Positions 1 to 64,000 of a stretch of DNA of 64,000 bases are shown one piece after another. This DNA is from Anaeramoeba ignava BMAN. Its lineage: Eukaryota > Protista > Anaeramoebae. Made by a program: the position numbers and the translations under genes. How positions within the stretch are numbered: position 1 is the first letter of the stretch; each line of letters opens with the position of its first letter. The notes beneath the pieces were generated by a model. That model saw nothing but the letters and a program-made list of their open reading frames with translations, was not told the DNA's origin and searched no databases. The stretch covers positions 186,001 through 250,000 of the forward strand of contig JAPDFW010000136.1 in NCBI GenBank assembly GCA_028826165.1, in the 5' to 3' direction.

Positions 1-3000
1 TCTATTTTATTTTCTATTTCATTTTGATTTTGATTTTCTTTTTCTATTTCTTTTTTATTTTGATTTTCATTTTCATTTTGATTTTCATTTTCAATTTCAT
101 TTTCATTTTGATTTTCAATTTGATTTTCATTTTCAATTTGATTTTTATTTTCATTTTCAATTTGATTTTGATTTTCATTTTCAATTTGATTTTCAATTTG
201 ATTTTCATTTTCAATTTGATTTTGATTTTCATTTTCAATTTCATTTTCAATTTCATTTTCAATTTTATTTTCATTTTGATTTTCAATTTGATTTTCATTT
301 TCAATTTGATTTTGATTTTCATTTTCATTTGTATTCTCTTTTCTATTTCTTCTTTTAACTTCTTCGGGTTTCTTTCCTTTTTGAATTAAAGATATTGTTG
401 GAAATTGTGAATGGAAATCAATCTTATTTTCTTCATTCAATAAAATATTAGAAATTATCAATTCATCATCAAATTCATTTTCTTTATCACTTTTTTTTCT
501 TTTTTCATTTTCCTTAATTTTAAAATATAATATTGTTGATTGACTTGGTTGAAGAATTGTATTTTGATTTTGATTTTCGAAATTAAATATTCTTTCAATT
601 TCTAAATTTTTTGATACTGAAGAAATTTGTAATAATTCAATTGCACTTTTATGATAAAAATTTTTAATTTCAACCATTAAAATAATTTTATCAGCAAAAT
701 TAGAATCAACTCTTAAATTTGTTTTGGTAAATAAAGATGAAGTTGAATCAATTTCGGCTCCAATTTTGGAAATACGATAATTTAAATCTATATTTCTTTC
801 GCTGCTTTGATAACAAAATAAAAATGGAACAGAAAATTTTTCTGGAGTTGTTGGATTAATCCATAAAGGTACTTTAATTGATTCATTTGGTTTTAATTCA
901 TCTATTTTCAACTTTGTTATTGAGAGATCCTGTTTTTTATCTTCATCTTTAATTCTTACAATTTGAAGATCTTCATTTTGTTGAATATTTTGAATATTTT
1001 CTGAATTTTCTGAATTTTCCTTTTCTCCAAATACAAAGTAATTGCTATTAGGAATTTTAACAAATAAATTTTTCAATCCACATTTCCCAATATTTTGAAT
1101 ATCAATTATTGTTTTTTTGATTGAATTATCAAGTAAGAAATTTGGGAAATCTCTAATTCTAACATGTAGTAATGGCATTTCCTTTGTAATTTTCAATGTA
1201 AGTTGATTATCTGGAAGATAAATAGGATCAAATCTTTGTTTTCTTGTTTGGTTTAATCTTTTTCCTTTTAAATTGAATTTGATGAACATATTTACTGAAT
1301 CATTAAGAATTAATCTAATCCCGGTTATTGAAAATGTATCAATTCTTTCTGGAATAATTCTTAAAGATATTTTTTTCTTTTCTTTTGCTTGAAGAAATAA
1401 ATTGATTGATTCAGTTTTAAGGAATTTTTCTTCAATCATAAAATTTTGATTTTGATTTTGATTTTGATTTTGATTTTGATTTTGATTTTGATTTTGATTT
1501 TGAGAAGATTTTTTCTTTTTTGTTTTAGTTTTCTTTTTAGGTTCTATATCAAGAAGAGGGTGATCAGTAACTTTTTCTTCTAAATTTTGAATTTTCAATT
1601 CTCTTTTTGAAGAAACATCACCTTGATTTTCTTTTTGGTTATTTGAGGTTGTTTGTTCTTGAATTTGAGGTTCAAATAAATTGATTTTTTGTTCTTCATT
1701 ACTTTTTAAATTTTCCTTTTGATTTTCTTGTTCTTGTTTTTGATTTTCTTGTTCTTGTTTTTGGTTTTCTTGTTCTTGTTTTTGGTTTTCGAATTCTCCA
1801 ACAATATGAAGATTTGTAATTTTCAAAACTGCTTTCATTGGATTTTCAATTACAAATTGAACAAAAATTGGTTCATATATTGGACTAACTCTTGTATCTA
1901 ATTTTTTGACAATTCTATGATAATTTTTAATATGAATTCTTTGTATAATTCGATCAGTATTTGTTTTAAAAGGGATGATATCAGGACAAATTGAAGATAG
2001 TTGATGAACAAAAGTATTTTCTTGAGATTTCCAAAAAGAATCATTAAAATTAGGTTTTCCTGAAGTTAAAATATGATCCGAAGTTAGAAGAACTTTAACA
2101 GTATCCATTTCAATTTTTGGAAGACCAAAATACGGCAATTCGTTTTGATTTGTAGTTTTGGAAAAAGATTGATAAGCCAATGTAAAATGCTTTAAATAGC
2201 TTGTTTGTTTTTCTGATGAAAAGGATAAATTGGGAAGAATTTTTTTAAAACATTCAATTGATTGTTCATAATCATTGATATAAAAAGAATTCAAAGCAAT
2301 CCAATAATTTGTGTTAATATCAATATTTTTCCAATTTAATTCATTAAGAGATGAAACAATCAATCCAAAGCATCGAATTAAATTATGGCGATGCTCAGCT
2401 TCTTTAAATTTATTTCCAGCAAGCATTAAATACAGATTAAATTTGTGAAAATATGGAGGATCTGAGAAAAGAAAGCAAAAAGCGGATTGTTCTAAACAAA
2501 GAGCAGATGTTAAATTTGAATCATTTGAACTTGCTTGAATATAAACATCTGCTGCACGCAAAGATTTATTTTTGGAATATCTTAAATAAGCCGCATAAAT
2601 CCAATGTAATCTTGTTAAAAAATCCATTTCAATTTTGGATTGAATATAACTTCTTTTGGATAAATCATAAAATTGAGTAACATCTCTTGATTTTAAAATC
2701 ATTCCGCATAACATGATCATTTCTTGGCAATATCCAAGATGTTTCCACATGTTTGAGCTTTTGAATTCTTCAGATGCGTATTTGTAATTGGAAAATGATT
2801 TATCATAATATCGAAGGAAAAAAAGATAATCAGCTAAATTTCTCATTTTAAATTCTAATGATCCTTGTGATAAATTTTGAGTATTTTGAGAATCATTTTT
2901 TTTAGTTCCAAAAAAGCTTTTAAATCTAAAAAGATATAAAAACATAAAAAAATATTTTAATTTTGATTTTAATTTTGAGTTTAATTTTAAATTTTGATTT

Positions 3001-4743
3001 TAATTTTAATTTTGATTTTAATTTTGATTTTGATTTTAAATTTTAAATTTTAAATTTTGAATTTTGAATTTGAATTTTGATTTTAATTTTAAATTGAAAT
3101 TTGAATTCATACACATTTTTAAATCCTTTTTTGGAACTTGAAACAACTTCAGATTGAATAATAATTTTCTTATAAATGTGATTAACAAGAATGTCTGTCA
3201 CAAATGAATTTACAAATTTGGAAATATTTTGGATATTTTTTGTTGTTAAAAAAGCACCAAAATTTTGAGGGAATGTTTTTGTTGGATTATAAGAAAGAAA
3301 ATTATTAATAACTTCATCTGAATTTCTTTTTTTTCTTGTTTGTTTTTTCTTAGAATTAATTTTTAAAAAGTAACAAAAATTAGGACCAAAAGTGTGACTC
3401 ATTAACTGGAATATTTGTTTTGCTCTTTTTGTTTCATTCAAATTTAATAAATAATTTTGAATTTATTTTGAATTTAATTTATTTTGAATTTAATTTTGAA
3501 TTTAATTTGAATTGAATTTATTTTGAATTTATTTTGAATTTATTTTGAATTTATTTTGAATTTATTTTGAATTCAATTTAATTTTATTTTGAATTTAATT
3601 TTGAATTTATTTTGAATTTTGAATTTATTGTAAATGTACTTTGAATCAGAAATTGAAGAATCATGAACCAAAACATAATATCTAAGAATATCTAAATCCA
3701 TTATATTTTCTATCATAAATTTAGGTGGATTTGAAGGGTCAAATTGATTGGTTAAAATTTTAATAGCTTCAGCTGGTGTTGAAACTTCTGAACTAACAAA
3801 AGAAATACAAGCAATTGGGTGATCAATAGATCTTTGTTCAGATCCAATTAATAATTTAAAGAATTCTCTTCTGTAAACATCAAACCATGGTGTTAAATTT
3901 TGATTTTTATTATCTTTTCAAAATTAAAATTAAAATTAAAATTAAAATTAAAATTAAAAATTAAAATTAAAATTAAAATTAAAATTAAAATTAAAATTAA
4001 AATTAAAATTAAAATTAAAATTAAAATTAAAATTAAAATTAAAATTAAAATTAAAAACAAAAAAATTAAAATTAAAATGATTAAAATTAAAATTTAATTA
4101 AATTTATATTAAAACATAAAAATTAAATTTTGATTTTTAAAATCTTTTAAAATTAAAATTAAAATTAAAATTAAAATTAAAATTAAAATTAAAAATAAAA
4201 TTAAAATTAAAATTAAAGTTAAAATTAAAGTTAAAATTAAAATTAAAATTAAAATTAAAATTCATTTATAAAATCAAAATTAATATTAATATTAATATTA
4301 AAATTAAAATTAAAATTAAAATTGTTACATTGAAAAAAATTAAAAACATCTTTTTGAGAATTAATTCCTTGAATTCTATCAATTTTTTCAGATTTAAAAT
4401 TATTTTTAATAATTGAATTAAGAATTTTATGCTTTTTTTTTGAATTAGGTTTTTGAGCTTGTTTAAGAGAAAGAAATCTAACAAAAAAATCATCAATTTG
4501 TTTTATTGATTCAGAAGAATTAGTTTGTGAATTTTTTTTTGAAAGTTCTGGTGTTTTAATTATAAATTTTTGACTTGAAAAACATCTTAAAAGATTAATA
4601 AAAGAAACTCCATTTTTTTTTGCTATTTTTTCTACTTCAGAATTTGTTATTATAAGTACAACTGGTGAATAAAATTGTGTAATCCATGAAATATATTCTT
4701 GTTGTGTTAATAATGTTTTTGATGGTGGAAGTAAAAGTGTCAT
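1..4743 (-). CDS. TRAPPC8: TRAPPIII subunit TRAPPC8/Trs85, 3' end outside window. Exons 4743-4329, 3913-3640, 3424-3113, 2925-<1
   Basis: Spliced translation gives FYSPVVLIITNSEVEKIAKKNGVSFINLL, LTPWFDVYRREF..SEQRSIDHPIACI, LRYYVLVHD and LEFKMRNLADYLFFL, matching TRAPPC8 motifs as I recall them. The GT..AG junctions keep frame, and the frame still holds at base 1. Confidence 0.85.
3915..4325. repeat. (AAAATT)n hexamer microsatellite filling TRAPPC8 intron 1
   Basis: Direct tandem repeat lying between donor 4328 and acceptor 3914 (minus strand). Confidence 0.9.
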
Positions 4744-5052
4744 TTTTAATAATTTTTATTTTTATGAAAAGAAAAAAATGAAAAAATGAAAAAATGAAAA
4801 ATTAAAAATTTAAAATTAAAATAAAAATTAAAATTAAAATTAAAATTAAAAAAAAAATTAAAATTAAAATTAAAATTAAAATTAAAATAAAAATTAAAAT
4901 TAAAATCAAAATTAAAATTAAAAGTAGAATTTGTTTATCTATCAATTCTTAAAGGAAAGAAAAAAGAAAAAAAAGAAAAGAAAAAGAAAAGAAAAGAAAA
5001 TTTTTTGGAATTGATTTAAAAAAAGTGAAATTAAAAGGAAGAAGAAAGAAAA

Positions 5053-7312
<2,260 letters not shown>

Positions 7313-7537
7313 CTTTATATTATTTAGAAAAAAAGTAATATTTAAAAGGAAAAATGAAAAAAATGAAAAAAAAAAATTTTTTTTCTTTTATTTTTTTTTT
7401 TTAAATTTAATTTTTCTCCTTTTAATTTTTTTTCTCCTTTTAATTTATTTATTTTTTTCCTCTTTTTTATATTTTTCATTTTTTTCCTTTTCCTTTTCTT
7501 TTTTCTTTTTCTTTTTTTAATAATAAAAATAATAAAA

Positions 7538-10500
7538 ATGTCTTCTAAATCTAATTCTGAATCTGACAATGAATCTGAATCTGAGTCTGACAATAATAGT
7601 GACAGTTACAGTGATAGTGAAAGTGAAAGTGATTCTAATAATAATAAACAAAATCAAATTCAAAATCAAAAACAAATTCAAAAAAAGAATCAAAATCAAA
7701 AACAAAATCAAAAAAAGAATCAAAATCAAAAACAAATTCAATCTGAATCTGAATCTGATAGTGATTCTGAATCTGAATCTGAATCTGAATCTGATAGTGA
7801 AAGTGAAAGTGATAGTGATTCTAATAATAATAAACAAAATCAAAATCAAAAACAAATTCAAAAACAAATTCAAAAAAAGAATCAAAATCAAAATCAAAAT
7901 CAAAAACAAAATCAAAAAAAGAATCAAAATCAAAAACAAATTCAAAAAAAGAATCAAAAACAAAATCAAAATCAAAAACAAAATCAAAATCAAAATCAAA
8001 AACAAATTCAAAAAAAGAATCAAAATCAAAAACAAATTCAATCTGAATCTGATAGTGATTCTGAATCTGAATCTGATAGTGAAAGTGAAAGTGATAGTGA
8101 TTCTAATAATAATAAACAAAATCAAAATCAAAATCAAAATCAAAATCAAAAACAAAATCAAAAAAAGAATCAAAATCAAAAACAAATTCAAAAAAAGAAT
8201 CAAAATCAAAAACAAATTCAAAAAAAGAATCAAAATCAAAAACAAATTCAAAAAAAGAATCAGAATCAGAATCAAAATCAAAAACAAATTCAAAAAAAGA
8301 ATCAAAATCAAAAACAAATTCAATCTGAATCTGATAGTGATTCTGAATCTGAATCTGATAGTGATAGTGATAGTGAAAGTGAAAGTGAAAGTGATTCTAA
8401 TAATAATAAACAAAAACAAAATCAAAAACAAAAACAAAATCAAAATCAAATTCAAAAAAAGAATCAAAAACAAAAACAAAACCAAAATCAAATTCAAAAA
8501 AAGAATCAAAAACAAAAACAAAATCAAAATCAAATTCAAAAAAAGAATCAAAAACAAAATCAAAATAAGAAACAATCTAAATCTGAATCTGAATCTGAAT
8601 CTGATAGTGATAGTAATAGTGACAGTGATAGTGAAAGTGAAAGTGAAAGTGATTCTAATAATAATAATCAAAATCAAAAACAAAATCAAAAACAAAATCA
8701 AAATCAAATTCAAATTCAAAAAAAGAATCAAAAACAAAAACAAAATCAAAATCAAAAACAAAATCAAAATCAAAATAAAAATAAAAATAAAAAAAAGAAT
8801 CAAAATCAAAATCAAAATCAAAATAAGAAACAATCTAAATCTGAATCTGAATATGAATCTGATAGTGATAGTAATAGTGACAGTAATAGTGAAAGTGATA
8901 GTGATTCTAATAATAATAATCAAAATCAAAAAAAGAATCAAAATCAAAAAAGAATCAAAATCAAAATCAAAATCAAAATCAAAATCAAAATAAAAATAAA
9001 AATAAAAATAAAAAACAATCTGAATCTGAATCTGATAGTGATAGTGAAAGTGACAGTGATTCTAATAATAATAAACAAAATCAAAATCAAAATCAAAATC
9101 AAAATCAAAATCAAAATATAAATCAAAATCAAAATCAAAATAAACAAAATGAATCTGAATCTGAATCTGAATCTAATAGTGATAGCGAAGATAATAATAA
9201 TAAAGATAATAATCAGAATCAAAATCAAAATCAAAATCAAAATCAAAATAATAATAATAATAATAAAAATCAAAATGAATCTGAATCTGAATCTAATAGT
9301 GATAGAGAAGATAATAATAATAATAATAATCAAAAACATTCGAAACATTTACTTACATACCAAATAGCGAACCAAATATCGCAACTACAATTCAATATTT
9401 ACTTAAAATCCACAAATCAATCTTAAATCAAAACAAAGAAAAAGACTCTCAAACAAATCTCACACTTTCAACCTTCGAAAACATAGGCAAAATATTCACA
9501 GATTTAGCAGACAAAATCGAAGACACAAATAAACCGCAAATTTCGATTAATGATCCAGTATTTTATGAACTACTTCAAACAATGAACAAAGAAATTACAG
9601 AATGGATCAATTCATCAAAATCAAAAAACAACTTAAAATTAACTCAGGAACATCAAATCACAGAAGCAAATATTCAGAAAAAACTTGGTAAATTACCGAC
9701 TGGAAAAAATTATTCAATCATTCACTTCATACAGTCAATAAATATCGCAAATCAAATTGAACCGTTAATAGACGAATTTAAAATACACTCTAAAAAAATC
9801 CACTCGCAATCCCAAAATATGATATCAAATATCTGCTTGAAAGATTTAGCTCCCGTTTTGCAATCGTTAAAAAATTGGTTTTTATTTTTGATTTCCAAAA
9901 TTACTTTCCAGAAGAAAAGAAATTCAATATCAGATCAAAAATTATTATTGAAAATTAAGGAATGGAATTTAAAACAAACAACACACACAATTTTATCCCA
10001 ATACTTTGAAATATGGAAGCATTTAGGAATGGATGACTATTTAATACAGAATTTTCTTGATAAGGAAAAAACCAAAAAATGGGAAAAAATCGAAAAGCAA
10101 ATTCAAACCATTTCAATTGAAGAAAAAATCATTTCCCAAAAATCCGCAATTGAAAAATTTGAACCAACGGTTGAAAATATTAAAACGGAAAATTCTTCAA
10201 AATCGGAAATTATCAAAAATTTATATTTATTCGGACAATATACAAAAAAACCACCAGAAGAAATTTCGGATATGAAACCTTTATTCTCAGAAAAATCCGA
10301 TTCAAAATGGAACAATTTTTTCCAATTTCCATCAAAATCAAATTCAAAATCAAAATCAAAATCAAAATCTAAATCTAAATCAAAATCTAAATCTAAATCT
10401 AAACCAAAATCAATTATCCAAAAAATAGATTTAACAGATCCGGAAATTTCGCTCAAACTTCTTCCTCATTTAATTCATTTTCATCCAAACTTGATTCATT

Positions 10501-11542
10501 TGAATTGGTTTTATATCGATAAAGAAAGCAAATGTTGCTACTTGAATTATCCCTTTTTGCCTATTTTATTCAGCAATCTAATTGATTCCCAAGATTTCTC
10601 TAATAATTCAATGATATTTTTAATCCGACAAATGCTTTCATTGATTGAATACTTAAATTCAAAAGATTTTTATTTTGAAAAATTTGATGCTTCTGATTTT
10701 GTTGTTGATCTGTCAAAAAACCAAATTTATCTTTATAATTTTGCAAACTGCAAATTTAACAATCAAAACTTGGATATTTTCACACAAATGAATTCTTTTG
10801 CTCAACAAATTGTCGAGAAAATACCCGTTTTTAAGAATAATCTATTAAAGCAAATTCGCACCAAAAATTCAGTAGAAAAACCAATAACTGCAAAAGAATT
10901 GCTAATGAAACCCATTTTGAAAGTTACACAAGAATTACCCGAAATGATTTCAACAGCCAATTTGCAATTTTTATCAAAATCTCTAATCAAAATTGAACCT
11001 TTTTCACAGGAATTTTTAAGAATACAAAATTTGGTTTATTATTCATGTTTCCCGTTAAATAAAGACACAATTCTGGGTCCGAATTTTCAAATAAAACAAA
11101 TTTATTTTATCAGCGATCCGCATAAATGGAATGATTATTTTCTCACAAAAATGCAAAAACATCACAATTAGAATCTCAAAAACAATCTCTCGAAATTGAT
11201 TCATCTTTTGTTATTGATCCATCTCTAAATGAAATTTATGCTTTTCATGGAAATTTATTTGATAATTGTCAGTTATGCTTAAATTTGATGAAACACGAAA
11301 ATAAGAAAAAAATTCAAAATATTAATAATATTAATTCATTTCAATTTTCAATTAATTTCTCAATATCAGTAAATCAAGCTGTTTTTAATCATTCAAATAA
11401 TACTCTTTCAATTCAACTTTGTAGGTTATTTCTTGGTGGAAAAAATGATTATAAATTTCAAGAAAAAGAAAATACAAATATTTGGATTATTGAAAATATT
11501 AATCAATTTTATCCTGAATATTTGATTGAATTTGAAATTTGA
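7538..11542 (+). CDS. Intronless protein: Ser/acidic and NQK block repeats, then a degenerate protein-kinase-like domain, then a PARP-catalytic-like domain. Three homopolymer frameshifts (~8950, ~9420, ~11150)
   Basis: Kinase-like: LIHFHPNLIHL..CYLNYPF..IRQMLSLIEYL..IYLYNFA. PARP-like: SQEFLRIQ..FQIKQIYFISDPHKW..NEIYAFHGN..IQLCRLFLG..IWIIENINQFYPEYLIEF. Restoring one A at each site joins ORFs 7538, 9582 and 11285. Confidence 0.6.
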
Positions 11543-11865
11543 AATTAAAAAATAAAAAACAAACAAACAAAAAGAATATTTGATTAAATTTGAAATTTGA
11601 AATAAAAAATATTTGATTAAATTTGAAATGAAAAGAAAAAGATTTGATTTTTTTAATTTCAAATTTGAAATAAAAAATAAACAAAAAGAATATTTGGATT
11701 ATTGAAAATATTAATCAATTTTATCCTGAATATTTGATTGAATTTCAAATTTGAAATAAAAAACAAAAAGAAAGAATATTTGATTAAATTCCAAATTTGA
11801 AAGAAAGAATATTTGATTAAATTTCAAATTTGAAAGAAAGAATATTTGATTAAATTTGAAATAAA
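11478..11865 (+). repeat. 3'-UTR repeats derived from the last codons of the upstream CDS
   Basis: 11690-11755 duplicates 11479-11545; GAATATTTGATTAAATTT recurs several times. Confidence 0.85.
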
Positions 11866-12087
11866 AACAAAAAGATTTGATTTTTTTAATTTCAAATTTA
11901 TTTTTTCTTTGAAATGAAAAAAAAAAAAGAATTAAATGTGGAATTTTTTCAAAAACAATAAAACAAAATTAATTCCACAAATATACATTTTGCTTTTTTT
12001 TTTAAAAAAAAAATTTTTGTGAATTTGAAAAAAAATTGGGAACATTTTTAAAAGAAAAAAATATTATTCAAAAAAAAAAAAATTTGA

Positions 12088-15000
12088 TTATAAATTGGAA
12101 GAAATTATAATAATTGGAATATTTTCAGAATGTCTCAATTCATTTGCGGAATCAAGAAAAATATTAACTTTTTGAACTTTTTTTTTACTTGAAAGAGATT
12201 TAATATAACGGTCTTGTTTTTTGCATAAAAATTTAAGAATATGAACACATTGATTTTTAGGAACAACAAGTAAACTGTAAGCATAAGAAGAAGTGAATAA
12301 AGAATATAAAAGGGGAGGAAAATCAAGAAGTTGTCGAAAAGTGATAATTAAAACAGGAAATTGATCTTCTTTTAAATTTTTATGAACTTGTTCTTCAAAA
12401 GATTCTTTATTAAGCTCTAATGATTGCAAATGAACGATTGAGAAATATTTTGATTTTGGAAGCGATTTTGTGATTTGAGATCCGCCGAAAATTTTGTGCG
12501 GTTTTCTTTTCGCTTCTGGTTTGTTTGAGTGGTTGATTTGGTACAAAAATTCGGAAAGAATTTTGTCGGTTGATTTTTTTTTATCAACAGAATGTTTTTT
12601 GGTTGTTTTTTTTGAAGAAACAACAAGATAATAATGAGGGAACTTGTGCTTTTCTTTGAGACTGGTTTTATCAGGTGTGCTTTGGATCGCGTTGTTTGAT
12701 AAAAGAGTGTTTTGAGCAAGATTTGTTGTGATTGAGTTGATGAGATGATGAAGAGAAAAACTTCGGACAATTGGAATTGAATAAATATTTTCCCAAGGAA
12801 ACGCTGAAAGCCATTTTGAGCAAATTAACATAAGATGAGGGATTTTGGGATTGTCTGTTTGAACGGGGGAAATTTGCGAGAAAACTTCGCTGATTGAAGG
12901 AAATTCCTCGACAAAAGAATGAAAATCATAGGAATCTGTTTTGGATTCTGAATTTTCTTGATTTTTTGAAAGTAATACTGAAAAGAATTTGATTTGCGAA
13001 TCGCGAAGAAGTGTTGAGAAAAGAGGCGCTGGAGACCCGATGCTGGAGTCTGTTGTCTCGGAAAAATTCGATTGGGAAGGTGAGATGGTGTTCGGACTGT
13101 GCCATGAAAAATCATCATCATAATTCTCGAATTTTTCATCGAAAATGGAACCTTGACCAAAAAGTTTTGGATGGGAATTTTTAGGTGATTTTTGCGGCAT
13201 AAACTTCTCCATAAATGCGTAATTGATGGAGTTATTTTTGGAGCTTGAATCAGAATTCAGAAGGGCTAAATTGACTGTGTTTTGGTGATGTTTGGAATCA
13301 GTTAGAATTTTGGGGAAGCGACGTCCTCCCAAGCAAGAGATGACCTTCCGACGCAGAAACGGTACATAACAAATCAGGATGTCGTCGATAAGCAAAAGAT
13401 ACACAAGGCTTTCTGTGTGTGGACTGCACTTGAGAAGGCTTGAGTATGAGATGTGGAGATGAGAATCTTGGTCCATGTCGTCCGTTAAATTATTTGCATT
13501 GTTTTTGGCAATTTGTTTCATTTTGGGTTGAGAAACACGTGCGAATTCGGCGATTTTGCAGATCTGGTTCAGAAGAGATTTTGCGCGCTCGAGATATTCG
13601 TCGTTGGAGATGTAAGTCGCCAATTTTTTGCGTTGATTTGTTTTCAATCCGTAAAGGAGACTCCATATTTTTTCCGAGACGCCCTTCTGATCTGTGCGTT
13701 CGGGAAAGGGAATAAACAGATGTTTTGGGTCGCGTTTTTTGTCAAGCATCTCGATCACAACACGGGTTTCTGAACAATCGCTGTATTTCTGAAGAAGCTC
13801 TTTCTTGAGCTTCCGTGTTTGTTTTTCTGTCAAACTTGGTGTTTGCAGAAGAACTTGGAAATTGATATAATTTATCATTTGGCGATAAACATTAACTGTG
13901 CTTTTTTGTGAAAGAGAAAATTCGTATTGGAACATGATGAAGGCGTCGATCACAAACAGGTTGTCGTTAAGTGTTTCGTTGTCCAAGGAAAACAGGATTC
14001 GTGTGAGTCTTCTTAAAACACGGTAAACCTTGTTTAGTGTTGATAACGGCGTGTTTTGTGCGAGTAAACAAGTGTTTCCGTTCATAAAAAGCTGGAAAAA
14101 TAAATCGCGGCATTCTGTGAAAAATTCCTTGGCTTGCAGATGATCTTTTTGTAGGATACGAAGCTCGGCGAAATTGAGATATCCCACGCACACCTGGAAA
14201 GGTACATAAAGCGATGATGCTGTTTCCAGTGAGGCTGCGCTGAGTTCTTCGATCTGCGATAAAGAGATGAGCTTTTCTGTAAGAACATCACTGAAGAGTG
14301 AGAATAATGAAGATGTGCTGTTGTGAGGAGAATCGGAAACCTCTATGGTTTTTGTGGGATCGGAAACTTCATTCGGTTCCGCAAAATTCACTTCTTTATC
14401 CGGTTCGTTGTTACTGTTGTTTTTTTTCATGTTCTCTTTTTTCTCGTTTTCTCCCTTTTTTGCTTTTGTTTGGCTTGTGGGTATTTTCCCAACATCTTCA
14501 AATTTCTTCCTTAAAAGTGCCACATTCGCAAACACATAATCAAGTAAAATTTCAGCAATTTTTGATTGAGTTTTGGAAATGAAAAAAACATTTGCTGTTT
14601 TCTGGAAACAACCAAGAGCGTTTTGGAAAGCCTGTTGACATTCCTGAACAATCTGTCCTGTATTCTCAAAAACCCGCTCTTCTCCAATAAACATTGGAAG
14701 AGGCGCGCCAAACTTCTTCTTCTCAAAAAGTTCCTGAGAAACATTCATTTTGATTGGGAACTCTTCGTGGTTCGATTGCATTGATAATTCTCGAAGAATT
14801 TTGCCTTTTAGATAATAAAATCGTGCGAGCATCCCAATGTTTTCAGCAGAAATCAAATATATCCCAAGGTTTGCCCAGTAAAAAGCATTTCGAAGATTGT
14901 GCATTTTCAAGTTCATCGATGAGAGAAGTTCAAGGAATTTGGGTCGTTCTTTCAAATGTTCGTTTTGGTATTTTCCTGTTTGCATCCCTATTCTTGAGTT

Positions 15001-18000
15001 GAGTCGATATTGTTGGGAGTGCAATCTTCTTGGCACAGGTTTTGAGTTCTGCGTCTTTGGATCTCCATCCAAATTGTTCTTTTCATGCGCCTCTTTTTGC
15101 TCTCGAAAAAATTGAACAGGGATAGATAAGTTTGATGATGATAAGGTTCGTTTATGAATTGGTCTTTTACCGAATTGATCGAAATTTGGTTTAATTTTAA
15201 CCTCGCTTTGTGGTTTTACTCCCTGTATTTCATAACTATCAGTAAAAGGCATCTTTTTTAAATAATCTTGACTAACAATAGTTAGTGCTTCTTCGCGTTC
15301 GTATTGATCCAATGTATCCAGTCCTTCGAAGCACCATCCGTTTTTTAAATATGCCTTTGCAAGCAAAAAAAGCACTTGTGATTTGATGCCGCGAGGTAAA
15401 GCATTTTTGGGAAGAGAAGAAAGAAGAGATATGGCCTTCTCAACGTGCGAACTTTTAAGATAAATTTTGGCAAGTGTTATTTGGATTTCAATGAATTGTG
15501 TGTTTAATTTCTGGTTCTTCTCATCTGTCTTTATGATCGGATTGATGATTCCGCATGCCTGATTTAGAACCTTTGCTGCCTCCTCAAAATCCCCAAGACT
15601 CAAGAGCAAAGAACTGATCACTTCTGAGACAAAAATGACTTCGTTGATTCTGTTTTGTTTTTTCATCGTTTCCAAAATCTGAAAGTAATATTTTAGAGAA
15701 TTTTTCAGATCGTTATTTTCATAGCAAATCGTTGCCATCCGTTTCGTGAAAATCCCAATTTCTTTTGTCCCAATCACCTTGAAAATTCTCATTGCATTTT
15801 GCAAAGATAAAATGGCATATTTGTATTTCATATTGATGATTAGTATGTCTCCATATCCAAGCATAACGTTTGTCCCATATCTTGTCAGTAACGGAATAAG
15901 CAAGTTTGATTTGAATAATTTCCCATCTTTTTTTTCTGTTTTATCTTTCTGTTCCTCCTCTTCTTCTAGCTTAGTTTCACTACTTTTACGATCCAAAATG
16001 AATAAACTTTCGCAAAGAAATTGTTCTGCAATAGGATATTTGGCTGTGTTTAAATAATGAATCCCAACAGAATACGCAATTTTGGATTTAAGTAAACTAT
16101 CGTAATAATTTTCAAGATTGAGATTATTATAAATGGAAACCATTTCTTCAACTCTTTTCTCTTCATTAACAATAATTTCATCCCGAAAATTCGAGGTGAT
16201 TGCTCTAAAATCAATATCATTTGTAAAATCTGTGTTTGTAAAAGCCCAATTCTCTCCTGTTAATGGAGAGATAAAATTAAAATATAAGCAAAGATCAACT
16301 AATGCGCTTCCTTTTAAAAATTCAGCTATATTTTTTTTTAAAATAATAATAATAATAACAACAGATAAATTCAAATTAAATTTCTTTTTTCTTTTTTTTT
16401 CTTTTACATTCTGTTACTCCATTTTTTCTTTTTATGTTTTTCTTCTCTAATTCCTTTGCTTCATAATAAATTCTTCTGAATTCTTCAATAACATTAACTT
16501 GATATTCAAAAGAAATGTCATCTTGATGTGAATAATATTCAATTAATAAAAGATCAAAATGAAGATGGTTTTGGGAAGTGTATTTATCAGAAACCTTTTT
16601 CAAATATTCTTTAAATTTTGCTTCCTTTGAATTAATTCCCAAAATCCTTAAAATGGATAAAACAATATTGAAAATATTTTGATCATCATCTTCTTGAGCA
16701 GAAATTTTTTGAGTTGTTAAAGTTTCAAATTGAGTGAAAAAATTTGTTGCAATTTCTTGAACTTTTTCTTTTTTTTCTTTATAATAATTTGCTGTAATTG
16801 CTTCAAGAAATATTTGAAACCATTTTAGAGAGAACTAAATTAAAAAAAAATAAATTAAAATTAAAATTAAAAATCTTTTCTTTTTTCAAAAATTACTTGT
16901 TCAACATGAGGAAGTGATTCATTTATAAAATTATCTTCGCAAGCTTGATTTAATGTTTCACTCCAATTATTTAAATATTTAATTATTAAATTTGAAAGCC
17001 AATTTTCTAATGTTCTTTCTGTGAAAACTCGATTTTTTGTTTTTCCCCAAGAAGAATAAAGTATTGAAGGAGGAGGATATTTAACAAGGCAATAAAAAGT
17101 ATTTATTGATTGTCGAATTTTCCATTTTGGTAAGAATTTATTTGTTTGTTTTTCTTCGAGAAGCTTTTATTTATTTTAATTTTCAATTTTCAATTTTAAA
17201 TTTTAAATTTAATTTTCAAATCTTTTCTTACAACTTTGCGTAATAATGAACCAAAATTTGGACGACTTGCTTTTGGTGTAATTTTTGTAGAATCTTCATC
17301 TTCATCAATTTCTTTATCCCAATCAGAAAAAGATTCAGAATCCTGTTTCAAATCTAAAGAAAGTTTATTTTGCTCATTTATCTAATAAAATGATTTATAA
17401 TTTTTAATAAAATGATTTATATTTTTAATTTATATTTTTTAATTTATACTTTTTCAATTTCTGTGTTAATCTCTTTTATTTTTTGTTCATATTTTTCCTT
17501 TCTTTTTTCATTTTCACAGCAACTTAAATATTTAATTGCAAGTTCAATAAATTTTTTAGACAATTCCTTTGAAACAAAAGAATTACTTAGAACAAAATAA
17601 ATATCTCCAATAAGATAACAAGCTCTTGAAAGAAGTAAATAGTCTTCAGCAGTGAAGAAAAAAGAAAAACTGGAAGTTTCAAAACTCATTCTTCTTTTTG
17701 ATTTTTTAGTTTTGCGTTTAAATTGTTCGAGTTTATCAAATCTTGATTTTGTTAAATGTTTTAATGATAGTTCTGCCATATTAAGTGCATCATGTGAGTT
17801 GTTAGTTTTGCTAAAAAGAACAGCAATCTCCAATTCAACACATGATTCCATTTTCAAATTTCTTTGTTGTTTGGATAATTCAAGTGCTTGAAAAAGTGTT
17901 TTTTTTGCTTTTTCATTTTTTTGTTTTTTTTGGAATAATTTTGCAAATTGAATTTCGCTTTCAATTTCTAATTTTGAGCAATTTTCAAGTAAATTTCTTG

Positions 18001-20198
18001 AGTTTTTTGGTGATTTTCCTTTGCTTCTTTGAATTTCTCTTATTTTATTCTCAAGTTTTTTGCGATATTGTGAAATTTCTGTGATGATTTCTGAAAATTG
18101 AGATCTTGATTGCTTAAAATTTTTTTGTTTTTGGTAATATAAACCTAATTGAAATTTCTTTTGATTTTTTTTAATAACATCCTAAAAAGAAAAAAAGAAA
18201 AAAGGAAAAATTATTATTTAAAAAAGAAAATTGAAAAGAGAAATGTAGATAAATTTACATTTAAAGGATTTTTCTTGATTAATCTTATTTTGAATTTGTT
18301 CAATTTCATTTTCGAGTTCTTTTTGAGAAAAGAAAGGAGAATTTGGATCTTCAGTTGTTGGAAGAAGTTTTCTTCCATCTTTTAAAAAAGAAAAGAAACG
18401 AAAAAAATTTTTAATAAATTTATAAATTAATAAATTAATAAATTTATAAATTAATAGAATGAATTTTAATTTATAAATCAATAGAATGAATTTTATTTTA
18501 TAAATTTATAAATCAATAGAATGAATTTTATTTTATAAATTAATAGAATGAATTTTATTTTGTAAATTAATAGAATGAATTTGGTTTTATAAATACCAGG
18601 TAAAATATCTAATAAATTTTGTAAACTGTCTATTGTTGGTATTTTTGAAGAATCATTTTTTGTAAAAGGATTGATAATTGATGAAACTAAAAAAGGGAAA
18701 AATTTTTATTTTTTTTAATAAAATTATTTAGAAAATTATTTATTAAATTATTTATAAAATTATTTATAAAATTAATTATTAAATTATTTATAAAATTATT
18801 TATAAAATTAATTATAAATTATTTATAAAATTAATTATAAAATTAATTATAAAATTATTTATTAAATTATTTATAAAATTAATTATAAATTATTTATAAA
18901 ATTAATTATAAAATTAATTATAAAATTATTTATAAAATTATTTATTAAATTATTTATAAAATTAATTATAAAATTATTTATTAAATTAATTATAAAATTA
19001 ATTATAAAATTATTTATTAAATTATTTATAAAATTAATTATAAAATTATTTATAAAATTAATTATTAAATTATTTATAAAATTATTTATTAAATTATTTA
19101 TTAAATTATTTATAAAATTAATTATAAAATTATTTATTAAATTATTTATAAAATTAAATATTAAATTAATTATAAAATTATTTATAAAATTATTTATAAA
19201 ATTATTTATAAAATTATTTATAAAATTATTTATAAAATTATTTATAAAATTATTTATAAAATTAATTATTAAATTAATTATAAAATTAATTATTAAATTA
19301 TTTATAAAATTATTTATAAAATTATTTATAAAATTATTTATTAAATTATTTATAAAATTAATTATAAAATTAAATATAAAATTTATTATAAAATTATTTA
19401 TTAAATTATTTATAAAATTATTTATAAAATTATTTATAAAATTATTTATAAAATTATTTATAAAATTATTTATAAAATTATTTATAAAATTAATTATAAA
19501 ATTAATTATAAAATTATTTATAAAATTTAATATTAAATTAATTATAAAATTATTTATTAAATTATTTATAAAATTATTTATTAAATTTATTATTAAATTA
19601 TTTAGAAAATTAATTATAAAATTATTTATTAAATTATTTATAAAATTTATTATTAAATTATTTATAAAATTATTTATTAAATTATTTATAAAATTAAATA
19701 TAAAATTATTTATAAAATTAATTATAAAATTATTTATAAAATTATTTATAAAATTATTTATAAAATTTTACATTTTTTTAATCCATCAAATGGATTTGTA
19801 TCAACTTCAAAATCTGAAGGTTGTTCATTAAAATCATCATCTTTAAAATTATTAGAAATAGTTTCAGATCTCTTAACTTGAAGATCAGGAGTGCCATTGC
19901 CAAAATCAAAGTCATTTTCCCAATCATTAGAAACATCCACCATTTTAGAAACAAGACCAATAATAGGCTTTGACGTTGTTTTGTTTGAAGGAAATAAAAA
20001 GGAAGTTGACTTTGACAAATCTCGAGTATCAGTTTTGCTATTGGCATTGATACTATTATGTCTAACTTCAGTTTCTTTATCATCATCAAAAAAATCAAGA
20101 GAATTTTCTGAAAAATTTGGGTTGTCAATTTTAATTGATAAAGATGGGTCAGGAATCCATTCATCATCTTCAAAACTGCTAACTTCGCCTTGTGACAT
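12088..20198 (-). CDS. Large (~2,100-2,200 aa) multi-exon TPR/helical-repeat protein with a degenerate CHAT/separase-like segment near the C-terminus
   Basis: Exons rebuilt at 20198-19772, 18686-18597, 18378-18259, 18181-17450, 17381-~17232, two more small exons, and a terminal exon 16325-12088. One junction (18259/18181) is out of phase by one base. TPR-like helices (LGDFEEAAKVL, LAKIYLK, LAKAYLK) and the motif LMLICSKWLSAFPWE..IVRSFSL. Confidence 0.65.
18720..19765. repeat. 12-bp satellite (AAATTATTTATA)n inside intron 1 (19771-18687) of the TPR gene
   Basis: Direct tandem repeat of the same unit family as 5620-7200, bounded by in-frame GT/AG. Confidence 0.95.
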
Positions 20199-20674
20199 AA
20201 ATTAGATTAATAAATTATCAAAAAAATAATAATAAAAAATAATAAAAATAAAAATAAAAATAAAAATAAACGGAAATTTTAAAAATAAAAGGAATTAAAT
20301 TTAAAGGAGAAAAAGAAATTTTTTTTTTTCTTTTGAATTGAATTCTTTGTTGTTTGGTTTTTGTTGTAATAAAAATAAAAAGAAAATTAAAAAGAAAAAA
20401 AATGAAAAAAAAAATTTAAAATAAAAAATAATTTAAAATAACAATTATTAAAAAAAAAAAAGATTTAAAAATAAATTTTGATTTGTTTTGATTTGCTGTT
20501 GTTTTAATTGAAAATGACTTTGAAATTTGATTAAAATTGAAATGGGAAAAAAAAAAAAAGAAAAAAAAAAGGTTGGAAAATTAAAAGAAATTGAAAAAAA
20601 AAAGACTTAAAAAAAAAAGAGAAAAAAGTTTTTGAATTTGAATTTTAAATTTTAAATTTGATTAAATTTTTTTT

Positions 20675-22123
20675 TTAAAGCATTCCATGTTCTTCCAAAT
20701 ATTCTTCAATTTGAAGTAATCTGTTATATTTAGCGGTTCTTTCACCTCTAGCAGGAGCACCAGTCTTAATATAACCGGCACCAATACCAACAACTAAATC
20801 AGAAATAACGGAATTTGTAGTTTCGCCGGAACGATGAGAAACAACAACTGAACCGTTATTTCCGTGGATCAAACGGACAGCTTCATAACCCTCCTTCATG
20901 GTACCAATTTGGTTGATTTTAAGCAATAGCGCATTGGCCCATTTCTCTTCAATGCCTTGTTTGATCAAACGGGGATTACTTGTTGTGATGTCATCTTGAA
21001 CAATCATGATTTTGTCTCCTAATTTTTGGGTCATATTGATCCATCCTGCGTAATCCTTCTCATCTAATCCATCCTCAATTGACATAATTCCGGGGTGATT
21101 TTTGACTAATTCGACATAATAATCAACCAATTCTTCAGATGTCAAAAATTTGCCTTCTGTGATTTCATAAAGTTTTTTTTCACTATCATAAAACTCACTG
21201 GATGCCGAGTCAAGAGCCAAACCAATATCCTCGCCCACTTTGAATCCAGCTGTGGTGATTGCCTCTTCGATGATGTTCAAGGCTTCATCGGGGGTGTCTA
21301 TCAAGGGAGCGAAACCGCCTTCATCACCAAGATTTTTTGCTGAAACTCCGTATTTCTTGACAACTAAACCTCCAAGTGTATGATAAACAGCAACAACGCG
21401 GCGAAGACGCTCTTTGAAGGGCACATTTCTACTGGGCACAATCATGAACTCTTGGATCTTCAACTTGCCTCCTGCATGCTTTCCTCCATTGAGGATATTG
21501 ACCATAGGAACAGGAAGTGCGAATTTTTTGGGAATTTTGTCTTTTCCATAAAAATTTTTTGCCACGTGTAAAAATAACGGTTCATCATTAAGAATTGCAG
21601 CAGCTTCTGCTAAGGCAAAACTTGTGGCTGTGATGGCGTTTCCTCCAATCTTTGTCTTAAGTTCAGTGCCGTCAATTTTGCACATAAGTTCATCGAGAAC
21701 GTTCTGGTCAAAAAGCTCTTTTCCTTTAAGTTGAGGGGACAATATTTCATTGACGTTCTTGCAGGCAGTGAGAACTCCTTTTCCACCGTAGACTCCTTTG
21801 TCTCCATCTCGCAATTCAAGTGCCTCATTTGAACCTGTTGATGCTCCTGATGGTGCTGAAGATCTTGCTATCAATTTCACTTGTCCGTTGACTTTGGCAT
21901 ACACATCAACTTCAACCGTTGGATTTCCTCGTGAATCAAGGATTTGTCTTGCTACTAATTTTTCAATTACTGGTTTGTGTGCATAACGTCCAAATGCATT
22001 CGCAAAAAATCCAAAAGGATCTTCAGGTAATTTTTCAAGACATTCGTTTAAAACATCTTCAAAATTTTGACTAATTTTGTTTTTTTCAAGATATTCTTTC
22101 AATTCTGCAATTTTGCTTTCCAT
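20675..22123 (-). CDS. ENO: Enolase with ~50-aa N-terminal RIIa/Dpy-30-like docking extension
   Basis: ILDSRGNPTVEV, PSGASTG, NGGKHAG, QEFM, GDEGG, IEDG, LLKINQIG, SHRSGET, IKTG and ERTAKYN are all present; intronless. Confidence 0.97.
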   Translation of the reverse strand: MESKIAELKEYLEKNKISQNFEDVLNECLEKLPEDPFGFFANAFGRYAHKPVIEKLVARQILDSRGNPTVEVDVYAKVNGQVKLIARSSAPSGASTGSNEALELRDGDKGVYGGKGVLTACKNVNEILSPQLKGKELFDQNVLDELMCKIDGTELKTKIGGNAITATSFALAEAAAILNDEPLFLHVAKNFYGKDKIPKKFALPVPMVNILNGGKHAGGKLKIQEFMIVPSRNVPFKERLRRVVAVYHTLGGLVVKKYGVSAKNLGDEGGFAPLIDTPDEALNIIEEAITTAGFKVGEDIGLALDSASSEFYDSEKKLYEITEGKFLTSEELVDYYVELVKNHPGIMSIEDGLDEKDYAGWINMTQKLGDKIMIVQDDITTSNPRLIKQGIEEKWANALLLKINQIGTMKEGYEAVRLIHGNNGSVVVSHRSGETTNSVISDLVVGIGAGYIKTGAPARGERTAKYNRLLQIEEYLEEHGML

Positions 22124-22353
22124 TTGATTGATTCTTTCTTTATAATTTTTATTTTTAATTTAATTTTTAATTTATTTTTTAATTTATTTTTTGCTTTATT
22201 TTTTTTACCTATTAAAAATTAAGTGGAAAAGAAAAAAATGAAAAATTAATAAAAAATTAAAAAAAAATTAAAAAAAGAAAAAAAATTTTTTTTTCATTTT
22301 TTTTTCTCCTTTTTCTTTTTTTTTCTCCTTTCTTTAATAATAACTAAAATAAA

Positions 22354-23220
22354 ATGCAAAAAAAATTAAATATCCTTCATAAACCAATTTTAGTTTTTGA
22401 TTCCCTTTTAAAATCAACTCTTCCTCAACATTTTAGACAAATTGTATTGCAAAAAACCCCTCAAAAACAATTCCAAATTGGAAGTGGAGCTTTTTCAGAA
22501 AAACAAATTGAAACAATTAAAAAAAAATTGTCAAAAGAAATTAAAAAAATAACTGTTGTTGATTTACGCAAAGAAACTCACGCGTATCTCAATGGATTAC
22601 CTATTTCCTGGTATGGGAAACACAACTGGACAAACCGTAAAAAAACAAACGAAGAAGTTGAACTTGACACTTTAAAAAAAATAACGGAATTAAAAACGGA
22701 AAAAAATGTCAAAATTTATGAAATCAAAGAAAAAATGGAAGACAATGAAAATATAAAAGCAAAAGAGAAAATCGTTCCTGTTCATCTTTTAGAGACAGAA
22801 TCAGAGTTTGCAAAGAGAATGGGGTTTGATTACAAGAGATTTTATATAAACGATCATATGCTTCCTTCTCCTTTTACAGAAGTCGATCGTTTTGTGAATT
22901 TTTTCAAGTCAATTTCGCTTGATGAAACACTCTTTTTCCACTGTAGAGGTGGTTGGGGAAGAACTACTACTTTTTTGATAATGCAAGATATTCTCAAAAA
23001 TCATAATAAAAAACCTCTTTTGTTTTTCATTCAAAAACACCAAAGATTTGGCGGTTTAAATTTGTTCCAAATTTCTTCTTCTTGGAAAAAGAAATATTCA
23101 AAACAAAGAAAAAACTTCATTTCTTTGTTTTATCGTTATGCTAATTATGCTTCTTCTTCAGATTATAGTTTGTCTTTTTCGAATTGGATGAAAACGAAAG
23201 AAAATATTATTAAAATTTGA
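22354..23220 (+). CDS. Protein-tyrosine-phosphatase-like phytase (inositol polyphosphate phosphatase, PhyA/LppA type)
   Basis: VVDLRKETHAYLNGLPISWYGKHNW matches the PhyA DLRQESHG..GIPVSWYG motif; P-loop FHCRGGWGRTT (CX5R). Confidence 0.85.
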   Translation: MQKKLNILHKPILVFDSLLKSTLPQHFRQIVLQKTPQKQFQIGSGAFSEKQIETIKKKLSKEIKKITVVDLRKETHAYLNGLPISWYGKHNWTNRKKTNEEVELDTLKKITELKTEKNVKIYEIKEKMEDNENIKAKEKIVPVHLLETESEFAKRMGFDYKRFYINDHMLPSPFTEVDRFVNFFKSISLDETLFFHCRGGWGRTTTFLIMQDILKNHNKKPLLFFIQKHQRFGGLNLFQISSSWKKKYSKQRKNFISLFYRYANYASSSDYSLSFSNWMKTKENIIKI

Positions 23221-23341
23221 TTTTTTTTTTTTTTGATCAAAATTTAATTTAGATAGAAAATAAATTTTTCATTTTTTCTTTTTTTTTTTTCTTTAAAAAT
23301 ATATATATTATTATTATATAAATAAAATAACATAAAAAAAA

Positions 23342-26300
23342 ATGAGTTCAAGAAGTATAAATTTACAAAATTCACCAGAAGTGCAAAAGGTATTTAACAA
23401 TCAATTTAAAAATTAATTTAAAAATTTAAAAATGAATTTACAATTTAAAAATGAATTTACAAACGAATTTACAAATGAATTTAAAAATGAATTTACCAAT
23501 GAATTTACAAATGAATTTACAATTTAAAAATCAATTTAAAAATGAATTTAAAAATCAATTTACAAATGAATTTAAAAATGAATTTACAAATGAATTTAAA
23601 AATGAATTTACAAATGAATTTAAAAATGAATTTAAAAATGAATTTACAAATCAATTTAAAAATGAATTTAAAAATGAATTTACAATTTAAAAATGAATTT
23701 AAAAATGAATTTACAATTTAAAAATGAATTTAAAAATGAATTCAAAAATGAATTTAAAAATGAATTTAAAAATGAATTTAAAAATGAATTTAAAAATGAA
23801 TTTAAAATGAATTTAAAAATGAATTTAAAAATGAATTTACAATTTAAAAATGAATTTAAAAATGAATTTACAATTTAAAAATGAATTTAAAAATGAATTT
23901 AAAAATCAATTTAAAAATCAATTTAAAAATGAATTTAAAAATGAATTTAAAAATGAATTTAAAAATGAATTTACAAATGAATTTAAAAATGAATTTAAAA
24001 ATCAATTTAAAAATGAATTTACAAATCAATTTAAAAATCAATTTACAAATGAATTTAAAAATGAATTTAAAAATGAATTTAAAAATGAATTTAAAAATGA
24101 ATTTAAAAATGAATTTAAAAATGAATTTAAAAATGAATTTACAAATCAATTTACAAATCAATTTAAAAATGAATTTAAAAATGAATTTAAAAATGAATTT
24201 AAAAATGAATTTAAAAATGAATTTAAAAATGAATTTAAAAATCAATTCAAAAATGAATTTAAAAATGAATTTAAAAATCAATTTACAAATGAATTTAAAA
24301 ATCAATTTAAAAATGAATTTACAATTTAAAAATGAATTTACAATTTAATTTAAAAATGAATTTACAATTTACAAATGAATTTAAAAATGAATTTACAAAT
24401 GAATTTAAAAATGAATTTAAAAATGAATTTACAAATGAATTTAAAAATGAATTTAAAAATGAATTTAAAAATGAATTTAAAAATGAATTTAAAAAAATTT
24501 ACAATTTAAAAATGAATTTAAAAATGAATTTAAAAATGAATTTAAAAATGAATTTAAAAATGAATTTACAAATCAATTTAAAAATCAATTTAAAAATGAA
24601 TTTAAAAATGAATTTAAAAATGAATTTAAAAATCAATTTAAAAATGAATTTACAATTTAAAAATGAATTTACAAACAAATTTAAAAATGAATTTACAAAT
24701 GAATTTAAAAATGAATTTACAATTTAAAAATGAATTTACAAATCAATTTACAATTTACAAATGAATTTACAAATGAATTTAAAAATGAATTTACAATTTA
24801 AAAATGAATTTACAATTTACAAATGAATTCAAAAATGAATTTAAAAATGAATTTAAAAATGAATTTACAAATGAATTTACAAATGAATTTAAAAATGAAT
24901 TTAAAAATGAATTTAAAAATGAATTTACAAATGAATTTAAAAATCAATTCAAAAATGAATTTAAAAATGAATTTAAAAATGAATTTAAAAATTAATTTAC
25001 AATTTAAAAATGAATTTTTTGATTGAAGGTTTATGTAAATTGGTGTAATTCATATTTACGTTCACTTAATTTAAAAGTATCCAATTTGGATAAAGATTTT
25101 CAGAATGGAGTTTTATTGATTAAATTAGTTGAAATAATTTCAGGTCAAAAATGCAAATTAAAATATAGACAACATCCAAAAAATCAAATAGAATTGATTG
25201 ATAATTGTTCTGTAGCTCTTCGTTATGTGAAGTTTTAGTAAAATGAATTTGCAAAAATGAAGGTTTTATTAAAATTTATATCAAAATTTAAAAATCAAAA
25301 TTTTATCAAAATTTATATCAAAATTTATATTTAAAAATTAAAATTTACAAAATTTAATAAAATTTTATATCAAAATTTATATTCAAAATCAAAAATTTAT
25401 CAAAAATTTTATCAAAATTTATATTAAAAAATAAAATTTAAAATTGATTAAAATTTATAAATAAAAATTTATAAATTTTATCAAAAAATCAAAAATTTAT
25501 AATTTAAAAATTAATTTAAAAAATCTAAAATTTATATCAAAAATTTATATTAAAATTTATATTAAAATTTAATTTAAAAATTATTTAAAAAATCAAAATT
25601 TATTTAAAAATAAATTTATATTTATTAAAATTTATATTAAAATTTATATCAAAATTTATATCAAAATTTATATTAAAATTTATATTAAAATTTATATTTA
25701 AATTTATATCAAAATTTATATCTAAATTTAAATCTAAATTTAATTTGGATCAAAAAAATTTTTCAGAATGGATATTTTATTTGATTAAAATTAGTTGAAT
25801 TAATTTCAAAATTTAGGTCAAATTTGCAAAATTTAAAATTTATATTAAAAACATCCAAAAATCAAAATTTAAATCAAATTTATTCTAAATTTGTTCTTTA
25901 TAATCAAATTTATATCTAAATTTATATCAAAATTTATATTAAAATTTATATTTAAGTTTATATTAAATTTATTTTTATATCTAAATTTATTTTAAATTTA
26001 TATTAAAATTTATATTAAAATTTATAATCAAAATTATATTAAAATTTATATTAAAATTTATATCAAAATTTATATCTAAAATTTATATTAAAATTTATAT
26101 TTAAATTTATATCAAATTTATATTAAAATTTATATTAAAATTTATATTAAAATTTATATTTAAATTTATATCAAAATTTATATTTAAATTTTATATTAAA
26201 TTTATAATCAAAATTTATATTTAAATTATAAAACTTATCAAAATTTATATTTAAATTTATTTATTTTTAGATCTTTCTAAAGGAGATTTAAAACAAATTA

Positions 26301-29300
26301 TTGGACTTATTTAAAAATATCAAAATTTATAAATTTAAAATTCAAAATTTATTTTGAAATTTTTCTAAATTTTATTAAAATTTATATTTAAAATTTATAT
26401 TTAAATTTATATCAAAATTTATATTCTAAATCTTTTGAGATTTAAAAAAAATAGACTTATTTGGAAAAATTTATTTTAAAATTGAAATTTTTAATTTACC
26501 AATTATTAAAAAAAACAAAATTCTCCAAAAATTTCATTTTCATCTGCAAAAAGAAACCTTTTAAAATTGAAGTTAATAATTTTTCTAAAAGGTTTGAAAA
26601 AATTTAATTTGAAAAATTTAATCTTAATTCAAAATATTTTCTGTGTTTTTTGTTTTTTTTAGTTTTTCTAATGGTGATGCTTATTTTGCTTTAGTAGAAA
26701 GTGAATTTCCTGATCAAAAAGAAACATTCCAAATAAAATTTGTAAAAAAATATTCTTCTTCTTGATCTTCTTTATTATTTAATTCAATTTAATTTCTTTC
26801 AAAAATAGAAAAATCCTGTTGAAAAACTTAAAAAATCTTTTAATTTTGCTAATAAATTAATGGATATTCCAGAATTACTTGATCCAGAAGATGTTTTCAA
26901 AGAAAAAATGGATGAATTTTCTCATTTTTTATACACTTCTTATTTTTTCAAATTTCATTTCCAAAATGTAAAAATGCAGAAAATGCAAAAAATTCTCAAA
27001 AAAAAAAACATTTAAAAATCGGATAAATTTTTTTTTAGAATAAAAAAAGAATCCCAAAAGAAAATTACAAGAATATTCTTCTTGACTCTTCATCTAAAAA
27101 TTCAAAAACTGAAATTGATTCTCCTCAAAAATCAAAATTTTCTTCTCCAATTAAAGAAATTAAATCTATTGAACAAATTTCAAAAATAATTTCATCTCCA
27201 AATGAAATGCAAAAAGAAATTAATGGAATGAAATTTATTAAAATTGAATCAACAAAAAATTCAATTTTTTTAGAATGGAAATCAAGAAAAAAAGAACCTT
27301 TTTATGAAGTAAAAAATAATCTCTATTTGATTTTTGATTCCAAAAAAAAAAAAAGTCAAATAATTCATTTTGCTTTATTTAATTATTTAGATTCTTGTTA
27401 AAGATATTTCTCATAATTTAAAAAAAATTTTTCCTGAAATTCCTGGAAAATAATATTTTAATAAGAAATCTTGATCCTGAAACTCTTTATCAAGTTTATC
27501 TTCGACCACAAAAAGAAGAAAATCAAAAAAAATGGGTTATTCAAAAAGAGATTATAACAAAAAGTAGAAAAATCAAAATCAAAATTAAAATCAAAATTAA
27601 AATTTTTGATCCAATATTTTATATTAGGTTTTGTCCCAAAAAAAATTACATTCATTTCTTCAACTCCTTCATTTGATTCTTGCTTACTTCAATGGGAAAT
27701 CCCAAAACACTATAAAATTCCAATTGAACATTACGAAATTGAGATAATTAGCGATGAAAAGAAAAAAAAGAACAAAAACTCAAAACTTCAAAAAACTTTT
27801 GTAAATGAAATTGTTATAAATAAACTCAAACCAAATTATCTTTATCATTTCCGAATAAGAACTTTTAACAAAAAAGGATATTCAGAATGGAGTGATTTTA
27901 ATTCTTTCAAAACAATATCCTCATTTACACCTTCAACAATTCAAGATGGAATCAAAATTATCCAAAATGATCCAAATCATCTTGCAATAAAATGGAATGA
28001 ACCAGAAAATAATGGACATGTAATTGATTATTATCAGTTAGAACTTAATGGACAAATCATTGAACATGTTCAAAATCCTTTATTGATTTAAAACAATTTT
28101 ATAAAGGAAAAAGATATCGAATGAGAATACGTTCACATAATAATAATGGTATAACTTCTTCAATATTCCAAAAAAAAAAAGTTCCTAATTTTTTTGATTT
28201 GTTTCAAATTCAAAAATTAAAAAGGTTTTTCTGTTTGGTCTTCGCCTCAAGTATTCACAACTATTTGCGACATCCCTAATCAAGTGAGTTATCATTGGAT
28301 TTATTGCATTCCCGATTCTAATAAAATTGAGTTAAACTGGTTAAAACCAGAAGAAAACGGAAAACCAATTGAATATTATGAGATTGAGGTGTATAAATCA
28401 TCTCATGAGGTGTATAAGACTGAGAAAACCAAACTGGAAACGCATATAATCACAGATTTACAACCACGAACACAATACCGATTGAGAATAAGAAGTTTTT
28501 CTGAAATAGGATATTCTGATTGGAGTGAGTTTCTTGAAGTGACAACCTCAAGAATCATTCTTCCTGAGAAAATACAGGATATTCGGTGTGTTAAAATCCA
28601 ACCAAGAGAACTTGTTTTCGAATGGAGTGAAGCAAAAACTCGAGGATTGGCAATTGATTACTATGAGATTGAAATGGGAAATGAAAATAACAATCAATTG
28701 CAAAATGTGCAAGATTTAACTTATACATTTTCCAATTTGAATCCAGGAAACCGATATGTTTTTCGAGTGAGAGCACATAATAAGCAAGGGTTCGGTGAAT
28801 GGAGTAAATCACTCAATGTATCAACTAATACGAGTGAGCCTGATCCAATTCCAAATTTATCACCTCGGCATGTTGCTGCAAATCAAATTGAGATGACTTG
28901 GGAAAAACCTGAAGACAACGGCTCAAACATCACTCTTTATGAACTTGAGATCAGTTCTCCACTTCAAAAAGATCCTGAAATTCAGAAAACAACACGCAAA
29001 CGATTCAGAATCCCAAATCTTCGACCAAATACTTTTTATGATATCAGAGTAAGAGCACAAAGTGATCATGGTCCAAGCGAATGGAGTGAAGTTGTGACTG
29101 TGAAAACAAAGAAATCCAAGCCAGAGAAAATCGAGAGAGTTTGGATCACAAACCGCTCCCTTACTCAAGCTGAGCTTGTTTGGGAACCGCCTAAAGATAA
29201 CGGCGATTCAATTGATTTTTATCAGATCGAAATGAATGATTCAAAAACTTTTGCTCCGGTGAGTTCGCTTACTTCTTCACGCACAAGAGCAGCGAGAAGA

Positions 29301-31072
29301 AGAGCGCTTGCATTAGATCCGGATCTTCCTGAGTTTCACCAACTGTTTGGAGATATGTCTCCCAAACAAAGACTTTCGAAAATGCTAATGAGATTGCAAT
29401 CCGACACAGAATACAAGATTCGCATCCGTGCACATAATAAGCATGGATTCAGTGAATGGAGTGGGTATTCACAATTTACTCTCACACTTTTGGAAACTTT
29501 GAAAGTTGACGAGATTTTTTGTCAATCTCACTCGACACGAATCGATCTGAATTGGAACATTCCTCAATATCGAAGAGATGAAATTGAGTTTTATGAAATT
29601 GAGTATTTTTCTTTTTCATTACTTCAGAATCACAACATCCTCCAAGCTGACGAACGCAACGACTCGCCAATCCCCACAATTTCTTCTCTCCACATCCAAG
29701 ATGAGCAGGTTGATCTTGACGAGGATCTAACAGACACACCTGCATATCGGTCTTGTGTGAATGAGAACGTGATTCAATTGAATCGAAGTTATGAAAATCA
29801 CAAAACACTTGATGGATTAGATCCTGAACAAGTGTATGAGATCCGCATCCGCGCTTATGATCCGAGTCTGGGGTTTGGCTCATGGTCATCTTTCCACGCC
29901 TTTGAGACACTTGCACAAGAACCTGATCCAAGACCAGATGCTGTTCAATTGATTTTTCCAGGAAAAGAAAGTGAGAATCGATCATCAAAAACTCGACCGT
30001 TTTCCCCTGCTTTTGATTCAATAACAAACAGATCCATTGCAGGCGTGCCAAATGCTATTGATGAAGTTCACGGGTTTTTTGACCAAGTAACAGAGCCCAA
30101 AAACTTGATTCTTTCTTGGAAAGAACCTGCAAATAACGGTGGTCCAGTCGATAAGTATATTGTGGAAATTAGCGGGAAAATTGTACTTGAAACCTTCGAT
30201 ACCCACATCAATATTGTGAGACTCAAAGCCTCGATAAATCACACGTTTCGGATCAGAGCGCACAATCGATTTGGATTTGGACAGTGGTCTTCTGTTTTTT
30301 CTTTCTGATCTGATCCAAAATTCCAAAATGGATCAAGAAAAGGTTTGTTTCAAAGAAATACCTTTTGTTGAGTCTGAGATCCAAAAATTATCACAAACGA
30401 TTTGATCTCCCAACAGCAATTAAGTTCTCAAAATACGATCCCAATGATGATCTTTATATTTGTTATATTGGAAACAAGGAAATCAAAATCAAGCTTCTTT
30501 CGAACAGTAATAAAAGCAAAGAGAAGAAAGGAGAGCAATTTAATCTTTTTGTTTTGGAAAACGGAAACTTCATCCATTTTTTCAATTATGTTCTTGATAT
30601 ATTTGAAGAGGAGAAAACAGTGTTGCAATCACCCAAAAAGGAATCATTTAGTGAGATTAATCCGCGAAGAAATTCGAGTCAACACAGAACAAAATCAAAT
30701 AATCAACAACAAGATTCCCGCAAGCAAAACCCTCTTAAATTGAGAAGTGGTAAACATGTTCCAAAAATCACTCGACCCAAAAATAAGAATCATCAAGAAG
30801 AGATGAAAGCAAAAAAAACAAAGAAAGATGGAAGAAAGAAGAAGCATAAACCGCAAAAAAAAATGGAGAAGTTTTCTCGTAATTTAGTTGATAATCAGCC
30901 CCAAATTGAGAAAAGTGAAGAAGTGAAAAAAGAAAAACGGCAAAAATCAACAACTTATCAAAATCCTTCTCCTTTGCCTAATAAAGTCAAGTTTCAGTCT
31001 TTGCCTAAGCTTCCAACATTAGAAAATGCAAGAATAGATTTTAATCAACATCATTCAAAGAAAGATAATTAA
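23342..31072 (+). CDS. Multi-exon protein with tandem calponin-homology (actin-binding) domains, about 9 fibronectin-III domains, a possible GAR-like domain and a basic tail. Several frameshifts
   Basis: Exon 1 (23342-23389) splices to 25029: QK|VYVNWCNSYL..DFQNGVLLIKLVEIISG (CH1). DLSKGDLKQIIGLI at 26271. SFSNGDAYFALV and MDIPELLDPEDV (CH2). Repeated W..P..NG..I..YEIE / L.P...Y.FRVRA.N..G...WS (FN3). Confidence 0.75.
23405..25015. repeat. 12-bp satellite (AAAATGAATTTA)n inside intron 1 (23390-25028) of the CH-FN3 gene
   Basis: Direct tandem repeat bounded by AAG|GTATTT and GAAG|GTT; the phase-0 junction restores CH1. Confidence 0.95.
25260..26420. repeat. Degenerate 12-bp satellite (AAAATTTATATT/C)n, intronic, mixed with exon-like fragments
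   Basis: Tandem repeat visible but irregular. Confidence 0.75.
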
Positions 31073-31208
31073 TTTTTTTTTATTCCACTTTTTTTTATTT
31101 TTTTATTTTTTATTTTTTATTTGTATTGAATTGTTGTGAATTTTAAAAAAAACATTTAAAATAAATCATTTTTTTTTTAAAAATCATTTTTTTTCTTTAT
31201 TCAATTAA

Positions 31209-34200
31209 ATGCAAGATTTAAATTTATCAAAATTTCATTCTTTTTTTATTTATAATTCAACATTTTCAAAATCAGAAGAAACTGAAACAGATAAAATTAT
31301 TTTTTATTATCCAGAAACAACAACTTTAAAAGAACAACTTCAAAATGTTGGATTAATTGAAGCTTTAACAGCTTATTCATTGTAAAATATTAACAAAAAA
31401 AAAAATACAAATAAAAATTTTATTTAAATTTAAAAAAAATAATTTTTAAAAGATCTTTTTCAAATAAAAAGTGTAATTCACTTCATCTTGAAAAGAATCG
31501 TTATGTATTTTTTGAACCTGAAAAGGATTATTGGCTAGTTTTAGTATTTTCTTTTAAAAAAAAAAAACATAGAAAAAAAAATTCAATTTAAAATTTTTTT
31601 TTACTCTTTTTTTAAAAAAAAGATTATAAGCAATCCTTTTACTTATAAAATGAAAGGAAATGAAAAAATACAAAAATTCAAGTTTAATTTATTATCAGAT
31701 CAAACTTTACTTCAAATTCTTAAGAATTCATATCGAATATTTTATATGTTTTATCAAACTTTTAATGATTTAGTTCAAAAAAATTCAGTTTTATATTTGA
31801 AATCAATTTTAGCTCAATTTTTTCCCTTTTATTTATCAAATATAGATTTTTCTTATTCTTCTATTGAAAATACAGTTTGGACAGCATTAGATGGTAGAAT
31901 AGAACATATTAAAAATTTATTTAGAAATTTATTTAGAAATTTATTTATAAATTTATTTAATAATTTATTTAATAATTTATTTAGAAAATATATTTAGAAA
32001 ATTATTTAGAAATTATTTATAAATTTATTTAGAAATATATTTAGAAATTTATTTAGAAATTTATTTAAAAATTTATTTAGAAATTTATTTAATAATTTAT
32101 TTAGAAATTTATTTAATAATTTATTTAGAAAATTATTTAAAAATATATTTAGAAATTTATTTAGAAATATATTTAATAATTTATTTAGAAAATTATTTAA
32201 AAATATATTTAGAAATTTATTTAAAAATTTATTTAGAAATATATTTAATAATTTATTTAGAAATTTATTTAAAAATATATTTGAAATTTATTTATAAATT
32301 TATTTAAATTTATTTAGAAATTTATTTAATAATTTATTTAGAAATATATTTAATAATTTATTTAGAAATTTATTTAGAAATTTATTTAGAAATTTATTTA
32401 AAAATTTATTTAGAAATTATTTAGAAATTTATTTAGAAATTTATTTAATAATTTATTTAGAAATATATTTAATAATTTATTTATAAAATTATATTTATTT
32501 AAAATTATTTAGAAAATTATTTAGAAAATTATTTAAAAATATATTTAGAAATTTATTTAGAAATATATTTAATAATTTATTTAGAAATTTATTTAGAAAT
32601 TTATTTAATAATTTATTTAATAATTTATTTAGAAATTTATTTAAAAATTTATTTAGAAAATTATTTAGAAATTTATTTAAAAATTTATTTAGAAAATTTA
32701 TTTAGAAATTATTTTAAAATTTATTTATAAATTTATTTAAAAATTTATTTAAAATTTATTTAAAAATTTATTTAGAAAATTATTTAGAAAATTATTTAGA
32801 AATTTATTTAGAAATTTATTTAGAAATTTATTTAGAAATTTATTTAAAATTATTTAATAATTTATTTATAAATTTATTTAGAAATTTATTTAATAATTTA
32901 TTTATAAATTTATTTAGAAATTTATTTAATAATTTATTTAGAAAATTTATTTAATAATTTATTTAGAAATTTATTTAAAAATTATTTAGAAATTTATTTA
33001 TAAATTTATTTAATAATATATTTAATAATTTATTTATAAATTTATTTAGAAATTTATTTAGAAATTTATTTAATAATTTATTTAGAAATTTATTTAGAAA
33101 TTTATTTAAAAATTTATTTATAAATTTATTTAATATTTTAATTATATTTATAAATTTATTTAGAAATTTATTTAGAAATTTATTTATTTAAAATTTATTT
33201 AAAATTTATTTATAAATTTATTTAGAAATTTATTTAAAAATTTATTTAGAAATTATTTATAAATTTATTTAGAAATTTATTTAGAAATTTATTTAGAAAT
33301 TTATTTAAAAATTTATTTAGAAATTTATTTAATAATTTATTTAGAAATTTATTTAAAAATATATTTAAAAATATTTAAAATTTTATTTAATTTAATAAAG
33401 GAATCCAGTTTTGTTCGGTTCATAAAAATTTATATCTAAGAATCAAATGCTTAATGAATCAAGTTAAATCAAATTTCCCATATGTTAAAAATTCAATGCT
33501 TCTTTTCGAGAAAAACTTAGTCTGGAGTTCATTTGAAACAGAAGAAACAAGAAATTTATATCATTTTATGTGCTCACAAGTATTAGGACAATACAAATCA
33601 ACAAAATCAAAAGAATTTGGAAAAGAAAAACCAACAGTTAAATTGGAAAATAAAGAATCAACAGTTTTTAGTTATCAAAATTTGATTCTGGGAATTCAAA
33701 ATTTGGTAGCAGATATTAAGGAAGAACATTTCTTAACAGGAGCAACTTTGATTGAAAATAAAGTTGTGATCAAAATACCAACAATCTTTGTTAGCGAATC
33801 AAATACTCAAAAATATCAACTTATCATTTATAAATCAAGAAATCTTTTTCTTCTTCTTTTTTTGGAAAATGAAGCTCCAAATTTAAATGAAATTTCATTC
33901 TATCAAAAACTATCCACTTTGATTAGAAAAGAAATGCAATCAATCTGCGAATTATTAAATAACGGCCAAGATGAAGATGAGAAAATTGACCAAGTTTTCA
34001 ATTATATTTATTTCAATAGCATCAATTTGTCTGTTAAACAATGTTTGAATGAAAAAAGAAATTTTAGCTTAACTGATGTTATTCCTCAATTAGTCGCAGT
34101 TTCAGACGAATTGCTTAGAAAAAAATCCCAAATTCCTGATGAAATTGATAATCCAAAAACTCAGTATTTAAGGTTTATTATTGAAAGAGAAATTCCTTTT

Positions 34201-34365
34201 GAAATTATAAGTCAATCGAAAAAAAGTGTTTGGATTGTTGGTAAAAAAACTTCGAATCATGTGTTTTTTTTGATTTTTGATCAGAAAAATGTGAATTTAA
34301 ATTCAATTGAAGAAGAAATGGAAAAATTTTCATCTGCTTTATTTAAAGATTATTTTTTTGATTAG
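31209..34365 (+). CDS. CCZ1: Vacuolar fusion protein CCZ1 (Mon1-Ccz1 Rab7 GEF subunit). Exons 31209-31381, 31453-31543, 31623-31893, 33401-34365
   Basis: SFFIYNSTF..ETDKIIFYYP..QNVGLIEAL..SLHLEKNRYVFFEPEKDYWLVL..DGIQFCSVHKNLYLRIKC..YIYFNSINLSVK; all three junctions in frame. Confidence 0.9.
31910..33380. repeat. 12-bp satellite (AATTTATTTAGA)n in CCZ1 intron 3 (31894-33400)
   Basis: Direct tandem repeat. Confidence 0.95.
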
Positions 34366-34608
34366 GGAAAATAAAATTAAATAAAAAATTTTGAAAGGAG
34401 AATAATTTTAATATATCTTTTTTTTCTCCTTTTTTTATTATTTTTTTTAATTCAAATAACCATTTTTATTTTTTTTAATTTTTATTTTTTTTTTCATTTT
34501 TTTTTTGTTTCCTTTATTAAAAAACAACAACAGACATTTATTAAAAAACAAAAACAAAAACAAAAACAAAAACAAAACAGACATTTATAAAAAACAAAGA
34601 ATTTAAAA

Positions 34609-36786
34609 ATGGAAAAAATTTTGATCTTTTTACTTTTCACTTTTTTTCTCCATAACTGTTTAAGCTACACATCAACAGTTCTTGGATCATCACCAGGACT
34701 TGGACAAACAACAGAATTAACACCAAGCGATGGATATCAAAATTATTACTTTTCATCATCATTAGCGATGACAGAAGATGTTATAGTTGTAGGAACACAA
34801 AAAGGATACAATGGATATTCCACACCAACAGGATCAGTGTATATTTATCGACGAACAGGAAACGAATGGAATGAAGAAGCAAAACTAACACCAAGTGATG
34901 GACAAAGTGATGATCTTTTTGGAGCAAGTGTTGCGATTTTTGGAGACTTTATTGCTGTTGGTGCGCCAGATAAAAACAACAAGATCGGAAAAGTATACAC
35001 GTTCCAATACAATTCATCTGCATGGATTCAACAGCAAATGATAACTGCAAGTGATGGAATAGAAAACGACACTTTCGGTTCCGCTATTGCTTTTAACGAT
35101 AATTTAATGGTCATTACTGCAGCAGGCGCAACTTATGATCTTGAGACAGCCTCTGGAAAAGCTTATGTGTTTCAAAACCAATCCGGAACTTGGGTTCAAT
35201 CCGCCATTCTAAACTCATCCGAAGTCGCTGCTAATGGAAATTTCGGAGGAAATGTTTTGATCCAAAACGAAATAATCTTTATCACAGCAAATAAAGACAA
35301 TGTCAGTGGATTAACTAACGCAGGCAAAGTGTATATTTACCAATACAACATAACAGAATGGGTTCAAATACAGACTTTGATTGCTGATGATGCTGAGGCA
35401 AACCAGGCATTCGCAACAAGTATCGCCATTTCAGACGGTATTCTTGCTGTTGGTTCAACTAACAAAAAAATCGGCAGCTACAACACTGCTGGCAAAGTGT
35501 ATCTTTTTATCTATAACGGAACTGAATGGGTTGCCAACGTTTCTTTGACTGCGGATTCCCCGCAAGCCGGAGAGTTGTTTGGATCATCTTGTGTCTTCAT
35601 GGGAAATTCAACGTTGGTTATCGGGGCTGAACAATCAAATGTCGGTAGTTATAATGCGCAGGGAAGAATCTATGTTTTCTCGTATAATTCAACCGATTGG
35701 AATCAACTGCAAATGCTAACTTCAAGCAATATTAATTCTTTTAATTTTTTCGGTTCTGTGATGACTTCGGCAGGAATCTATGTTGTTCCAGGAAGCGATA
35801 GAGTGACTGTTGACGGGAAAATGTTTGAAGGACAAGCATATGTTTTTTCTTGGGGAGAAGTTCCTGATCAAGTAAACATCATTAACTGCAGTGGAATTTA
35901 CGATGGATTTGAATGCTATTGGGACGAGGTTGCAAACTCCACAGATATCGAGTATACCATATTTCACAATTCCACAGGCGAATTAGTTCAAGAATCAACA
36001 AAAATCGACACTGTTTTTGTTGCAAACTTTACATCCTCTCTTTACAGTGTTTTAGGCAATCAAAACTATACAATCCAAATGCAAGCATGCAACAAAACCA
36101 CCACAATTTGCGGTGCAATTTCAACAACAGTTGATGTATTCACGCGAATCGGGGCAGTGAATAATTTTGTGATTCAATCCACAAACGAATCAATAACAGC
36201 AAACTGGACTGCGCCAGATGTTCCTGTTCCTGGAGGAATTCCGCTTTTGGATCACTATAACGTCTCATACAACAAGGAATCCAATCCAGCAGTTTTCCAG
36301 TCACTTACAAATGATTCGAAATCCGTTTACATTCCCAGCTTGGATTCCTATTCAAGTTACTCTTTCTCTATTTGGCCGTGCAGAACTCTCGATTGCGAAG
36401 GAGAAGATCAAGGAGAAGTGTTGTCAACAACAATTCTAACCCGATTCAATCCCATTTCAAATCTCCAATGCAACTCTTCAATGGCTCTTTTCTACTCTTG
36501 TTCTTGGGATCCTCCAGTCGCTTCTGGAACCCCGACTTATTATCATTTTGTTTTCGATTCTGTTACTGGTAATGATGATGGCGAATATACTGCTTCAACA
36601 ACCTCCCAAAATTTCGTTGCTTCTCTTTCTGATACTGATTATGATATCACTGTTTCTGCTTGTGATTCAAATATGAATTGTGGAATTACATTCACAATCC
36701 AACTTAAAACTCCAACTTCAAGTGCTGTTATTCAAAAATATTTCTTCTTTTTAATGTTTTCTTTGTTGGTCGTTTTATTTTTCTAA
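34609..36786 (+). CDS. Secreted/surface protein: signal peptide, FG-GAP beta-propeller (~6-7 repeats), ~3 FN3-like domains, C-terminal hydrophobic (GPI/TM) anchor
   Basis: Repeats LTPSDG...FG.SVAI.GD.IAVGA......GKVY.F; hydrophobic N- and C-termini; many NxS/T sites; intronless. Confidence 0.85.
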   Translation: MEKILIFLLFTFFLHNCLSYTSTVLGSSPGLGQTTELTPSDGYQNYYFSSSLAMTEDVIVVGTQKGYNGYSTPTGSVYIYRRTGNEWNEEAKLTPSDGQSDDLFGASVAIFGDFIAVGAPDKNNKIGKVYTFQYNSSAWIQQQMITASDGIENDTFGSAIAFNDNLMVITAAGATYDLETASGKAYVFQNQSGTWVQSAILNSSEVAANGNFGGNVLIQNEIIFITANKDNVSGLTNAGKVYIYQYNITEWVQIQTLIADDAEANQAFATSIAISDGILAVGSTNKKIGSYNTAGKVYLFIYNGTEWVANVSLTADSPQAGELFGSSCVFMGNSTLVIGAEQSNVGSYNAQGRIYVFSYNSTDWNQLQMLTSSNINSFNFFGSVMTSAGIYVVPGSDRVTVDGKMFEGQAYVFSWGEVPDQVNIINCSGIYDGFECYWDEVANSTDIEYTIFHNSTGELVQESTKIDTVFVANFTSSLYSVLGNQNYTIQMQACNKTTTICGAISTTVDVFTRIGAVNNFVIQSTNESITANWTAPDVPVPGGIPLLDHYNVSYNKESNPAVFQSLTNDSKSVYIPSLDSYSSYSFSIWPCRTLDCEGEDQGEVLSTTILTRFNPISNLQCNSSMALFYSCSWDPPVASGTPTYYHFVFDSVTGNDDGEYTASTTSQNFVASLSDTDYDITVSACDSNMNCGITFTIQLKTPTSSAVIQKYFFFLMFSLLVVLFF

Positions 36787-36848
36787 AACAACAAAAACAA
36801 CAAAAACAAATTTAAAAAAAAAAATTTAAAAAAAAAAATCATTTCATT

Positions 36849-39800
36849 TCATTTCTTTTCATTTCTTTCCTTTTTTGTTTCAGTTTTGGCTTTAAATTTA
36901 TCTAAAGAAATTATTATTAAATTTCCACTTTGTAAAATCATAAATTTTAAAGGAATTGGATCAGAATAATTTCTTAAAATATTTAAATTTTGAATTGAAG
37001 GAATTAATTCTAATGAATCACAACAAATAATTCTAAAAGAAGGATTTCCAGGTTTTGATTTCTTATATTTTCTTTTTTCAAAAACATCATAAGATATTTT
37101 TAAATTACAATTTAAATTTTCAATTTTATTTTTGATTTTTCTGTGTTTAATAACAATATATCCTAATCTAGATAAATAAGCGAAACATTGATATTGATGA
37201 ATAGATACTTGATTTTGAAGTAAAAGTAAATAAGCTTCTTGAAGGGAAAGAAAGTTTTTATTTTCATTTTTATTTTCATTTTTAATTTGATTTAGATTTT
37301 CGAATTGATTTTGATTTTTAATTTTATTTTCATTTTTATTTTGATTTTCAATTTGATTTTGATTTTGAATTTGAATTTGAATTTGATTTTGATTTTGATT
37401 TTGATTTTGATTTTGATTTTCATTTTCAAATTGATTTTGATTTTTATTTTGATTTTGATTTTGATTTTGATTTTGATTTTGATTTTGATTTTGAATTTGA
37501 TTTTGATTTTGATTTTGATTTTGATTTTGATTTTGGTTTTGATTTTGATTTTGATTTTGATTTTGATTTTGAATTTGATTTTGATTTTCAATTTGATTTT
37601 GAATTTGATTTTGATTTTTATTTTCATTTTGATTTTGATTTTGATTTTGATTTTGATTTTGATTTTGATTTTGATTTTGATTTTGATTTTGATTTTGATT
37701 TTCATTGATTTTGATTTTTGATTTTGATTTTGATTTTGATTTTGATTTTGATTTTGATTTTCGAATTGATTTTGATTTTTATTTTGATTTTGATTTTGAT
37801 TTTGATTTTGATTTTGATTTTGATTTTCGAATTGATTTTCGAATTGATTTTGATTTTGATTTTGATTTTGATTTTGATTTTGATTTTGATTTTGATTTTG
37901 ATTTTGATTTTGATTTTGATTTTGATTTTGATTTTGATTTTGATTTTGATTTTGATTTTGATTTTGATTTTGAATTTGAATTTGATTTTGATTTTCAATT
38001 TGATTTTGATTTTGATTTTGATTTTGATTTTGATTTTGATTTTGATTTTGATTTTGATTTTCAAATTGATTTTGATTTTTATTTTGATTTTGATTTTGAT
38101 TTTGATTTTTGATTTTGAATTTGATTTTGATTTTTGATTTTGAATTTTGATTTTCATTTTGATTTTGATTTTGATTTTTGAAATTTGATTTTGATTTTGA
38201 TTTTGATTTTGATTTTGATTTTCATTTTAATTTGATTTTGATTTGATTTTGATTGATTTTGATTTTGATTTTGATTTTGATTTTGATTTTGAATTTGATT
38301 TTGATTTTGATTTTTAAGTTGATTTTGATTTTGATTTTGATTTTGATTTTGATTTTGATTTTGATTTTGAATTTGATTTTGATTTTGAATTTGATTTTTG
38401 ATTTGATTTTGATTTTGATTTTGATTTTGATTTTCAAATTGATTTTGATTTTGATTTTGATTTTGAATTTGATTTTGATTTTGATTTTGATTTTGATTTT
38501 GATTTTGATTTTGATTTTGATTTTGATTTTTTTGATTTTGATTTTGATTTTTTTGATTTTTCAAATTGATTTTGATTTTTGATTTTGATTTTGATTTTTA
38601 ATTTGATTTTGATTTTGATTTTGATTTTGATTTTTGATTGATTTTGATTTTGAATTTGATTTTGAATTTGATTTTGATTTTGATTTTGATTTTGATTTTC
38701 AAATTGATTTTGATTTTGATTTTGATTTTGAATTTGATTTTGATTTTCGAATTGATTTTCGAATTGATTTTCGAATTGATTTTGAATTTGATTTTGATTT
38801 TCAAATTGATTTTGATTTTGATTTTGATTTTGATTTTGATTTTGATTTTGATTTTGATTTTGAATTTGATTTTGATTTTGATTTTGATTTTGATTTTGAT
38901 TTTGATTTTGAATTTGATTTTGATTTTGAATTTGATTTTGATTTTGATTTTGAATTTGAATTTGATTTTGATTTTGAATTTGATTTTGATTTTGATTTTG
39001 ATTTTGAATTTGATTTGGAGATAATATTATAATTTTTGATGTTTCTAAAAGGAAAATTGCTTCTTCAATTGTAAAATAAAAGGATTTATTAATAACTTTT
39101 CCCATTGTTTGAATACATTCTCCTTTTGGATTATCTACTTTTACAAGACAATTTTGTTGATCCCATTCACCAATCATTATTTTTTTATCTGATGCAAATC
39201 GAGAAACTGAAAATAAGTTATATAAATCTGTTCTGAATTCATTTATTTGTTGAATTTGTTCTTGTGTATTTTTGTTTTCAGAAAATTTAATTCCATGTTT
39301 TGGTAATTTTGGTTTAACTCTTTTTTGATTTTGATTTTGATTTTGAATTTGATTTTTTTTCCGTTTCTTTTTATTTTGATTTTGATTTTGATTTTGATTT
39401 TGGTTTTGATTTTGATTTTGATTTTGATTTTGATTTTGATTTTGATTTTGATTTTGATTTTGATTTTGATTTTGATTTTGATTTTTTGATTTTGATTTTG
39501 ATTTTGATTTTGATTTTGATTTTGATTTTGATTTTGATTTTGATTTTGATTTTGATTTTGATTTTGATTTTGATTTTGAATTTGATTTTGATTTTGATTT
39601 TGATTTTGATTTTGAATTTGATTTTGATTTTGATTTTGATTTTGATTTTGATTTTGATTTTCTATTTTTATTTTGATTTTGATTTTGATTTTGATTTTGA
39701 TTTTGATTTTGATTTTGATTTTGATTTTGATTTTGATTTTGATTTTTATTTTGATTTTGATTTTCATTTTCATTTTGATTTTGATTTTGATTTTGATTTT

Positions 39801-39879
39801 TTGATTTTGATTTTGATTTTGATTTTGATTTTGAATTTGATTTTGATTTTGATTTTGATTTTGATTTTTGATTTTCCAT
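36849..39879 (-). CDS. TSEN54: tRNA-splicing endonuclease subunit Sen54, interrupted by very long (CAAAAT)n tracts with frameshifts
   Basis: GEWDQQNCLVKVDNPKGECIQTMGK..TIEEAIFLLE (39200-39030); LSLQEAYLLL..YQCFAYLSRLGYIV..SYDVFEKRKYKKSKPGNPSFRI (37255-37025); TGA at 36851-36849. Confidence 0.75.
37290..39015. repeat. (ATTTTG)n hexamer array of ~1.7 kb inside TSEN54; a second array lies at 39330-39870
   Basis: Direct tandem repeat. Confidence 0.95.
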
Positions 39880-40039
39880 TTCAATTTAAATTTTGATTTT
39901 GATTTTTGTTTTGATTTTGGTTTTGATTTTAGTTTAAATTTTGAATTGAATTTGAAAAAAAAAGAAAAAAAAAATGAATTTTTCAATTTTTCAATTTTTC
40001 ATTTTTTTCATTTTTTTTAAAAAGCAAAAAAAAAACAAA

Positions 40040-40573
40040 ATGGGAGTTTGTGAAAGTTGTATGAAAAAAGCAGATCCATTTAACATAATAATGTTTGGAT
40101 TAAGTGGAGGAGGAAAAACATCAATACTTTACAAATTAAAAACAGGAACAACAGTTGAACCAGCAATAACATCAGGAGCAAATAACGAAATCATCAAAGT
40201 TGAAAATACAGAGTTTCATATTTGGGATATTGCCGGCAACGAAAGTTCTCAATCTAATTGGAAATTTTTCTGTAATTTTCCACAAGCAATTGTTTATGTT
40301 GTTGATAGTACTGATTCTCAAAAAATCTTGAAAGGAAAAGAAGAAATGAGAAAAATTGTTTTTCAACCTGATTTTAATAAACTTCCCCTTTTGGTTTTTG
40401 GTAATAAATCTGATGATCAAAATTCTATCCCTATTAATCAAGTTATGGAGCTTTTGAGTTTGAATGAAATTCAAGATCGTCAATGGTTTCTCCAAAAATC
40501 TTCTTCTGTTTCTGGTGAAGGTTTATTTGAAGGACTTAAATGGCTTTCTGATATTTTAAAAATGAATAATTGA
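40040..40573 (+). CDS. Divergent ARF/ARL-family small GTPase (true start MGVCESC at 40040)
   Basis: GLSGGGKT (G1), WDIAG (G3), VYVVDSTD, GNKSD (G4), SSVSGEGLFEGLKWL; Gly2 myristoylation site. Confidence 0.9.
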   Translation: MGVCESCMKKADPFNIIMFGLSGGGKTSILYKLKTGTTVEPAITSGANNEIIKVENTEFHIWDIAGNESSQSNWKFFCNFPQAIVYVVDSTDSQKILKGKEEMRKIVFQPDFNKLPLLVFGNKSDDQNSIPINQVMELLSLNEIQDRQWFLQKSSSVSGEGLFEGLKWLSDILKMNN

Positions 40574-40654
40574 TCCAAGTTTATTTTTTCTTTTTTTTAT
40601 TTTGATTTTAATTTTGATTTTAATTTTGATTTAAATTTTAATTTTAATTTTTAA

Positions 40655-40956
40655 ATTAATAAATCAAATAAATTTGGATTTGTTTGATTTAATTGAAAAT
40701 AATCAATTCCAATTTCAATTTCATTAATGATTTCTTGTGTAATTTGAATTTCTTCTTAAATTTGATTTGAATAAATCCAATATTCAAATATTTGAAATGA
40801 TTTATTACTTAATTCACTATAATCTGTAACTTTATTAGAAGTATCATTTGTTACAGATAAAAACATTCCTCGATATAATTCACTTCTCATTATTAATATT
40901 AATTTAGGAAATTTATATTGTTTTTCTTTTCTTTCAATTATAAAATATTTTTCATT
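40655..40956 (-). pseudogene. 3' fragment of an RCC1-BTB gene with an in-frame stop
   Basis: Encodes ..FIIERKEKQYKFPKLILIMRSELYRGMFLSV..IDYFQLNQTNPNLFDLLI with ATT TAA at ~40757; no upstream gene body. Confidence 0.85.
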
Positions 40957-42069
40957 AATTTATTTCCAAAATGGAATAAAGAATATTAAATAACTAAATT
41001 TAAAATTAATTATATTTTATATATTTTATTAATATTTCTTTATTTAAAATAATATAAAATTATTCTCAATAATTTAATAAAATTAATAAAATATTTTCAT
41101 TAATTTATTTCAAAAATGGAATAAAGAATAATTAAATTTAAAATAATTAAATTTAAAAAATTAAAATTATTCCCAATATAAAATCTTTTTCATTTTTATT
41201 TTAATATTTCTTTATTTAAAATAATATAAAATTATTCTCAATAATTTAATAAAATTTGAAAAGAAAAATTGAAATATTTTAATAAAGATAAATATTTATT
41301 TTTAATAATATTTAACAATAATTTAATCTAAATTTATTTTATTTTTAATTTGAAATAATATTTTTATTTATTATATTAATATTTTTGATTATTTATTATT
41401 CCAATTTTAATTATAATAAAATATATTAAAAATTGGAATAAATATTTTAATAAAGATAAATATTTATTTTTAATAATATTTAATAATAATTTATTTTAAA
41501 TTTATTTTATTTTAATCTGAAATAATGTTTTTATTTATTATATTAATATTTTTAATTATTTATTATTCCAATTTTAATTATAATAAAATATATTAAAAAT
41601 AAAATTAAAAAATTAAAAAATTTTAAATAAATTGAATTTAACATGATTGAATAAGATAAACTTTCTAAAAAAAATAATTTACTAATTATTCTATTTTTGA
41701 TTTTGATTATAATTCATTAATATTTAAATATTAATTAATAATAAATTTTATTTGATTTTTTTTATTTTAATATTTTAATTAATGAATTTAAATTTAATTA
41801 TTATTAATTTCTATTTTCAATTTTTATTTTTATTTATATTATTAAAAATATTCAATTTTTAAAATTTATTATTTTTTTTTTGGATTATTTTTTATTAATT
41901 AAATTTTTAATAAATATTTTAAATTAAAATTAAATTATTTAAAATTAAATTTGTTTCTTATTTATTATTTTAAAGAAATTAATTTGATTAAAAGTAAATT
42001 AAAATTGAATTAAATTTTGAAAAAAAAAATTAAAAAAAAAAGTTTGATTTTCTTATTATTAATTAATTT

Positions 42070-43714
42070 TTAAATGAAATAAGTTTCAACTTCATCAACA
42101 ACCCATTTATCATAAGAACCAGCTAAATAACTTTTAGCTTCATTTGTATCATAAGTAATTCCATTAGGTAGATTATAACTATAACCAAAATTTGACCAAC
42201 CAGTTTGTAAATTAGAATTAATTCCAAAATCAGCTCCATAATAATCACCAAACATTGGACCATTACTTAAACCAGAATAAATTGCATATTGAGGTTCTTT
42301 ACAAGTAAACTTTGCAGGTATTCTATCCCCTTTATCATTTCTTAATGAAAAAATAAATGCATTTGAATCATTAATGTTTCTTGTATTTCCATTAAATCCA
42401 ACTTTAGTAAAACCTCCAAAAATAAAATTATCTTTTGTTTTGATAATAACTAATGTTTTTCCTTTCCCATCAACTGCTTTATGCCAATTTTGAGAATTAA
42501 ATCCATCTCTTTTTGCTGAAAATCCTTTTTTCATTTTAGAAAAAAAATCATTATCATTTATCCATTCTTGTAATTTCTTAGCATATTCAATCTCTTTAAT
42601 AATTTCTGAATCTGAAAAAATCTTTTGTAATTCCATTAATTCAAATTTGGATTTAAGTTCTTCAACTTCTTTCTTCCATTTATCTTCAATTTCTTTGTTT
42701 TTATTTTCAATTTCCTTCTCTTTATTCTCAACTTCTTTCTTCCATTTCTCTTCAATTTCTTTCTTCCATTTCTCTTCAATTTCCTTTTCTTTGTTTTCAA
42801 TTTCTTTATTTTTATCTTCAATTTCCTTCTCTTTGTTTTCAATTTCTTTTTGATTATCTTGAATAACTTTGTTTTGAATATCAACTAAAAAAGAATTAGG
42901 AAAAAAATCAAATTGTTTTAATTTATCGAAATCTTGTTTTGAAATTGAATCTTTATCAAATAATGAAAAAAAAGAATGAAATAATCTTTTCTTTTCAATT
43001 CCCTTTTCTTTTTCTTTTTCTTTTTCTTTCTTTCCTTTTAATCTTTGATTTCTTTTTTCAATCCAATTATTTAAAAATTGAAAAAAATCAAATTGAAAAA
43101 TTTCTTTTTTTTCTTGTTTAAATTGAATAAATTTGATAATTTCTTCTTTAGTTAAATTGAATAAATTCTCATTATTTTGAATTTGGGAAAAATTTTGATT
43201 TATTAATTCAAAACATTTTATTTCAATTTCATTTGAATTTAAATTTCGATTTTGGAATAAAAATTGGAAAAATTTGAATAATTAATTGAATTTGAAATTT
43301 TTTTTGAATAATTTCTTTCAATAAATTTAATTTAAAATAAATTGAAATTTCCAATAATTGGATAAGATTTTCTTGATTCTCAAAAGGAATATTTCCATAA
43401 TAAATATAACTCAAAATTGATTCCATTTCTTTTTTATTAAATTGATTTAAAGAAATAGAAAGAGATTCTTGCCTTAATGACTCATTAAAAAAAGGAGATC
43501 TTGAAGATAAAATTGATTTATGAACTTTAATTTCAAAAGGATTTGATTTATTCTCAACAAAAATTGAAAAATCTTTAAATGAATTTCCATTTAAAAGGTT
43601 TGAATAATCTTTAATTAAATTTTTTGTTACTTTTTTTTCTAAATTTTTCATTTCATTTTCATTTTGATTTTGATTTGCATTTTCAATTTGGTTATTATTA
43701 TTATTATTATCCAT
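42070..43714 (-). CDS. BTB/POZ-(BACK-like)-coiled-coil-TLDc protein, copy A (homopolymer frameshifts ~43270-43305)
   Basis: DFSIFV..EIKVHKSILSSRSPFF (BTB); FSAKRDGF..WHKAVDGKGKTLVIIKT..IFGGFT..AFIFSL..GPMFG..EVETY (TLDc). Confidence 0.85.
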
Positions 43715-44119
43715 TTTGTGTTTTTTGTTTTTTGTTTTTTGTGTTTTTTGTTTTTTTGTGTTTTTAAAAAAAAAGGAAAAAAATGAAAAAAAAAATTTAA
43801 AAAAAATATGAATAAAAAAAGTGGATTTTGAAAATAAATAAAAATACAAAAAATAAGAATAAATTTAAATTAATAATTAATTTAATTTTCTTTTTAATTT
43901 ATTATTTTAAATTAATTTATTAATAAATTATTATTATTTTTTATTAATTTTTTTTATTAAAAAAAAAGGAAAATTATTTTAATTTAATTTTTAATTTAAT
44001 TTTTTTTTTGGAATTTAAAAATTATTAATAAATTTAAATTTTAAAACAAATTTCTAAATTAATATTAATTCAATTTAATTCAAAAATATAAAATTTTAAT
44101 TTCAAAAATCAATTTTCAA

Positions 44120-44960
44120 AATATTTTTAAATAATAAAATATTTAAATCTAAAACATTAAATTATTATTTTAATAATAAAATTAAATATTAAATTATATT
44201 TTTAAATTAATTTATAAATTAAATATTAAATTAAATCTATTCTTATTTTTATATTTATATTTTAAATATTTAAAATAACAAAATATTTAAATCTAAAACA
44301 ATAAATTATTATTTTAAACATGAAATTAAATATTAAATTATATTTTTAAATTAATTTTATAAATTAAATATTAAATTAAACCTATTTTCATTTTTATATT
44401 TATATTTTAAATATTTAAATAACAAAATATTTAAATCTAAAACAATAAATTATTATTTTAATAATGGAATTAAATATTAAATTATATTTTTAAATTAATT
44501 TATAAATTAAATATTAAATTAAATCTATTCTTATTTTTATATTTATATGTTAAATATTTAAATAATAAAATATTTAAATCTAAAACATTAAATTATTATT
44601 TTAATAATAAAATTAAATATTAAATTATATTTTTAAATTAATTTTTAAATTAAATATTAAATTAAATCTGTTCTCATTTTTATATTTATATGTTTAATAT
44701 TTAAATAATAAAATATTTTAAATCTAAAACAATAAATTATTATTTTAATAATAAAATTAAATATTAAATTATATTTTTAAATTAATTTATAAATTGAATA
44801 TTAAATTAAATTTATTCTCATTTTTTATATTTATATGTTAAATATTTAAATAATAAAATATTTAACTCTAAAACAATAAATTATTATTTTAATTTTGAAT
44901 TTAATTTTAATTATATTTTTAAATTAATTTATAAATTAAATATTAAATTAAACTTGTTCT
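44120..44960. repeat. ~144-bp minisatellite, 6 copies
   Basis: TCTAAAACA anchor at 44148, 44292, 44436, 44579, 44723, 44867. Confidence 0.9.
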
Positions 44961-44968
44961 CATTTTCT

Positions 44969-45298
44969 TTATTGATTTTGATTATTAAATTTTTTAATTA
45001 ATAAATCAAATAAATTTGGATTTGTTTGATTTAATTGAAAATAATCAATTCCTCCTTCTAAGTCATCAATAATTTCTTGTGTAATTTGAATTTCTTCTTT
45101 AATTTGATTTGAATAAATCCAATATTCAAATATTTGAAATGATTTATTACTTAATTCACTATAATCTGTAACTTTATTAGATTTATCTTCTGTTACAGAT
45201 AAAAACATTCCTCGATATAATTCACTTCTCATTATTAATATTAATTTAGGAAATTTATATTGTTTTTCTTTTCTTTCAATTATAAAATCTTTTTCATT
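44969..45298 (-). pseudogene. Second 3' fragment of an RCC1-BTB gene
   Basis: Nearly identical to 49447-49776 and truncated at the same point as the 40655 fragment. Confidence 0.85.
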
Positions 45299-45865
45299 AA
45301 TTTATTTCAAAAATGGAATAAAGAATATTAAATAATTAAATTTAAAATTAATTATATTTTATATATTTTATTAATATTTCTTTATTTAAAATAATATAAA
45401 ATAATTCCCAATAATTTAATAAAATTAATAAAATATTTTCATTAATTTATTTCAAAAATGAAATAAAGAATATTAAATAATTAAATTTAAAATTAATTAT
45501 ATTTTATATATTTTATTAATGTTTCTTTATTTAGAATAATATAAAATTATTCTCAATAATTTAATAAAATTAATAAAATATTTTAATTAATTTATTTCAA
45601 AAATAAAATCAAGAATATTAAATAATTAAATTTAAAATTAATTCTATTTTATATATTTTATTAATATTTCTTTATTTAAAATAATATAAAATTATTCCCA
45701 ATAATTTAATAAAATTTATAAAATATTTTAATTAATTTATTTCAAAAATGGAATAAAGAATATTAAATAATTAAATTTAAAATTAATTCTATTTTTATAT
45801 ATTTTATTAATGTTTCTTTATTTAAAATAATATAAAATTATTCCCAATAATTTAATAAAATTGAA
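45299..45865. repeat. 145-bp minisatellite, 4 copies (2 copies at 40957-41255)
   Basis: Anchor at 45313, 45458, 45603, 45748; also 40971 and 41116. Confidence 0.88.
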
Positions 45866-46667
45866 AAGAAAATTGAAATATTTTAATAAATATAAATATT
45901 TATTTTTAATAATATTTAATAATAATTTAATTTAAATTTATTTCATTTTAATCTGAAATAATATTTTTATTTATTATATTAATATTTTTAATTATTTATT
46001 ATTTTAATTTTAATTATAATAAAATATATTAAAAAAGTGGAATAAATATTTTAATAAATATAAATATTTAATTTTAATAATATTTAATAATAATTTAATC
46101 TAAATTTATTTCATTTTAATTTGATATAATATTTTTATTTATTATATTAATATTTTTAATTATTTATTATTCCAATTTTAATTATAATAAAATATATTAA
46201 AAATAAAATTAAAAATTAAAAATTTTAAATAAATTGAATTTAACATGATTGAATAAGATAAACTTTCTAAAAATAATTTACTAATTATTCTATTTTTGAT
46301 TTTGATTATAATTTATTAATATTTAAATATTAATTAATAATAAATTTTATTTGATTTTTATTTTAATATTTTAATTAATGAATTTAAATTTAATTATTAT
46401 TAATTTCTATTTTCAATTTTTATTTTTATTTATTATATTAAAAATATTCAATTTTTTAAAATTTATTATTTTTTTTTTTGGATTATTTTTTATTAATTAA
46501 ATTTTTAATAAATATTTTAAATTAAAATTAAATTATTTAAAATTAAATTTGTTTTTTATTTATTATTTTAAAGAAATTAATTTGATTAAAAGTAAATTAA
46601 AATTGAATTAAATTTTGAAAAAAAAAATTAAAAAAAAAAGTTTGATTTTCTTATTATTAATTAATTT

Positions 46668-48360
46668 TTAAATGAAATAAGATTCAAGTTCATCAACAAC
46701 CCATTTATTAGGAGAACCAGCTAAATAACTTTTAGCTTCATTTGTTCCTTCTTTAATTCCATTAGGTAGATTATAACTACAACCAAAATTTGACCAACCA
46801 GTTTGTAAATCAGAATTAATTCCAAAATCAGCTCCATTACCAAAAACTGGACCATAACTTAAATAAGAATAAATTGCACGAACTTTGCCATTATATGTAA
46901 ACTTTGCAGGTATTCTATCCCCTTTATCATTTCTTAATGAAAAAATAAATGCATTTGAATCATTAATGTTTCTTGTATTTCCATTAAATCCAACTTGAGT
47001 AAAACCTCCAAAAATAAAATTATCTTTTGTTTTGATAATAACTAATGTTTTTCCTTTCCCATCAACTGCTTTATGCCAATTTTGAGAATCAAATCCATCT
47101 CTTTTTGCTGAAAATCCTTTTTTCATTTTAGAAAAAAAATCATTATCATTTATCCATTCTTGTAATTTATTAACATATTCAATATCTTTAATAATTTCTG
47201 AATCTGAAAATTGAGGAAAATTCTTTCTTAATTCAATCTCCATTTGATATTGATCAAAAATAGGTTTCATTTTCTCATTCTCTTCTTTCATTTTCTCAAC
47301 TTCTTTGTTTTTATCTTCAATTTCTTTGTTTTTATCTTCAATTTCCTTTTCTTTGTTTTCAACTTCTTTCTTCCATTTCTCTTCAATTTCAATTTTCATT
47401 TGTTGATTTTCTTTCTCTTTATCTTCAACTTCTTTCTTCCATTTCTCTTCAATTTCCTTCTCTTTCTTTTCAATTTCTTTTTGATTATCTTGAATAACTT
47501 TGTTTTGAATATCAACTAAAAAAGATTTAGGAAAAAAATCAAATTGTTTTAATTTATCAAAATCTTGTTTTGAAATTGAATCTTTATCAAATAATGAAAA
47601 AAAAGAATGAAATAATCTTTTCTTTTCAATTCCCTTTTCTTTTTCTTTTTCTTTTTCTTTTTCTTTCTTTCCTTTTAATCTTTGATTTCTTTTTTCAATC
47701 CAATTATTTAAAAATTGAAAAAAATCAAATTGAAAAATTTCTTTTTTTTCTTGTTTAAATTGAATAAATTTGATAATTTCTTCTTTAGTTAAATTGAATA
47801 AATTTTCATTATTTTGAATTTGGGAAAAATTTTGATTTATTAATTCAAAACATTTTATTTCAATTTCATTTGAATTTAAATTTCGATTTTGGAATAAAAA
47901 TTGGAAAAAATTTGAATAATTAATTGAATTTGAAATTTTTTTTTGAATAATTTCTTTCAATAAATCTAATTTAAAATAAATTGAAATTTCCAATAATTGG
48001 AGAAGATTTTCTTGATTCTCAAAAAGAAATATTTCCATAATAAATATAACTCAAAATTGATTCCATTTCTTTTTATTAAATTGATTTAAAAAGAAATAGA
48101 AAGAGATTCTTGCCTTAATGACTCATTAAAAAAGGAGATCTTGAAGATAAAATTGATTTATGAACTTTAATTTCAAAAGGATTTGATTTATTCTCAACAA
48201 AAATTGAAAAATCTTTAAATGAATTTCCATTTAAAAGGTTTGAATAATCTTTAATTAAATTTTTTGTTACTTTTTTTTCTAAATTTTTCATTTCATTTTC
48301 ATTTTCATTTTGATTTTGATTTGCATTTTCAATTTGGTTATTATTATTATTATTATCCAT
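46668..48360 (-). CDS. BTB/POZ-coiled-coil-TLDc protein, copy B (frameshifts ~48040-48135)
   Basis: Paralog of 42070-43714; ORFs 48115-48360 and 46668-48038 join when homopolymers are corrected against copy A. Confidence 0.85.
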
Positions 48361-48739
48361 TTTGTTTTTGTTTTTGTGTTTTGTTTTTGTTTTTAAAAAG
48401 GAAAAATGAAAAAAAAATGAAAAATGAATAAAAAAAGTGGATTTTGAAAATAAATAAAAATATAAAAAATGAGAATAAATTTAAATTAATAATTAATTTA
48501 ATTTTCTTTTTAATTTATTATTTTAAATTAATTTATTAATAAATTATTATTATTTTTATTAATTTTTATTATTAAAAAAAAAGGAAAATTATTTTAATTT
48601 AATTTTTAATTTAATTTTTTTTTTTGGAATTTAAAAATTATTAATAAATTTAAATTTTAAAAACAAATTTCCAAATTAATATTAATTCAATTTAATTCAA
48701 AAAGATAAAATTTTAATTTCAAAAATCAATTTTCAAAAT

Positions 48740-49440
48740 ATGTTTAAATAATAAAATATTTAAATCTAAAACATTAAATTATTATTTTAATAATAAAATT
48801 AAATATTAAATTATATTTTTAAATTAATTTATAAATTAAATATTTAAATTAAACTTATTCTTATTTTTATATTTATATGTTTAAATATTTAAATAATAAA
48901 ATATTTAAATCTAAAACAATAAATTATTATTTTAATAATAAAATTAAATATTAAATTATATTTTTAAATTAATTTTTAAATTAAATATTAAATTAAACCT
49001 ATTCTTCATTTTTATATTTTATGTTAAATATTTAAATAATAAAATATTTAAATCTAAAACATTAAATTATTATTTTAATAATAAAAATTAAATATTAAAT
49101 TATATTTTTAAATTAATTTATAAATTAAATATTAAATTAAATTTATTCTCATTTTTTATATTTATATGTTTAATATTTAAATAATAAAATATTTAAATCT
49201 AAAACAATAAATTATTATTTTAATAATAAAATTAAATATTAAATTATATTTTTAAATTAATTTATAAATTGAATATTAAATTAAATTTATTCTCATTTTT
49301 TATATTTATATGTTTAATATTTAAATAATAAAATATTTAAATCTAAAACATTAAATTATTATTTTAAATAACAAAATTAAATATTAAATTATATTTTTAA
49401 ATTAATTTATAAATTAAATATTAAATTAAACTTGTTCTCA
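48740..49440. repeat. ~144-bp minisatellite, 5 copies
   Basis: Anchor at 48765, 48910, 49053, 49198, 49342. Confidence 0.9.
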
Positions 49441-49446
49441 TTTTCT

Positions 49447-51213
49447 TTATTGATTTTGATTATTAAATTTTTTAATTAATAAATCAAATAAATTTGGATT
49501 TGTTTGATTTAATTGAAAATAATCAATTCCTGTTTCTAAGTCATCAATAATTTCTTGTATAATTTGAATCCCATTTTTAATTTGATTTGAATAAATCCAA
49601 TATTCTAATATTTGAAATGATTTATTACTTAATTCACTATAATCTGTAACTTTATTAGAAGTATCTTCTGTTACAGATAAAAACATTCCTCGATATAATT
49701 CACTTCTCATTATTAATATTAATTTAGGAAATTTATATTGTTTTTCTTTTCTTTCAATTATAAAATCTTTTTCATTTTCATTTTCATTTTCATTTAAATA
49801 AATTCTTTTCATTGTTTCTTCAATTTTTTCATTTGAATTTATAATTTCTTTGATTTCTGAATATAATTTTGGATTTATTTTGAATTTGTTTGAATAAATC
49901 ATTTCAAATATTTGATTTGATTCTTTAATTGATTTTTTTGAAATAATTTCTTGAAGTTTTTCAATTTGATTTTGATCTTTTAATCTATATTTCAATATTA
50001 ATTTATGAGCTTTGATTATTTCTCCATTTTCGGTTTTAAATGAAATATCACAAAATTCTTTTCTTTCAAATAATTTTATCAAATCTTCTTCAAGATTGGA
50101 AAAAGAAGAAGGAGAATAATAAAGAAATGAATGATAAGATCCACAATAAAGATGATAATTAGAAATTTCTTCATTAAATCTTAATTTAGGAAGTTCAATT
50201 TGAATTGGAATTCTTTGCGTTTCTGTATCTTCAGTTCCTAATTGACCATGAGAGTTATTTCCAAATCCTATCATTTTTGAATTAGAAGTTAAAATCAAAG
50301 TATGATTGTCTCCAACAGAAAAATCAAGAATATTATCATCATTTTCAAATAAAGATGATTTGACTTCAGTAAATTCATAAGTATTTTCATCTTTGCCAAG
50401 TCCATTAAATTGAGAATAACCACATGAATAAAGTTTTCTTTTTGGATTTTCATTTTCAATCAACATTATTGAATGATAATAACTAGTTTGAATATCAATT
50501 ATTTTGCCTTTTGGAATATTTTGGATTTTGGTTAATTTTTTGATATATGTTTCTTTTCTTGATTCTCCTAATCCAATTTGACCGTTTCCATTATATCCGC
50601 ATCCAAATAATTCTTGATTTAAATTTAAAAGAAAAACATGAAATGAATTGTTTCCTGAAAATATTTTAGAAACATTTTTCATCATTAAAATTGGTTTTTC
50701 TGTTTTTTTAAGTGTTTCAGAATCAAATCCAAGTTGACCATAAGAGTTTGAACCAATTCCATAAGCATTTTGATTTGAAGTTAATAAATAAATTGAACTA
50801 GCTCCAGAAACAATATCTTCAATTATTCTATCATTTTTATCTTCAATTAATGATGAAATATTAATAAATTGATTTGGATTATTTGGATTAATATTATTTC
50901 CTTTTGCAAATACATTTCCTTCTATTGTTAAAATAGCTTCATTTCCATAATTACCAAAAGTTACTTTTTGAATATTTTCAATTTGAATTTTTTCAGGATT
51001 TTGATTTGAGTCTTCTGAAGATTCAAATAGTTTCCCATTTTCAAAAAGGAAAAATACTGATGAATTTGATGATAGAATTTGTTTAATTTGTTTTTCATTT
51101 TCATTTTCATTTTCATTTTCAAATTTAAATTGAGTTGGTTTTGTTATTTTTTCTGGTTCATTTTCTAAAAGTTTTGGAGATGCATTGTGACCAAAAAATA
51201 AAATTTCATTCAT
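49447..51213 (-). CDS. RCC1-repeat beta-propeller plus tandem BTB protein, copy 1
   Basis: RCC1 repeats G.N..GQLG, VGDNHTLIL; BTB FCDISF..IKAHKLIL; second BTB-like KDFII..RSELYRGMF. Confidence 0.9.
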   Translation of the reverse strand: MNEILFFGHNASPKLLENEPEKITKPTQFKFENENENENEKQIKQILSSNSSVFFLFENGKLFESSEDSNQNPEKIQIENIQKVTFGNYGNEAILTIEGNVFAKGNNINPNNPNQFINISSLIEDKNDRIIEDIVSGASSIYLLTSNQNAYGIGSNSYGQLGFDSETLKKTEKPILMMKNVSKIFSGNNSFHVFLLNLNQELFGCGYNGNGQIGLGESRKETYIKKLTKIQNIPKGKIIDIQTSYYHSIMLIENENPKRKLYSCGYSQFNGLGKDENTYEFTEVKSSLFENDDNILDFSVGDNHTLILTSNSKMIGFGNNSHGQLGTEDTETQRIPIQIELPKLRFNEEISNYHLYCGSYHSFLYYSPSSFSNLEEDLIKLFERKEFCDISFKTENGEIIKAHKLILKYRLKDQNQIEKLQEIISKKSIKESNQIFEMIYSNKFKINPKLYSEIKEIINSNEKIEETMKRIYLNENENENEKDFIIERKEKQYKFPKLILIMRSELYRGMFLSVTEDTSNKVTDYSELSNKSFQILEYWIYSNQIKNGIQIIQEIIDDLETGIDYFQLNQTNPNLFDLLIKKFNNQNQ

Positions 51214-51239
51214 TTTTAAAATGAAAAAAATGAAAAAAA

Positions 51240-51717
51240 TGATTTTTAATTTTGATTTTAATTTTAATTTTAATTTTAATTTTAATTTTAATTTTAATTT
51301 TAATTTTAATTTTGATTTTAATTTTAATTTTAATTTTAATTTTAATTTTAATTTTAATTTTAATTTTAATTTTAATTTAAATTTTAATTTTAATTTTAAT
51401 TTTGATTTTAATTTTAATTTTAATTTTTGATTTTAATTTTAATTTTAATTTTAATTTTAATTTTAATTTTAATTTTAATTTAAATTTTGATTTTAATTTT
51501 AATTTTTAATTTTAATTTTAATTTAAATTTTAATTTTAATTTTAATTTAAATTTTAATTTAATTTAATTTTAATTTTAATTTTGATTTTAATTTTAATTT
51601 TAATTTTAATTTTTATTTTTAATTTTTTGATTTTAATTTTGATTATTATTTTTAATTTTAATTTTAATTTAAATTTTAATTTTAATTTTAATTTAAATTT
51701 TAATTTTGATTTTAATT
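51240..51717. repeat. (TTTTAA)n intergenic microsatellite
   Basis: Direct tandem repeat. Confidence 0.9.
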
Positions 51718-53493
51718 TTAATTTTGATTATTAAATTTTTTAATTAATAAATCAAATAAATTTGGATTTGTTTGATTTAATTGAAAATAATCAATTCCTG
51801 TTTCTAAGTCATCAATGATTTCTTGTGTAATTTGAATTCCATTTTTAATTTGATTTGAATAAATCCAATATTCTAATATTTGAAATGATTTATTACTTAA
51901 TTCACTATAATCTGTAACTTTATTAGAAGTATCTTCTGTTACAGATAAAAACATTCCTCGATATAATTCACTTCTCATTATTAATATTAATTTAGGAAAT
52001 TTATATTGTTTTTCTTTTCTTTCAATAATAAAATCTTTTTCATTTTCATTTTCATTTTCATTTAAATAAATTCTTTTCATTGTTTCTTCAATTTTTTCAT
52101 TTGAATTTATAATTTCTTTAATTTCATAATATAATTTTGGATTTATTATTCTGTTTGAATAAATCATTTCAAATATTTGATTTGATTCTTTAATTGATTT
52201 TTTTGAAATAATTTCTTGAAGTTTTTCAATTTGATTTTGATCTTTTAATCTGTATTTCAATATTAATTTATGAGCTTTGATTATTTCTCCATTTTTGGTT
52301 TTAAATGAAATATTACAAAATTCTTTTCTTCTAAATAATTTTATCAAATCTTCTTCAAGATTGGAAAAGGAAGGAGGGGAATAATAAAGAAATGAGTTTT
52401 CATCTCCACAAGAAATATGATAATTATAAATATCTTCATTAAATCTTAATTTAGGAAGTTCAATTTGAATTGGAATTGGTTGCTCTTTTGTATTTCCAGT
52501 TCCTAATTGACCACAATCATTACCTCCAAATCCAATTAATTTTGAATTAGAAGTTAAAATCAAAGTATGTTGATATCCAACAGAAAAATCAAGAATATAA
52601 TCATTTTCAAATAAAGATGATTTGATTTCAGTAAATTCATCAATATTTTCATCTTCACCTTTGCCAAGTCCATTATATCCATAATATCCACATGAATAAA
52701 ATTTTCTTTTTTCATCTCCATCTTCAATCAACATTATTGATTGGGAATTTCCACATTGAATATCAATTATTTTGCCTTTTGGAATATTTTGGATCTTGGT
52801 TAATTTTTGTATTTTTGATTCTTCTTTTCTTGATTCTCCTAATCCAAGTTGGCCATAATTATTCCAGCCACAACAAAATAATTCTTGATTTGAATTTAAA
52901 AGAAAAACATGATATGAAATAATTCCTGAAAATATTTTAGAAACATTTTTCATCATTAAAATTGGTTTTTCTGTTTTTTGAAGTTTTTTAGGATCAAAAC
53001 CAAGTTGACAATTTCCATTTGAACCAATTCCATAAACATTTTGATTTGAAGTTAATAAGTAAATTGACTGAGCAGAACAAGCAATATCTTGAATTATTCT
53101 ATCATTTGTATCTTCAATTAATGATGAAATATTGATAAATTCATTTGATTTTTTTGAATTAATATTTATCCCTTTTGCAAATACATTTCCTTCTATTGTT
53201 AAAATAGCTTCATTTCGAAAACTAACAGTTACTTTTTGAATATTTTCTTCAATTTGGATTTTTTCAGGATCTGGATTTATATCTCTGGAATATGGATCAT
53301 TTAAATATTCTATTGCTTTTCCATTTTTAAAAAGGAAAATTGTTGCAAATAAACCTGATGAAATTTGTTTAATTTGTTTTTCATTTTCATTTTCATTTTC
53401 AAATTTAAATTGAATTGGTTTTTTTATTGAATCTGGTTTATTTGGGAAAAATTGTGGATCTTGATTATCACCAAAAAATAAAATTTCATTCAT
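51718..53493 (-). CDS. RCC1-repeat plus tandem BTB protein, copy 2
   Basis: Colinear paralog of copy 1; intact 591-aa ORF. Confidence 0.9.
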   Translation of the reverse strand: MNEILFFGDNQDPQFFPNKPDSIKKPIQFKFENENENEKQIKQISSGLFATIFLFKNGKAIEYLNDPYSRDINPDPEKIQIEENIQKVTVSFRNEAILTIEGNVFAKGININSKKSNEFINISSLIEDTNDRIIQDIACSAQSIYLLTSNQNVYGIGSNGNCQLGFDPKKLQKTEKPILMMKNVSKIFSGIISYHVFLLNSNQELFCCGWNNYGQLGLGESRKEESKIQKLTKIQNIPKGKIIDIQCGNSQSIMLIEDGDEKRKFYSCGYYGYNGLGKGEDENIDEFTEIKSSLFENDYILDFSVGYQHTLILTSNSKLIGFGGNDCGQLGTGNTKEQPIPIQIELPKLRFNEDIYNYHISCGDENSFLYYSPPSFSNLEEDLIKLFRRKEFCNISFKTKNGEIIKAHKLILKYRLKDQNQIEKLQEIISKKSIKESNQIFEMIYSNRIINPKLYYEIKEIINSNEKIEETMKRIYLNENENENEKDFIIERKEKQYKFPKLILIMRSELYRGMFLSVTEDTSNKVTDYSELSNKSFQILEYWIYSNQIKNGIQITQEIIDDLETGIDYFQLNQTNPNLFDLLIKKFNNQN

Positions 53494-53535
53494 TTTTGAA
53501 ATGAAAAAAAATGAAAAAAAATGAAAAAATGAATT
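53494..53535 (-). promoter_or_regulatory. Tandem initiator-like TCATTTTT motifs (representative site)
   Basis: Four TCATTTTT units on the coding strand just before the ATG; the same pattern precedes most genes in the window. Confidence 0.5.
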
Positions 53536-53553
53536 TTGGTTTTAATTGTTTTT

Positions 53554-56500
53554 TTAAATATTTTTTAATGTTTTCTTTCCAAAATTTTGAATTTCTTGAT
53601 TTTTTGGAAAACGTTTTAAAGCTTGTTTAATGCATTCATTTCCTTTAGATCTTCTTATTCCCATTTTATTCTCTAATTTATTTGAATTTTAAATTTTGAA
53701 TTTTGAATTTAAATTTAATTTTGATTTTGATTTTGATTTTTGATTTTTACCTTTATTTAAAGAAATATGATATAAAATTAAACATCCAAATTTTTGGATT
53801 AATTCAGAATTTGGGAAATTATTCATTGTTTTAATTATAATTTCAATTCCATTTAATTCAATAATTTCAATTCCATCCAATTCAATAATTTCATTTCTGT
53901 TTAATTGAATAATTTTGTTCTTGTTTTCTGTTTTATTTTGTTTTTTGTTTTATGAGAATTAATAAGTTCAAAATAAAAATAATAAAATAATAAAAATCAT
54001 TTTACCTTTGTTATCAATTAAATTTGATAAAGATTCAAATGCTTTAATTTGGATATTTTGATTTGTTGGGAAATTAATAATTGCTTTTATAATTGTTTCA
54101 ATTCCATTTATTTCTCCAATTTGAATTTTAATTTCTGTTTTTAATTTTTGATTTAAGTATTAATATTGATTTAAATATTAATATTGATTTATATTTTACC
54201 ATTATCATTAGAAATATTAGATAAAATTTCAAATCCTTTATTTTGAATATTTTCATTTGTTGAGAAATTAATCATTGCTTGAATAACTGCTTCAATTCCA
54301 TTTAATTCTTTTATTGCGTTTTTAATTTCTATTTTTATATATTTATAAATTAAATATTTAGATTTAAATATTTATTGATTGATTTATATTTTACCATTAT
54401 CATTAGAAAGAATAGATAAAATTTCTAATGTTTTATTTTGAATATTTTCTTTTGTTGGGAAATTAATCATTGATTGAATAATTGCTTCAATTCCATTGAT
54501 TTTTTTTATTGTGCTTTTAATTTCTATTTTTATATTTATAAATTAAATATTTATATTTGAATTAATTATGTTTGATTAATATTTTACCCTTATTATCTAA
54601 AATATTCATTAAAACTTTAAATCCTTGATTTTGAATATTTTTATTTGTTGGGAAATTAATCATTGCTTTTATAATCATTTCAATTCCATTTAATTCTAAA
54701 ATTTTAATTTTCTTAACTATTGTTTTATTGTTATTATTATTATTAATAATAATTTGTTTTTTGTTTGAATTATAATTTTATAATTTACATTTATCATTAG
54801 AAATAATAGATAAAAATCCACATCCTTGATTTTGAATATTTTGATTTTTTGAGAAATTAATCATTGCTTTTATAATCATTTCAATTCCATTTAATTCTAG
54901 AATTTTATCTAAATTCACTAATAATATTTTTTTTTTTTGATTTTGAAAAAAGAAAGAAGAAATGAATATGATTAATAATATTTGTTTTATAATATTTATT
55001 TATGGATATAATTTACTTGAGTTTTTAGAAAAATTAAATAAAGCTTCAAATGCTTTTTCTTGAATTTGTTCATTATTTGAGAAATTAATCATTGCTTTAA
55101 TAACTGGTTCAATTCCATTTATATTTTTTAAGTAATAGGCATTATCTAATAATTATAAAATCAAAAATTAAAAATAAAATTTTGTTTTTGAAGATATTTT
55201 TGTGTTTTTTTTATTGATAAATAAATTACTAATATTAGTTGTAATATTTGATAAAATTCCACATCCATAATTTTGAATTTCTTCATTATTTGGAAAGTTA
55301 TTCATTGCTGCTATAATTTGATGAGAAACTTCATTTATGATCTTGTTTTGATTTTCTTTAAAGTTAATTAAATAATAAAATATTTTTGGAATAAATATAA
55401 GAATAAAGAAAAAATAAAATAAGATAAAAGTGGATTATGAAATGATAAATATCAAAATAATTTAATATTTTCAAATTATTTTTATTTTACCTTTATCAGT
55501 TGAAAGATTATAAACGGTTTTAAGTCCAAATTTTTGAATTTCTTCATTTTCATACCAACTATTCATTGCGTTACGAATTTGACTAATTCCATCTAATTCT
55601 CTAATTTTGATTTTATTTTCTATTTTTTTGGAAAGAAATTTAAAATCAATTTTGTTTTTAGATTTAATAAAAAAGATATAAAATAAATTAAAATCAATAA
55701 AAGAAAATAAAATAAATTGTTTATTCTTTTTATTATTTACCTTCATCTAAAGAAAAATTTGATAAAGCTTTACATATATTATAATAGATTTCTTGAGTAT
55801 AAAATACAGATTTTGTTAGATTTATTATTATTATTTCAATTCCATTTAATTCTTCAATTTTGATTCTGTTTTCTATTTTAATTTAATTAAATTTTGGATT
55901 AAAATTAATGGAAAATAATTTGTTTTATTTTGATTTCTCTCATTTATTTAATTTAATTAATAATTATTTACCTTTATTAAAAGAAAGATTTGTTAAAGCT
56001 TCACATCCATTAAATTGAATATCTCTATCATTTGGGAAATTAATCATTGATTTGATAATTGGTTCAATTCCATTTAATTCTCTAATTTGAATTTTGTTTT
56101 CTATTTTTGTTTTTTTAATTAATATTTTTTGATATAAATTTAATTAATAATAATTTACCATCATTAATAGAAATATTTGTTAAAACTTTACATCCACTAT
56201 TTTGAATATATTCATCATTTGGGAAATTAATCATTGATTGAATAATTGGTTCAATTCCATTTAATTCTTTAATTTGGATTTTGTTTTCTATTTTTGTTTA
56301 TTTTTCAAAAACAAGAAAAGTTTAATTTTTGATTTTTGATTTTTGGATTTTTTGATTTTTGGATTTTGATTTAGATTGAAAATGTTTAATAATAATTTAC
56401 CTTCATTAATAGAAATATTTGTTAAAGCTTCACATCCATTAAATTGAATATCTCTATTATTTGGGAAATTAATCATTGATTGAATAATTGGTTCAATTCC

Positions 56501-58403
56501 ATTTAATTCTTTAATTTGGATTTTGTTTTCTATTTTTGTTTATTAATTAATATTTTTGATATAAATTTAATTTAATTAATAATAATAATTTACCATCATT
56601 AATAGAAATATTTGATAAAACTTTACATCCACTATTTTGAATATCTTTATCATTTGGGAAATTAATCATTGATTGAATAATTGGTTCAATTCCATTTAAT
56701 TCTTTAATTTTGATTTTGTTTTCTATTTTTGTTTATTTTTCAAAAACAAGAAAAGTTTGATTTTTGGATTTTTGATTTTTGATTTTTGGATTTTTGGATT
56801 TTGATTTAGATTGAAAATGTTTAATAATAATTTACCTTTATTAATAGAAATATTTGTTAAAGCTTCACATCCATTAAATTGAATATCTCTATTATTTGGG
56901 AAATTAATCATTGATTGAATAATTGGTTCAATTCCATTTAATTCTTTAATTTTGATTTTGTTTTCTATTTTTGTTTATTTATTTAGTTAATTAATATTTT
57001 TTGATATAAATTTAATTTAATTAATAATAATAATTTACCATCATTAATAGAAATATTTGTTAAAACTTTACATCCACTATTTTGAATATATTCATCATTT
57101 GGGAAATTAATCATTGATTGAATAATTGGTTCAATTCCATTTAATTCTTTAATTTTGATTTTGTTTTCTAATTTTGTTTATTTTTCAAAAACAAGAAAAG
57201 TTTGATTTTTGATTTTTGATTTTTGATTTTTGATTGAATTATTATCAAATCTTTTATTTTTATGTTTTATTCTTGATTATTTACTTTCATTATGAGAAAT
57301 ATTAAATAAACTATCACAACTTTCAGATTGAATATTTGAATCTTTTTGAAACTTATTCATTGAATTAATTATTGGCTTAATTCCTTTTAATTTTCTAATT
57401 TCAATTTGATTTTCTATTTGTAATTTTTTTTTTGAGGAGAAAATAAATATTAAATTGATTATTTCTTTTGATTTATTTTTTTTTTTATTTACCATTATTT
57501 AAAGCAAGATTATTTAAGCATCTAATTCCTTGAAATTGAATATCTCTATTATTTGGAAAATTAATAATTGATTTAATAATTGGTTCAATTCCTTTCATTT
57601 CTTTAATTTCAATTTGATTTTCTATTTGTAATTTTTTTATTCAATTTAATTAAATTTAATTCAATTTTAATTTAATTTGGAAAATTGAAATTAAAATGGA
57701 AATTAAAATATTACGAGAATCAAAAGCAATATTAGCTAAAATTGAAATTGATTTTTCTTGAATAATTTGATTATTTGGAAAATTATTAATTGCTTTAAGA
57801 ATAAATAAAATTCCTTGATATTTTGCAATTTCAATTCCTTTTAATTTTTGGATTTCTTTATTTTTATTTTTTTAAATTAGTTTTGAATTTTGAATTAAAT
57901 TAAATTAAAAATAATATTATTTTACCTTCATTTTTTGTTGAAATTTTTTCTAAAATAAAACATCCATTTTCTTGAATTTTTTCATTTTTTGGAAATTGAT
58001 TAATTAAATTTATAATTTCTTCAATTGAAATTAATTCTAAATTATTTATATTTATAATATATTTAAATTTATTTAAATTTATTTATTTAGAAAGAATTTT
58101 TAAATAAATAAAATAAGAATAATAAAAATTTACTTTCATTTTCATTTTCATTTTGATTTTCATTTAAAAATGATTTTAAAAAGTTTTCTGCTTTTTTTTC
58201 TGTTTCTGGTTTTGTATTTTGATTATTATTATAATTATCAATATTATTGTTATAATTATTTTGAATTATATTGAATAAATTTTGTTGAAGTTCTTTAATT
58301 TGTTTATCTTTTTCATCCATTCTTTTTGAAGTTCATTAATTTGATTATCTTTTTCATTCATTCTTTTTGAAGTTCATTAATTTGATTTTTGAATTTGTTC
58401 CAT
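53554..58403 (-). CDS. 22-exon armadillo-repeat protein: N-terminal coiled coil plus 21 exons of about one repeat each
   Basis: Exons 58403-58134 (homopolymer frameshifts), 58036-57926, 57855-57715, 57621-57493, 57413-57285, 57167-57039, 56964-56836, 56722-56594, 56529-56401, 56287-56159, 56100-55972, 55872-55741, 55619-55491, 55355-55230, 55145-55017, 54917-54789, 54716-54588, 54523-54395, 54328-54200, 54134-54006, 53927-53751, 53672-53554. Consensus ENKI.I.EL.GIE.II..M.NFP.N..IQ..G...L.NIS is ARM-like. Confidence 0.85.
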
Positions 58404-58689
58404 TTTGAATTAAATTCAAATTAAAAATAAAAATAAAAATAATAGAAAATAACCTTTTTTTTGGATTAATTTTAAAATAAAATAAATTATTTTGAATAAA
58501 TAAATTAAATTATAAAAGAATTTAAAGAAAATGTTTTTTTATTTTGATTTATTTTTTTTATAATGAAAAAGGAAGAAAAATAATTACTTTTTCTTTTTAT
58601 TAACTTTTTTAAAAAAGGAAAGGAAAAAATGAAAAAATGAATTTTTGGAAAAGTTTTTTGATAAATAAATAAAAATAAATTTGGATTTT

Positions 58690-59185
58690 GTTTTTGATTT
58701 TAATTTTAATTTTAATTATAATTTTAATTTTAATTTTAATTTTGATTTTGATTTTGATTTTAATTTTAATTTTAATTTTAATTTTAATTTTAATTTTAAT
58801 TTTAATTTTGATTTTGATTTTAATTTTAATTTTAATTTTAATTTTAATTTTAATTTTAATTTTAATTTTAATTTTAATTTTAATTTTAATTTTAATTTTA
58901 ATTTTAATTTTAATTTTAATTTTGATTTTAATTTTAATTTTAATTTTGATTTTGATTTTTAATTTAAATTTTAATTTTAATTTTAATTTTGATTTTAATT
59001 TTTTTAATTTTAATTTTGATTTTAATTTTAATTTTAATTTTGATTTTAATTTTAATTTTAATTTTAATTTTAATTTTAATTTTAATTTTAATTTGGATTT
59101 TGTTTTTGATTTTAATTTTAATTTTAATTTTAATTTTGATTTTTGATTATTAAATTTTTAATTTAAATTTAAATTTTAATTTTAA
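58690..59185. repeat. (TTTTAA/TTTTGA)n intergenic microsatellite
   Basis: Direct tandem repeat. Confidence 0.9.
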
Positions 59186-60967
59186 TTTTTAAATTTGTTA
59201 ATTAATAAATCAAATAAATTTGGATTTGTTTGATTTAATTGAAAATAATCAATTCCAATTTGAATTTCATCAATTATTTCTTGTGTAATTTGAATTTCAT
59301 CTTTAATTTGATTTGAATAAATCCAATATTCAAATATTTGAAATGATTTATTACTTAATTCACTATAATCTGTAACTTTTATTTGATTTATCATTTGTTA
59401 CAGATAAAAACATTCCTCGATATAATTCACTTCTCATTATTAATATTAATTTTGGAAATTTATATTGTTTTTCTTTTTTTTCAATAATAAAATCTTTTTC
59501 ATTTTCATTTTCATTTTCATTTAAATAAATTCTTTTCATTGTTTCTTCAATTTTTTCATTTAAATTTATAATTTCTTTAATTTCTAAATATAATATTGGA
59601 TTTATCTTTCTGTTTGAATAAATCATTTCAAATATTTGATTTGATTCTTTAATTGATTTTTTTGAAATAATTTCTTTAAGTTTTTCAATTTCATTTTCAT
59701 TTTGATTTAATCTATATTTCAATATTAAATTATGAGCTTCAATTATTTCTCCATTTTTGGTTTTAAATGAAATATCACAAAATTCTTTTCTTCTAAATAA
59801 TTTTATCAAATCTTCTTCAAGATTGGAAAAAGAAAGAGGAGAATAATAAAGAAATGATTTATCATATCCACAAGAAAGATGATAATTAGAAATATCTTCA
59901 TTAAATCTTAATTTAGGAAGTTCAATTTGAATTGGGATTAATTGATTATTTGTATCTCCAGTTCCTAATTGACCATATTCATTATGTCCAAATCCAATTA
60001 ATTTTGAATTTGAAGTTAAAATCAAAGTAGATTCATCTCCAACAGAAAAATCAAGAATATTATCATCATTTTCAAATAAAGATGATTTGATTTCAGTAAA
60101 TTCATAAGTATTTTCATTTTTGCCAAGTCCATTACATTCATAATACCCAGATGAATAAAGTTTTCTTTTTGGATTTTCATTTTCATTTTCATTTTCAATC
60201 AACATTATTGAATGAAAATTTCCAGATTGAATATCAATTATTTTGCCTTTTGGAATATTTTGGATTTTGGTTAATTTTTTGGGTTTGTCTTTTTTTGATT
60301 CTCCTAATCCAAGTTGACCATATGTATTATATCCGCATACAAATAATTCTTGATTTGAATTTAAAAGAAAAATTCGATGTGAAGTATTTCCTGAAAATAT
60401 TTTAGAAACATTTTTCATCATTAAAATTGGTTTTTTTGTTTTTTTAAGTATTTCAGAATCAAAACCAAGTTGACCAAATTGATTTGAACCAATTCCATAA
60501 ACATTTTGATTTGAAGTTAATAAATAAATTGAAAAGATTCCAGAAACAATATCTTGAATTATTCTATCATTTGTATCTTCAATTAATGATGAAATATTGA
60601 TAAATTCATTTGGATTAATATATCTTCCTTTAGCAAATACATTTCCTTCTTTTGTTAAAATAGCTTCATTTTCCCAACCAACAGTTACTTTTTGAATATT
60701 TTCAATTTGGATTTTTGAAGGATTTTGATTTGGATTTTCATTTAAATCATTTTCATTTAGATATTCTATTGCTTTTCCATTTTTAAAAAGGAAAATTGTT
60801 GAAAAATCACTTGATGAAATTTGTTTAATTTGTTTTTCATTTTCATTTTCATTTTCATTTTCATTTTCATTTTCAAATTTAAATTGAATTGGTTTTGTTA
60901 TTTGATTTGGTTCATTTTTGATAAATTTTGGATATTCATTTCTTCCAAAAAATAAAATTTCATTCAT
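59182..60967 (-). CDS. RCC1-repeat plus tandem BTB protein, copy 3 (one-base frameshift ~59380)
   Basis: ORFs 59363-60967 and 59182-59394 join if the extra T in GTAACTTTTA (paralogs have GTAACTTTA) is removed. Confidence 0.88.
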
Positions 60968-61069
60968 TTTCTTTTTTTATTTTATAATTTTATAATTTTT
61001 TTTGAAAAGAAAAAAATGAAAAAAAATGAAAAAAATAAAAATTTTTTAATTTTAATTTTGAATAAAAAC

Positions 61070-63586
61070 TTAAACATAAACTTGTTTAATATCTGAAATT
61101 TTGGCAGGTTTTTTACAAGTTGGACATTTTTGTTTTCTTTGAACATAAGATTCAATACATTTTCTACAAAAAGTATGAGGACATACTTTTAAAGTACAAA
61201 TTTCTGTTTTTGGATTTCCACAAATGTCACATTTGTTTTTTTGTTCGTCTTCTTCTTTTTCTTTTATTTTCATTTTTTTTGCTTCTTTATATTTTGTTTC
61301 ATCTTCTTCTATTATTTTTTTTACTTCTTTTCGGATTTGTTCAATTTCTTCAATTATTTCAAAATCTCTTTGAATAACTTGACTAAATTATATTTTTTAA
61401 TTAAATTATATTTTGAAAATAAATTATATTTTGAAATTAAATTATATTTTGTAATTAAATTATATTTTATAATTAAATTATATTTTATAATTAAATTATA
61501 TTTTGAAATTAAATTATATTTTGAAATTAAATTATATTTTGAAATTAAATTATATTTTTAAATTAAATTATATTTTGAAATTAAATTATATTTTTAAATT
61601 AAATTATATTTTGTAATTAAATTATATTTTTGGAATTAAATTATATTTTATAATTAAATCATATTTTGTAATTAAATTATATTTTTGGAATTAAATTATA
61701 TTTTTAAATTAAATTATATTTTTGAAATTAAATCATATTTTGTAATTAAATTATATTTTGAAATTAAATTATATTTTGTAATTAAATTATATTTTGTAAT
61801 TAAATTATATTTTGAAATTAAATTATATTTTGTAATTAAATTATATTTTATAATTAAAATATATTTTGGAATTAAATTATATTTTGTAATTAAATTATAT
61901 TTTGGAATTAAATTATATTTTGTAATTAAATTATATTTTTAAATTAAATTATATTTTGTAATTAAATTATATTTTTAAATTAAATTATATTTTTGTAATT
62001 AAATTATATTTTGTAATTAAATTATATTTTTAAATTAAATTATATTTTGTAATTAAATTATATTTTGGAATTAAATTATATTTTGAAATTAAAATATATT
62101 TTTGTAATTAAATTATATTTTATAATTAAAATATATTTTGGAATTAAATTATATTTTATAATTAAATTATATTTTTAATTAAATTATATTTTTGTAATTA
62201 AATTATATTTTGTAATTAAATTATATTTTGTAATTAAATTATATTTTTTAAATTAAATTATATTTTTAAATTAAATTATATTTTGTGAATTAAATTATAT
62301 TTTGTAATTAAATTATATTTTGGAATTAAATTATATTTTGGAATTAAATTATATTTTGAAATTAAATTATATTTTTAAATTAAATTATATTTTGTAATTA
62401 AATTATATTTTTAAATTAAATTATATTTTGTAATTAAATTATATTTTTAATTAAATTATATTTTGTAATTAAATTATATTTTTGTAATTAAATTATATTT
62501 TGGAATTAAATTATATTTTGGAATTAAATTATATTTTTGAAATTAAATTATATTTTGTAATTAAATTATATTTTTGTAATTAAAATTATATTTTGAAATT
62601 AAATTATATTTTGGAATTAAATTATATTTTGTAATTAAATTATATTTTGAAATTAAATTATATTTTTGTAATTAAATTATATTTTTAAATTAAAATATAT
62701 TTTTAAATTAAATTATATTTTGCAATTAAATTATATTTTTAAATTAAATTATATTTTGAAATTAAATTATATTTTGAAATTAAATTATATTTTGTAATTA
62801 AATTATATTTTTAAATTAAATTATATTTTGTAATTAAATTATATTTTTAAATTAAATTATATTTTTAAATTAAATTATATTTTGTAATTAAATTATATTT
62901 TAAATTAAATTATATTTTTAATTAAATTATATTTTGAAATTAAATTATATTTTTAAATTAAATTATATTTTGTAATTAAATTATATTTTATAATTAAATT
63001 ATATTTTTAAATTAAATTATATTTTGTAATTAAATTATATTTTTAATTAAATTATATTTTTAAATTAAATTATATTTTTGACTAAATTATATTTTGTAAT
63101 TAAATTATATTTTGTAATTAAATTATATTTTGTAATTAAATTATATTTTGAAATTAAATTATATTTTTAAATTAAATTATATTTTTAAATTAAATTATAT
63201 TTTTAAATTAAATTATATTTTGTAATTAAATTATATTTTGTAATTAAATTATATTTTTGTAATTAAATTAAATATTGTAATTAAATTATATTTTGTAATT
63301 AAATTATATTTTGTAATTAAATTATATTTTGTAATTAAATTATATTTTGTAATTAAATTATATTTTGAAATTAAATTATATTTTTAAATTAAATTATATT
63401 TTGGAATTAAATTATATTTTTGAAATTAAATTATATTTTGTAATTAAATTATATTTTGAAATTAAATTATATTTTGTAATTAAATTATATTTTTAAATTA
63501 AATTATATTTTTGTAATTAAATTATATTTTTAAATTAAATTATATTTTTAAATTAAATTATATTTTGTAATTAAAACAAACCTCAT
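61070..63586 (-). CDS. Small C3HC4 RING-finger protein. Coding exons 63586-63582 (ATGAG) and 61382-61070
   Basis: CDIC..CPHTFCRKC..CPTC; ATG AG|GTTTGT ... TTTAG|T CAA GTT ATT gives MSQVIQRDF.. in frame with ORF 61070-61273. Confidence 0.82.
61385..63575. repeat. 18-bp satellite (AATTAAATTATATTTTGT)n making up the 2.2-kb RING gene intron
   Basis: Direct tandem repeat filling 63581-61383. Confidence 0.95.
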
Positions 63587-63696
63587 TTAAAAATAAATGG
63601 AAAAATGGAAAAATGAAAAATGGAAAATGGAAAAATGAAAAATGAAAAAAAAATATTTTTTAAAAATCATTTTTTTATTTTTTCATTTTTTAAAAA

Positions 63697-64000
63697 ATGG
63701 ATCCTCTTAAAATAACTAAAAATGAAATGGAATTAATGATAAAAAACTTTTCAAAAATATTTGATACAGCTAAAATTAATAAAAATCCTCAAAATTATCA
63801 AGAAACATTTCAATTATTACTTCAAGCAGAACAAATTGTTATTTTTAAAAAAATTTTAAAAAAAAAGTTTCATTTAAAATCCAATTAAAAAAATAAATAA
63901 AAAATTCAATCATTTTTTTTAGGCTGTTTCTTCTCAAAATATTTTACAAGTTATTTCAGAATTAAAGAGAGTATTAATAATTAGTGATGATGTTTCAAGA
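63697..64000 (+). CDS. 5' end of a hypothetical protein. Exons 63697-63837 and 63923->64000
   Basis: ATG after TCATT motifs; GT..TTTTAG intron in phase 0; continues AVSSQNILQVISELKRVLIISDDVSR. Confidence 0.6.

Follow-up and report, generated by a model that had tools for sequence, protein, structure and literature searches.

A minus-strand cluster of RCC1-BTB and BTB-TLDc genes in Anaeramoeba ignava and the large gene families that it samples

Organization of the cluster and of a dispersed cassette

The window, a stretch of 64,000 nucleotides of A. ignava DNA, contains a 23-kb cluster of nine elements that all lie on the minus strand (Table 1). These correspond to a RING gene, three RCC1-BTB-BTB genes, a 22-exon ARM gene, two BTB-BACK-coil-TLDc genes and two BTB tail fragments. 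Every element listed in a first-pass annotation of this DNA was recovered, as was the duplication that it had described at the scales of the exon, the gene and a 4.4-kb segment, the segmental duplicates (40936-44857 versus 45568-49483) being 92% identical. As assembled, only RCC1-BTB genes #2 and #3 are intact, with frameshifts found in RCC1-BTB #1, in both BTB-TLDc genes and in exon 1 of the ARM gene; the located frameshifts (both BTB-TLDc genes and RCC1-BTB #1) all fall within homopolymer runs, and such frameshifts may be assembly errors.

Table 1. Features of the cluster, with positions counted in the window
Feature	Position	Strand	Remarks
RING (C3HC4) gene, ca. 105 aa	61070..63586	-	exon 1 63586-63582 (5 nt, inferred only), exon 2 61382-61070
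RCC1-BTB-BTB gene #1	59182..60967	-	one-base frameshift near 59377, in an A run
ARM-repeat gene, 22 exons	53553..58403	-	
RCC1-BTB-BTB gene #2	51718..53493	-	intact, 591 aa
RCC1-BTB-BTB gene #3	49447..51213	-	intact, 588 aa; seven-bladed propeller, hypervariable face, single-chain tandem BTB tail
144-bp AT-rich minisatellite	48760..49430	-	cassette part; 5' flank of BTB-TLDc gene A
BTB-BACK-coiled coil-TLDc gene A	46668..48360	-	homopolymer frameshifts in BTB region
RCC1-BTB 3' tail fragment, 330 bp, second BTB only	44969..45298	-	cassette part, fixed 5' breakpoint
144-bp minisatellite	44126..44966	-	5' flank of BTB-TLDc gene B
BTB-BACK-coiled coil-TLDc gene B	42070..43713	-	homopolymer frameshifts
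Second RCC1-BTB tail fragment	40653..40952	-	in-frame stop; then the microsatellite flank that free RCC1-BTB genes typically have
Cassette of ca. 4.4 kb, two tandem copies	40936..49483	-	satellite, BTB-TLDc gene, AT-rich repeats, tail fragment

The spliced models of the RING and ARM genes were searched one exon at a time. The small RING gene carries a zf-C3HC4 domain (E 1e-7) and a 2.2-kb minisatellite intron; inspection of this minisatellite (61400-63580) revealed stops in all frames, ruling it out as coding. The gene is near-unique, its one close paralogue being located on contig C11, a 94% copy that contains a stop. In the ARM gene, which starts with a short coiled coil containing frameshifts, each phase-1 exon encodes one repeat and 15 exons measure 129 nt; recent two-exon (A/B) duplications have left exons that are 94-99% identical inside the A or B class, and at least 150 related exons occur elsewhere in the A. 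ignava genome. Their earlier assignment to the diversifying ligase set is not supported for either gene, since no BTB, RING or other ligase domain was found in the ARM gene and the RING gene has a single close paralogue.

The two tail fragments, initially viewed as relics of decayed genes, are instead constant components of a cassette that is dispersed in the genome and composed of a 144-bp satellite, a BTB-TLDc gene and, at its end, a 330-bp RCC1-BTB tail fragment. An identical breakpoint of this fragment occurs at 40 genomic sites, and of the 27 testable junctions, 20 have a TLDc site 1.5-2.8 kb upstream on their own strand (chance ca. 1.4% each). A fixed upstream junction was rejected, with only 4 matches. 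Homology of the cassette to other sequence is confined to RCC1-BTB tails, and no ORF for a recombinase, transposase or reverse transcriptase and no terminal repeats were detected in the cassette or the region. The cassette would spread by homologous recombination, entering RCC1-BTB genes at their 3' ends, and this would result in mixed, co-oriented arrays. The common orientation of the cluster is explained by tandem duplication and cassette insertion and, with only ca. 4-5 independent units involved, is by itself weak evidence of a dedicated locus.

Family size, variable faces and selection

Genome-wide, RCC1-BTB copies number 1,259 when counted by the tail and 1,132 by the propeller, and the TLDc family has ca. 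390 copies, with 0 in the controls. A. ignava, an anaerobe that carries symbionts, has gene models under ca. 14,800 locus tags. Every named top match was from A. ignava, and the main text of the A. ignava genome paper mentions neither family. Stops and fragments are present among the copies, in line with the birth-death turnover that had been proposed. On the 1.8-Mb contig C1, 21 clusters were counted, and arrays of 1-6 RCC1-BTB genes recur at intervals of approximately 85 kb; the 23-kb stretch is one among hundreds of similar A. ignava arrays rather than the distinct locus first described.

The pairing of a conserved BTB region with a variable binding domain, also noted at first pass, holds in both families. 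Among 114 RCC1-BTB paralogues, identity is 78% in the propeller versus 93% in the tail, and all 27 positions with an entropy above 2.5 bits fall in the propeller, where ca. 30-40 nearly randomised residues occupy two loops per blade on one face and align to the GWRHT-type and WG-loop positions of UVR8; the tail is constrained. Across TLDc paralogues, BTB-BACK is nearly invariant at the protein level and variation is concentrated in one TLDc patch. Genes A and B diverge by 5.4% in TLDc versus 0.7-1.6% in the BTB and flanks, the TLDc differences comprising 24 non-synonymous codons and 1 synonymous. A constant ligase-type tail joined to a copy-specific binding surface resembles, at the sequence level, a heritable library of recognition proteins.

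Site models were applied to 47 coding sequences, which are the best matches to RCC1-BTB gene #3 and not a random sample. With constant dS, positive selection was strongly favoured (2dL 794-1470), with 37-59 sites at dN/dS >1, ca. 90% of them in the propeller. Pairwise comparisons gave a pN of 0.51 versus a pS of 0.23 in the face and of 0.036 versus 0.086 in the tail, whose dN/dS of 0.11-0.21 indicates purifying selection. dS is itself raised, 4.5-6.5-fold in face codons and ca. 2-fold in neighbouring codons, and leaving it free locally gave a face dN/dS of 0.5-1.3 with single-hit models, and of 1.6 (2dL 5.6) once multi-nucleotide changes were allowed. Long-range linkage among RCC1-BTB copies is 10-18 times below that of no-recombination simulations, a pattern which shows that these paralogues recombine with one another. 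As dS is also raised at face sites and copies recombine, a cautious value for the face dN/dS is ca. 1.6. The codon models per domain that had been called for point to positive selection in the face at constant dS, as does the 24:1 ratio of the TLDc pair, but with local dS free the face values lie on either side of 1 (0.5-1.6). A retroelement-type mutator was ruled out, with no template or enzyme seen and a flanking synonymous rate only ca. twofold up.

Candidate CUL3 adaptors and alternative readings

The annotation had assigned the BTB proteins to the CUL3-adaptor type, which stood in part. Judged by its sequence, A. ignava encodes a CUL3 orthologue (cullin gene L033), for which the best match is Cullin-3 with 428 bits versus 363 for CUL4; that one CUL3-like gene was identified among ca. 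eight cullin loci counts against the adaptor model. The BTB fold is of the Kelch/SPOP type, and the RCC1-BTB tail has its best sequence matches in KBTBD4, SPOP and KBTBD2, while its structural model (pLDDT 95) is closest to the tandem BTBs of LZTR1, ABTB1 and RhoBTB3 (TM 0.67-0.78). The 3-box helices that follow the BTB are a feature of CUL3 adaptors (PMC3597819); they are absent from RCC1-BTB-BTB, whose predicted protein stops at helix 6 after the second BTB. In the alpha3-beta4 loop, at the place of the hydrophobic-x-Glu (phi-x-E) motif of CUL3 adaptors, the RCC1-BTB sequence reads V/T-x-D and its Asp is conserved. In the TLDc genes, BTB-BACK aligns to BTB-BACK-Kelch adaptors over ca. 190 residues and a 3-box region is present by alignment; the main clade has a deletion of 4-5 residues in the alpha3-beta4 loop.

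Taken together, the region is probably an ordinary sample of huge families of putative CUL3 adaptors that combine a constant BTB with a selected variable face and spread in part as a cassette. New binding faces would be favoured by selection, and proteins bound by such adaptors would be directed to ubiquitination. The least certain step is that the changing targets would be foreign, i.e. prey, symbionts, intracellular bacteria, viruses or selfish elements. A more ambitious version, which we put forward tentatively, is a germline-encoded and recombination-shuffled system of intracellular recognition in which RCC1 propellers, TLDc, ARM and ankyrin domains with antibody-like faces would serve one CUL3 ligase that destroys bacterial or viral proteins and helps in symbiont control, the TLDc branch being an enzyme-free cassette that lands on RCC1-BTB tails.

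It is rather unlikely that the same adaptors target the cell's own fast-changing proteins, such as expanded Rab/Ras GTPases, symbiosome V-ATPase regulation or endogenous selfish elements. RCC1 folds are GTPase binders, RAS is degraded through LZTR1, and V-ATPase is a binding partner of TLDc domains, a background that fits the PDB matches. Self targets are further favoured by the expansion of Rabs and TBCs in Anaeramoeba (PMC11550330), by RCC1-BTB tails fused to Ras and G-alpha domains and by a C-terminal CaaX box in 19 of 120 paralogues. A stable self set would nevertheless need far fewer than the more than 1,000 copies present, with their randomised faces and their shuffling by recombination, and the face should be conserved if a self partner is. 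That the variable binders act independently of CUL3, with the tandem BTB as a stalk or scaffold only, appears improbable: the missing 3-box, a truncated first BTB, the imperfect phi-x-E loop and matches to transcription-factor BTB folds point that way, but at least 90% of a diverse set of 90 tails retain an acidic residue at phi-x-E, the best sequence matches are the adaptors named above and BTB-TLDc retains BTB-BACK with its 3-box region.

Selfish or neutral amplification, in which relaxed constraint and locally raised, clustered mutation at surface loops would replace adaptive diversification, is in turn very improbable. The raised local dS, the 12-25 double changes per 100 single ones, the many broken copies, a cassette that spreads without obvious benefit and other extreme expansions in the genus (more than 1,100 genes for ribosomal proteins in A. 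flamelloides) would all fit it; against it, the flanking synonymous rate is ca. twice background versus a face dN of 3-6 times, one face is variable in all seven blades with constant opposite loops, and both the TLDc pair and the constrained tail depart from it. Hardly credible is a dedicated, co-regulated immune locus of 23 kb with cooperating RING, ARM and BTB genes. Contig C11 does carry a duplicate of the RING, RCC1-BTB, ARM, RCC1-BTB block, and ARM-RCC1-BTB gene models exist elsewhere in the genome, but the RING copy on C11 contains a stop, RCC1-BTB arrays recur throughout the genome and duplication accounts for the orientation.

How single-celled eukaryotes recognise and control internal bacteria and viruses is largely open, and the RCC1-BTB family gives a direct handle on it, with mapped variable residues, a constant scaffold and a binding face that is randomised across more than 1,000 near-identical genes. 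If the adaptor reading is true, TLDc would be a variable recognition domain, a role for which no report was found in the literature, and the families would supply natural binder scaffolds.

Comparison with known systems

IBTK and RCBTB combine RCC1 with BTB. LZTR1, ABTB1, RhoBTB3 and IBTK, which are CUL3 adaptors with tandem BTBs, and RCBTB1/2, with a single BTB, resemble the A. ignava proteins in having a propeller or repeat head and a BTB tail; all of these are, however, single-copy, with conserved targets and BACK/3-box helices, while the A. ignava tail stops after the second BTB. The BTB-BACK of the TLDc genes is similar to that of BTB-BACK-Kelch adaptors (KLHL11, KEAP1, KBTBD4 and poxvirus A55), from which these genes differ by a coiled coil of variable length and a hypervariable TLDc in place of Kelch, and by the shortened alpha3-beta4 loop of the main clade. 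The RCC1 propeller shares its fold with UVR8, HERC2 RLD2 and RCC1. On HERC2 RLD2, peptide binding takes place at a single conserved face (PMC13748646); such a surface is conserved in all three proteins but nearly randomised in A. ignava.

Finally, in the F-box (FTH, FBA2) and MATH-BTB families of Caenorhabditis, as summarised in a later paper, the substrate domain is positively selected and the cullin-docking domain is under purifying selection (Thomas 2006 via PMC12062965). Going by that summary, the two systems have in common hundreds of paralogues, birth-death turnover and a conserved docking versus a variable substrate domain, both putative in A. ignava. In A. ignava, a unicellular metamonad, variability resides instead in one face of the RCC1 propeller and in a patch of TLDc; its main family has more members (ca. 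1,100) and is very homogeneous, at 78% and 93% identity, and one of the two families is dispersed as a cassette within the other.

Composition of the cluster

The minus-strand gene set described in the first-pass annotation was recovered with all of its elements (see table), as was the claimed 4.4-kb segmental duplication, the copies of which are 92% identical. A plus-strand Arf GTPase gene marks the boundary of the cluster region. Each of the three RCC1-BTB genes is composed of an RCC1 propeller head and a tandem BTB tail, and #2 and #3 of these are the sole genes of the whole set that are intact in the assembly as it stands; the located frameshifts all fall in homopolymer runs, so assembly errors may account for them.

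Features of the window (C126:186001-250000 in the 42.8-Mb assembly) and related regions on other contigs
Location	Strand	Feature
12088-16374	-	Intronless 1,428-aa ORF with TPR repeats, raised GC (35-37%); weak peptidase C50 match (separase/CHAT-like)
20675-23220	-/+	Enolase (-) and PTP-like phytase/phosphatase (+)
28284-31072	+	Fibronectin type III (FN3) repeat protein, raised GC; probable surface protein
34609-36786	+	FG-GAP propeller plus FN3 protein, raised GC; probable surface protein
63586-40653	-	In order: small RING gene, RCC1-BTB #1, 22-exon ARM gene, RCC1-BTB #2, RCC1-BTB #3, BTB-TLDc gene A, BTB tail fragment, BTB-TLDc gene B, second tail fragment
C11:4000-15300		Second copy of the RING, RCC1-BTB, ARM, RCC1-BTB block
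L036:3925-4740 (contig C74)		Tandem copies of the AT-rich repeat that stands ahead of the tail fragment in the cassette, adjoining a cullin gene

The ARM gene had been counted among the ligase-type genes, a placement that is not supported: it has neither a BTB nor a RING domain, so that, going by its domains, it is not a ligase component in its own right. Scored relatives of its exon number at least 150, out of 1,347 candidates, and are spread over many contigs. The RING gene is nearly unique in the genome, with a single stop-bearing copy (94%) in the C11 block, where two RCC1-BTB genes sit between RING and ARM. In four gene models (P0245, P0246, P0248 and P0252), ARM repeats of the window's type are fused ahead of RCC1-BTB-BTB; tails are divergent (46-60%) in three of them, so that some may be real fusions, and P0245 looks like merged neighbouring genes.

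Genome-wide families and a recurrent cassette

The idea of a special, dedicated locus was not sustained, since a BTB-tail 30-mer, a propeller 31-mer and a TLDc-domain 27-mer occur 1,259, 1,132 and 390 times in the genome (controls, 0 each), counts that carry the same haplotig or duplication caution as the paired cullin loci, and since contig C1 alone holds 21 RCC1-BTB clusters of 1-4 genes. The window's cluster samples families that are spread across the genome. Several of the cullin loci (L031-L042) occur as pairs that are nearly identical (C64/C109; two on C57) and may be haplotigs or the result of recent duplication.

The two BTB tail fragments had been taken for decayed genes. They are instead fixed parts of a ca. 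4.4-kb cassette (144-bp satellite, BTB-TLDc gene, AT-rich repeats, 330-bp tail fragment), because their start junction recurs at 40 sites, with 20 of 27 testable junctions 1.5-2.8 kb downstream of a same-strand TLDc site (ca. 1.4% by chance), and because, in the window, the cassette sequence that follows gene #3 is the same as that following fragment 1, while the end of fragment 2 leads into the microsatellite typical after free RCC1-BTB genes. At many places (loci L015 and L023 among them) the satellite separates the 3' end of an RCC1-BTB gene from the start of a BTB-TLDc gene. On C1, C2, C4 and C7, 10 of 11 TLDc sites are within 5 kb of a same-strand RCC1-BTB tail (null mean 0.9), an adjacency partly supplied by the cassette's own fragment. 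The simplest mechanism would be cassette insertion by homologous recombination via the 330-bp fragment, with later tandem duplication in the window, and it would account for the shared orientation of the genes; neither a transposase nor a recombinase is encoded in the cassette or the cluster region. The AT-rich repeat also occurs at L036 and is thus not confined to the cassette.

Variation, selection and recombination

Among 114 RCC1-BTB paralogues, identity is 78% in the propeller, which has the seven-bladed RCC1 fold, and 93% in the tail, and all 27 positions above 2.5 bits fall in the propeller. They recur twice per blade, in the strand 1-2 turn and the loop that follows strand 3, and correspond in alignment to the GWRHT-type and WG-loop aromatics of UVR8, which lie on one propeller face; by this alignment, the variable positions would lie on one face. 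A C-terminal CaaX prenylation box was seen in 19 of 120 paralogues (P0001-P0120), the window copies having none. In 58 BTB-TLDc paralogues, BTB-BACK hardly changes, coiled-coil length differs from copy to copy, and the TLDc domain has ca. 15 hypervariable positions in its second half. The window's two TLDc copies diverge by 5.4%, against 0.7-1.6% for BTB and flanks; their codon differences are 24 non-synonymous and 1 synonymous, an excess that can come from selection, from conversion by another paralogue, or from the two combined.

Self-written codon site models (GY94 and MG94 type, not codeml; branch lengths scaled from the DNA tree) were applied to 47 coding sequences, the best matches to gene #3. 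A class with dN/dS >1 improved the fit (2dL 794-1470), with 37-59 such sites, ca. 90% in the propeller, and a tail dN/dS of 0.1-0.2. Local dS is a real caveat to this result. With dS left free, face codons reached 4.5-6.5 times background versus 1.1-2.1 in simulations, and dS is about twice background within three codons of them; with multi-nucleotide changes permitted, face dN/dS against local dS was 1.6 (2dL 5.6), in a test that is partly circular because the face set was picked by motif once variability had been seen, a circularity from which the site models are free. Synonymous changes concentrate in the Gly codon directly ahead of a variable codon, where they tend to accompany a change in the next base (odds ratio 1.9, P 0.014); there are 12-25 double changes for every 100 single ones. 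The RCC1-BTB tree is star-like, linkage among copies does not extend past 10 nt, and simulations without recombination give 10-18 times as much strong long-range linkage as was observed. These paralogues would freely exchange sequence, and diversifying selection may retain and reshuffle old face variants among them, which would explain the narrow halo of raised dS. The selection signal is a strong pattern of moderate size after allowing for local dS and recombination.

Predicted link to ubiquitination and comparison with known families

The genome has about eight cullin loci, including one clear CUL3. The RCC1-BTB tail was modelled with high confidence as a single-chain BTB pair, the predicted fold being most like LZTR1, ABTB1 and RhoBTB3; its second BTB, nearest in sequence to KBTBD4, SPOP and KBTBD2, retains an acidic residue at the CUL3-contact loop. 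Despite the lack in this tail of a 3-box, which in SPOP raises CUL3 affinity ca. 30-fold (PMC3597819), these features together make CUL3 docking likely, as judged from sequence and model. BTB-TLDc has BTB-BACK with a shortened contact loop. Tails of the RCC1-BTB type are also fused to ankyrin, Ras, G-alpha and ARM plus RCC1 heads, all 20 matches checked coming from Anaeramoeba.

The main text of the genome paper does not mention RCC1, POZ, TLD or ubiquitin, related PANTHER names appear only in its supplementary tables, and literature searches found no published account of these A. ignava families. The proposal of diversifying adaptors is partly supported for the families, with their variable face and constrained tail, and falls for a special locus; a putative immune role is plausible. 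The family-level pattern matches that of the nematode F-box and MATH-BTB families (PMC12062965).
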